A stretch of DNA of 64,000 nt from Narcine bancroftii (taxonomy: Eukaryota). The position numbers were made by a program, and so were the translations under genes. Location of the stretch: NCBI RefSeq assembly GCF_036971445.1, contig NC_091473.1:216256001-216320000 (forward strand), given 5' to 3'. Each line of letters opens with the position of its first letter. The first letter of the stretch is position 1. The notes beneath the pieces were generated by a model. It was not told where the DNA came from and did no database searches. It saw only the letters and a list, made by a program, of their open reading frames with translations. This document shows, piece by piece, positions 1-64,000 of the stretch.

Positions 1-3000
1 AACTCTCAATGGTCTGAATTTAATCAAGATTTGCTCTAAGGCAGTGGAGCAGGACATCTAAATACGAAGTGGACAAAGGGGTATCTATCAGATACAGGCA
101 GCAGAGTTTTACTTTAATTTGGGCATCGCGGTTAGCATAGACACGTGATCCTGAAGGGCCTGTTCCTGCACTGTACTGCTTTATTTGTGTCCCCTGTGTC
201 CAGCCTCTCCTATTAATTTGAGCCCTTGAGTCCTGCAAACGTGCTTATGAAACCTTTCTGTAACCGAGCTTAAGGCCAACTTTTCTACTTACAACAGTGT
301 GGTGTAAGCGACATCCTGTACAGTTGTAACATGACCAACGAAGACAAATGTATCAAATGGCTTCTTCACCCTCTAACCAACCACCCTCCGCCCCCCCCCC
401 CCCACCACAAGTCTACTGGTTCTATAACGGATTCCAGGGCAGTACCTGTATGTTCATTATGCAAGCTCTGCCCTGTTTAGCCTCTGACTTGTCCAAATTA
501 AATCTTATCATTCCTTTGCCCATCCTCCCAACTCATATCCATCAGCTTAAAAAACTTCAAAAGGGAAGTGAGAGAGTTAAAACAGGAAGCAGTAGACCGT
601 TTTGTTTAAGATCTGCTGCATGAGACATTCAAAAGCTATTTGCAGTACACTTTTTAGAAAAGATCAAGCAAAGTCATCATGATTTCATGAAAGGGAAGTG
701 ATGCTCTTACTTACTGGAGTTCTCAGAAGAACTTGGACGACGGACAAAGGGAAATGTTGACACGTTCAAAGAAGCAACAGCATGGAAACAGGGCCCACCA
801 TATCCACGCTGAACCACTCCGCACTAATCTCAACACACACAGTCCTGGAGAAACTCAGCAGGACATCCAGCATCCATAGGAAGTTAAGGGCAATCAAAGT
901 TTCGGGACTGAGCCTTTTGTCAGGAATCTGGAAAAATAGGTAGATGCCAGGATAAAAAAAAAGGGGGGTGGAGTGGGGCAAGGCCAAAAGGAGAGAAAGC
1001 ACAGGCTACAGGTTAGAGGTAATACATGGGTGGATAGAGGTGTGAGGGTAGAAGGAAGCTGAGATGATTGGAGGAGAGGGCTAAGATGGGTAGCTCTCTG
1101 AAAGAAGGAAGGATGGGGGCTGATGGAAAAGGAGGTAGGTGGAGCCTTACCAGTGCAGCAGAACCTCCCTGCTCAAAGTCAAACCCTCTTGCACTGAAGG
1201 ACATTCCAAATTGCCCTCATGATGACCTGTTGCACCGACAAACCAATCTTTTGTGATTCAAGCACGAGCACGCCCAAGTTCCTCTGCACAACAGCAGGCT
1301 GCAATGTTTCACTATTTAAATAAGCTGGTCTACTTGTTATTTTTTTGAATAAATTAACATCAATAAAGTGGTTGGCCAAAATGGTGGCTCTGCTTGTTGC
1401 AGCAGGCAGAGCAAAGGTGAAAGACCCCATTGTTTTCTCAACCCAGTCCCCCATCCCATCTATATTCACCTATCACCTGCCAGCCCCCGCCAATATTATA
1501 TTTGGGTTCTGGCAGCTCCTTGCTAGTCCTGAGGAAGGATTATGGCCAGAGAGGTTGACTGTCTCTTACCTTAACAGATGCTGGCTGACCTGCCGCAGCC
1601 CTCCAGCACTTTGTGTGCAGCTCCATTGTGTTGACCACAACAGATTGCAATAAGGTAGTGAAAACAGTTTGAAAAGGAAAACATTGAACTGACTAGAACA
1701 CAAGTTGAAATTGTCGTGAATTGTGGCAGCACTTCAGAAATGACCTCCCTGGTCTTGTGTCCTGTGCCCTCTTAATCAAAAGCCTGGGTCCCAGGTGCCT
1801 CCTTCGCCATCTGACCTCATGCTGCCACCTTCAGGAAATTCGGACACATACTCAAGTCTGTCAGCTTCTCAACGCTCCCGAGAGACCTACCATTTATTTG
1901 TTCACATTTATTTAGCCTCCAAAACATGTGTAGGCTCACACTTGCCAGAATTCAATTCCATGTGCTATTAATCTGTCCATCCTACCAACTGCTCATATTT
2001 TTTTTTTAAAAACGTGGCCCCCAGATCAAGTTTATTGTCACCAATAGAGAAGTGCAATGATTGTTTTGCGAGCAGTCCAATGCACAATACAAGTTAACAC
2101 AGCACAGAAGTACAGATCAGGAAGAACAGACCAAAAGGAACATAATTTTATTTAGTTTCATTTAGGAAGCTGATACAGCATAAAAGTGATCTTTTTAAAA
2201 ACATGGTGGTGTGTGACCTAATATGTGGTCATTTTCTTCTCCATGGGATGGGTCTTTTAATATGTTGGCTGCAGCAGTTACAGATGGAGTTGATGGAGGG
2301 GAAGGGGGTGTGTGCGATGATTTGAGCCATATTCACAACCCTCTGCAGCCTGGGCAGACCAGTCCCTGTCCCATACAATGATTTGCTTGTAGATGTCAAG
2401 GTGTATAGTTGACATGCCAAGCTTTCTGAGGAAGTAAAGGTGCTAGTGGTCACTGGAGTTTAACCCCCCCAACACCACCCCCCCCCACCAAGTGATTTAA
2501 AGCTGACTACATACAGCCTCTACCTCAGCACTAGTGGGGTGGACTGGGGAATGAACACCACTCTTCTTCCAGAGATCGATGATCCCTGGTCTTTGAGGAG
2601 AGGTTGTTGCCCTCTCTTCTATATTCTGATTGGTCCTTGACTGAGATCTGCCCTTCGACAGCTACGAATTTATAGCTGGAGTTACAGCGATTTGGCCATG
2701 CAGTCACAGGAATTCAGAGGGTACAGCAGTTGACAGAGTGCAGTGCCACATCCCTGGTTTTGGAAGCAATTGTGGAGGAGGTTCTGTCACCCATCCTCAG
2801 GTTTCCCCCAGCAGAAGTCAAGCATCCAGTTTCAGAGGGGTTTCTAAGGCCAAGATCATGGAGTTTGGGGCTGAGATCATTCAGTACCATTGTGTTTCAA
2901 CCATGCTATCCATAGAATCAAGTTTGGTCCCACCTAATTACTAAATCACACAACTTGCACTTATGTTCATGAGTGCATATGACAAACAGCAATGTCCCAC

Positions 3001-3159
3001 TATTGATCCCGTGATACAGACTGGTTACACCCAGTCAGGAAAAATTCCCCACCACCTCCCCCCTATCTTCTATTACCAAGCCTGCCCTGGATCCCATGGG
3101 CTGTAACCTTCTGACCAGCCTCCCCCATCAGATCTTGTCAAAGTCCATGTAACTAAACC

Positions 3160-4526
3160 ATGAGGTAACTTAGAAAGGTGATGAAGGGAGGTGGATGGAT
3201 GAGGTACACATGGACTTCAGCAAAGCTTTTGATGAGGTGACGTACTCTGGGCTTGCCAAGGTGAAGGCATATGGGTTCAGGAGTGGCACACTGTAGGGAT
3301 TAGTGTTGGGATTTACATGATTTGGGAGTCCTCATGCAAGATCCCTTAAGGTTGATTTGCAGGTAGAATTGGTGGTAAGGGAGGCAATTCAATTCAAGAG
3401 GGTTAGAATATAAAAGCAGGAACGTGTGGCTCAAGGATTGGCTTGAGAGAAGTAGGTTCCAATTCATGAGAAATTTGCAACAATATTCAGAAAGGAAAGA
3501 ACTCTTCAAAAGGGACAGGCTCCATCTTCACTGTGATGGGACCTGGATCTGGGGAAATCGCATAACTAGGACTGTGGTAAGGGCTTTAAACTAAATAGTA
3601 GAGGGTGGGTTCAACAGATTGGAGAGAGATGAATAAAGTAAGAGTGTGGATAAAGTAAAAGCTAAAAAAAAGAGAACAGTAAGAATAGAGGGGTAAAAGC
3701 CAAGTGCAAAAGAGGCAAAGATTACTAGATTTTAAAAGTACAATGAGTATAAGGGACACTTGATCTGAATGCCCATAGTATTCAAAACAAGGTCAGTGAA
3801 CTTGTAGCACAAATTAGTACAAAGGGATAAGATTTTGTGATTATTACAGATGGTTACAGGGTGAAGAGGATTTGGAATTAAATATCCAAGGATATCAGGT
3901 AATAAGGAATGACAGGCAGGAAGGAAAGGGGGTGGAGTAGCGCTCTTATTTAAGGATGAGATCAGGGCAATAGTGAGACATGATGCAACATCTAAGGAGC
4001 AAAATGTTGAATGCATTTGGGTAGAAATTAGGAATCATAAATGGAAAAAGTCATTGGTGTGAGTTGTCTGCAGGACACCCAATAATATTAAAGAGGCACA
4101 GGGAATACACTGAAAAATATCAGAAGTATGAAAGGATGGAAGAGCAGTTATTGAGGGGGACTTTAACATGCACATAGACAGGGTGAAACAAGTTGGTTGA
4201 GGAGGACTTCATAGAATGCAAACATGATGGCTTTCTTGAACAGCATGTTACTGGACCTACAAGGGAACATGCTATCTTGGATCTGGTCCTGTGCAATGAG
4301 ACAGGTAAAATTAGCGATCTTGTAGGATTCTCTTGGAAAGAGTGATTATAGTATGTTTGAGTTTCTCAACTGTTCGGTCTAAATCGGTGTTCTGCCTAAA
4401 CGAGGGGATGAGGGAGGAGTTGGCCAGGTTAGACTGGGAGCACAGACTATATGGAGGGACTGTTGAGGAACAATAGAAGACTTACAAAGATTTTTTTTTC
4501 ACACTGTTCAACAAAGTACATTTCCA
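3160..4526 (+). mobile_element. Degenerate CR1 LINE fragments
   Basis: Remnants of MDFSKAFD and of the CR1 endonuclease region (GDFNM, ILDLVLCNE), with many stops. Confidence 0.75.
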
Positions 4527-7157
4527 TGGGTGTGTCCAAACACAAGACTGATTTGGGTAAAAGTAGGAAAATTGTTAGAACAAATTACTCTTATTTCATT
4601 CATATCCACAAAATCCTGATTTATTTTTGTTAGGGAATGCTGAGGGAAACATTCACAACTCAACAAAAGTTGGTGAAAATAGTATTGGCACTGGCAAGAG
4701 AATGTATTGCGGTCACCTGGAAGTCAGATTCTTATCTGGGCATACACAGATTGCACGTGGAAATAAAGAAATCCATCCCTTTGGAAAAAAATTACATATA
4801 ATTTGAGAAATAAATTATAACATATTTACAAATATATACACAAGATAGATATTGTGGGTTAGTTTTAACCTTTTGTAATCGTGATTCCCTACGACCTCAC
4901 CAGATAGAACAGATAAATACTTGATAGTTAAGTCCTCTGTGTTCCCCGGCCTGCCTTAGTAGTCTTATTTTTCTCTTCTCTTTTAAATGTGTTATTATAT
5001 AATATCAACATGTATAAGTAATGAATGTTTTCATTTCAGGATTGGGGAGGGGTTTAGTTTTTTTTTAAGGGGAGGGGGTTTAAATTTATTTTTTTGTAGT
5101 TAGCATTAATCTGTATCAAAATGATGGATGTATATGGACTCTATGTGAGCTTGCAGGCGCCTCAGATTGAAGAGACTGCCATCCGTGCGGTACCGGATGT
5201 AAACAGCGTCTTCATTGTTGGGGTCTTTCATGGCTTGGTTCAGCATCATGCTGAAGAAGATTGAAAAGAGGGTTGGTGCCAGAACACAGCCTTGCTTCAC
5301 GCCATTGTTAATGGAGAAGGGTTCAGAGAGCTCATTGCTGTATCTGACCCGACCTTGTTGGTTTTCGTGCAGTTGGATAATCATGTTGAGGAACTTTGGG
5401 GGACATCCGATGCGCTCTAGTATTTGCCAAAGCCCTTTCCTGCTCACGGTGTCGAAGGCTTTGGTGAGGTCAACAAAGGTGATGTAGAGTCCTTTGTTTT
5501 GTTCTCTGCACTTTTCTTGGAGCTGTCTGAGGGCAAAGACCATGTCAGTGGTTCCTCTGTTTGCGCGAAAGCCGCACTGTGATTCTGGGAGAATATTCTC
5601 AGCGACACTAGGTATTATTCTATTTAGTAGAATCCTAGCGAAGATTTTGCCTGCAATGGAGAGCAACGTGATTCCCCTGTAGTTTGAGCAGTCTGATTTC
5701 TCGCCTTTGTTTTTGTACAGGGTGATGATGGTGGCATCACGAAGATCCTGAGGCAGTTTACCTTGGTCCCAACAAAGCTTGAAAAACTCATGCAGTTTGG
5801 CATGCAGAGTTTTGCCGCCAGCCTTCCAGACTTCTGGGGGGATTCCATCCATACCTGCTGCTTTGCCACTTTTCAGTTGTTCGATTGCCTTATATGTCTC
5901 ATCCAGGGTGGGAACCTCATCCAGCTCTAGCCTTAGGGGCTGTTGAGGGAGCTGGAGCAGGGCGGAATCTTGGACTGAGCGGTTGGTACTGAAAAGAGAT
6001 TGGAAGTGTTCTGACCATCGGTTGAGGATGGAGATCTTGTCGCTGAGGAGGACTTTGCCGTCTGAGCTGCGCCAAGACACAAGAGAAACTTGTCCGTGAA
6101 CTACTCTTTGCAGATGATGCCGCTTTAGTTGCCCATTCAGAGCCAGCTCTTCAGCGCTTGACGTCCTGCTTTGCGGAAACTGCCAAAATGTTTGGCCTGG
6201 AAGTCAGCCTGAAGAAAACTGAGGTCCTCCATCAGCCAGCTCCCCACCATGACTACCAGCCCCCCCACATCTCCATCGGGCACACAAAACTCAAAACGGT
6301 CAACCAGTTTACCTATCTCGGCTGCACCATTTCATCAGATGCAAGGATCGACAATGGGATAGACAACAGACTCGCCAAGGCAAATAGCGCCTTTGGAAGA
6401 CTACACAAAAGAGTCTGGAAAAACAACCAACTGAAAAACCTCACAAAGATGAGCGTATACAGAGCCGTTGTCATACCCACACTCCTGTTCGGCTCCGAAT
6501 CATGGGTCCTCTACCGGCACCACCTACGGCTCCTAGAACGCTTCCACCAGCGTTGTCTCCGCTCCATCCTCAACATCCATTGGAGCGCTCACACCCCTAA
6601 CGTCGAGGTACTCGAGATGGCAGAGGTCGACAGCATCGAGTCCACGCTGCTGAAGATCCAGCTGCGCTGGATGGGTCACGTCTCCAGAATGGAGGACCAT
6701 CGCCTTCCCAAGATCGTATTATATGGCGAGCTCTCCACTGGCCACCGTGACAGAGGTGCACCAAAGAAAAGGTACAAGGACTGCCTAAAGAAATCTCTTA
6801 GTGCCTGCCACATTGACCACCGCCAGTGGGCTGATAACGCCTCAAACCGTGCATCTTGGCGCCTCACAGTTTGGCGGGCAGCAGCCTCCTTTGAAGAAGA
6901 CCGCAGAGCCCACCTCACTGACAAAAGGCAAAGGAGGAAAAACCCAACACCCAACCCACCAATTTTCCCTTGCAACCGCTGCAATCGTGTCTGCCTGTCC
7001 CGCATCGGACTGGTCAGCCACAAACGAGCCTGCAGCTGACGTGGACTTTTTACCCCCTCCATAAATCTTCGTCCGCGAAGCCAAGCCAAAGAAGAGATAT
7101 GGACTCTATATACATCCTACAAGTATGAACCTTCAAAATAAAGTATTTAAAAAAAAA
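4527..7157 (+). mobile_element. 5'-truncated L1 3' end, interrupted by an RTE
   Basis: L1 ORF2 C-terminal remnant (IAVTWKSD...IPLEKITYNLRNK) and an AT-rich 3' UTR that resumes at 7097 and ends AATAAA...poly(A) at about 7157. Confidence 0.7.
5145..7096. mobile_element. Young RTE-clade LINE with 5' inversion
   Basis: Minus segment 5145-6071 encodes the RT N-part (NYRGITLL, QCGFR, FVDLTKAFD, GVKQGCVLAP). Plus segment 6072-7096 encodes LFADD through the C-terminal CxxC/H motif and an AAG-rich tail. 13-bp TSD ATATGGACTCTAT at 5132-5144 and 7097-7109. Confidence 0.95.
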
Positions 7158-7299
7158 GTTCATTCCAGTTCAAACCTTTAGGAGCTTGATTGGAGTTGTG
7201 TTTAGGGAAGAGGTGAAAGGTTATATACAAGCAGAACCTAGCTCTCCAAACTTTTTGTAAGCTTTTCTTTTCTTCCTTTTTTAAAACCGTTTGTTTACC

Positions 7300-10200
7300 A
7301 CAGTTCCTGGACCATACCATAACTTCCCTTTCTCACTGGAACAAACATATGCAGAACTCCACACAAACATCCCCTGAATATTCACATTTCTTCCATACTT
7401 TTACCTGAGAATATCTGTTCCCAATTTAAGATGCATGATAGCCCATAACTCCCCTTACTCCAAATAAAAGCTTTTCCAACTTTTCTGTTCCTATCTCTTG
7501 CTCCAATGCTTTGTAAAGGAGATGGAATTATGATCACCATCTCCAAAATGGTCTCCCACTGAGACCTATAACCATATAACCACTTACAGCACAGAACAGG
7601 CCAGTTCGGCCCTACTGGTCCATGCCATAGCAAATACCCACCCTCCTAGTCCCACTGACCAGCACCCGGTCCATACCCCTCTAGTCCCCTCCTATCCATG
7701 TAACGATCCAGTCTTTCCTTAAATGTAACCAATGATCCCGCCTCGACCACATCTGCCGGAAGCTCATTCCACATCCCCACCACCCTCTGCGTAAAGAAAT
7801 TTCCCCTCTTGTTCCCCTTATAATTTTCTCCCTTCAATCTTAAACCATGTCCTCTAGTTTGAATCTCCCCCTTTCTTAATTGAAAAAGCCTATCCACATT
7901 TACTCTGTCTGTCCCTTTTAAAATCTTAAACACCTCTATCAAGTCCCCTCTCAATCTTCTACGCTCCAGAGAAAAAAGCCCTAGTCTGCACAATCTTTCC
8001 CTGTAACTCAGACCCTGAAATCCTGTCAACATTCTCGTGAACCTTCTCTGCACTCTCTCTATGTTGTTTATATCTTTCCTATAATTTGGTGACCAAAACT
8101 GTACACAGTACTCCAAATTTGGCCTCACCAATGCCTTGTACAATTTCATCATAACCTCCCTACTCTTGAATTCAATACTCTGATTTATGAAGGCCAACAT
8201 TCCAAATGCCTTCTTCACCACACCATCTACCTGAGTATCAGCCTTGAGCGTACTATTTACCATAACTCCTAAATCCCTTTATTGCTCTGCACTCCTCAAT
8301 TGTCTACCATTCAATGTATATGACCTATTTAAATTTGCCTTTCCAAAATGCAGCACCTCACATTTATCTGTATTAAATTCCATCAGCCATTTCTCAGCCC
8401 ACACCTCCAGCCTTCCTAAATCACCTTTTAATCTACGGTAATCTACCTCACTGTCCACAACACCACCAATCTTTGTGTCATCCTCAAACTTGCTTATCCA
8501 ATTCTCTACCCCTACATCCAGATCGTTAATATATATAACAAATAATAGTGGACCCAGGACCGAACCCTGAGGAACTCCACTAGTCACCGGCCTCCAATTG
8601 GACAAACAATTTTCTACCACTACTCTCTGACACCTTCCATCCAACCACTGCTGAATCCATTTCACTACCTCCTTATTTATACCTAATGCCTCCACCTTTT
8701 TTCCTAACCTCCTGTGGGGAACTTTGTCAAAAGCTTTACTAAAGTCCAAATAGACAACATCTACAGCTTTCCCTTCATCAACCTTTTTTGTAACCCCCTC
8801 GAAGAACTCAATCAGGTTTGTCAAGCATGATCTACCCCTGACAAAACCATGCTGATTACTCCCTATCAATCCTTGTACCTCCCAAAATTTGTAAATAGCA
8901 TCCCTCAGAACACTTTCCATCAACTTGCCCACCACAGACGTCAGACTTACAGGCCTATAATTCCCAGGTTTGCATTTGGACCCTTTCTTAAACAGAGGAA
9001 CCACATGCGCCACCCTCCAATCCTTTGGTACCACCCCCGTGGCCAGTGACATCCTAAATATCTCTGTTAATGGCCCCACTTACTGTCCACTTGCCTCCCT
9101 GAGTGTCCTAGGGAATATTTTGTCCGGTCCGGGAGATTTATCCACCTTTATCTTTTTTAACACAGCCATCACTACCTCCTCGGTTATCCTTATATGCTTC
9201 ATGTCCTCCCCACTAATTTTCTTTACTTCAACTGGTTCAACATTTTTTTCCCTAGTGAATACCGAGGCAAAGACCTGACCAGGTTCATTTTCCAAAACCA
9301 AATCAAGTAGTCTCTCTTGTAGGCTTATCTACATATCGTATTAAGAAACCTTCCTGAACGTACCTTAGACTCCACCCTATCTAAACCCCTTGCTCTAGGG
9401 AGATACCAATCAATATCTGGACATTAAAATCTCCCATCACAACAACTCTGTTATTTTATTGCATCTTTCCCGGATCGGTTTCCCTATCTGTTCCTCAATA
9501 TCCCTGTTCCTATTGGGTGGCCTAAATAAAAAAAATGCTCAGTAAAATTGTTGATCCCTTCCTGTTCCTAACCTCCACCCCAAAGAGACTTTGCAGACAA
9601 TCCCTCCATGATGTCCACCTTTCCTGTAGCCGTGACACTATCCGTGATCAACACCCCCCCACCCCCCCACCTCTTTGGCCTCCCTCCCTGCCCTTACTGA
9701 AATATCTAAAACCCGGCACTTGAAGTAACCATTCCTGTCTCTGAGCCATCCAAGTCTCCATAATGGCTACCACATCATAGCTTCAAGTACTAATGCACGC
9801 TCTAAGATCACCCGTCTTGTACACAATACTCCTTGTTTTATAATAGACACATCTCAAACTATCCATGAGTGCATCCCTTCTCAATCATCTGCCTAACCCC
9901 CCCACCACCACACACACACGGTCTCCAAGCTTTCTATATTTGTGAGGTAACAGCCTCTTCCCCAGTCTCTTCAGTTCGGTTCCCACCCCTCCGCCCAACA
10001 ACTCTAATTTAAACAGTAGCCTTAGCAAACCTCCCCACCAGGATATTGGTCCACCTGGGATTCAAGGGCAACCCATCTTTTTTGTACAGGTCCCAAAAAA
10101 GATCCCAATGGTCCAGAAATCTGAATCCCTGGCTCCTCCTCCAATCCCTCAGCCACGCATTTATCCTCCAACTCATTCTATTCCTATACTCACTGTCGCT

Positions 10201-10630
10201 TCTCTTCTCTTTTTCTACCTATGTCATTGGTACCAATATGTGCTATGATCTCTGGCTGTTCTTCCTCCCTCTGCAGGATATCTTGGACAAGATCTGAAAC
10301 ATCCCAGCACCCGGGAGGCAAATGATCATCGGAGTTTCTTTCCTGCATCCATAGAATCACCTGTCTGACCCCCTAACTATAGAATCCCCTATCACTGCTG
10401 CCTTCCTCTTCCTTTCTCTATCCTTCTGAGCCACAGGGCCGGACTCTGTGCAAGAGGCACGGCCACTATTGCTTCCCCCAGGTAAGCTGTCTCCCCCCCC
10501 CCCCCCCCCCCAACAGTACTCAAACAGGAGAATTTGTTGTCAAGGGTTCAGCCACAGGGACAACCTCTTGTACCTGACTCGTTCCCTTCTCCTTCCTGAC
10601 TGTGATCCACTTGGCCCCAGTGTGACCACC
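7300..10630 (-). mobile_element. Older CR1 LINE hosting the young CR1
   Basis: Degenerate ORF1-esterase and APE-region sequence continues across the 7568-9270 insertion. Confidence 0.7.
7568..9270 (-). mobile_element. Young 5'-truncated CR1 LINE
   Basis: ORFs 8279-9079 and 7646-8263 (YLDFSKAFD, GVPQGSVLGP, KFEDDTK). 3' tail GGTTATATGGTTAT. Flanked by AGACCT at 7562-7567 and 9271-9276. Confidence 0.92.
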
Positions 10631-10637
10631 TGCCACC

Positions 10638-11590
10638 TAATGTCTTCCCTCTTTAAACAATGTGGCTTTCCCTCTACCACCATCAACTTTGCACTCACCC
10701 ACACTACCTCCATTACCCACACATCTGCCCTGGCCACCTCTACTCCCATGTGCAACAGGAACAGGATTTCTCTTGTCCTCACCTACCACCCCACCAGCTT
10801 CCACATCCAACATATCCTCCTCCACCAGTTCCGCTACCTACTACACGATCCCACCACTAGACACATATTCCCCTTTCCTCCTCTCTCCATCTTCCACAGG
10901 GATCAATCCCTCAGTGACTCCCTTGTCCACTCCTGTCTCCCTACTTGGGACCTACCTCTATGACTGAAGGAGATGCTCCACTTGCGGGCCACACCTCCTC
11001 CCTCACCACCATTTCACTTGAGAATTTGCAGGGGTCATCTACTGTATCCGGTGCTCCCGCTATGGCCTCCTCTCCTCTACATTGGAGAGACTGGGAGATC
11101 ACTTTGTTGAACATCTCAGCCCTGTACCCCGCAATAGTGTGGATCAGCCCCATTCCTTGCTGACATACCTGCCCATGGTCTCATGCACTGCTAGACTGAA
11201 ACCACCCGTAAATTGAAGGAACAACATATCTTCTGAGTGGGCACCCTCCAACTGGATAGTATTAATATCGACTTCCCTGGCTCTCCTTAAACTCCACCCC
11301 CCCTTCCCCGTCATCTCTCCTTTCACACAGACATGATCAATTTTATTGTAGTCCCTCATCACATCCACTTAACGCCTTTTGTTGGTCTGGATTCCTCCCC
11401 CATTGTTTGAATTCTGAGACTTTCTGATATATCCCGATTCTGCCTTTTCTGATTTTTCCTTGAAGACGGGGCTCAGGCCCGAAACGTCGGCGATATATCT
11501 TTGTCTCCTATCAGATGCTGAAAAGACCAGCTGAGTTGCTCCAGCATTACGGTATATTTACTACAATCACAGCGTATACAGCCTAGGTGT
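10638..11590 (+). mobile_element. Penelope-like element remnant (GIY-YIG region + pLTR)
   Basis: MSSLFKQCGFPSTTIN...LVLTYHPTS...IFPFPPLSIFHRDQSLSDSLVHS, then GVIYCIRCSRYGLL-YIGET. Terminal repeat carries a hammerhead-like motif at 11458-11490. Confidence 0.8.
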
Positions 11591-12339
11591 TTTTATGGAG
11601 GACCTCCACTTCGAGGCTGGCTCTATCCGCGGAGAAAGATCTGCACTTGCCTTTCTAATGGAGCAGCCCTAAAAGGCTGTTCCAGCGTTGCCTTTATGCG
11701 AAGCAGCACCTTGGTGTGTCCTCCAGAGCTACTATAGGTGGACGACTTTAGCTGTGGTGCCACCCATTAACACAACGGCATAAATACGTGGGGAGCAGCG
11801 GCCGTCTTTGTTACCCATAATCCCCACGCAGCCAGAACCGCTCTGGGAAATGCAGAGAAGTTCAGCTGCGTGTGGGATCACGGTTAATGAAGTCGGCCAT
11901 TGTCGGGCACAGGGCACAGCCTCAGGGGAGGGGGGTGTGAATCTGTGGAATTCGTTGCCACAGGCAGCTGTTGAGGCCAAATCACAGGGTATATTTGAGA
12001 CAGAGGTAGATAGATTCATAAGAGACCAGGAACACAGAAGAGAACTAGCTCACCCCCGCCTGCAGTGCTCTCTCCCTTGGGGACGGGGTGACTGGTGGCA
12101 TCCCCAAGATTTAGGCTGGTTGATTGGGCGGGGGGGAGCCGATTTATCCACAAGCGTGAGGGAAGGCTCTCCTCCCTCCTACCACACTTCAGCCGTAAGT
12201 GAAATGCTGCTGGTTGGGGGGGGTGATGAATCATGACGATTTAGGTTGGGGGGGTGGGGGGAGGGGAAGCAGGTTCATAGTTTTCATAGTTTAACCATCA
12301 CCAGCCAGGGCAGGAGAGTGGAGTGCCTGCGGCCCCTAG

Positions 12340-13120
12340 AGATGCGTGCCAGCTCAGACGGCTACTCCATAAACCTGGTACCCCAGGAGAAAGGGTCCTA
12401 ACAGGTAGAATGGTCATGCTAGACATGGAGGAAGTGAAACAATTACAGAGGGATGCCTCTGCAACTGAACAACAATGACGGAAACAAGAGGACTACACCC
12501 TGGACCATACCACTGGCCTTTGGCTCACCCCCTTGGTCAAATTTGTGTACCTGATGTGTGCTTACGGTTGTTTTTGACATATTTCGACTCTCTTACCCAT
12601 GCAGGAAAGGAAGGAATGATAAGGATGACAAAAGAAACATGATGGCATCATAAAATCCAGCAAGAGGCATCATGACAAGCTTCCGAATGTAAAATTTGTC
12701 GGAAGACCAATCCGGGCAGGTCTTTGCCGGGACTGTGCCTTTGCCATCACGACTGTTTGAATACATACAGATAGATTTTATTGAAATGCCGCAGGACCAT
12801 TGCTATAAATATTGCTTAGTAGTATTAGATTTGTTTTGTAGCTGGATCAAGGCTTTACCTATTACTGATTATACACCTGAAATTACTGTAACCTTGTCAA
12901 TAAAGGAAGTAATTCCGAGGTTTGGACTATCAACTTTGATCAGTTCAAACAACAGTCACACCTCACAGCTGCAATAAACAAAAAACTTTGTCAGTTTCAT
13001 TGTGTACATCATCCACAAGCCTCTGGTATGGTAGCGAGAGAGCAAAAGGTACCCCTCAAAATAAACTGATCAAGTTGATGGGAGAAATGGGCCAGTCTTG
13101 GATTGAAAGTTGTGAATGAT
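12340..13120 (+). mobile_element. Endogenous retrovirus pol (integrase) remnant
   Basis: PLPSRLFEYIQIDFIEMP...YKYCLVVLDLFCSWIKALP...KEVIPRFGL followed by an HCVHHPQASGMV remnant; resembles class I (gamma/epsilon-like) integrase. Confidence 0.8.
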
Positions 13121-13589
13121 TATATTAACTTCAGATAGTCTTTAAACAAAGGGATCATTAGAGAGAAGGACTGACTGCAGCATAAAGTCAGCCCAAAACT
13201 GGCATCCAACCGTGTATCCCCAAGAGCAGGCCAACTCCCCTTGCACACCGGGGCGGGGGTCGAGGGGAAGAACCAGCACAGGAAGCTCAAGGGAGGCTCA
13301 TTAGACAAATGTCTGCAGGAATTACCCAGGGCAAAATCACTGAACAGCTTTGTTAGGTCCTGGATCATCGTGACGTCATTAGCCAGCCCAAGCTAGCCGT
13401 TTGCAGCAGCAGTATATTTATGATGCGTGGCGGAGTGCTCCGATCCATCACCGACACTAAGTTGAAGAAGGATTGAAGTCGGCGCCTTGGAGCCGCTCAC
13501 GGAGCATTTATGATGGCAAGTTCTGCAACGCAAGGATAGAGAAGCTCTGCCTTTACAGTCCCATTTTTCCACTTGATAAAAGGGCCTAC

Positions 13590-14395
13590 TGAGATGAGGA
13601 GGAACTGCTTTTCCCAGAGGGTGGAGAATCTGTGGAATTCACTGCCCATTAAATCAGTGAAAGCTATCTCAGTAAATATATTTAAGATAAAGTTGCATAG
13701 ATTTTTTTTTACATAGTTGGGAAATTAAGGGACATGGGGAAGAGGCAAGTGGGTGGAGATGAGCCTATCATCAGATCAGCCATGATCTCATTGAATGGCA
13801 TAGCGGGCTCGACGGGCCAGATGGCCGACTCCTGCTCCCATTTCTTATGATATTGAGGCATTATAAGGCATTGGTCAGACTGTACTTGAGGAGTATTGTG
13901 AGCAGTTTTGGGCTCCTTATTAAAAGGATGTGTTGGCATTGGAGAGTGTCCAGAAGAGGTTCTTGAGAACGATCCATGGAATGAAAGGATTACCACGAGG
14001 ATCATTTGATGGCTCTGTGACTGTACGAGGTTGAGAAGAACGAGGGGAGATCTCATTGAAACCTATCAAATAGTGAAAGGCCTGGATAGAGTGAACCTGA
14101 AGAGGATAGTGGGGGTGGGGAGAGTCTGGGACCAAAGGGCACAGCCTCAGAATAAGTCCCTTCAGAACAGAGATGAAGAGATGAGGAGGAATTTCTTTAC
14201 GGTGGGGGGGGGGGGGGTGGGAAAGTCACAGGATATATTTGAGACAGAGGTAGATAAGTTCTTGATTAGGAAGCAAATCAAGGTTATGGGGAGAAAGCAA
14301 GAGAATGGGGTTGAAAAGAGATAGCAAGTCACCCATGGAATGGCAGGCCAGGCTCAATAGGCTGAAGAGCCTAATTCCCTTCCCGTGGCTCTTGG
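13590..14395 (+). mobile_element. CR1 3' fragments
   Basis: RGDLIETYQIVKGLDRV and MRRNFF remnants plus CR1 3' UTR. Confidence 0.75.
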
Positions 14396-16311
14396 GTCTT
14401 GGCTGAGAATCTTGGTGGATTGATCAATGCTTGTTGGCCACGTGGAAATTGGTGGAGTCTTAGCTTGATCGAGGTAAACAAGGAAGCCTGCAAATGCTGG
14501 GGTCTGATGCAGTTCAGAAAAGCAATGAATGTGCAGCGAGACCTTTGGGCTACAGTTCCCAGAAGGAGGTGGCAGAGATGGAGAGGGCAGCAGATATTGG
14601 ACATATTTGTGTCCGTAGACTGAAGTACTGGGGTATTATGTGGCAGTTGTACAAACGTCGGTGAGAGAATGAACTTCTTTCTGACTTGAAGAAAACCTGC
14701 AGGCGCTGGGGTTGAGTGCAGCACATAGAAGTGCTGGAGAAACTCAGCAGGTCACATTGCCATCCATGAGAAATAAAACACGGTCAACATTTCAGGTAGG
14801 ATCCCTTCATCGTGAATCTGGAAAAAAACCTGGTGGGGAAGGGGGAGGAGCACAGGCCAACAGGTTAGAGGAGGCTGCAGGTGGGAGACAGGGGAGAGGG
14901 CAGAGGGCAAAGAAGGTTGCACTCAGATAGGATGGGGGGTGGGGAGCTGGAGGAAAGATAGGAAAGCATTGCCTGGTTCCCCTTACAGACAGAGGAAGAG
15001 AGTCCCCCTCAGAGTCAATGAGCATCTGTGGAATCACCTCCAGCATTCCCAAGGCCTCTGCAGAGGCACAAGACTCCAGTTCAGTTCAAACCATCGGCTA
15101 CCTGATCCCAGATCCAAAACTCCGATACAACAAGGAAGCTTTCGATGCCAAGGACTCTTTAGGAGACCCTTCAACAATGTCTCGAATCCTGTTTTCAATT
15201 CTCAGGAGCCAGTCTCCGGCAGCCTACAGTGGTTCTTTTGACCTCAAGTCACCAGCAGCCTTTGTGGGTTCCTCTCCTGCAAGTTGCTGACAGCTCGCCG
15301 CTTGTCTGCGCGCCCTTCAGCCGCAGTGTTCCCCACTTGTCAGAGTCGTCTCCTCTGCTTCTCCTGCTCGAAGGAGATTGTCCTTCCCCATTACTGGTGC
15401 CCTGTGCCAGTCTGCTGCTCCCCTATAGTCTGCAATCTCTCATGGCAACTGCTGAACACAGGTGCTGTCATCTTGGGCCCAGACACAGCAGTTGCGCAGG
15501 ATGCAGGCTCCTTTAACAGGCCACTTCAAGCCTGTATGTCAGCAGTTGGACTGGGCGTTAGAACCCTTCAGGGGAGCGCTCTATCTCCACTCCCTGGTCT
15601 CCACCAGCTGCAGTCACAGCAGCTCGACCATTAAATACAGATTGAGAGCCTGGTTTTTTCGAGCCAAAACAAAAACTGGCTCTCAATATCACCAAGACTA
15701 CGAAGGTTATTGTTGATTTTAGGAAGGAGAGGCCGAGGGTCCAATCACCTGTATGTTGGTGGGATAGAGGCGGACAGGGTCAGAACCTGAAAGCTCCTGG
15801 GACCCCATATTTCAGAAGACCTTGCCAGCTCAATGAGGCAACCTTGAAATTATGAGTATCAGAGGTTCAAATCTGGCACTCAGGTCGCCGATGGTTTGGA
15901 CTGGACTCTGTGTGACTGTGAGAGCGCTGGAGGCAAATCAATGGATGCTCAGTGACATGGGGCAGATGTTTCTCTTTTTCTGACTGTAAGAGACACTTCA
16001 GGAGAATGTGGTGAATCTGCATGTCTTATTATACAAACTTGTTATACAAAGATAAATTGAATCTTGAAAAAAAAAAGGAAATTCAGCATATCACCGATAT
16101 GCATTTCATGAACCTCTGTGGAAAGTATAATGGGTGCATCATAGCCTGGTTTGGACATTCAAGTGCCCAGGAATGCAAAGGCTACATCAGCGAAGTCCAT
16201 CACTGCAGAAACCCATGTGAGGCATTGCCTCGAAAGTAGCTGACATCATAAAGAACCCTCCCCCTCAATCACCTGGTCACAACCTCTTCTCACTACCATC
16301 TTCAGGCAGAA

Positions 16312-16408
16312 GGTGTCCCTAGGTGGTCTCCCCTCCAAGTACTGACCAGACCTGAACCTGCTTAGCTTCCGAGATCAGATAATCTCAGGCATATTCAGGC
16401 TATTAGGC
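16312..16408 (-). pseudogene. 5S rRNA pseudogene / 5S-derived SINE head
   Basis: Reverse complement reads CTGATCTCGGAAGCTAAGCAGGTTCAGGTCTGGTCAGTACTTGGAGGGGAGACCACCT, matching the 5S box A/box C region with substitutions. It sits inside an L2-like fragment. Confidence 0.85.
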
Positions 16409-17559
16409 TTTTGTCCAATAGCTATCAGACTCTTGAACCATCCCTTGGGACAATGATCCTAGATTGTCCGCACTACTGCAAGCTACTTTTCTTTGCACTA
16501 GGATTACCGTAAAAGATTTATATCAATCTTAAATATTTATTGTCTCTATTTAATTCAATTAGTTTATTATATTTTTCTTTACAAGTACAAATTTTGATGC
16601 AAATGTACATTGTGTAATGTGCAATTACACATTACCATCAACGAATCCTTCCTCGTGGCACAACTTGATCGGAATAGCCTGCTTCTCAAACCTAGGACCT
16701 TTTGAAAGCCACCTCTTCAGTCCTGCTCATCTGGTTTGTTCATACAGGTTCCCCACGATTACTATACCCTCTTATCACCACCAAATCCAGAATTATACGA
16801 TACCTAATGTTTCAGACCCACAGCCAATGGTTCCTACATTCACTGCTCATGGTTCCACCAAAACAGCAACCTTAGAAGATCATAAGAGGGCTAGGAACAG
16901 GAGAAGGGAGCGAGGGGCTGGGGATGGCAGGGTGGGAAAGTAACCTGAGGACACAACAGAATTCTGTTGACACCATGGTTAAGTGAAAAAAAAACCACAT
17001 AAATGTTGGAGAACCTCAACAGGTCAAACAGTGCCTTTATGTATTTGTACTTTTTCCCCATTCCATCTGATGGTTGATCTATCCTAGGCCTCCCCTCCTC
17101 TTCTGTGACAGCTCTCCACAACTCAATTCCTTGATATCTCTCTAAAAATATTGTGAACTGCCCTCGACAACCCTTTTTGGAGAATTCCAGAGATTCTATG
17201 CATTTGTGTTTTATAATGCTGTCATCCCTCCCACTTTGTAATTATGACCCCTCAATCAAGAGTTTGACTGTTAAAAGTTTTAAAATATTTAAGTACTGCT
17301 GAGGAACATGTTTGCCCCCAGTACCAAGACCTTACATCTTGCACTCTATCCTTTCATACAGCACCACCAAATTCCTTCTGGAAATCCAAATTCACTGCAT
17401 CCACACTTCTTAGAAACCTAGAAAATACATGCACAAGGCCATTCAGCCCCTCTAGCCTACTCCACCGTTCAACAAAATCATGTGACACCAATCCTCTATT
17501 CCTGCTTTCTCTCCATGGTTATCCCTTGAACCCTTTCACTATGTGTGTCACCAGGAAGA

Positions 17560-18150
17560 GAAAACCAGGTAAAGCATCACACAAGATTCTGGGTGTCACC
17601 CTTGACGAAACCAAACAGACCAAACACCTTGGCTTCAAAATCCAGAACAACATGAGTTGGAATGATCAGATGTATCAATAGCAACAGGAGTCCTACATTT
17701 TGAGATGCCACTTCCATCATAGTTCTACTTTGGTCAAGGAGAAGTTGTTCCTCACCCTCATCAGACCGTATTTGGAATATGCAGTGGCTGTATGGGACCC
17801 TGACACAAAAAACACTACTACCATCGAACTAGTCCAGAGACAGGAATTCTGATTTGTCACAACTACATATGGAAGAGAAGCGAGTGTTACAAAGCTCTTG
17901 AATTCATTAAAGTGGAGCTCTCTCCAAGACAGATGAGAAGCACACAAAATGCTAAACTGCCAGCTCAATATAGACCTCCAATTCTACACCAAACCCAAGC
18001 CTGCTAGGAGCAGACGAGGGCACGCAACCCAATTTGTAGTGCCATCTTCCAGCAATTCATTCTTCCCCCACACAATTAAAGCATGGAATAATCTTCACCC
18101 TACCATACTCACACAACCAGACCCAATTACATTTAAGTCAAGCTCTTCAA
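17560..18150 (+). mobile_element. CR1/L2-group LINE 3' fragment of a distinct family
   Basis: IRPYLEYAVAVWDP...IELVQR...SVTKLLNSLKWSSLQDR...SFFPHTIKAWNNL. Confidence 0.7.
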
Positions 18151-18677
18151 ACATCTCCTCCTTAAGCAGACTCTCCCCCAATTCCATATGGAATATTTTG
18201 GAGGATCAAGAACCACAAGGCCACATCCAATCCCCTTTTGAAATACATCCAACAAACTAGCCTTAACAAATGTGTCAGAGAGTTTTGTGAAGCTCACACA
18301 GTAATCCCTTTTCTGGACTTCAACATCAGGAACATTGTTCCCACATTTAACCTGTCTACCTCTGTCTCTATGAGATTTCAAACCCCCAGAGTTATTCCAA
18401 TTACCTAATCTATTCAATCTTTACTCATTTGTCAGTCCTGCCATCCCAGAAACAGTCTGGTGAACCTTCACTGCACACACTCAATAGCAAAATTAGATTA
18501 GGGGACCAATCAAGATATGGACTCACCATTAAAGATCCTGTACAACTGCTAATAACACCAACTGCCCACAGACTCAACCCAGCCAAGCATACATGATCCA
18601 GTACCCTTCCCAAGGGTGACAGGCCAGGCAGAGTGATCCAACCTCACATTCTTTCCTCCCAGAGCCAACAACCCTAC

Positions 18678-18784
18678 CGTTCCATGGAGGGGGCTTCCAC
18701 TTGGCTGTGATTTCTGTGGGGTACATGACTGCCCCAGAGTACTGTTCCATCCAGGCTGGGTCCGGCTGCCACTGCTTGGCTCCC
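18678..18784 (-). CDS. NDUFS2: NDUFS2 coding exon 2 (107 bp)
   Basis: ctcag|G GGA GCC AAG... reads (R)[35 protein letters not shown] then G|GTAGGG. This matches human [35 protein letters not shown] (recalled). Exon 3 (NFGPQHPAAHGVLRL) was not found in 1-18677. Confidence 0.95.
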
Positions 18785-18934
18785 CTGAGTGCCAGAGAGT
18801 GAGAGATAAGATCCAGCAGATCACACCCAGTTGGGAACCCTCAGTGCAGACCTCACAATCCCTGCCACCCTCTCCAGCAGTTGCATGCCTCCCTAACTTT
18901 TTAAACTTTCCAACACTGACACTCCTCCCTATTT

Positions 18935-19600
18935 ATGTGACCCTCCAGACCTCTACACCCCCGAACTCTGTAACCCTGCCCAGCACTGACATTCCTCCCT
19001 ATCCATGTGACCCTCTCCAGACCCCTACACCCTTCCCTATCCATGTGACCCCCTCCAGCACCTCTCCCCATCTCTGTAACCCTCTCCAAAAGTCACACCC
19101 CTCCCCATCCCTGTAACCCCCTCCAGGCCTCTACACTCCACCCATCCCTGTAACCCCCTTCCAGACCTCGACCGTCCCCCATTCCCTGTAACCCCCTCCA
19201 GACCTCTACACCCCTCTCATCCCTGTAACCCCCTCCAGATCTCTACACTCCTCCCCATCCCTGTAACCCCCTCCAGGCCTCTAAAACTCCACCCATCCCT
19301 GTAACCCCCCTCCAGACCTCTACACCCCTCCTCATCCCTGTAACCCCCTCCAGACCTCTACACTCCTCCCTATCCCTGTAACCCCCTCCAGACCTCTACA
19401 CTCCTCCCTATCCCTGTAACCCCCTCCAGACCTCTACACTCCTCCAGATCTCTACACTCCTCCCCATCCCTGTTACCCCACCCCACTCCAGACCTCTACA
19501 ACCCCCAACTCTGTAACCCTGCCCAGCAATGACATTCCTCCCTATCCGTGTGACCTTCTCCAGACCCCTACTCCCCTCCCTATCCATGTGACCCCCCTCC
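18935..19600. repeat. ~36-bp pyrimidine-rich minisatellite in NDUFS2 intron 1
   Basis: Tandem CAGACCTCTACACTCCTCCCCATCCCTGTAACCCCCTC variants. Confidence 0.9.
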
Positions 19601-19746
19601 ATCACCAGCACTCCTTCCTAACACTGACCTCCGACAACCCGCTCCATCCTTGTGACCCCTGCCAATTCCATCCTTGATACTTCACTCTTTATTCTGACCC
19701 CAAACGTCCTCAGTCCATTGACTAAACATCCTGAACTGGAACAGAC

Positions 19747-19826
19747 CTGTTGGGAACCACGGGCGGGAGGAAAGCCCGCGGGACCCGATGTCCGCGAAGC
19801 AAGAACCGCGCCGCCACTACCGCCAT
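19747..19826 (-). CDS. NDUFS2: NADH:ubiquinone oxidoreductase core subunit S2, coding exon 1 (mitochondrial transit peptide)
   Basis: ATG at 19826 in a CpG-rich segment reads MAVVAARFLLRGHRVPRAFLPPVVPN(R), Arg-rich and acid-free. It ends AACAG|GTCTGT in phase 2 and joins exon 2 in frame. Confidence 0.85.
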
Positions 19827-19839
19827 CGCTCCTCGACCT

Positions 19840-20050
19840 TCACTGGTTGGCGGAAGTCGCTGTGACGTCACGTCCTCATATGGCGCTTTCTGCGGGGCAA
19901 AAGAATGAGCCAGTGTCGGCCGCCATCTTGCTAAGGGGCACAGGCCACTCGCCATCATCCTAGGTGCACCCATGTAGATTGCCTAGTCGCCATCTTGTTA
20001 AGGGGCAATCCATAGGCTTCGGAGACCTGAGTGATCACCACCATCTTTGT
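19840..20050 (-). promoter_or_regulatory. NDUFS2 proximal promoter (CpG-rich; ETS/GABP, CRE, YY1 motifs)
   Basis: GCGGAAGT at 19850-19857; palindromic GTGACGTCAC at 19862-19871; CGCCATCTTG (YY1 core) at 19921 and 19988. Confidence 0.7.
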
Positions 20051-20939
20051 GTGGGGAAGACAAAACCTGATGAAGTTTCGCCTCGAAATTCGTTGCTTCC
20101 AAGAATGCTGCCTCGCTCGCTGAGTTCATCGCGCAGACCGTGTTTGGATTGTGCTCACCAAAATAACATTAAATTGGCGTAAACAGTGCGAGGGTCAGCG
20201 GTTTACGCAACATCAGTGGGGAGAAATGGACAGTTAAGTTTCAGTGTCAGGTCTCAAAATCATCATCCTCAGAATTTATAGTTAGGTACATATCTCGAAA
20301 TTCATTGTTTGCAGACATTTATAAAACTACCTTATATAATTTAAAAAGTCAAAGTAAGGCAGTGTCTGTGGTTCAATGTACATTAAGGAACCTGATGGCA
20401 GCAGGGAAGAAACTGTCCTTATATCGCTGTGTGAGGGCATGGCCTGGGTGGTGGCAGTCTTCGAGATAGAGACTGCTTTTTAAAGACACTGCCTCTTGTG
20501 AATGTCCTCGATGAAGTGAAGTCTGGTGCTCGTGATATCACAGGCCAAGTTAACAACCCTTTTGGAGTTTTTTTCTTGTCCTGAGCTTTGAAGTCTCCAT
20601 ATAAGACAGTGATGTAACTCCCTGGTAGACCTGGAAAATTTGCGAGTCTTTGGTGACATACCAAATAACAAGGACTGGGGAGGATCCAAGCGATTCTATC
20701 GAGGAAACACTTGTCTGTGTTCGAGTAAATTAAAAAAATCTTTTGATTTCTGACTCTTAAAACTGTTCGTGTTATATTGAAGCAAGTCTCGCTTCGGAAT
20801 CTCATGAACTATTACATTTTTTTTAACACACCAGGTCACGCATTGTCGGGGGCAGCCCAACTTGCTTCGTTTCTCATGCATTTTTGTAGTCCTGCTCGGT
20901 AAAGAAAATCCCTCGGCTGCTCATAAATGGTTAACTTTC

Positions 20940-21330
20940 TAACTTCAACTATAATTCCCAAAAGGTAATGATTAGAAAACTCCGATTTGGACGCGTTCAG
21001 GTGCATTTTTATTGGGATTAATCATTTATTCTTCCGCCGTTGTCATTGGCTGATGTGACTGGCCACAGTCATAGGCTACACCTCCATCGCCCAATTAGAA
21101 GCCGAGCTGGCTTCAACGTCAGTTCCCCTCTCCGCACCCAGCCCCCGTGGTCCCAGTGCCCGCTGGGAGTCATAGTCCCATTCCTGCAGGCACCACAAAT
21201 ACTGACGCGGGCGGCTCCGCTCCTCAAAACTGCAATTCCCGACAAGCTTTGCGGTTTCACCCACTTACAGCCGAGGAAGATGGCGGCATTGAACAAGCGG
21301 AGGCGGCGACGGCAGCAGCCACGGCGCTGA
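20940..21330 (+). promoter_or_regulatory. DEDD promoter / putative non-coding first exon start (CpG-rich; ZNF143/THAP11-type, CCAAT, YY1)
   Basis: ACTATAATTCCCA at 20948-20960, TGGGAGTCATAGT at 21164-21176 and ACTGCAATTCCCG at 21229-21241 (ACTAYRnnnCCCR-like). ATTGG/CCAAT near 21045 and 21090. AAGATGGCGGC near 21277-21287. About 1 kb upstream of the DEDD ATG. Confidence 0.65.
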
Positions 21331-22336
21331 AAGCGAAGTGGACGTATCTCGCACTAACCAGGGAGGCGCTTTGCTAAAAGGAAAAAATAGATAGAAGGAG
21401 CCGAAGGACTTTCGGTGAAGCTCCACCTCTCCCAAAGACTCCGCTCCATTTGTTAGAGCAGCCAAAATGGCTGGCCATTGAGTTGAAGCCCCTTCCCCAC
21501 AGCCTGGGTTTGGTTGTTGACCTCTCCTCGCTCCCCAACACTTCCCCAAGACCCCACTTTGGGTTGGTTGCCTGGCCTCGCCTCGAGTTGCATAAAAAAG
21601 ACCGGGTAACTGTGTTGGTTGTCCCATCCACCCCAAACCTCCATTCCTTTCTCCTCAATTGTAGAACGAGGTTTGATTGTTGGTACGTGGGCTGTTTTTG
21701 CCTCTTTCCATCAGTTGCTTTGCCTTCTCAGCTCAGAACTCTAGTGCATGGTGACCTTGCTTGCAGAAGACCTCACTTTGGACTGGTTGTCTGCTTTAAC
21801 CCTAAAGCCACTGCCATTAGAATGAGCTTTTGTAACTGATCAACTATCCTGTTTATTGGATTTTCTCAGTTGAAATAAAGCTCAAATCATTCTAAGGGAA
21901 ACCTTCGCTTTAATAACTCAGAAAGTTGAGCAGACCCCAATTTTAATTCTGAGGACAATCTAACTTCTTCCTACCCCCACCCCCACTTCCATAATTTGAA
22001 GCTAATTTTGTGTGGCTGAAATCTCAACCCCACTCCATCTTCAAATTTCATCCTGTTGCCTGGATAGCCCCTCTGAAATCTCTGTGTGGGCTATTCGGGG
22101 AGTTGGGTCATTCATCTTGCCTGAAAAGGCAGAGTGGGTGGGACGATAGTGTGATGAGACGCCGGAGAATCTGACTCTCCCTGTCTCACAACCCCTCCTG
22201 AAACATCAAGACCACCTCTTTAAGGGGTGGGGGGGGGGGAGAGAGGGGGCAGAGACAATTTCTGTGCACGGGCAGATAGGATTGTTTCACTCTGGAGCCC
22301 ACTGCTCCACCAATTTCCGCCCCTCCCTCCCTCACC

Positions 22337-22661
22337 ATGGCAGCCGATGGGAGACGGAGTGGCCAACAGTGGCCAGAGGAACAGTTGAGCCAGCAGCATG
22401 GGCTGCACTCACTGCATCGTATGTTTCAGATTGTGGGAGCCCAGCTCACCCACAGGGATGTCAGGGTGCTCTCCTTCCTATTCGTGGACGTCATTGCTGA
22501 CTACGAGCGGGGCTTGATCCGCAGTGGACGCGACTTCTTCCTGGCACTGGAGCGACAGGGCCGCTGCGATGAGACCAACTTCCAGCACGTGCTGCAGCTC
22601 CTGCGCATCATCACTCGTCACGATTTGCTGCCCTACGTCACACTCAAGAGGCGCAAGACTG
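22337..22661 (+). CDS. DEDD: Death effector domain-containing protein, coding exon 1 (DED)
   Basis: ACCATGG Kozak; MAADGRRSGQQWPEE...HGLHSLHRMFQIVGAQLTHRDVRVLSFLFVDVI...GRCDETNFQHVLQLLRIITRHDLLPYVTLKRRKT; donor G|GTGAGT; 325 bp, phase 1. Confidence 0.97.
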
Positions 22662-22674
22662 GTGAGTAGGCATG

Positions 22675-22935
22675 GCTGATGAGGGAGTACCTCACTGTGG
22701 GGGTGAGGCTGATGAGGGAGCCCCACACAGTGCTAAGGGAGCGACCCTATGGGGTGGTGGTGAGGGTGCACCTCATTGTGTGAGTTGGGGTGGTGAGGGT
22801 GCGCCTCACTGTGGGAGATGGGGCCGTGAGGGTGCGCCCCACCGTGGGAGATGGGGCCGTGAAGGTACACCTCACCATGGGAGATGGGGGTCGTGAGGGT
22901 GTACCTCACCATGGGAGATGGGGTGGTGAGGGAGC
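22675..22935. repeat. ~30-bp G-rich minisatellite just after a DEDD donor
   Basis: GTGAGGGT(G/A)C(A/G)CCTCAC(T/C)(G/A)TGGGAGATGGGG units. Confidence 0.8.
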
Positions 22936-23757
22936 ATCTTGCTGTGGATTCCAAAAGGGTACGGGAGGCAGGGTCCCAGGGAGTTTCTGAAGGGGACGGG
23001 AGACAGGGTCCCGGGGAGTTTCTGAAGGGAATGAGAGACCGGGTCCTGGGGAGTTTCCGATGGGAACGGGAGACAGGGTCTTGAGTTTTTAAAGGGAGCA
23101 GGAGACGGTCCCAGAGAGTTTCTAAAGTCAGTGGTAGTTAGGGACTGGGGAGTTGAGAAAGGCATTGGCAGACATGAAATGTCTACAAATCTAGAATGTT
23201 TTTACCTTGTGATTGAATTTATCAACAGTTAAAGTCCTATCTCTGCATTTGTTGTGGTTTTTGGATTGTGCAGCTTTGCTCGCAATGAACATCTCCCACG
23301 TGGAAGGTCTGGGGAGATTCCTGTCTTTGGTACAGTTGGATCTGGAGTGGAAGCTCATGCTGGGTTTCGGCACTTGAGCCAGTGGTTTCCGTGGCAGTGA
23401 ATGGAGGAGGTCACCGTTCCCAGCCAGTGACAAGGCAGTTGAACGAGTGCTGGAGGGCAAAGCAAAGCCAAAACTCCAGCCAGACCAGGGGAGGATCAGT
23501 ACAGATGGGTGGGTGATGGCTGGCACAGACGATAGGCTGAATGGTCTGTTGCCAGGCCGCATCTCTCTGTCTCAGTGAGAGGCGAGATTTCTTTAGATGG
23601 TGTTAAAACTTTGGGAAGAGGATGAGGCAATGTGAGTCAAGGGTCCTAAATGTTCCCCAGTAATAGGTGAGGAGGGAGCAACAGGGAGAGGAATGGAGGA
23701 AATCTACAAGAAAGAAAGGTCAGGAATGGCTCATCTGCATGCCCCTTCCCTTCTCAG

Positions 23758-23859
23758 TGTCGCCAGATCCCGTGGACAAATACCTGGAGCAGAATTCTGT
23801 TACCTACGTCATGCCGCGGAGCTTGGCTGCTGAAGGAGGAGCAGAGCCAAACAAACCAG
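23758..23859 (+). CDS. DEDD: DEDD coding exon 2
   Basis: ccttcccttctcag|TG...; (V)SPDPVDKYLEQNSVTYVMPRSLAAEGGAEPNKP; donor G|GTGGGG. Resembles human VCPDLVDKYLEETSIRYVTPR. Confidence 0.93.
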
Positions 23860-23999
23860 GTGGGGAGATAAATGGTATTTCCAAACCCCCCCACACACAC
23901 TCCCTGGGCAAATCAGACCTGGGGGAAGCACCCTCTACACCATCCCATCATGCGCACTCCTGGTGCAAGGGGAAGCTCTCTCCACAAGCACTCACCCAG

Positions 24000-25500
24000 T
24001 GCGTTTGCAATTATGACATTGTGGCTATTAGGCAGTTGTAGGACTGACAGTGCAATGTTCTCAGGTTGCATTAGTTTAGATGCGACGAAGGGAGAAGGAA
24101 GGAAAGGAAAGCGATGGCATTGCTAGTCAAGGAAAATGTACAGCAGTGCTCAGGCAGGACAGACTAGAAAGCTTGGCTACACGGATGGAGCTGAGCAATA
24201 CTCAGGATGACCACATTAATGATAATGTCATCAGTGAGAATTGGAGGCACAAACCTGCAGAGAGATGGACGGCTGCAGGACATAAAGTTGTGATAGTAGG
24301 TGAACTTGTCCAAGTGTTGACTGGGACACACATACTACAAAAGGGCTGAATTTGTCAAATGTGTTGAGGAACGTTTTCTGAATTGACTATGTAGAAGACC
24401 CAATTGGGTCTTCTACATACTGAATGTCCTATTGGGAAACAGGACGGGTGGCGGAAGTGTGTGTAGGGGAACACTTCACGCCCAGTGATCATAATGCTTT
24501 TAGTTTCAAGAAAATTATGGATGATACTGGGTCTGGTCTTCGGGTTGAGATTCTTAATTGGAGCAAGGCCAATGTCAAGGGATTGAAAAGGGATCTGCTA
24601 AGTGTCGATTGGAGTAGTTTGTTTCCTGGCAAGGGCATGCTTGGTATGTGGGAGCATCAAGTTTGTATGTTTCTGTCAGAATTAAAGGCCAAATTACCAG
24701 GCATAGGGAACCTTGGTTTTTTTTGATGGATAGTGAGAGAGGCATATGGCAGATACAGACAACAAGGAGTAATAGAGGTACCTGAGGAATGTAAAAAAGG
24801 CAAGAAAAGAATGAGAGGAAATTAGGAGGGTTAAAAGAAGATGGGGTTGCTTTGATAGACAATGTGAAGGATATCTACAGATATAACAAGCAAAAGGATA
24901 GCAAGGGTCAAAATTGGTCGCCTTGAAGATTAGCGTGATCGACTGTATATGGAGTCAAATGAGCTCGGGGAGATCTTAATTTTTATTTTGAAAATGCATT
25001 TACTCAGGAGACAGATGCAAAGTCAATAAAAGTGGGGCAAACAAGCAAGGGGGGGGGTCCATGGAACTGTACAGATTAACAAGGGACAGCTTGCTGAATG
25101 AGGTCGATAAGAGTGGATAAATCCCCAGGGCCTGACAAGCTTTTTCCTCAGGCCTTGGGGGAAGCTAGTGCAAAAATTGCAAGGTCCCTGCTGGAGATAT
25201 TTAACATGTTCTTAGCCAAGGGTGAGATGCCGAGGGAATTGGAGAATAGCTCACGTTGTTCCATTGTTTAAATAAGGTTCGGAATAATCAAGAAAATTAT
25301 AGGTTGAAAGGCCAGCTTCAGTCATGATTAAGTTATTAGGTGTTCAAAGAGATTGGGTATGTAAGCATTTGGGTAGGCAGTGACAAATTAAATCAGTCAA
25401 CCTGGCTTTCTATGTGGGTGATCGTATTTTGGACGAGGTTACCAGGAAAGTTGATGAAGGAAAGGCTGTGGGGGGTTGTCTACATGGACTTCAGTAAGGC
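24000..25500 (+). mobile_element. Degenerate CR1 ORF2
   Basis: YDIVAI, GEHF..SDHN, LNWSKAN, DKSPGPD and MDFSKA remnants. Confidence 0.75.
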
Positions 25501-26510
25501 CACCAATTCAAAGCAGTCTTGCAAGCACTCCTCCTTGACCACACTTTGACTGTCTGCACCACTGGTGCTATCGTCCTCAGTCACTGCTGTATACCAGGAG
25601 TAGAAGTGCAGCCAGGTGATCAGGTTTGCCTAGGTGCAGTCATGGGATGGCTCGGTGGGCACTCTTCATGGTAGTGTAGCTACCCTGGTTTCCCAGGCAA
25701 TGTTGTTGATAGTTTATGAAGGACTTCCTCAGGCCTTCCTGGTGATATTCCTACAATGATTGGGAGGGTCAGGGGGTACTGTTCTCATGGCTGCTGATCG
25801 CAGATCCCCTGATGTTAGCCTGGGGCAGAATGTACACAGGGATGATGACGGTGAACTCCCTCAGCAGATAGAATGGCTGACGCTTAATTGTCAGATGTTC
25901 CAGGTTGGAGGAGCAGGACTGGGTCACCACCGTCATATTTGTGCACCACAATAATATGATGACGCCGCCGCCTCTTCTGTTTGGCCTGATGCTTGTATCC
26001 AGTCTGAATGGTGAAGGTTGAAGTCCTCGGACTGCAGCGCTGTGTCCAGAATGTCCTCATTCAGCTGTATCTGAGTGAAGCAGCATCACACAGCAATCTC
26101 TGATTCCCTCTGCTGCTGACATCTGGCTCTGAGTTAATTCAGTTTATTGGCCAAAATTGCACGTTAGCCAGGAAGATGGTAGGGAGTGGAGGCCTCAGGG
26201 GCTGACATTTTAGTTGGACCTGTAGCCCCCCAACCCCCCCACCCCTCCACATCTGCGTGGAGGCATCGGCCATTTGGATAGTCTGTGGCTCATCCGAGTT
26301 TGCCATTCCTGACAATCGCTAGATCTACCTAGGTCCTTAATACAGAGTTACATACTGGTAAGTGGTTTCTATGGCTGTGGGTTCAACTTGCAATAGTTCT
26401 GAATGGCAATATTTGCTGATTCCTGTCAGGGCTGCACATGGAGAGTCGCCGCTGTCAGGTGCTGTCTTTTTTTTCTTCGTCTTCGTCACGTTCAGAACTA
26501 TCAACTCATG
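25500..26510 (-). mobile_element. Rex1/Babar- or L2-type LINE remnant
   Basis: WCTNMTVVTQSCSSNLEHLTIKRQPFYLLREFTVII-VYILPQA endonuclease motif. Confidence 0.65.
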
Positions 26511-27079
26511 GTTGTCTACTCTGACCACTGCCTCCTTCGTGCCTCCTGTCATATACAGGAAGACCAGAAGGCAGGCAGGGGAACATGGATGTGAAGTTGC
26601 TGAGCCCAGAGAAGGTAGAGGATCTAAAAAAGTATACTGGTTGGAGAACCGTGTTACCCTTCTTTGACTGCCCAGCGACCAAGGAGAACATCAAACGGTT
26701 CTTTATCCTCAGGTGTTTAGAGAGCAAGGCAGAGGGAACTGAGCCAACTCCAGTCTGACCTGCAGCAACTCCGACAGTTGAAAGGATTGGATATGAGAGA
26801 GGAACCAAGATTATCTTCAATTCAGAGTCTGCAGGATAAGACGTGCTCAACCTCCTTCCAAAGGGTTCACAGCAGGAACTCAGAAAGAGAAAAAACACAA
26901 ATGCTGGAGAGACTCAAACGGTGCCTTTATGTAGCAAAGTTGAAGATACATCACCAACGTTTCGGGCTTGAGCCCTTCATCAAGGTCTGGGGGAACATGA
27001 GAGATGACTGGACTCAGAAAGAGGGTGGCTCAGTCACCTCATCTGTGGGAATGGTGGCCTGACCTGCTGGAAGTACACA

Positions 27080-27840
27080 ATGCTATGCTCCTGGCAGGTA
27101 GCAAGTCGGATATGCACTTTGGTAGAAGAAATAAACGGGCAGACTATTTTTTAAATGGGAAGACAATTGAAAATTCCCAGATGCAAAGGCACCTGAGAAG
27201 ATTGCAGGTTGATTGGTGGTGAAGAAGGCAAATGCAATGCTGACATTCATTTTGAGGGGAGTTGAATACAAGAGCAAGGATGTGTTGATGAGGCTTGAAA
27301 AGGCAAAGGTGAGACCTCACTTGGAGTGTTGTGGGCAGTTTTGGGCTCCTCATTTAAGAAAGGATGTGCGAATGTTCAGGTTCAGAGGAGACGCACTAGG
27401 ATGATTTTGGGAACGAAAGGGTTAACACACAAGGAACATTTGATGGCTCTTGGTGTGTGCTCATTAGTATTTAGGAGAATGCGGGGAAGTATCTCTTTTA
27501 AAGGCATGAACAGAGTTGATGTAGAGAGGTTACTTCATATGGTGGGAGATTTTCGGACAAGAGGGCATGACTTTGACTGAAGAGCGTCCATTTGAACAGA
27601 GATGTAGACAAATTTATTTCGCCAGAGGGTGATGAATCTGGAATTTGTTGTCACGGATAGTTGTGGAGGCCAAGTTGTTGGGTGTATTTAAGGCAGAGAT
27701 TGATAGATGCTTAATTAGCCAGGGTATCGAAGGCTATGGAGAGAAGGCCAGGCAGTGGGGCTGAGTGGGGAAATGGATTGGCTCATGATTGAATGGCTGG
27801 GCAGATGATGGGCTGAATAGCCTATTTTTGCTCCTGTGTC
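27080..27840 (+). mobile_element. CR1 3' fragment
   Basis: VVKKANAMLTFILRGVEYKSKDV...RPHLECCGQFWAPHLRKDV. Confidence 0.8.
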
Positions 27841-27849
27841 ATGGATTCC

Positions 27850-29740
27850 ATAAGGAAGGGTATCATTCCCCCCCTCATCTTCAAACAGAAGGGGAGAAGG
27901 AGGATGTCAGGAATTAGAGACCCACATCATTGATGAATATTGACTAGCAAATTCTGTCCAAAGCAAGCCAATCGAGTCAATTCTGCCATGGGGTAGATGC
28001 TCCACCCAGACCAAACTTGCAAAGGTCCAGTCAGGAAAGTCTCTTGACAGCCTTATGTTGCTCGCAGTTACCATTGCTAGGAGAAGGCTTTCGCCCAGAT
28101 ATCACACACATACATGATGGACATCCTTCCCAAAGTTGGCTTTGAGGGGGTATCGGAAGTTGGATTAAACTGCTTTACACGGATGTTGTAGAACTGTCCA
28201 AATCACTGAGTGGGGAACATGCCTTCCTCCTCGAGTCTGGGGTCAGGCAGAGTTGCCCACTCTCTCCAATCTTAATTGTGTGTTGCATCAAGCCCTTTGC
28301 CGAATTCATCAGAAAGGACGAGGGCATAAGAGGGGTGTTGATGTCAGGCAGTGGAGGCACTCTGGTCAAGGCTTTCCAGTACATTGACCATGGTGCCATT
28401 TTCTGTGGGACACATGATCAGTCCGCAGACTGATCAGCATCTGTGGCCAGTTTGAGTCTGCATTGAGCACCAGGGTAAACTGGAAGAAGAGTGAGCCAAT
28501 GATCTTTGGTAACTGGACCAACCGGTCCACCATCCCTTTCAGTCAGATATGACCACCTGATGGTGTTGGGGATCTGGTTTGGAGAGTCTGAGGCGTGCAA
28601 CAAGAATTGGTTGGAGAGGATCGCAAAGGCCCAGTAGAAATTGGGTTTGTGGGCACGACGCTCCCTTTCAATAACAGGGAAGACCCTGGTCATCAGCTGC
28701 AAAGTGCTCTCGATTCTGCTGTATGTGGTGCAAAGGAAGCCCATCCCTGCACCTGGCAGTCACCAGAGCAGTTTCCCAGTTTATATGGGGTTCCAAGATG
28801 GAAAGGATCAGAAGGGTTGCTGTGTACAGTGGGGCAAGGGCATACCCAACGTGGCCCTCACCCTTTGTGTGTGGCTGCATCAGGCTGAGCCTGAATCCAA
28901 AGTACGAGGGCAACAAGTGCTGAGGTTCGACTTGTCACAGGTGTTGTGAAAGATGGGCCTGGCCCCATTGCCACACGATGTCCCAGTTAGGTGGACTTTG
29001 CTCCACCACCTACCCTCATGGAAAAGTTTTCCCAGACCAACATCTTTGACTTCTAGGTCATAAGGCAGTGGTCAGTATGGAACATTTTGCAGTCACTGAG
29101 AGGCAAGGACTTAATGGACACGGTAGGCTGGTTCCTTGAGGAGGCAGTCCACGTCATATAGTGGAATGCCTCATATCCAGTGCTCCCTCAGAAGCACCAA
29201 AACTTGGCCTGACTGGTGGTGAGAGGAGCCCTCTTAGTCAGATCCTTCCTGGATAACTGGTATATCATCCACTATGCATGTTGCCCCTGAGACAACTGCA
29301 GTGGAGAGGAGACAGTTACCCACCTCTTTGCAGAATGCAGATTAAATAAACTGAATGTAGAAGAATGCAAGGGTCCTTGTCACGGCTCATTCCCAACAGC
29401 AGTGTGACAGAGGATACTGATTTCTGGGCTGTTCCTGGGGATGTATACACAGCCAATGTCCAGAATTACTGGAAGGCTATCAGCTCGGTGAAAGATGCCC
29501 TTTGGTTGGCCGAAACCCTGTTGGTCTTTCAGCGTGTGGAGATGTCGGTGTGGGACTGCTGCTGACTGGCACATTCCAGGTGAGGGATGCTCTGAGACTT
29601 GGTGCAGCTGACTCGAGGGAGCTTGGGGGGCAGGGGAAGGACCAGAATCAAGAGTTCTTCCATTATCAAGCATCGAGGGGCTGAGACCAAGGGGAAGAGG
29701 GGTAACGACCAGATGCCACGTGGTGGTAATAGTGTAGGTA
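27850..29740 (+). mobile_element. Degenerate Tx1-like L1-clade element
   Basis: SGVRQSCPLSP, LWARRSLSITGKTLVI and WKAISSVKDALW remnants. Confidence 0.7.
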
Positions 29741-29750
29741 GAAATGAATG

Positions 29751-30713
29751 TAACACTAAGGGAGAAATTTGATATATCTGTAAATTCTTTATTTGTGTAT
29801 TATCAACTTAGAGCTTTGATAAAAGATAATTATAGTAAAGAGATGAATCTACCTATGTTGACGAAATTTGAGTCTTTGATTTCCTCTGTACTTAAGAAAG
29901 GTTATATTTCGGATATGTACCAATTGTTACAAGATGCGATGAATAAACCGGATTGGGAGAAATCTAAACTTTAATGGGAAAGTGATTTAACTTGTATTTT
30001 TCCCGAAGATAATTGGGAGGCTATGTGCCATGATAGTGTAACTAAAGTGACAAATGTACAATATGGAATGGTTAATTATAATTTTTTGCATCAGTTATAT
30101 TTGACTCCAGAGAAATTTTAAAAATATGGGTTTAGTAATTCGGATTCTTGTTTTAGATGTGGATTATGTATTGGAACTTTTTTACATGCTGTCTGGTCTT
30201 GTGTTAAAGTACAACCGTATTAGATTGGTTTTGGAAAAATGATTTAACATTAAATTGCCATTGGACCCATTGATTTTTTTTGTTGGGATATATGGTTTCT
30301 TTGAAAGGACTAGGGTTGGATAAATTTCAAATTGCATTTGTACGTCTAGTGCTGTCTGTAGCACAAAAATGTGTAGCTAGTACTTAGAAAGATAATGTGG
30401 AGATTAATATAACACGCTGGCATAATTAACTGTGAACGTATTATTATGGAAAAAATTACATGTAATTTACATGATAATTATTCATTTTTTGTTAAAATGT
30501 GGTCTCCTTATTTGGAGTATATGAATTTGGAAATAGTTTGAAATATTCTTTATATTAACTATTGTTTTTATATTTGGCTCCCCTTAAGGGAACGGCTGAA
30601 GGGGTGGGAGGGTGGGTGGGGGATTTTTATATTAAAAAAATTGTTCTTCACTTTTCTTTGTTATGTTTAACTGCAGTTTGATTAAAGTCTTTAAATAAAG
30701 TTTTCAAAAAAAA
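29751..30713 (+). mobile_element. 5'-truncated L1 with poly(A)
   Basis: LFVYYQLRALIK...CFRCG..GTFLHAVWSC remnant; AATAAA then an A-tail. Imperfect TSD AGAAATGAATG (29740-29750) / AGAATTGAATG (30714-30724). Confidence 0.8.
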
Positions 30714-30839
30714 AGAATTGAATGATGGAAATGAATGGATATGGAACTAAGAGTGGGAAGAGACTGAATGATTTTCCTTTTGTAAGTAATTTATTGTGAA
30801 TAAAGCCCATTTAAAATATAAATGTGGGAATACAAATAA

Positions 30840-31480
30840 ATAATTCCCTGAAAGTAGTGTCAGAGGTAGATTGGAATTGTAAAGAGAGCATTTGGTGTTT
30901 TGACCTTTATAAATAAAAGAACTGAGTACAGGAGCTGGGGTGTTTTGTTAAAATTATAGAAGACATTGGTGAGGCCATGTTTGGAGGATTGTGTGCAGTT
31001 TTGGTCACCTAACTACAGGAAGGAGAGTAATAAGATTGAAAGTGTTCGGAGGAGATTTGCAAGGATGTTGCAGGGAAAGGTTAAACAGGTTTAGGCTTTA
31101 TTCATGCAGCATTGGAGAATGAGAGGAGATTTGATAGAGGTATGCAAAATTATGGCGGGTATAGAGAGAGAGAGAGCAAGCTTTTTTCACTGAGGTTGGG
31201 TAGAGCAAGAACTAGAGGACATATGCTAAGGGTGAAAGGTGAGATGTTTAAAGGGAACATTACTGGGAACTTCACACTGAGCATCATGAGAGTGTGGAAT
31301 GAACTGCCAGAGGAGGTGATGAATGCAGGCTCAATTTGGACATTTAAGAAACATTTGGTTAGGTACATGGATGGGAGGAAAATAGAGCTCTATGGTCTGG
31401 ATACAGACCATTGGTTCTGCACAGATTAGATGGGCTGAAGGGCCTGTTTCTGCACTGCAGTTTTCCATTATTCTAGGACT
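30840..31480 (+). mobile_element. CR1 3' fragment
   Basis: RTRGHMLRVKGEMFKGNITGNF..VWNELPEEV and CR1 3' UTR. Confidence 0.8.
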
Positions 31481-31482
31481 CT

Positions 31483-32085
31483 ATGGCACAGTTCAGAACC
31501 AGAGTGGACCTCCGTTTCCACCGTCCCGTCACACAGGTTAGACCCGGAGTGAAGCTCCCTCCACACCATCCCCCAGATACTTCCTGGGCGCAGGTCAGAC
31601 CCAGGGGGAAGCTCCCTCAACACCGCCCTGCCACACACTCCTTGGGCACAGGACAGACTAGGGGGAAGCTTCCGTCTACACCATCCTGCCACAAACTCCT
31701 TGGGAACAGCTCAGACCAGGGGGAAACTTCTGTCTACATAGTCCGTTCACACACTCCTGAGACACGTGTTAGTTGCAGGTCAAGCTCCCTCTACACTGTC
31801 CAGTCACACTCTCCCCGGGCAAGGGTTAGACCTAAAGTGAAGCTTCCTCAACACCATCCCTTCCCACACTCCCAGGGCACAGGTCAGACCCAGGGCAAGC
31901 TCCCTTGACATTGTCTCATCACTCACTCCTGGGTCATAGGGCAAACCAGAGGGAAGCTCCCTCTACACCATCCCGTCCTGCATTCTTGTGGCATGGGTCA
32001 GACCCAGGGGAAGTTCCCTCAACATCGTCCCATCACACACACTCCTGGGGCACGGGTCAGGCCCAGGGAAAGCTCCCTTGACAGT
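31483..32085 (+). repeat. 57-bp minisatellite array
   Basis: CACACTCCCAGGGCACAGGTCAGACCCAGGGGAAGCTCCCTCTACACTGTCCCAT-type units ending just before the DEDD exon 3 acceptor. Confidence 0.9.
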
Positions 32086-32104
32086 CTGAGCTTGTGTTCC
32101 ACAG

Positions 32105-32236
32105 GCCGGTTGCTGTGCTGTGGTCCCATGGCTCCTCGCTCCCTGCGACAGAGACTATACCGGGGAAGGACTGCAGCTTTCCGGAGGGGGAGGCAGAAGC
32201 CCACCGTCCTGGACAGCAAGGAGAAGCAAACCTGTG
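32105..32236 (+). CDS. DEDD: DEDD coding exon 3 (basic linker)
   Basis: gttccacag|GC...; (G)RLLCCGPMAPRSLRQRLYRGRTAAFRRGRQKPTVLDSKEKQTC; donor G|GTGAGT. The CC and KEKQTC motifs are conserved with human. Confidence 0.9.
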
Positions 32237-32951
32237 GTGAGTTCTGTCTCTGCCCTCATTCTGTGGTGCCTGGAGTTAGAGTCACAACTCCTCCCCTGGG
32301 CTCACGAACCTTCCCACCGACTCGTGACCCCATCCTAGACCCATTTTTCTTCAATGCAAGTTCTGACTCACCGATCTCTCACCCCTCCATTGCCCAGGAT
32401 CACTGTCTCCTCTCTCCTCTTCTCCTGTGACGTCCCACATTGCTCACTCTGTCCTCACAAGCCCTATTCACCAGATGTGGGATCAACCCATTTGCTCTCT
32501 GCCACCTTCCCTGACCTTGCACACCTTCCAAACAATTGTCCTGTTACACTCTCTTAACCCTGCGACTGTCCCATGGCCCCAGTGCTTTCCCTCCAGAGCC
32601 CTCTCCTTGGAATCTACCTGTGCTCTTCCCCACTTTCCTGCTGGGACAGGCTGGCCTCCCCAACTAGGACCACCCGCTTTTCCCTACGATCATGCTCAGC
32701 CAATCCTCCCTCATCTTTTGGGAAAGCCCCCTCCTGCGATCACCCTATTCCTGCATATTCTGAACTTGCGGGACCTACCTCCCTTTCTTCTTGTGCACGC
32801 CCCTCCCAGATCAATGTGTAGCCCTCCCACCTCCTCTCCCCTTCCCTCCCCTCTCTATCTCTCCTCACCCCTTTCTCCCTCCGCTCCCCCGGCTACCTTT
32901 GGGTGACAATGCCACGCTCTCCTCCCAGTTGATGTTGCTCTCTCTTGCCAG

Positions 32952-33328
32952 ACATCCGTCTGCGAGTGCGAGCTGAATACTGTCAGCACCAGACAGCTTT
33001 GGAAGGGAATGTGTTCTCCAACAAGCCGGGCCGTCTGGAGAGGCAGTTTGAACGCTTTGCCCAGGCCAACACCATCCTCAAGTCCCGTGACCTGGGCTCC
33101 ATCATCTGTGACATCAAGTTCTCTGAGCTCACTTACCTGGACGCCTTCTGGAGGGACTACATCAATGGCTCGCTGCTTGAGGCCCTCAAGGGGGTCTTCA
33201 TCACCGACTCCCTCAAGCAGGCTGTGGGACACGAGGCCATCAAATTGCTGGTCAACGTTGACGAGGACGACTACACAGCTGGCCGGCAGCGGCTGCTGCA
33301 CAACCTCATGCTGCAACATGGACCCTGA
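32952..33328 (+). CDS. DEDD: DEDD terminal coding exon
   Basis: cttgccag|AC...; (D)IRLRVRAEYCQHQTALEGNVFSNK...KFSELTYLDAFWRDYINGSLLEALKGVFITDSLKQAVGHEAIKLLVNVDEDDY...HGP*. Exons sum to 325+102+132+377=936 nt, i.e. 311 aa plus stop. Confidence 0.97.
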
Positions 33329-33751
33329 GGGGGACAGCGCTGGGTCAAGAGGAGGGCGGGTCCTTCCCAGAATGGGCATCCCCCCACACCACTCACTGGG
33401 AGAGGGGGCAGAAGTCCGAAGTTCTCCCTCATAACCCCCTCCAGAAATTTCACTCCCTCATTCTCCACCACCCTCTCCATGCCAGTCTCTCCATCAATCT
33501 TCCCCTCTTTCACTCTCTGTCCAGCCCTCTCTAGTCTATTGCTTTCTGTCCAGCCCTTGTCCTCACTCTGTCCAGCCCTCTTCCCCCATCCATCTCTCTC
33601 TCAGTCTGTCTCTTTCTCTTTGACCATCCCTCTCTTTGTGAGTCAGAGCCGCAGCTCCCCAGGGCTTCAGATCCTTCCCACTGACTCGCGACCCCTTCCT
33701 GATCCCGACTTCCTCCAGCGCCTGTCCCGATTCACTGATCTCTCCTCCAGG

Positions 33752-34395
33752 GTTGGAGAGGGGGGACACATTGATACTGGGAGGGGAGTGCACAGGGTGA
33801 TCCCAGGGTGTGTCAGAGAGTAAGGGAGGTAGGTCTCTCAAGTTGAGAGTGTGCAGGTATAGGGCAATCCCAGGGTGGTGGGGGGGGGGGGGGCCTTTCC
33901 ACACAAGGTGGAAGGGGATTGGCCTAGCACGATTGGACAGAAAAGGGGAAGTCCCACGAGAAGAAAATGGAGAGGTCAGCCTATCCCAGCAGGGCAGCGG
34001 GGAAGGGCACAGGTCAATCCCAGGGAGGGGGCCCTGGGGTGGGGGAGCGCAGGGACCAGGGTCAAGAGAGTAATGGGACAATTGTTTGGAGGGTGTGCGG
34101 GGTCGGGGAAGATGGCGGGGAGCATATGGATTGATCCCATGTTGGAGGAATGGGGCTTGAGGACAGAGCGAGCAATGTGGGACATCGCAGGTGAAGTGGG
34201 GGGAGAGGAGGCAGTGGTCCTGGATGGTGGAAGGGTGAGAGGTCGATGAGTCAGGACTGGTGTTGGAGGCAGATGGGACCAGGGGTGGGGGATGGTCGAG
34301 CCAGTGGGAAAGTCCTGGAGCCCGGGAAAGGAGTTGAGGTTCTGACTCCAGACACAATAGAGCGAAGGCAGAGACAGAACTTACCACAGGTTTGC
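33752..34395 (-). repeat. Inverted duplicate of DEDD exon 3 end + last intron (32226-32830)
   Basis: Reverse complement begins GCAAACCTGTGGTAAGTTCTGTCTCTGCC versus GCAAACCTGTGGTGAGTTCTGTCTCTGCC, and stays colinear for about 600 bp. Confidence 0.9.
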
Positions 34396-34481
34396 ACTCG
34401 GTCTGCTCCCACCCTCTAAGTCCCCCTCCCTCTTGGTTCGTTCTCCCCCTCCACCCTCTCAGTCTGCTCTCCTGCCTTATT

Positions 34482-34483
<2 letters not shown>

Positions 34484-34537
<54 letters not shown>
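34484..34537. repeat. (CT)n microsatellite
   Basis: Perfect CT run. Confidence 0.98.
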
Positions 34538-34543
<6 letters not shown>

Positions 34544-34949
34544 TTCCCCTTCCCCCCCCCCACCGTCTTGGTCTGTCCTCCTCCCTTTCTCCCCTCCCTC
34601 CACCATTGCGTAGATGTGTTCTGCTCCTCATTGCCCTGACTCATGCATCTGAGGTAGTTGAAGTGTTATTCCATTGGAGTTGAGAGCAGGGAGGAAGCAG
34701 GGCTCCAGCAGTGTTGGGAGGGTGGAGAGAGCCCTGCTTGCAGATGGCATCCAACACGAAGGGCACAGCTGTGGGAGCCAGGAGTCCTCTGTTCTGCAGT
34801 CACTCCCTCGATTATTCACGTGATGTTATGGAAATAATCAGAACTGTGAATTGATCTTTTCTGTGAGAATCTCTTCCCATCCCCATCGTAATCCGTCCAA
34901 AGGACAGGAGAAGAGTTGAGGTGTCAGGCACAGAGAAACAAGTCCATAC

Positions 34950-35735
34950 TGTCCCATTGCACACTCCCTGAGCACAGTGAAGTTTTCTTTACGTCGTCCT
35001 GTTAAACACTTCTGAGTCTTGAGTCAGATCCATGGGGAAGCTCCCTTCACACCGTCCCATCACACATTCTGGGGCATGGGTCAGACCCGGGGAGAGCTCC
35101 CTCAACACTGTCCCATCACACACTTCCGGGGTACGAGTCAGACCCGGGGGAAGCTCCCTCTACGCTATCCCATCACACACTCCCAGGGCACAGGTCAGAC
35201 CCTCGGGTACTTCCCTCTACATCATTCTGTTTCACATTCCTGGGGCACGGGTCAAACCCGAGGAAAGCCCTACACTGTCCCATCACACACTTCCAGGGCA
35301 CGGGTCAGACCGGGGGGAAGTTCCCTCTACGCTATCCCATCACACACTCCCAGGGCACAGGTCAGACCCTCGGGTATTTCCCTCTACATCATTCTGTTTC
35401 ACATTCCTGGGGCACGGGTCAAACCCGAGGAAAGCCCTACACTGTCCCATCACACACTTCCAGGGCACGGGTCAGACCGGGGGGAAGCTCCCTCTACACT
35501 GTCCCATCACACACTCCGCAGCACTGGTCAGTCCCAAAGTGAAACTTCCTCTGCACTATCCCATCACACATTCACGTGGCGCAGGTCAGACCCGGGGGAG
35601 CTCCATCTGCACCATCCTGTCGCACACTTCCGGGGCACAGGTCAGACCCAGGTTGATTTCCCTCTACATCATCCTATTACACACTCCCGTGGCATAGGTC
35701 AGACATAGAATGACGACTCCTCTACACTGTCCTGT
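34950..35735 (+). repeat. 57-bp minisatellite with 167-bp higher-order repeat
   Basis: ACACTGTCCCATCACACACTTCC recurs at 35105, 35272 and 35439. Confidence 0.92.
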
Positions 35736-37439
35736 CATGTAAGAGTGTTTGTGACCTGGTTGACTTGCTTTTGGATCAGAATGAATGTTCAACCTGAATT
35801 TGAGCAGAAACCTTTCCAAAGGCGTGCATTTTCCAAAGATGTGGTCTGGTTGGGACTACCAGTGGTCTGCGACTTCACATCGGTTGAACCTCTCATCAGT
35901 TACCCCTGGGGGTGGTAGGGCGGTGCAGCTGTCGATGTTGACGGTGAGTTGAGAATGTGTCAGTTATTGGAATCCTTGGTAACTGAATTTATCTCAGCTT
36001 GTATGGATCTGTCTCTGAAACTGAGTGGCCTCCTGTCCCCATGTAATAGGTGGAAGGGGGCTTCAAGGACTTCTGTCCTGTGTACAGGCTGGTGAGGAGC
36101 TTTACAGCCACCTGAACATTAACAGACTTGGGGTGGGGGATCTTTCTGTACTCACATAGCAGGTTTGAGGGGCAGCAGTTTTGAGAGGGGCTGAATGGCC
36201 ACCTCCTGTCATGTAATAGGTTGGGAGAGGGGTTGAGTGGCCTCCTGTCATGAAACATTTGAGGGGCTGAATGGCCTGTTCTTCTTAAGAAGCTGACTGG
36301 CTGACCGTTCCTATGCGTGCATGCCCAAGGCTTGATCCCACCTGAATGGTTTCCTGTTCTGCAGCCCAAACACTGCCCCATCTCCTGGGAGAGACTGTGG
36401 AGTGACCCCTCTGGATCTGCCTGTACCTTCCAGTAAGGGCATCTCAAGGAACTGCTGGAGAGAAGATCAGGGAATCCAGGATGCGTGTGCCAGAAGTGAA
36501 GTTCAGTTGGGCAGAAGGTGGTGGAGCAGCTTCCCTGGACTAAGAATGTCAGCTCCCACCCAGAGTCATCCTGGACCCTGGCACTCGGGAGGCAACTCGC
36601 GCTAAGATTCGATAAAGTACTTGCATGGCTCCAGAATGCTCGGCCCCAATCAAGTCTGATAAACTCTCAGAAATATTTATGTGGAGCCAGTTCTGCCAAC
36701 TTCTCCAGCTCTGTGCCTCTCTCCCCTTTCCCCCTGTCTCCAGCATTCACTCCCCACTTGCATCTTCCCACCTTTCCTGTTCTATCCATGTCCAATTATT
36801 ACCCTTTACCTGTAGGTCAGTGCTCCCTATGCTCTTTCTTTCCAGCCTTTGAATTCAAGCACATGCCTGCTTTGCTTTTACTCAAAGCTGAAGAAGGGCT
36901 CTGATCCAAGATGCCGGTTAGATTTCTTTACCTCCTGTGGACACCACAAGACCTTCTGAGCTCCTCCAGTATTTTGTCTTTACTACAATCGCGGCATCTC
37001 CAGACTTTCATTTTTTACCTGACCATGTTTGGAAGGGATGGGATGGAAGAAAGCTGAGCACCTGGTATGTTCCCCATGCCTGACATGTGAACGCTCCCAG
37101 GGCAAGGACAAGCCAGGACCCTGGGGCAGATTCCTCTGCTGGCTGTCTTTTCTGCTGTCACTGGGAGGGGTGGGGCGGGAGGAGGGTTGGTGTTGGATTC
37201 TGGAAATGGGGCCTGACTAAGTGATATTGGAAATCAGAAATATTATCCAGAAAGAGTAGCAGAGCCCTTGGAAAAATAAGTGGGCAGAAGTAATGCAGGT
37301 CTGAAAGAGATGTGTGAACAAGTATTTACAGCGAGAGCTGATTGGATGCGTTTGAGCTTTGAGGAGAGCTGGGTGAAATCAGCATCAAACAAGAGGCAGG
37401 GAGGATCATAGATTGCAATTACAGTCACGATCACTCTGG

Positions 37440-40030
37440 GTACAAGGAAGGCAGGTGGTGCAGGTTCCCCAGTGGGTAACAAGTTAACAGCTTTGGATAC
37501 CGATGTGGGGGAGGGGGTGGAGGAGGAGGGGGGAAATGACCCATCAGATATCGTGCCAGCAACTAAGTTATCGGGGTCACAACGGGCTCCAAGGCTCACC
37601 AGGGAATGATGGTTAGATTGAGCGATGGTTAGAGAGGCGACTCCATGGTCAGGCACAGATTTTTTATGGCTACATATTCCAGGACAGTGTGTGGCCTCCC
37701 TGGTGCCAGGGTCCAGGATGTCTCTTGAGTAGGAACTGACATTCTGAGAGGGGAAGGCGAGCAGCTGGATGTCACGGTCCATATTGGGATCAATGACATG
37801 GGTAGGAGGGGGTACGTGGTCCTGCAGAATGAGTTCAGGTCTCTGGGATTGGAACCTCAGGATAATCTGTGCCATGTGCTAGTGGGGCTAGGAACAGGAA
37901 GATGGTGCAGGAGGGAGGGATTCCTATATTTGGATCATTGGACAGGTGGCACCTGTACAAGAGTAGCTGGATGGAGACAATATCGTCACGGGGAGATTCA
38001 CTCAAGCTTGTGGAGATGGTGGGCCCACAAGTGGAGGGGATGAGTCACAGCTGCTTATTTTAATGCAAGGAGTATTGTGGGGAGGGCAATGAGCCTGGAT
38101 TGGTGCTTGGAATCATGATGGGGCCGTTGCAGAGATGATGCAGGATGTTCCTGGGTCTTGCTGTTGGAGATGGGATGGAGAAGGAGGTGGAGGCATAGCA
38201 TTGCTAATCAGGGAGAATTCACAGCTGCACTCAGAGAGGACCAAATAATGGGAGGGGCAGAGCAGGGGGAGGTCAGAAATAAGAAAGGCCATCGATCTGA
38301 GAGGGCTACACTGCAGGATCAGATCTCTGGACAGATTATAAAAAGTTGCAATAGGGTTGTCGCAGTGGGAGATTTTAATTTCCCCTAACATTGACCAGGA
38401 TGTCCTTGATGCCAGTGGCTTCGATGGGGCAGAATTTGTTGTGCATCCAGAAGAGTTTCTTGAAGCAGTAAAATAGATAGCCCAAGTAGGAAGGAGGCTA
38501 TACGAGACCTTGTATTGGCAAATGAGCCTGGTCGGGTGATGGTAGTTTCAGCTGGGGTAGCATTCTGGTAATAGTGATCACAATTCCTTAAGTTTCGAGA
38601 TAAGGATGACCAAGGATAAGCTTGGCCTTGGAGAAAAGCACTGAATTGGGGATTGGCAAATTGTGACAATTAACAGGAGGTGGGAGTTGTGAGGAGGGGG
38701 TTTGTGGGGAGTAAACTGGAAGCAGCTGAAATCGGGCAAGCCCACAACTGACATGTGGGAGCAGCTTGAGGACCAACTGATGACAGGACAACATGTTCCA
38801 GTGCCAAGCAAGGACAGGGATGACAAGGGGTCAAAAGAGAAAAACACATAATTGGACCAGGGCCTCGAGGAATATCAGGATTGCAGGAAGGAGCTCAGCC
38901 AGGCCATTAGGAAGGGCCGAAAGAGACCATGAATTGTTCTTGTGGAGCAGGATGAAAGAGAACCCCATTTCATTTGCAAGTGTTAAACTTCCTTTAAAAG
39001 AAGAGGATGCTCAGGGGATGGGACCAGGCAAGGTCAACAGTGAGGGGTGAGAGGAAATGAGTGAGGTACTTTGCATCAATGTTGACTAAGGAAAATGAGA
39101 TGGATGATGATAAGGAGCATCATGTGGAGAATACTCGTATTGGGGCATTTTGAGGTCAAGGCTCACCAGGGAATGAAAAGCATCAAGTTGGGCAATTCCC
39201 CTGAACCTGAGGGATACATCTCCATTTATGGCAAGTGAGATTGCTGGGGCCTTGACAAACGTCTTTGTATCCTCCCTCATGACTGGAAAGGCCACAGAGG
39301 ACTGGAGAGTAGCCAATATACTTTTGTTCAAGAAGGGGAAATGGATAATCCAGAAAACCATAGAGCAGCAAGCCTCATATCAGTGGTCGGGAAAGGATAG
39401 GATTCACACACACCTGCAAAGTCATGGTCAGGTTGGGGACATTCAGCATGACTTGGCGAGGAGGTGACAAAGATGAGGGCAGGGCTTTAATGGGATGTTT
39501 GACAAGGCCCTTCATGGGAGGAATCAATGTTGGAAGCTTCTAGATTAACCCACTCAATAATGAGCTTTGGCTTGAAATGTCAGCCACTTTCCTCCCACCG
39601 ATGCTGCTAGACCCACTGAGACACGTGGGCAGACTCTGATCAGCTCCAAGTTCCAGCCTTTGTCGTGTCCTGTGTTTACCAGGATGGTTTAGGGGCGACA
39701 GGTCGTGGGACAACCTTGGGTTGGAATGTAGGGGGCTGAGAGGAGGTTTCATGAAAGGGTGGTCCATCAGAATCTTTTCCCCAGGCTAAAAACACCATAT
39801 AGAAGAGGATACGAATTTATGGTTTGGGGGGTGTGGTGGGGAGTTTAAGCAAGATAAGATGAGCAAATAAATAATTCCCGGGAACGGGTTGCCAGAGATA
39901 GTGGGGGCAGCAGATGCAGCATTTGAGGTTTCTAGATGGACACCTGAACATGAAGGAGATGGAGTGATATCTGTGAGGTGCAAGCAGTGGTTGGCATAGA
40001 CAGGTGGGGCAAAGGGGCTGTTCTTCTGTT
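37440..40030 (+). mobile_element. Highly degenerate CR1 (ORF1 to 3' end)
   Basis: CLPGARVQD-like, HIGINDMG, VVAVGDFNFP and EIAGALT...EDWRVAN remnants. Confidence 0.7.
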
Positions 40031-42612
40031 CAGTGTGCCTCCAAGTGGGTATTCCACAAAATTGGAGTGTATCGGGGTGGGGGGGGGGGGTGGGGGGGGG
40101 GGGGTGGAGGAGGAGGAGCTAGCCAGTATAGGTCACAGATAATCCAGTCGGAATACTGTTAATGTTTTAAAATCGGAGGGCAGTGACCACTAGCCTCTGC
40201 AGGGATCCAGCAATTTAATGTCTATTTCATGGTTTGGGTGAAGAGATGGTGTTGTATATCCAAACTTGGTGATGGTAATAAAGTGAGTGGCAGTGGGGAG
40301 CATATGAAGTGAGAGGTTAAATGGGAGAAGTGGCATGGTCTGTATAGAGTGGAATGTCAAATAACGCAAAGTCATTCACCCAGCAAACAATGAAATGGCG
40401 GAGTTCGCTATGGAATGTGAAAGTTGGGAGGGCCTCGGGACATACAGGGATGGGAGTGTTGGGTGGAAAGTATTGGGAGGGTCCTGGGATATCCCAGGAT
40501 GGGATAGATGGCATTGGGAGGGTCCCGGCTTCCTGGTCACCAATCACTGGATGCTACCCTGCAGGGACAGCAGTGTCCAGAGGGAGACAGTCTGCTGGCC
40601 TTTATTTGTGAGAGGAGACACCACAAATATTGTGGACAGGTCTGATCTCCCCACTTGAGGGAGGATCTACCTGTAGGAGAGGGAGTGCAGTGAAGGTTCA
40701 CCAGATCGATTCCTGGGATGACAGGGTGTACCATGAGGAGAGGTGAAGCAGACTGGGACTGTCCTCTCTGGTGTTCAGAACGAGGTGATCCCACTTGCAG
40801 CACCCGGGTAGCCCTCCTGGGACCCGGGTGAGATGACGGGGTTGTGTGTCCCTCCATCTTTCAAATAGCAGACTAGCCTACCTTTAAAATTACCAACCCG
40901 TCAACTTAAGAGGGATTTCGGCCCTGCAATGACTTGGTGATGCGTCACATCGTCACAGGGGGTTCCCTGTGTCCCTTTCTGTTTAAAGTAACCGAGTAAC
41001 TGGGTGAGCCATTTCCCCTTTCAAATAGGCAGAGGGTAAGTTTTACTGTTCCCGGACTACCTCCGAGGTAGGTCTGGGATCCAGGTGGATTTTGACCCGG
41101 CTTCCCCAGTTCGGCCCTTTCAAATAGCCCTGCACCAGGGTCTTAAACCTAGTAAGTTCCTCGGTTATCCCCATTATAACAAGGCGATTTGAAACGGAGG
41201 CGTCCAAACTCACGGTGGGTCAGATGTGGTGATGGGGATTTCCACAGTGGAAATCACAGTCTCAGGGTGAGGCAGAGATGGGGAGAAATTACTTCCTTCC
41301 GAGGGGATGAATTCTCTAGTCCTTTCCCTCCATCCCATCCCAGTTCCTTCCGTCCCATCCTCCCCCTCGAATGCTCCCTCTGTCTCCAACATTTTTTCCC
41401 TCCCTTCGCCCCAAAAGCTCACCGCCTGCCCCGAACACTCCCTCCCTCTGCCACCAATGAACCTCTCCGGGGGACTCCACCCAGCCCATGGCCTCTCCCA
41501 CCAAGGGAGGGCGAGCAGCAGACCTCGGGGGAACCCCAGCACCTGCAGCTTCCCTCTGACTCCCGCACCAGTCCCGCTTCTTCAATGGGTCCAAATCCTG
41601 GAAATCCATCTCAACAGCACCATGGGCCCCTCAGGAGAGGGATTGGTCACCCCCCACCATTCCCATCAGTGACGCCCAGATCAAAAGGAGCGAAGGAATA
41701 AACCCTCTGCAGATCTGTCACAGAAAGGTTTTTGTTTAACGTATTATTTAAAGAATGACATCCTTGGACACAAATAATTGACAAGCAATGGGGAAGCTGA
41801 GCTGGTAATGTCCAAAGATCCGGCATCGTGGAATTGAGGAATATGTCAATTCATGGATTCCCGGGATAGCAAGAAAACCTCCATCTCAGCATGAAAATGA
41901 GAGTTCCTCCAGCAGCGGCTGGGGGTCCCGTGGGGAGTGTCCCCTCCTCACCCCACCCCCCTCCACCAGCTTGGGATCCTGGGGTAGTTTCCCCTCTCAC
42001 ACCCACGCCGGGTTGGAGGATGAGGAACAAACTCCATCTGCCTGGGTGAGTGCAGTACCAACAATTCTACACAATCCCCGTCCACCACCAAAATCCACCT
42101 TCCTTCCATTCCCTACGTTCACCCTTCAACTCTCCACCCCTTCAACTCCCCCCAACTCTCCTCCCCTACTCCCCCTCAGCGCTCCCCCCTCAGCTCTCCC
42201 CTCCTCAGCTCTCTCCCCTCAATACTCCCCCTCAACCTGCTCCAACTCCCCCTCCCCCAACTACTCCGTCAGCTCCTCCTCCCCCTAGCTCCCCTTTCAG
42301 CTCTCCCCCCCTCGGCTCTCCCACCCCAGCTCCCCCCTCAGCTCTCCCCCCCACCTCTCCCCCCTCAGCTCATTCCCCCTCCAACCCCACCCTCCCTCAA
42401 ACCCTCCTGCACCAATGTACAGTGACTGCAGGGGCTGGTGGTCTTGGGGAGGGGACAGAAATCACAATGAGTGAGATGATGTGCTCCTCTTCCCTATCTC
42501 GAGAGGGATGAGAATGATGAGTTGTGGTCATGATGGCTGGGGGCAGGAGTAAAGGTTGGGTTAGGGTTGCGCTGAGCCAGGCCATGTCCTGCAGCATTGA
42601 GATAAGAGCTGT

Positions 42613-42678
42613 TCACAATCTGCATTGGTGCTGAACTGTACTGGAGATTGTTTCGATCCTCTCTTGATTTCTATTCTC
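42613..42678 (-). CDS. CD2/SLAM-family receptor, putative last coding exon
   Basis: atctttattcacag|GAG AAT...; ENRNQERIETISSTVQHQCRL*; contains ITSM-like TISSTV. Confidence 0.55.
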   Translation of the reverse strand, partial: ENRNQERIETISSTVQHQCRL

Positions 42679-42809
42679 CTGTGAATAAAGATATGGACCC
42701 TGTCAACAGAATGTGAGATCCACCCACCCCCTCCCCCCAACCTTCAGCCTCACCACTTCAACAAGAGCCACTTCCAGCCCTGACCAGGAGCCCCTCAAAC
42801 CCATCTTTG

Positions 42810-43495
42810 TCTCTGTAACCCCCTCCAATCCCTTTTCCACCTCAAACCCTCTCCTATGTTTACACCCCTACTATCTCTAATTTCTTCCATTCCCTATATC
42901 CCTCCCTATCTCTGTAACCCTCTCCAGCCCGTATACCACTCTCTATCTTTGCTATCCTCTCTGGTCTCCTACACACTTCCTATTTCTGTAACCCCAGTCC
43001 ATCCTCCCCATTTAGGTAACCCCTTTCGTCTCTACCCTCCCCATCTCTGTAACCCCCTCTGAATCCTACACCCCTCCATTTCTGTTACTCCCCAATCCCG
43101 GACCCTATATCCCTCATCTCTGTAATGCCCACTCTGGTCTGTACACACCTCCCAATCTTTGTAAACCCTTCTGGCCTCTACATCCCTCCCTATCTCTGTA
43201 ACCCCATCTGACCTCTACATCCCTCCCAGTTTTGTAACTTCTCCAATTCATAAACCTCTCCCCATCTCTGTAACCAACCATTCCCCCCAATTCTGGTTTC
43301 TACACCCCTCCTCATCTCTGATATTCCCACTCTAGTCTATACATCCCTCCCTTTCTATTACCCCCTCTGGTCCCCTACAGCCCTCCCCATCTCCATAATC
43401 CCCTCTGGTCTTTACAGCCCTCCCCATCTCCATAATCCCCTCTAGTCAGTACTCCCCTCTCCATCTTGGTAACTCCCTCTGGTCCTCGCATCTCT
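42810..43495. repeat. Degenerate ~36-bp pyrimidine-rich minisatellite
   Basis: CCCTCCCCATCTCTGTAACCCCCTCTGG..CTACA units, resembling 18935-19600. Confidence 0.8.
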
Positions 43496-43538
43496 GTCTC
43501 CATTAGCCCGAAGGATCAGGGTTACACCTGACACTCAC

Positions 43539-43586
43539 AGTCATTGGATGTGCCCGCTCTGTGACCTTCGCCCCCTTGTCTCCTTT
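43539..43586 (-). CDS. CD2/SLAM-family receptor, putative 48-bp cytoplasmic exon
   Basis: ttctctttgcag|AAAGGAGAC...ATGACT|GTGAGT; reads KGDKGAKVTERAHPMT in phase 0. Confidence 0.6.
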
Positions 43587-44114
43587 CTGCAAAGAGAATT
43601 GTCCAAAGAAGATCAGGGATTATGTCTCAAGGACCTGACCCACAGTGAACAGATCTCTGTCCAGGTGTGTGAGTCACTTCTGACCCAAAACCCGGAATCC
43701 AAAACACCATCCTTGGGAATGCATCTAACTGGAGAAGGAGAGGTCATTCAGCCCCTCATTATCATTCAGCCCCTCGTTCCTGTTCCTCAATTAGCAAGAC
43801 CACAACTCGCCTTTAACGTAAAACCCACTCCCTGCACTAACCGCACAATATCCCAGAGCACAATAACCTCAGTGACGGCCTCCAGGGAGATGGAATTCCA
43901 AACATCAGCGCCTTCTGGGCAGCAAATCTCTCTCTGACTTCCATGAATGGTTGACCCCTCATTCTGTCATTGGGACCCCAGGCCACAGACCACCCACCCC
44001 CCCCCCCCCCCTTTCACTGAGATCATCTCTTTCTTCTCAACTCCAGGCAGGACAGTCCCAGTCCGCTTCACCTCTCCTCATGGGACGTAGTACACAGTGG
44101 GGACACATGGTTCT

Positions 44115-44930
44115 GGTTCAAAGTTCAGATTTATTGTCAGAGTACACATATGACATCACATTAGAATCCTGAGATTCTTTTTCCTGCGGGCCGGGCAGAA
44201 TTTCTACTCATTAGTAGTGCAAAAAACTGTTTAAAATATGTATGCAAAAGTGAGAAATGTAAATAAAGAAAAAATGTAAACAAACCAACTGTGCAAATAC
44301 AGAAAAATATAAATATTCAGAAATAAATAATGTGCAAAGTAAATGAGTCCCTGATTGAATTTGTTGTTGAGGTGTCTGATGGTGGAGGGGGAGCAGCTGT
44401 TCCTGAACCTGGTGATGTGAGTCCTGTGGCACCGATACCTCTTTCCTGATGGTAGCAGTGTATGGGCTGGATGGTGTGGATCCTTGAAGATTGTTGCTAC
44501 TCTCTGAGGGCAATGTTCCATGTACATTTTCTTGATGGTGGGGAGAGTTATGCCTGTGGTGTACTGGGCTGTGGCTGTGTCCACTACCTTTTGCTGGGCT
44601 TTCCGCTCAGAGGTATTGGTGCTCCCATACCAGGCAGTGATGCAGCAGGTCAGTGCATTTTCTGTTGAAGTTTGCAAAGGTTTTTGATGTCATACCAAAC
44701 CCCAGCAAACTCCTGAGGAAAAAGAGTGTGTTGCATTCAGGAAAGATCCTCTGGGATGTGACTCCCAATAAATTTAAATGGCTCACCCTGCACCTCTGAT
44801 TTCCCCCATTGATCACTGGATTGTACACCTCTAGGTTTTCCCTCCTAAAGTCCACAATCAGTTCCTTGGTTTTGGTGACATTGACTGTAAGGATGTTGTT
44901 AGTGCATCATACAGCCAGTTCTCCATATCC
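44115..44930 (-). mobile_element. Rex1/Babar- or L2-type LINE 3' fragment
   Basis: LTCCITAWYGSTNTSERKAQQKVV...IFKDPHHPAHTLLPSGKRYR...TRFRNS. Confidence 0.8.
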
Positions 44931-45129
44931 CTGGATCAGTCCACAGTGAGAGGTGTGTGTGGGATCTCCCCTCCCCTGAGGGTTGAATGCGGGAACTCCC
45001 CACCCCCAAGGGTGGAGTATGGCAACTCCCCTCCCCTGAGGGGGGAGTGCATGAGGCTGGAGGGGATGCAGGTCAGGGGTTTTCGTCAGGAGAGATGCAT
45101 GTAGTTGGGGAAGAAGGGGACAATCTTAC

Positions 45130-45272
45130 CTGAAAGCTTGACGCTCCTAAATCTTGTGCAGAATTTATAAATGAAAACCACGTGACGCTGACCACCAACG
45201 CCATCAGGGGGAACATTACCAGGCTCAGGACCACAAAAACCGAGGAGGGTGGAGGACGGGCAACATCAACAG
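45130..45272 (-). CDS. CD2/SLAM-family receptor, transmembrane exon
   Basis: catcag|CT...; (A)VDVARPPPSSVFVVLSLVMFPLMALVVSVTWFSFI...FQ; strong donor CAG|GTAAGA. An alternative in-frame acceptor lies at 45356. Confidence 0.7.
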
Positions 45273-46259
45273 CTGATGAGTTCCAGGACAGTGTTAACAC
45301 TGGCTGTTCACTTCTTGTGGTCAAACCCCAGGATGCAGCAACTGCAACTATCCAGTCTGGAGGGAGTGTGTGACAGGATGGTTTAGAGGGAGCTTCCCGC
45401 GGGTCTGATCCGTGCCCCAGGAGTGTGTGATTGCGACCATCCTCAGCCAACTCATTCCTTGCCTTAAATCTTCTCTCTCTGGTTCTGGACACCTTCGATG
45501 GGGTAAGGATTCCCTCTACTCACCATCATACCCATGCCCCTAATAATGTTGTGTATCTCAATAACATCCTCCTTGGCTCCAAAGAAAACAAAGGTAGCCC
45601 ATCCTGTCTCTCCTCAGATTAGAAACGCTCCAAGGCAGAATACATCCTGGTGACCCCCTCTGCTTCCATTTCAGTGCAGTCTCATCCCCTTCCTCTCGTC
45701 TGGAGCCCATGAGTGTGTACAGGTATAACTCAACCAGGGCTTTTTGAAGCTAAATACTCTCTGTTGTTAAGTGAGAGGAGTTTAGAGTCAGCAATAAACA
45801 CACTGGAGACTGCGGATGTTGGAATTTGATGCCAAATACAATCAGCTGGAGGAACTCAGCAGGTCAAGTAGCATCTGTGGGAGAAACAGAATGGTTGACG
45901 TTTTGGACTGGAACCCTTTAGAGCTTTATTCCTTGGATGAGGGGTGATCTCATGGAGGTGTATAAAATTAGGAGAGGAACAGATCAGGTGAGAGCAGAGC
46001 CATTTGGCCAGAGCAGGTGTATCAGTGACCAGAGGACATGTGTTTAAGGTGAGGTGGGGAGAGATTTAACAGGAATCTGAGGGGTAACTTTTATTTTACA
46101 CAGAGAGTGGTGGGTGCATGGAGGAGGTGGTTGAGGCAGGGGTGCTATTGTAATGTGTATATGGATAGGATGGGCTTAGAGTGATATGGGACAAACATTG
46201 TTGGCAATTTGGGCTGAGGAGCCTGTATCCACGCTAAGAGACTCAAAGACGGGTGATGT

Positions 46260-48320
46260 TGAGGTTAGTTTAAACTAGACAGGGTAGGACAGGGGCTCCG
46301 TGTTGGACTGGTGGACCAGAGATAGGGGAACCATGACACAGAGGCAGAGAATTGGCAGATGCCAGACAAAGGGAAAGGGGGGAGAGGTAAGAAATGTCAA
46401 GGGGTCAGATGGGGAAGGATGCCACACAGGGAATGGAGGGGGATGACAGCCAGAGGCTGCCAGTGCTGGGATCTGAGAAGGATGAGAATGGTAAGGAAAA
46501 AGATGACCAGATGGAACTGAAGCAGGTGGGAGAGAGTGAGGAGATGGGGTGAAGGGCAAGGCACCGCCCTGGCACCTCATGGGGACATTCCAGGCACCTC
46601 CTTGTCACGATTTGTGGTCCGCTCCAGCACCTAAAATATTAGCACTGCACCCCTGGTGAAGGGGATGGAACCAAAGAGGAAAGTGGATGAAAAGAAGTGG
46701 GGGCTGGGTGAGAAAGGGGACAATAATGTGGGAGGAAAACAGGAAGAGGATAAGGGGTACAGAAGAAGAGAGAGAGAGAGGACTCGGCCTGAAATGAGGC
46801 CATTCAATGTTCATCCCACTGGGCTGTAGACTGTCCAGGGGAAATATGTTGTTGTCCCTCTAGTTGACATTGGCCCTCACTCTGGCAGTGGAGAAGGCCC
46901 AGGACAGATAGATTGGGGTGGGAATGGAAAGTGGAGTTGAAATAGCAGCAAACAAGACCTTGGGGTGGACATGTGGACAGAGAGTGGATGCCCTGTGAAA
47001 CTGTCCCCAAGTCTGTGTTTGATTTCATTGATGGGGAGGAGGCTACACCGGGAAGACCCAGTTCAGTAGATGAGGTTAGAGGAGATACATGTGAATCTCC
47101 TCCTCACGTGGAAGGGCTGTTTATGTCTCTGGGTAGTGGTGAGGGAGGCAGTGCAGGAACAAGCATGGCACCTCCTGAAGATGCAGGGGAAAGAACCAGG
47201 GGTCATGGGGAGGTGGGTGGGGATGGATGAGCTGACAAGACAGTCACAGAGAGAGCAATCCAGCAGAAGGCAGAAAGGGGTGGGGAGGGGGTAGATGTGT
47301 CTGGAAGGATGAGTCTCGGGTTCAGCAGGCGAAAATGATGGAGGATGATGTGCTGGATGAAGAGGCTAGTGGGGTGAAAGATGAGAACAAGAGGAGCCCT
47401 GTTCTGTTTGTAGGGAGGGGATGGGAGCAGATCTCCATGAGACAGAGGAAATGCGAGAGATGGTCTGTTGACCGCAGGAAGTCCTGTTGGTTAAAAAAGG
47501 AGGACATTTCAGATGTCCTGGAATGGAAGGCCTCATCTTGAGAGCAGATGCGGCAGAGAAACTGGAAGAAGGGGTTGGCATCCTTCTTGAAGACTGGGTG
47601 AGAGGAGGTGTAGTCTGGGCGGCCATAGAGTCAGTGGGTTTGCAGTAAATGTCAGTCAATAAGCTTGTCTCCTGCAAAGGAGAAAAAGGGGAGAGAAAGG
47701 GCAGAAATGGTACGAATGGGGGGGGAGGTTCACAGCAAAGTTGATGAAATTGATGAGTTTGCCTTGGGTGTAGCAATCAGCCTCAACGCAGTCATCGATG
47801 TGACAGAGAAAGAGTCGAGAGTGGTGCTGGGGGTTGTTCAGATCAAAGATTGTCCATGTAAGACAACAAAAAGGGAGGCATCGCTGGAACCAAGTGAGTG
47901 TTGCATCATAAATTTGAAATGAATGAGAGGCATCAAAAGAAGGGGTGAGAATGAGTTTTATCGGAGGGAAATTGGTCAGGGCGTGGCACCAGAAAGCAGC
48001 GGAGGGCTTCTGTTCTTTGGGGGAAGGGTTGTTGGTGGAGACGAACTGGACATCTATGGTGAAGATGGGATGGGTGGGGATCAGAGAATCTGGAGTTGTC
48101 CAAGTGGTGAAGGATGTGGAAAGCATCTTGGATGGAAGAAGGAAGGGACTGGACAAGGAGGAGTGAGGATGGAGTCAAGATGTGTGGTGGAGCCAGAGCA
48201 GGCGGAAACAATGGGGCTGTCGTGGAAGTGCTGGTTGTCGATCTTGGGTAAGAGATAGAAGCAGGAAGTGCAGGGCTGGGATGCCCATCATGTTGGAGGC
48301 TGAGGAGAGGCGATCTCCTG
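46260..48320 (-). mobile_element. Penelope-like element remnant (RT + GIY-YIG)
   Basis: IFTIDVQ, FLCHIDDCV, LINFINFA, TDIYCKPTDS and MSSFFNQ remnants. Confidence 0.75.
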
Positions 48321-49116
48321 ACTCAGCATGAGTCAGCCTGAGAAGGACCAGCATAGAGATAAAATGGGGAAACCTTGGTCGATGAAGGATATTGATGATT
48401 TGATCAAGGAAAAGAAGGAAATCTGTGTCAGGTGCTTGGTATTGGCATCAGCTGAGTCCTTTGGAGGATACAAATGCAAATAAAGAAATTAGGAGTCAAA
48501 ATGGGGCCATGAAATGACATGGGCAGTAGGATTAAAGTAAATCCTAAAACCTTTTATAAGTACATCAAAAGCAAGAAGGTGGCTAAGAAAAGAGTTAAGT
48601 CTTGTCAGGGACCAGAGGGATGATCTTGTGTGGAACCAAAGGTTCATTCATCAGCCAAGAGAAACATGGAGATGGGAGAGTTAGGGGAGGGGAATGGTGT
48701 AATCCTGGACCACACTGGGATAAGGAAGGAGGAAAAACTGGAAGCTTTGGAGGTGGATAAAGGTGGATAAATTCCTTAGGCCTTGACAGGGTCTATCTCA
48801 GGATGCTGAGGGAAGGAAGGGAGGGAGGATACTGCTGGGGCTTTGGTGAAAGATGTAGTGTCAATAGAGTGCAGAAGAGATTCCTGAGGCCTTCCTTGGA
48901 ATGGAGGGCTGTGGTAATATGGAGGGATTGAATGGACTGGGTTTATTCTCACTCGAACAAAGGAAGGCTGATTTTATGGAGGTTTATAAAATTCTGAGGG
49001 TCACAAATAGGACAACTTGTTAGAGTTTTTCTCCCTGGGTAAGGGAATCTAGACCCCATGGCACAGTGCTATCACAGTGCCAGTGAACCAGGTACGAATC
49101 CGTCACTGTCTGCAAG

Positions 49117-49870
49117 GGAAAACACAATGCTGGAGAAACTCAGCAGGTCAGACAGTGTACTTAATATAGCAAAGATACAGAGCCGAGGTTTCAGGCTTGA
49201 GGCCTTCAGCAAAATATGATCAAAATGTGGGCAGGCGCCCAAACGATGGTGGAGTGGGAGTGCAGTCCCATGGGCAGGAGGTTATAGGTGGAAAGGGGAG
49301 GGAGGGGCCATCAACAAACAAGGGGAGGGAGGGGCCATCAACAAACAAGGGGAGAGGGGGGATGGTTCTGTGAATGGAGAGAGAAGGGTTTGACAGTACA
49401 TGAGGCCATGGACAGACATGTCAGCATGGGAGTGAGGCGCAGAATTGAAATTGAAACCAAGGCCACCCGTAAATTGGAGGAGAAACACCTAATGATCTGA
49501 GTGGGCCCTCTCCAACTGGATGGTATTAACGTCGACTTCTCCAGTTTCTGCTAGACCACTCCCCGTCCTCCCTCTCTTCCCCATCCCTGGGTTCTTTCTT
49601 CCAGTTCTCCACCCCCCTTCCCTCAAGATTCACAGAGACGTCACCCCTCCTGCCAGTTGGACTGAGCTCCTTCCTCTGCCCTTCCCCCCACCATTTTGTT
49701 CAGGCACCTGCCTACATTTTGCTCATGACTTGATGAAGGGCTCAAGCCCGAAACATCGGTTATGTATCTTTATCTTTGCAACATAAAGGACACTGTTTGA
49801 CCTGCTGAGTTTCTCCGACATTGTGTTTTTACTTCAATCACTGTGTCTGCAGACTTTGGTGTTTTACTGC
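49117..49870. mobile_element. Penelope-like ends in inverted arrangement
   Basis: Minus-strand pLTR/3' piece at 49117-49452 joined to a plus-strand piece at 49453-49870; both carry the hammerhead-like motif. Confidence 0.75.
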
Positions 49871-50344
49871 TGCTTGTAAGGAGTTTGTACATTTACTCCA
49901 TGTTCGCGTGGGTTTCCTCCAGGTGCTCCAGTTTCCTTCCAAGTTCCAAAGGCATAGGTGGTTCGTAGGCTAATTGGCCACATGGGTGTATTTGGGCAGC
50001 ATGGGCTCATGGGCTGGGAAGGGCCTGTTCCCCTGGAGTGCCTCTAAATTAAATTAATAGAGGGCACAGACTTACAGTAAGAGGGGAGGCATTTAAAGAC
50101 GATTAAAAGGGTAGATTTTTTAGTCAGAGGGAGTGGGGATCTGGAATGAGGTGCCAGAGAAGGTGCTGGAGACAGACACAATGACAGTGTTGACCTTGGC
50201 AAGGTCAAATTTGGAGCATTGTCTGCAGTTTTAGTCACATAACGACAGGAAAGATATCAATAATATTGAAAGAGTGCAGAGAAGATTTACAAGGATGTTG
50301 CCGGAACTTAGTTGAGATTCAGGGAAAGGTTAAATAGGTTAGGA

Positions 50345-53189
50345 TGTAGCACACTGCTAAAGTTATAGCTCTGGGTTATAGCTTGAAGAAAGAAGCTCAC
50401 ACCAAGAGAGTGCAGTTGACACTGAGTTTATTCGACTATCTGCTCCGCCTTTTATAGGCTGACTGCTGCATCACCATGGGCGAGGCTTGTGATCTGCCGG
50501 CCATGGATTGGTCGCCTTGTGATTTGCTGCTGGCAATTGGCTGGTTTAGTCTCTGATATTGTGGCTTATGGTAACGGACCGGTCATCTCTCGTCATCTGT
50601 TCGATCACTGCGTTCAATGGCCATTTCCTTTGTCGGCCTGCAGAATAGGCCTCGGGTAACCTCCACCCCCAGAACTGCTGATAGGACTGATGACATGGTA
50701 TGGCCCTTTGTAAGGCTGTCGGAGGGGTGACTGATGTGCCCTGCATTGTACAAATACGTGTCCAAAGTCTATAAAGTTTTTGGGTATGAAGGTTCTGGCG
50801 TGGGCTTGGGCCCTGGGCTGTGCCTAGGCACTCATGCAGATAAGACAAGGTAGCCGCTGGGAGATCCCCCATATCCTTGGATCTGGCTATGAATTTGTCT
50901 GGGATAACTAACGGCATGCTGTAGACCAACTTGGCAGAGGATGCCTCAAGATCCTCTTTCAGGGTAGTATGAATGCCGAGTAGGAACAAGGGAAGTTCAT
51001 CGGCCCAGTTTGGTCCAGTGAGCCGGGCCATGAGGGCTGTCTTCACATGCCTATGGAATCTCTCCACCAACCTGTTGGCCTGCAGGTGATATGCTGTGGT
51101 GTGGTGGAGTTGGGTCCCCAAGGTGTTTGCCAAAGCAGCCCACACATGCTTCCATAGGTGTTTCACCACCTCAGGCCATCTGGTCAACAGATAACGTGCA
51201 TCCCTGGATATTGGTAGGGGGCCCACAATGTCTATATGCATGTGGCTAAACCATCAGTGTGCCTGCTCGATGGACTTGGGGTGGGGGGGGGGGGGGTGGT
51301 GGTGCTTAATGTGTGTTTGAAACTTTTATGCCTGGCACTGCATGCATGTCTTGGCCCTCCAAGTGACCTCTTTCTGGAGACCATGTCACCATTTTTACTG
51401 TTAACCCGATGGCAGGATGAGTCAGATTATGGACAGAGTCAAACACCTGTCTTTTCCATGCAGCCAGAATGATGTGATGAGGCCTACCGGTCGAGGTATC
51501 TCACAGCAGTGTCTGGGTACCTGGGACGATTTGGACTCCCTCTAGTCAGTCGGAGGCCAGTGGGATGTTGGGGTCTGCTTGCTATGCTTCAGCCAAGGTC
51601 ACGTAGTCAATGCCTGGGGTGGGGGCATGCACCACTAGTATAGCCGGTCTTGATAGAACATGTTGGACCTGCTGGTGATATGCTGAATATCCATTGAGAA
51701 TTCAGAGATAAAGGACAGGTGCCACTGTTGCCTGGCTGACCACAGGTCTGAAATCTTGCTGAAAATAGAAATGAGTGGCTTGTGGCCTGTGAAAATTTTG
51801 AACTTTCTGCCCTCCAGGAAGTAGCGGAAATGCAGAGTTGCCAGGTGTAATGCTAACAGCTCTCAATCAAAGGTACTGTACTTGAGCTCTGGTGGCCTGT
51901 GATGTTTCCTGAAAAAGGCCAGCGGCTCCCACTATCCATCAACCAGTTGCTCAAGTATACCCCTGACCGCTGTGCTGGAGGTGGTGAGGGCGGTCAGGGC
52001 ACCTGTCCTCGGGTGCACAATGTGAGGGGCATTGGCTAGGACCTCTTTAGCAGCCTGGAAAGCCTCAACCGCCTCTTTTGTCCATTCAATGTTCTTCTTG
52101 GGTCCTGTTATAAGGGGAAATACCAGGCTCATGATGTGGGTCTCTGCAGGTATAAAGCAGTGATCGAAATTGACCATACCTGTGAGCTCTTGCAGATGGT
52201 CTAGGGAAGGATTGAATGGCGTCCACTTTTGCAGGAAAAGTCCTGGCCCTCTGTTGGTCAATGCGATGCCCCAGGAAATCAATTGTCTCTCGGTCAAACG
52301 GGCACTTGGCTGGATTGATGTTCCAGCATATCACAGGCATCTCTCTTTGCTGCCTATAGCATATCCACCCGGGCAGCTACCTTTCTGGGGTCATCGAAAC
52401 CCACTACTGTGGTGAGCAGCCAGACGACTTCAGGCAGCCGCTCCAGAAAGATCTGCTGAAACAGCGGGAAAGAGGTGTGGCCATCGGCAAGAGTGAGCAT
52501 GTCGCTCATGAGGGCGGAAGGAGCCCTGTCTCCCACACCGTCCGTATGCAAGTCGGCCATGCGTTCATGCTTCGAGTTAGTAGCTCCTTGATGGCCAGAT
52601 ACTTGCCTTGCTCCGGGGGCTGCTGAAGGAAGTCAATGATCTGGACCACAGTGTCCTAGTTGAGGGTGCTTACTACGTGGTAGTAGCATGTGTCGTCGGC
52701 AGTGATCTGGCAAATGGTGAACTGTGCCTCGACTTACTGGAACCTCACCCGTGGTTGCACCATCCAGAAGTCTGGCAGCTTCAATGATACCACATTGATT
52801 GCAGGCTGATCTCCCATCGTTGAGTCCAAAGCGCCATTTGGACCAGATGGGGTCACCAATGTAGCACACTGCTGCAGTTGTAGCTCAGAGTTATGGCTCG
52901 AAGAAAGAGGTTTACACTGAGAGAGTGCAGTCGATGCTGAGTTTATTTGGCTATCTGCTCTGTCTTTTATAGGCTGACTGCCATATCACCACAGGCGCGA
53001 TTGGTTGCCTTGTGATCTGCTGGCCCGGATTGGACCCCCTGCAATCCACTGCTGGCAATTTGGCTCATTTAGTCTCTGCTGTTACGGTCTATGGTAATGG
53101 GCTGCTCAGCTCACATGTCGTCTGTTCGATTGCCCCATTCAACAGCCATTTCATGTGCTGGACTGTGGAGTAGGCCATGGGCTGCTACA
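50345..53189 (-). mobile_element. Internally deleted Gypsy LTR retrotransposon
   Basis: LTRs at 52860-53189 (TGTAGC...GCTACA) and about 50345-50660. PBS TGGTGACCCC next to 52859; PPT GGGGGTGGAGG near 50660-50670. Integrase (HIDIVGPLP...TAYH..AN.LVERFHR), RT/RNase H and gag remnants. 4-bp TSD AGGA at 50341-50344 and 53190-53193, inside a CR1. Confidence 0.92.
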
Positions 53190-53851
53190 AGGACTTTATT
53201 CCTGGATGCTATGGAGAATGAGGGGAGATTGGATAGAGGCATATAAAATGATGAGGGGTATAGATAGAGTGAATGCAAGCAGGCTTTTTCCACTGAGGTT
53301 AGGTGAGGCAAGAACTAGAGGGCATGGGTTAAGGGTGAAAGGTGGAAATTTTAAAGGGAACATTCGGGGGAACTTCACACAGAGAGTGGTGAGTGTGGAA
53401 CGAGCTGCCAGCTGAAGTGGTGAATGCAGGCTTAATAGTGACATTTAAGAATTATTTGGATAGGTTATGGATGGGAGGGGTGTGGAGGGTTATGATCTGG
53501 GTGCAGGTCATTGGAACTAATTAGAATAGTTTGGCACAGACTAGATGGGCTGAAAGGCCTGTTTCTGCACTTTAGTGTTCTGTGGTTTAAAAGGAGATTG
53601 GACAAGTTCAGATAGGAAAGGAGTAGGGGAAACATGGGCCCAATGCAAGCAAATGTGATTGCTGTTGATAGGTCAGCATGTAGGAGAGGGGCTGAAGGGC
53701 CTGTTTCTGAGCTGTTTGATTCCAGTTCTTTTTGAGCTGCAATCTGCTAGTCAGTTGTGTGTGCTGTTTTACTGTTCTAACCTCTGTCTGCCTCTCACTT
53801 GCCTGCTGCTGCCCTGCTCCCAGTTTTTTCCCTGCTCTTGCCCACACCTAC

Positions 53852-54130
53852 CATCTGTATGGCGCTCATACACGTGCTTCCTGGAGATGTTGGCAATCTT
53901 CCAGCTGATGGGATTCTGGACCGTGCAGGTGTAGTTGATCCTGTTGGACAATTCAACCAACTGCTGGAGATGGGCATCCTGGTCCGAAATCCACTCAAGC
54001 TGGGTGTGGTTCCCAGGGGTCCAGTGGAAGCTCTGGTTGTTTCCGGATGCAGCAAAACACCTAAGGGTCAGGTTGCACGATTGTCCGGAGCTAATGTTGG
54101 CCACCTCGACCGTGACTTTGGACACTGGTT
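53852..54130 (-). CDS. CD2/SLAM-family receptor, IgC2-domain exon
   Basis: ccttgcag|AA...; (E)PVSKVTVEV...SCNLTLRC...FHW...NYTCTVQNPISW is the SLAM-type C2 signature. Donor G|GTAGGT; 279 bp, phase 1-1; several NxS/T sequons. Confidence 0.9.
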
Positions 54131-54487
54131 CTGCAAGGACAGTGAAGAAAGGGATCAATGGGAATCAAGGTGAATGCCATACCTGCCTGTTCCTGTATCT
54201 CCCTTCGCGACCCCCTGTTTGACCACCCATTTTCCCATCTCCCATGCTCTGAAACTATTGGGAAAGCCACAATAATCACCAGAGAATGTCCAGCCAGCAG
54301 TGCAGCAGGTAATACCACTGCCTCACAGCTCCAGACTCAGGTTCGCCCCTGACCTTGGGTGTGTGTGTGTGGAGATTACAGGTTCTCCCTGGGACTATGT
54401 GGGTTCCCCCCGTGCCCTTGCTCCTCCGGTTTCCTTCCACGTCCCAAAGCATACAAATTGGAAGCTTTAAATCTCCCCATGTTGGAA

Positions 54488-54491
<4 letters not shown>

Positions 54492-54572
<81 letters not shown>
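54492..54572. repeat. (TG)n microsatellite
   Basis: Perfect TG run. Confidence 0.98.
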
Positions 54573-54577
<5 letters not shown>

Positions 54578-54809
54578 GGTGGTGGCTGGTCTCAAGAAGG
54601 GAGACAGGTTGACATCCAGAATACTTTGGAGGCCTGAGGGGGGATATGTTGAGAGGATTCTCCCTCTGGGGATGGGGGAACAATATCTGGGGGTGGGGGT
54701 AGGAGTGAGGGATCAGTTTGGAGAGGTGGTGAAGGCAGGTACAGTGGTTCTGCATGGCAGGAGTGGGAATTAGTAGGGATCTAAAGGTTATGGTGGGGGA
54801 TTGTGGGAG

Positions 54810-55222
54810 ATTGTATTCGCTCGAGTTCAGAAGAATGAGAGGAGATCTTATAGAAACATAGGATTATGAAGGGTATGGATAGGATAGATGTAGGAAGGTT
54901 TTTTGAGCTGGCCGGGGAAACTAAAACGAGAGGACACAGTCTCAAGATTTGTGGGAGTAGATTTAGGACAGAGATGAGGAAAAATAGTTTTTCCCAGAGA
55001 GTAGATTCTCTAAGCAGGGAAGTGGTTGAGGCTGCTTCATTAAACATATTTAAAATTTGGTTAGATAAATTTTTACATGATAGAGGAATTAGGGGATATG
55101 GGGAGAAGGCAGGTAGGTGGAGTTAGGTCATAAATTAGATCAGCCATGATCTTATTGAATGGCAGAGCAGGCTCGATGGGCCATTTTTGGCCTACTCCTG
55201 TTCCTACTTCCTATGTTCCTAT
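54810..55222 (+). mobile_element. CR1 3' end
   Basis: MKGMDRIDVGRFF...TRGHSLKI and a TTCCTA(T/C)-type terminal repeat. Confidence 0.85.
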
Positions 55223-57219
55223 TGGGAGGTGCAGGAGCTCCTCTCAATCAGGGCTGACAAGGAGATTGTAAAATATATAACCGACACTGTGAAAGACGGC
55301 TGTTATATGAGAGGGTGGCCTGTAGGCTCAGGGACCTAGATTTGACACTAGCTCTTTCAGATTGTGACCAAGCTGGTCTGTGATTTGTCCTCAGTTTGAA
55401 CAGTCTGAAGCCCACCATCCCACTCCCTCACCAACAGCATGCCACCAGGCCCCTACAATAGGTAGCAGTGATTAGTAAGAGATTACTTAAGTTGGTATGT
55501 GAGTGGAAAGAAAATATTTGAAATCCACTTCTTTCGATCAATACTTGCAGTAGATTTTCTCATGCTCTTTTACAAATTGTGTGTGTATATCGTATTAAAT
55601 TGTGCGCATTTTTTTTACCATGCTCTTCTATACATTGCTTTATTCCCACTATGATTTCACTGCCCTGCTTGTATGTAACACGTCACTCAGAATGTTACCA
55701 CTGGAGGTTGGAAGCCCCCACCACCTTGCTCCGCGGAGGTAATGTGAAAGGCCACACTGAACCAGTTTTTCTTGGTTCATGTGAACAACCCAACCGGGGT
55801 TTAAAAATGGGTCATTCGCATGCCAATGTAACAGGTTTCCAATGTGAAAAGGCCTACTGTACCACTGGGAAGACGGAGAAAGATAAATGATTTAAATGAT
55901 TGAAGTGGGATTTGAATCAAAAGGAGGTTTTGAGTGTGTGGTGGAAGTACTCGGGCAGACTTCTTGTTCAGATGTCTGCTGCTTGTGAGTAAAGCTCTGC
56001 TGTTTCCAACTATGCAGTTCCATCAATTAGCTGGCCATTTGCTGGGGTGGATTTACTTCACCATGAACCACCATCTTTTGTTTAATTTGGTCACTAAAAG
56101 TCAAACATTGGTGACTCCATCACCAGTTCATCATTCATTAGCTCATCAGTCGGTGGTGGATGACTTTTTGACTGCGTCTCAAAGGCCTGGGAGCCTCACC
56201 CTCACCTTTGAGGAATCCAAGAGGCTTTGGCAGATTGCCAGGGAGCCAGTTCATGAAGCACCTGAGGATTTCTGTTCTTCACTCTACTATCCCGTCTGGA
56301 TAACAGACTCACATCTCGGGGAATGTGGAATGGTGTCCTCTGAGGAGGATTGAGCGAGTATGGCTTCAGTCAACATGAGACTTGCCCTGTCCTACTGTGG
56401 ATTGTTGTTTTGTACAATTGTCTGATCTGTTTGTTTTTTGCAAATATGCCAGACCCGTCTTCCAAAAGACCTGGGCCCTACAGGAGATACGCTGGCTTAG
56501 CGACTTCAATGACCCCTGAGGCCAGGAAATCGTTTGTATCACTGGAAGACCAGAATGCGGTTATGATTCTGATCCCCAACTATGATGGTTGGAAAATGCA
56601 CAAAGGCAATGGTGGAGTGCAATGGATGTGAAAATGGAGGGTAAATCCATGACTTGTCTATGAAACAGGAAGGCAGTGGGCTTAGTCACGTGTTGAATCG
56701 ATTCTTGGACTCACCAGTCATCTTACACTTCAGCGGCTTGGTTGAGACCATGTTTCACAGAGATATGGAGCAGGTAAGGGTGCATCCCCTAGGCGCATGC
56801 TTGAAGGGGCTGCTCCTTGGGTTCTGGCGGCATTTCAGCCCCATGGTCCTGATCTATGGGCACCCAGTATGGAGGGTCAGTCAAGGGTTGTCCTTGTCAA
56901 TCTGGCCTGGGCCTGGCCTAGATAGGCTAAAGCAGCAGGTAGTCGAGGGTGCAGTTCGGGCTGATTGTCTTCCTCTCTCGGAGAACACCTGTGTGCCCAT
57001 GTATCCCTGGAGAAGGAGCACTCAGAGCTCACAGGAAGCTTGAGGGTCTCTGGGAATGGGTTGTCACCCAAGGGTTTAACGGTATCAATGGAGATAATCA
57101 ATCTCTAACCTATGTTTTGTGTGAGTAGACCGACTTGTAGATGAATATAGTTCTTGTCAAATTTGAACAGTTAATAATAAAGGGGTGGAATTGATTTACT
57201 GTCAAAAAGGCAAAAACGG

Positions 57220-57500
57220 GGTGGGAGCTCCAGATTATGGGAGGGGCAGTGAAGGAGGGGCAGTTGGTGATGGTGCACCAAGCTGGAAGAGAGTGAGGGA
57301 GCACCACACACCACACAGTGGGAGTGGTGGTGAGGGATTTCTACACTGTGGGAGGGGCAGTGAGGGAGCTCCATACTTCGAGAGAAGTTGCAGGAGCTCC
57401 ACGCTGTGGGAGAGGTGATGATGGAACTCTGTGTTGAGGGAGAGGTGAAGAGGGAGCTCTGCACTGTCAGAGGGGATGTCCACTGTGGGAAATGAAGAAG
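57220..57500. repeat. ~30-bp G-rich minisatellite next to the IgV exon donor
   Basis: GGGAGCTCCACACTGTGGGAGGGGCAGTGA-type units. Confidence 0.7.
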
Positions 57501-57533
57501 TGAGGAGTGGCTGGGGTTGCCTCATGCAGTGAC

Positions 57534-57869
57534 CATATGCCTGGAGGGAGACCTGATCTTTCCAATCCTCGGATGTAGTGACCACCACGATATAGGTGCC
57601 CACATCTTCCTGCTTCACGCTGTCTATCCAGAGGGTGAAGTTGTCCAATAGCCTGACTTGGCCACTAAACTGGTTGGTAAGAAAGTACTTTCCTCTCTTC
57701 TCATCTGCTTCATAGTGAACAATGCTGGTTAACTGTTTCTGGCTCTTAAATTTCCAGCTAATCTCTGCTTCCTGGGGAAGAGGATCCAAGTGTACCGGGA
57801 TCCAGGCCTGATGGTGCAAGCTGGCATTAACTGGATAATCTGGAGTCTTCATGTTGAAGGCAAAAGTGG
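57534..57869 (-). CDS. CD2/SLAM-family receptor, IgV-domain exon
   Basis: ctccccag|CC...; EISWKF...FSGQVRLLDNFTLWIDSVKQEDVGTYIVVV...VSLQAY. V-set motifs (W, L-x-I, D-x-G-x-Y) with no cysteines, as is typical of the CD2/SLAM D1 domain. 336 bp, phase 1-1, weak donor GTCACT. Confidence 0.85.
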
Positions 57870-58589
57870 CTGGGGAGGGAGATAGCATAGGGCTTCCCAT
57901 TCCTCTGCCCAACCTCTTTCACTCACCCCACCCTCTCTCTCACACCCCCACCTTCCCTCTCCAACTCACCCTCCCTCTAGCACCCCCTTACACTCTCACA
58001 CCCACTCTTTCACCCCCATTCTGCCCCTCACCCCTCTCCCTTTATCTCATCCTCACTCTCCCTTTCTAACCTCCACTCTTCCTCTATCACCTGACCCTCT
58101 CAGCTCACTTCCACTCCCTCACACACTCCCACCCTCCACCCACCCTACACCTCTCACCAACAACTCTCACCCACTCTTTCTCTCATCATCCACATTCTTT
58201 CTCACACCCTCACTCCCTCTTGCCCCTACTCTCCCACTCTTACCCCCATCCTCCATTGCACACCCATTCCCTTTCTCACATCCAATCCCTTTCCCACCTC
58301 CACCCTCCCTCTCACCCCCACCCCACCCTCCCTCTCCCACATCCACTCTCCTTTTCTCACCCCCCACTCCTCATCCCTCTCACTCACAACCAACCCTCCC
58401 ACCCTCCCTCTCTCCCCCCACTCCTCCCTCTCTCACCTCCCTCCTTATCTCTCACCTCCCACCCCCACTCCATCTCTCACTGCCACTTCTTCACCCCTAC
58501 TTTCCCTCTCTCACCCCTCTCCCTTATCACACCATTCCCTCTCTTACCCCCACTCCTGCTCGTGGCAGTCCTCTATGCACCTGATGCCA

Positions 58590-61500
58590 TTCTAACATCA
58601 GCTGTCCAGGATCTTGTTACCTTCTGTTAAAGGTATTAATCTATTTGGAGTCAGGGGAGTTTTTAGGGACAGCCCCATTTTGATACCTAAATATTCGTTA
58701 ATTTTATTCCAAATGGCAATGACTTGTTTTAAAATAGGGCTGCCTACTTTTCTAGATAATAATTTAGCATCCCATTTATAAATAACGTCCTCTGCCACCT
58801 TCTCCCCCACCATGTGCAAGCCAACTTGTGCCCAGGATAGTACATCCCCACCCTTGAAGAGTGAGGCAGTATATCATGACTGGGCTGCCCAATAATATTT
58901 CTTAAAGTCTGGCAATTGTAAACTACCCAGATTGTAATTCCAAGTCAATTTTTCCAGAGAGACTCTGGGCACCTTTCATTCTATAGGAATGTTCTTACCC
59001 ATGAGATCAGATTTTGGAAGAATTTCCATGGTAATGCTACAAGCAATGTCTGAAAGAGGTATTGAAGCCTTGGCAACACATTCATTTTAATACAGTTGAC
59101 CTCGCTCAACAAGGTTATTGGCAGGGGCATCCACCTATTCAAGTCCTCCTCAATCCTTTCCAGCAAGGGGGTATAATTCAATCTGTATAAATAATTCATG
59201 TTGTTATATATTCTTACTCCTAAATATTTGATTCTGTTTTGTGGCCGCTTTGAATAACTGTTTTGCTGACATTGACTGTAGTCCCCCTTGATGAGTGGTA
59301 AAATTTTACTCTTGTTCCAATTAACCTGTACCCAGAGATCTCCCCATAGTCCTCCAGTGTAGAGTGCAGCCTAGAAAATGAATTTACCGGGTCTGTAAGA
59401 TATATCAGTACATCTTCTGCAAATAAATTGATGTCATGTTCTTCCTGGCCTGTTCTAAAACCTTTAATATCTGGGTCCCATCTAACGGCTTTGGAAAATG
59501 TCTCCTTGGCCAGTATGAACAGGGCTGGAGATAGCAGACATCCTTGTCTACTTGATTTTGTCAGTAGGAATGCCGGAGAGATTTATCCATTGGTCACAAC
59601 TTTGCCCTTGGATGCATGGTACAGAACCCTTATCTAATTTGTAAAAGTTGGCCCTAACCCAAACCTTTCCAGCACTTTGAATAGAAAATTCCACTCCAGT
59701 CTATCAAATGCCTTTTCTGCATCCAAGGCCACAGCCAGATCCCTCTCGTTTCTGGTTTGTGTCAGATGCATTATATTCAACAGTCTGCCAATATTGTTCA
59801 TTACCTGTCTCTCTTTTGCACAAAGCCTGCCTGGTCTTTGTTCATGAATTTTGGCAAATAATTAGACAAGTATTTTATAATCTGTATTTAACAGTGAAAT
59901 AGGTCTAGAGGAGGGCAGCAATAGTGGATCTTTGTCTTTTTTGAATATCATCATAATGATTGCTGATGTAAAAGATTCTGGGAGGGTATGGGTCTCAATT
60001 GCCTGGTCCACCACCTCCATATAGAGGGGTATCAGTAAATCTTTAAATTCCTTATAGAACTCAGGTGGAAACCCATCCTCCTCTGGAGATTTGTTAGTCT
60101 GCAGGAGTTCAATGCTTTCCCTATCTCTACCTCTGTGAAAGGAAGATCTAGGTTATCATGTTCTTCTGGATCCAAATTTGGAAGCTCTAATTTGGTCAGG
60201 AACCTGTTAATTTTATCAGATCCCCCTGTTAGTTCTGATTTGTATAAACCCTCATAAAATTCCCTGAAGGTGTTAATCTCCTTTGGTTTGTATGTTGTCC
60301 TGCCCTTCCCAATTGATTATGTCCTCAACTGCTAAGAGAGGATTTTATGGGCTTTCTCCCCCAATTTTTGTTTTGGCCTCATTTTAGCCTTTTCCACGTT
60401 ATAAGTTTGAAGCGTATTATACTTCATTTTCTTGTTTGCTAGAGCCCTATCGTGGTCCTCTGAGCCTGATTTATGATACTCCTTTTCTAAGTGAGCAATT
60501 TCTTGCTCTAATTCATCCACCTCCCTCATATATTCTTTCTTCACTGCCTTAGTGTAACCAGTTATTAGGGCTCTCAAATATGCTTTGAGGGTATCTCATA
60601 GAAATAATTTATTTGGAGCAGAGGAAAAGTTGTCCTCGGAAAATATGTCTCTGAATTCTTATAAAACTACAAAACTCCAGCTTCTTTAACAGCAACACAT
60701 TAAGACGCCACCTGTATGCTGTATCCTGCTTCTCTGGCATTTCTATTGTTAGTGTCAGGGGTTAATGCTCTGAGAGAAGTCTCACTATGTACTCAGCTTC
60801 CATGATCCTACTCTCTATATGGGCTGAAGCTAGGAAAAGGTCAATTCTAGAATAGGAGTCATGTTGTTTTGAGTAGCAGGAATAATCCATCTCCCTTGGA
60901 TGCTTCCGCCTCCACACGTCTATCAAATTCAGCTCCTTCATTCAGTCAATGGTAGACTTTGCTGCTTTGGTTTTAGTTATTTTCTTTGTTGACTTATCTA
61001 AGACGGGATCTAGACAAAATTAAAATCTCCCCCAATGCAGAAGTTCTCTTTTCCCTCTGCCAATCTCAGGAAAGAGCTCTGTATGAACTTTTTGTCATCA
61101 AAATTGGGGGCATATACATTTACTAAGGTCCAGGATTCTGAATATATCTGTCAGTGCACCATTACAAATCTTCCTGTTTTATCTGTGGTCATGTTCTGCA
61201 CTCTCACCAGAGCACACTTTCCTATCAAAATTGCCACCCCCACCCTCCTGCAAGTGAACTGAATGAGGAGGATATTATCTGACCCACCCAGCCCTTTTTA
61301 ATTTTGGGTGCTCCCACTCTGTCAACTGTGTTTCCTGAAGAAAGACCAGATCTAATCCCATTTTTTAAATGTGTGCCAAAACTCGTTTCCTCTTTATTTT
61401 CCAGTTCAAACTATTAACGTTAAAACTATCGTATTTCATGTTCTTGATCATTGATCCAATTCACGCTCTCTTCATGTCTCCGCCATCCCTTGTCTGTTCT

Positions 61501-63462
61501 CGCCCAACCTTATTCCTCCAGCCATGAATTTCAGTCCACCGGGCCTGCAGCAAACCCTGAAATGGTCAAACAAAGACCGGGGCCATATCCCCCAGAAGGG
61601 CAAGTAAAAAAAAAAGAAAGGTTCGACAAAAGGAAAGGAAGAAAAAGAAAAAAAAGACAACATAAAATACTACACCAAACTTAAACCCCTTATCCATATA
61701 CTATACTTTCCTTCCCCTTCCTCCCCCAAACCTTTGGTAACTTTACCCTCAATACTATCACCATCCCCCTCGTTTCCAAAGGTTGTGCATTTTGCACCCA
61801 TCTACCTCTCACCACTCTCTACCCCACTCCTCCCAGACCACTTCCTTTTCATACCTTCTTCCCATAATTTATTTACAAATCTAACTGTTAATTCTACTAT
61901 TACTTTATAGTTATTTTCAACAATATATTCTTATAAACAACTAAAATACTGTCATTAACCATTAGGCACTACCCCCATGTATATTATTTCTAGCAGACTG
62001 GCAGCTGCTTCACAAATTCCCAGGTCTCTCTGGCCTCCGACAAAAACTTTCTTTCACCTCCTGGCATTATAAGTTTTAGGGTTGCTGGGTACTAATCTCT
62101 TTACATCAGCAATCATTATGAGGATGGGGGTAAGAGTGGGAAAGTAGGGACAAATTCGTTCCCTTTCAGTTTTGCCATCTTCTTTATTGGATCAAATTCT
62201 TTCCTTTGCTTAAGGAGGGCCACGCTTATATCTGGATAAAGTAGTATCTTTTCTCCCCTCCAGTTCCATCAGCACCCCCTCGCTTTCATCCTGAATGCCG
62301 CTGCCCTTAAAATCTTCTCACGATCCAGGTGACGCAGAAGCTTCACCAGGACCAAGCATGGTCTCTGTCTGGAGCCCAGGCACGGGAAGGGAGTCCGATG
62401 GGCTCTCTCTATCTCTACCATATCCCCTAGTTGTTCCTTTTTCAGGACCTCTAGGAGCCAATGCTGGAAAAAAGCCATGGGATCTTTCCCCTCCCAAATC
62501 TCCAACAGCCCCACAATTTTAATAGTATTCCTCCAACTGTGGTTTTCTAGAATATCTATCCTCTGCCAGAGATGTCCCCTCTCTATTTCACATGCGGCAA
62601 ATTCGATCTCCAGATTATTGATTCTGTCCTCGATATTGCCAGTTCTGTCGTCCAATTCAGTTATCCTTCCTGATAAACCAGTTAGGGCAATCTCCCATTT
62701 GTCCATTTTATTGTATAGCTCCCCAGTCTTTTCTTTTAAATCCTTGGCCAGTGTTCCCTCCATGCTCAGCATGGCCTGCAATATGCCCTGCAGTGAGGAG
62801 TCCATGCCCCCTCCCCTTCTTATTGACACCAGGCTGCTACTGTAGTGAGTCCTAGGTCTACCGCCAATGTCTCCCTCCAAGCTGTCGTCTGACTCTTCCT
62901 CACTGGGATTCACACTGGAGCCATTCCCTGATGCAGGGTAAAAGTCTCCAGCATCCCCCATATGAGTCTGTCAGGCACGCTTCGCCCACTGCTTTCGGGG
63001 GGGGAGGAACATGATGTGCACTGCACTTCGGAGTTCAGTTTCCCCCCCATGGGCTCCTCATCTCTCCACGCTCAGTCGGAGTCCACACCGGTGGGTTTCC
63101 CTGGTTCAGGCTCACCTGACGCCAACTTCTTACCCAAGAAGTTGTGCCTTGCACAATCTTGGCAGTTTGGGGCCTCCTTTGTTGGGCCATCTCGGGCATC
63201 GGCTTGGAGCTGGAAGCGCCACTTGACTTCCTCAAGGCAGGCTCGTTCTGGCAGTGCCCGTTCCTCCCAGCTTGCTGGCTGTCTTTCCTTGATTGGAGCT
63301 TTTCTTCCCCATTAGAGTAAGGTAGGGGCCTTTACTGAGACTTATTGGTTGTTTTCTTAGAATTGCTTAGACTTTTAAACTGTTTTTTCCTCTTTCGTCT
63401 GGGAGCTCGGGCGGGGGGGGCGGGGTCAACGTCCTACTGCTGGCTCCTCATCATGTGACCTC
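58590..63462 (-). mobile_element. 3'-truncated, degenerate L1 (5' UTR, ORF1, ORF2)
   Basis: ORF1 at 62269-62961 (coiled coil, then LENHSWRNTIKIVGL...EIERAHR). ORF2 starts near 61439 (SFNVN...LVFLQETQ; GDFN; LDAEKAFD) with stops and frameshifts. Confidence 0.9.
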
Positions 63463-63672
63463 CAAGAAGGTTCTACATTTCTCAGAGTGTAACCAAAAGC
63501 AGATACAAAGTGAGTGATTAAAGGTTTTAATATTCAGCAACATCGGGCATGTCTCTACATGCTTCTGGCCCAGATCCAAGGCTGGTATGGAAGGAGGAGA
63601 CGAGGGCTATCAACCTTTAATGGGAATCTATGGGGAGGAGTTACAGGGTCGGAGGTGGACCAGCTTGTACAC

Positions 63673-63766
63673 CAATGTTTCTCAACTTACTAATCACAGA
63701 ACACGTATGGCATAGAGATTATTTAAAGTGGTATGTGAGTGGAAAGAAAAAGGTTGAGAACCACTG
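63673..63766. mobile_element. hAT/Charlie-type MITE
   Basis: TIRs CAATGTTTCTCAAC / GTTGAGAACCACTG; imperfect 8-bp TSD TTGTACAC / CTGTACAG. A related partial copy lies at about 55400-55530. Confidence 0.75.
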
Positions 63767-64000
63767 CTGTACAGTCCAGTGAGGTCACACCTGCACTGCC
63801 ATATTCCACCACACAGAGGAGAACAAGGAGTTGCCCAGAATGAATAATCCGTGAGGGGAGTTAAGCAAAAGGTCTGCAGATGCTGGGGCCAAGTACAAAA
63901 CACAAATGTGCCAAGGAAACTCAGCAGTTCATGAAGCATCTGTAGGAAGTAATGTGCAACCAACATTTCAGGCCTGCGTCCTTTGTCAAGTTATGAGATA

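What the first reader, a model, noticed from the sequence alone, without database searches (positions are those of the whole stretch)
42613..57869. SLAM/CD2-family receptor whose only ITSM-like motif has lost its tyrosine
Seen: the exons splice into an open IgV-IgC2-TM-tail protein whose tail ends ...ETISSTVQHQCRL*. Known: SLAM receptors signal through the ITSM T-I/V-Y-x-x-V/I, which binds SAP/EAT-2. TISSTV differs from TIYSTV by one base (TCC vs TAC, position 42644), and no other tyrosine remains in the tail. A 1-nt shift after VQH would also extend the tail as PMQIVNSSYLNAA. Inference: this is either a signalling-dead decoy/ligand-only paralogue or a gene in early decay, in a lineage where SLAM genes are poorly described.
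Basis: partly seen in the sequence, partly recalled or inferred. Interest (0 to 1): 0.7.

Follow-up and report, generated by a model that had tools for sequence, protein, structure and literature searches.

The report
Broken SLAM immune gene in ray
In this electric ray, an immune-receptor gene that other sharks and rays keep intact has lost both signalling tyrosines, carries two frameshifts that cancel each other and shows no recognisable first exon, so it is likely a dead gene rather than a working decoy receptor.

Summary
The Tyr-to-Ser change at 42644 is real: 6 of 6 runs covering it agree, and Mobula has TAC. It is one of several lesions. The 100 nt between them match batoid orthologues only in another frame. 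The C2 domain lost its fourth cysteine (18 of 18 other rows keep four or more). The IgV donor is weak. No signal exon was found; a retroelement 0.7 kb upstream of the IgV exon is cut off at its 3' end, suggesting a deletion took exon 1. Three public gene models of the locus start in that element and lack IgV and transmembrane exons. No close second copy was found. Verdict: likely unitary SLAM-family pseudogene (0.8); decoy 0.1. The proposed tail extension is not supported. No RNA reads were available, and the deletion junction was not checked in reads. The scan has noted other shark and ray SLAM genes before, not this locus.

The parts
57534..57869 (-). IgV exon, open, no cysteine (CD2/SLAM type)
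   Evidence: Pfam V-set 3.8e-08 and Receptor_2B4 1e-05; 54-56% identity to four batoid orthologues
57528..57533 (-). weak IgV splice donor GTCACT
   Evidence: score -1.7 versus 1.9-7.4 for the other donors of the locus; 3 of 4 neighbouring IgV exons have GTGAGT, the fourth GTGGGT; a skate read-through model (P0024) suggests the +3 C may be ancestral
53852..54130 (-). IgC2 exon, open; fourth cysteine replaced by Tyr (TAT at 53870-53868)
   Evidence: Pfam Ig_2; 3 Cys versus 4-5 in 18 of 18 other rows
45130..45272 (-). TM exon (in-frame alternative acceptors at 45341 and 45356) with a net +2 frameshift near 45182-45185
   Evidence: organism C contig lacks one base at 45182 and one at 45185; the 3' part in the other frame is the best TM-profile hit in 264 kb
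43539..43586 (-). first tail exon, 48 nt instead of an inferred 50; lost 2 nt of the Tyr codon of the N-D-Y motif at its 3' end
   Evidence: orthologue alignment and Hemitrygon read-through model; public model P0030 reads it in the ancestral frame and stops at the junction
42613..42678 (-). last coding exon; ITSM Tyr codon is TCC (42645-42643); stop at the ancestral position
58553..62970 (-). decayed LINE-type retroelement (called L1 from recall of its layout), same strand as the gene, cut off at its 3' end at about 58553
   Evidence: weak RVT_1 hits, below Pfam's cut-off; 150 copies scored in the genome; 7 of 7 sister copies fetched continue past this point
58999..59029 (-). retroelement-derived coding start used by three public gene models, spliced straight to C2
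   Evidence: exon chain translates identically to P0030; same start in P0163 and P0164
53110..53208 (-). cryptic last exon of public isoform X2
   Evidence: 32 of 32 residues match
45864..45874 (-). cryptic last exon of public isoform X4 (3 residues, then stop)

Best explanation
This is likely a unitary pseudogene: the ray's single copy of an IgV-IgC2-TM SLAM-family receptor that other sharks and rays keep with two tail tyrosines. Shown: ITSM Tyr is Ser; a +2 and a -2 indel 100 coding nt apart cancel, so the exons still join into an open frame in which the juxtamembrane Y-K-F-C/basic stretch and the first tail exon are out of frame and the N-D-Y tyrosine is gone; C2 has lost a disulfide cysteine. 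Inferred: a deletion ending at about 58553 removed the 3' end of an upstream retroelement together with the promoter and signal-peptide exon; what transcription remains starts in the retroelement, skips IgV and TM, and gives short products with no signal peptide. The open frame would then be a chance result of neutral indels. The order of events is not known.
For: A relative has the TM exon 2 nt shorter, that is in frame. N-D/N-Y in 12 of 12 and ITSM in 11 of 12 orthologue tails. Cys4 lost only here, 1 of 19 rows. No signal exon: best orthologue-profile score with a donor in 57870-73000 is 14 versus self-scores 55-65, and no hydrophobic ATG-to-donor exon in 57870-66800, whereas the same scan gives candidates for 4 of 4 neighbouring IgV exons. 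Retroelement 3' end missing where 7 of 7 sister copies go on. 3 of 3 public models retrieved lack signal, IgV and TM. C2 evolves faster here than in stingrays: p<0.05 in 6 of 8 relative-rate tests. One sample has a further 1-nt deletion at 45207 that gives an early stop. No close second copy in three genome searches.
Against: IgV and C2 exons (615 nt) have no stop or frameshift, though with two indels this is not unlikely under neutrality (p about 0.09 to 0.25). IgV shows no rate increase (0 of 8 tests). The full chain is still an open frame with a hydrophobic TM and good acceptors. Isoform X1 of the public models was not retrieved and could hold more exons. That these models rest on RNA is my recalled knowledge of the NCBI pipeline, not shown. 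The junction at 58553 was not checked in reads, so a local misassembly could hide exon 1. The 45207 deletion rests on one low-depth contig (5.5), seen in two runs of one sample that may be one data set. The +3 C of the weak donor may be ancestral. Absence of a 14-codon exon is hard to prove.
Confidence: 0.8

Rival explanations
1. Living ligand-only or decoy receptor: the gene still makes an IgV-IgC2-TM protein with a tyrosine-free tail, using an exon 1 that I missed or borrowing the signal exon of the next gene upstream (about 15 kb from the IgV exon; same phase), and the cancelling frameshifts were kept because they preserve the membrane anchor while removing signalling.
For: Open frame and hydrophobic TM persist; ectodomain exons are unbroken; IgV is not accelerated; ITSM-less SLAMs exist in mammals (SLAMF8, SLAMF9; PMC12084948 section 7); Heptranchias paralogues with a signal peptide show Ser in place of the ITSM Tyr (P0021, P0168, P0169). 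Organism B shares the TM frameshift.
Against: No own signal exon found; 3 of 3 public models skip IgV and TM; Cys4 loss leaves a free cysteine; basic stop-transfer residues are lost; either frameshift alone ends in the last exon, so nothing obvious selects for the second; a possible early-stop allele exists.
Confidence: 0.1
2. Staged loss: the tail and C2 were released from selection first (a tyrosine-free or secreted, TM-skipping form worked for a time), and the gene died later when exon 1 was deleted. Today it is a pseudogene as in the best explanation; only the history differs.
For: Both frameshifts and both tyrosine losses fall in the TM/tail; window-specific changes are denser in C2 (21-24 of 90) than in IgV (15-16 of 106-111); TM skipping gives a clean stop (P0030).
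Against: The IgV versus C2 difference is not significant (p 0.05-0.14 in 6 of 6 comparisons); clustering of the two indels has p about 0.09.
Confidence: 0.25
3. Assembly artefact: the lesions are sequencing or assembly errors in an intact gene.
Against: Contigs agree with the window at 42644 (6 of 6 covering runs), across 43539-43586 (6 of 6, no indel listed there) and at 45182-45185 (5 of 5 covering runs of organisms A and B).
Confidence: 0.03

Closest known systems
Batoid and shark orthologues: XP_062921204.1 (Mobula hypostoma), XP_072135134.1 (Mobula birostris), XP_078277101.1 (Rhinoraja longicauda), XP_032898509.1 (Amblyraja radiata, 'SLAM family member 6-like'), XP_072354378.1 (Scyliorhinus torazame)
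   Same: Exon layout and domains; 48-56% domain identity to the four batoids compared; window sits inside the batoid clade with 95/98 support; tail homologous.
   Different: They keep a signal peptide, four C2 cysteines, an in-frame TM, the N-D/N-Y tyrosine and the ITSM.
Public models XP_069797281-3 ('uncharacterized protein', labelled Narcine bancroftii, isoforms X2-X4)
   Same: Their exon chains match the window letter for letter.
   Different: They name no family and cover only the retroelement start, C2 and short ends; IgV, TM and the lesions are not part of them.
Mammalian SLAM family (SLAMF6, CD48; ITSM-less SLAMF8 and SLAMF9)
   Same: SLAMF6 is the top PDB match of the orthologue profile (1.3e-16, tied with FCRL5; CD276 close); disulfide-free IgV plus C2.
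   Different: SLAMF8/9 are expressed proteins with short tails (PMC12084948); this gene reached a Tyr-free tail by frameshifts and shows no signal exon. One-to-one orthology with any mammalian member was not tested.
Pairs of compensatory frameshifting mutations (Biba et al. 2022, PMC8935012)
   Same: Two short indels restoring the frame near the gene end; 100 nt apart, like the 99 nt of RAB36; such pairs are commoner in dispensable genes.
   Different: Their high-confidence cases are described as expressed or multi-species genes; here the pair spans two exons of a gene that is likely dead.

Membership tests
SLAM/CD2 family (by descent) | N-terminal IgV domain without the canonical disulfide | tested here: met
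   No Cys in the IgV exon; V-set and Receptor_2B4 hits; feature from PMC12084948 passage
SLAM/CD2 family (by descent) | Orthology to annotated SLAM-like genes and place in a SLAM cluster | tested here: met
   Tree 95/98; three more IgV-C2 genes within 200 kb, two with ITSM exons
Functional SLAM receptor | C2 domain with two disulfides | tested here: not met
   3 Cys; fourth is Tyr
Functional SLAM receptor | Signal peptide, type I membrane protein | tested here: not met
   No signal exon found; a borrowed or hidden exon is not excluded
Functional SLAM receptor | ITSM T-x-Y-x-x-V/I in the tail | tested here: not met
   T-I-S-S-T-V; no Tyr after the TM start
Functional SLAM receptor | Homophilic or CD48/2B4-type binding; SAP/EAT-2 recruitment | not testable with these tools
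   Needs expression and binding assays
Adaptor-coupled activating SLAM-like receptor | Basic residue inside the TM segment | tested here: not met
   No Arg or Lys within the hydrophobic stretch
Unitary pseudogene | Disabling lesions against intact orthologues | tested here: met
Unitary pseudogene | No working close duplicate in the genome | tested here: met
   Single close match for IgV, C2 and a skate orthologue; these searches score only best candidates
Unitary pseudogene | Neutral evolution (dN/dS near 1) and no protein product | tested here: inconclusive
   Protein-level rate raised in C2, not IgV; no orthologous ectodomain DNA and no RNA reads on hand
Compensatory frameshift pair | Two indels of 1-2 nt that sum to a multiple of three against the ancestral frame | tested here: met
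   +2 against organism C; -2 inferred from protein alignment and a read-through model

The most novel reading that the evidence does not exclude
An electric ray turned an ancient signalling SLAM receptor into a tyrosine-free, ligand-only receptor by a pair of compensating frameshifts in two different exons, which rewrote 33 juxtamembrane residues and deleted one tyrosine, plus a point change of the ITSM tyrosine; it is still displayed using the signal exon of the neighbouring gene.
Probability: 0.08. Interest if true: 0.65.

Novelty: new member of a known kind. Interest (0 to 1): 0.25.

Why it matters
If right, it records a lineage-specific loss of a SLAM receptor kept from sevengill and horn sharks to skates and stingrays, which is useful for charting the cartilaginous-fish SLAM repertoire. 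It is also a clear case where an open reading frame hides a dead gene because two frameshifts cancel, a trap for annotation without orthologues. It does not reveal a new mechanism unless RNA shows the full chain with a signal peptide.

Tried and rejected
No RNA holder listed: four runs guessed to be RNA ran contiguously through introns, so they give no evidence on expression either way. Other tail exons with an intact ITSM: four T-x-Y-x-x-V/I/L matches in any frame on the - strand 53850-34000, none resembling orthologue tails; judged chance. Extension after VQH: rejected. Two-frame tail as a conserved second signalling tail: the frame exists as Mobula isoform X1, but its single Tyr (position 42) does not match the window's (13, 25), and here it has a stop at codon 2. 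My first idea that the -2 lay at the start of the last exon was dropped once the Hemitrygon read-through model put the Tyr codon at the end of the previous exon. Signal-exon best hit at window-extended position 85237 has no donor and lies inside another gene. An in-frame alternative IgV donor at 57312 (score 2.1) would add 74 residues; untested. Isoform X1 was not found in searches covering 74-237 aa by C2 and 196-2000 aa by IgV. Organism C did not cover the two tail exons. dN/dS not computed: no orthologous ectodomain DNA. No structure or complex job was sent. Four paper searches listed nothing on this locus; subscription papers and supplements were not seen.
Full report
Observation. Pfam gives V-set and Receptor_2B4 for the first exon and Ig_2 for the second. 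Base 42644 is the middle of a TCC codon. Eight runs were laid on 42440-45400; the six that cover 42644 (5 samples, 2 studies, all contigs; one may be the source of the assembly) show no difference there and no indel after VQH. The change is real.

Orthologues. Searches gave relatives from stingrays, skates and sharks. A tree of 19 ectodomains (window, 15 public proteins, 3 neighbours) puts the window inside the batoid orthologue clade, support 95/98, on a long branch of 0.52. Of 12 orthologue tails scored, 12 carry an N-D/N-Y tyrosine and 11 an ITSM at the place of T-I-S-S-T-V; the twelfth model ends by reading through an intron. Left out of that count were models with other ends (P0001, P0003, P0008, P0010, P0011, P0012, P0015 and further Heptranchias isoforms and paralogues); several of these have no ITSM, so ITSM-less forms occur among shark models.

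A TM profile, run blind over 264 kb in six frames, ranks this other-frame piece first (E 0.021). A contig of organism C covers 45086-45378 with 37 substitutions and lacks one base at 45182 and one at 45185, so its TM exon is in frame; organism B matches the window with no gap. The first tail exon is 48 nt; orthologues imply 50 nt ending on the Tyr codon (inferred from the alignment and the Hemitrygon read-through). So +2 and -2 cancel. The open frame is a mosaic in which the Y-K-F-C/basic juxtamembrane stretch and a second tail tyrosine are lost.

Ectodomain and 5' end. C2 has three cysteines; 18 of 18 other rows have four or more. Relative-rate tests show C2 faster than in stingrays in 6 of 8 comparisons and IgV in 0 of 8; the IgV-C2 contrast itself is not significant. 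The IgV donor GTCACT scores -1.7 on a generic matrix (recalled frequencies) against 1.9-7.4 for the other donors, though a skate read-through (P0024) suggests only the +5 base changed. Orthologues have a 14-residue signal exon; nothing like it lies within 42 kb upstream, and a generic scan finds no candidate in 57870-66800 while finding candidates for 4 of 4 neighbours. A decayed LINE-type element (weak RVT_1 hits; the name L1 is recalled from its layout) stops abruptly at about 58553, where 7 of 7 sister copies continue, the longest pairs staying alike for about 1.1 kb more. Such elements normally keep their 3' end on insertion (established knowledge), so I infer a later deletion that also took the promoter and exon 1. 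This junction was not checked in reads.

Transcripts. No RNA run was available. Three public models labelled Narcine bancroftii match the window exactly; all start in the retroelement at 59029, splice to C2, and end in cryptic exons or in the first tail exon read in the ancestral frame, which stops at the junction. None has signal peptide, IgV or TM. That multi-isoform models reflect RNA evidence is recalled, not shown, and isoform X1 was not retrieved. One sample carries a further 1-nt deletion at 45207 that stops the frame within the TM; it rests on one contig of depth 5.5 seen in two runs that may be one data set, and is absent from X1, X6 and X9.

Mechanism. Most likely (0.8) a unitary pseudogene: no close second copy, while two neighbours keep ITSM exons. 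Either frameshift alone would end in the last exon, so I see no selection for the second; a cancelling pair is then plausible by chance. Against this: the 615 nt of Ig exons are unbroken (p about 0.09-0.25 under uniform decay) and IgV is not accelerated, which leaves room for a staged loss (0.25, compatible with a dead gene today) or a living decoy with a borrowed signal exon (0.1).

The extension. A skate orthologue ends C-R-S-stop where the window ends C-R-L-stop; orthologue ends score at background against the extension, and its tyrosines are not conserved. Not supported.

Comparison with what is known. Family features are from PMC12084948 (passages; section 7): IgV without disulfide is met; two C2 disulfides, signal peptide and ITSM are not met. 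It is a SLAM-family gene by descent, not a working member. The orthologue profile's top PDB match is SLAMF6, tied with FCRL5. Compensatory frameshift pairs are described in PMC8935012 (abstract; first third of Results): near gene ends and in more dispensable genes. PMC10529500 (one passage) reports Slamf6 in a nurse-shark T-cell subset; PMC10751288 (one legend passage) lists slamf among genes in the white-shark MHC. Four searches (listings only) showed nothing on this locus. Earlier scan notes describe other shark and ray SLAM genes, none at this place.

Verdict. Real, explained, modest: a likely dead SLAM-family gene with a neat cancelling frameshift pair. Interest 0.25.

Noticed in passing
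window 22280-22666 and 32933-33325 (+): Exons with a death effector domain and a TRADD-like N-terminal domain, likely DEDD; human DEDD lies near the 1q23 SLAM cluster (recalled), which suggests ancient synteny.
   Followed up: partly
L003:9042 (signal exon), 3166-2813 (IgV), about 1415-1340 (last exon), - strand: Small gene with a signal exon, one IgV (weak V-set hit) and a hydrophobic C-terminal stretch that looks like a GPI signal: a possible single-domain CD48-like protein.
   Followed up: partly
G000:C11, about 216337500-216348500 (-), 216419500-216432100 (+), 216451500-216460700 (-): Three more IgV-C2 genes; the last two have exons with intact ITSMs, the first has a TM exon but no tail tyrosine motif that I could place.
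   Followed up: partly
G000:C11, about 216355400-216355650 (+): Degenerate C2 exon with a stop and missing cysteines, a second SLAM-like remnant in the cluster.
   Followed up: no
P0021, P0168, P0169 (Heptranchias perlo): SLAM-like paralogues with a signal peptide whose ITSM has Ser in place of Tyr while the N-N-Y tyrosine is kept: a possibly independent ITSM loss in a shark.
   Followed up: no
P0001 versus P0002 (Mobula hypostoma): Isoform X1 skips the first tail exon and reads the last exon in another frame, giving an ITSM-less tail.
   Followed up: yes
window 45207: 1-nt deletion in a C run in sample S2 only; would stop the frame inside the TM.
   Followed up: partly
window 5109-7036: Long open pieces of a LINE-type reverse transcriptase on both strands, facing each other (identity recalled).
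   Followed up: no
G000:C11:183136609-183136884 (-): Weak C2-like match to the skate orthologue 33 Mb from the cluster (E 0.003).
   Followed up: no
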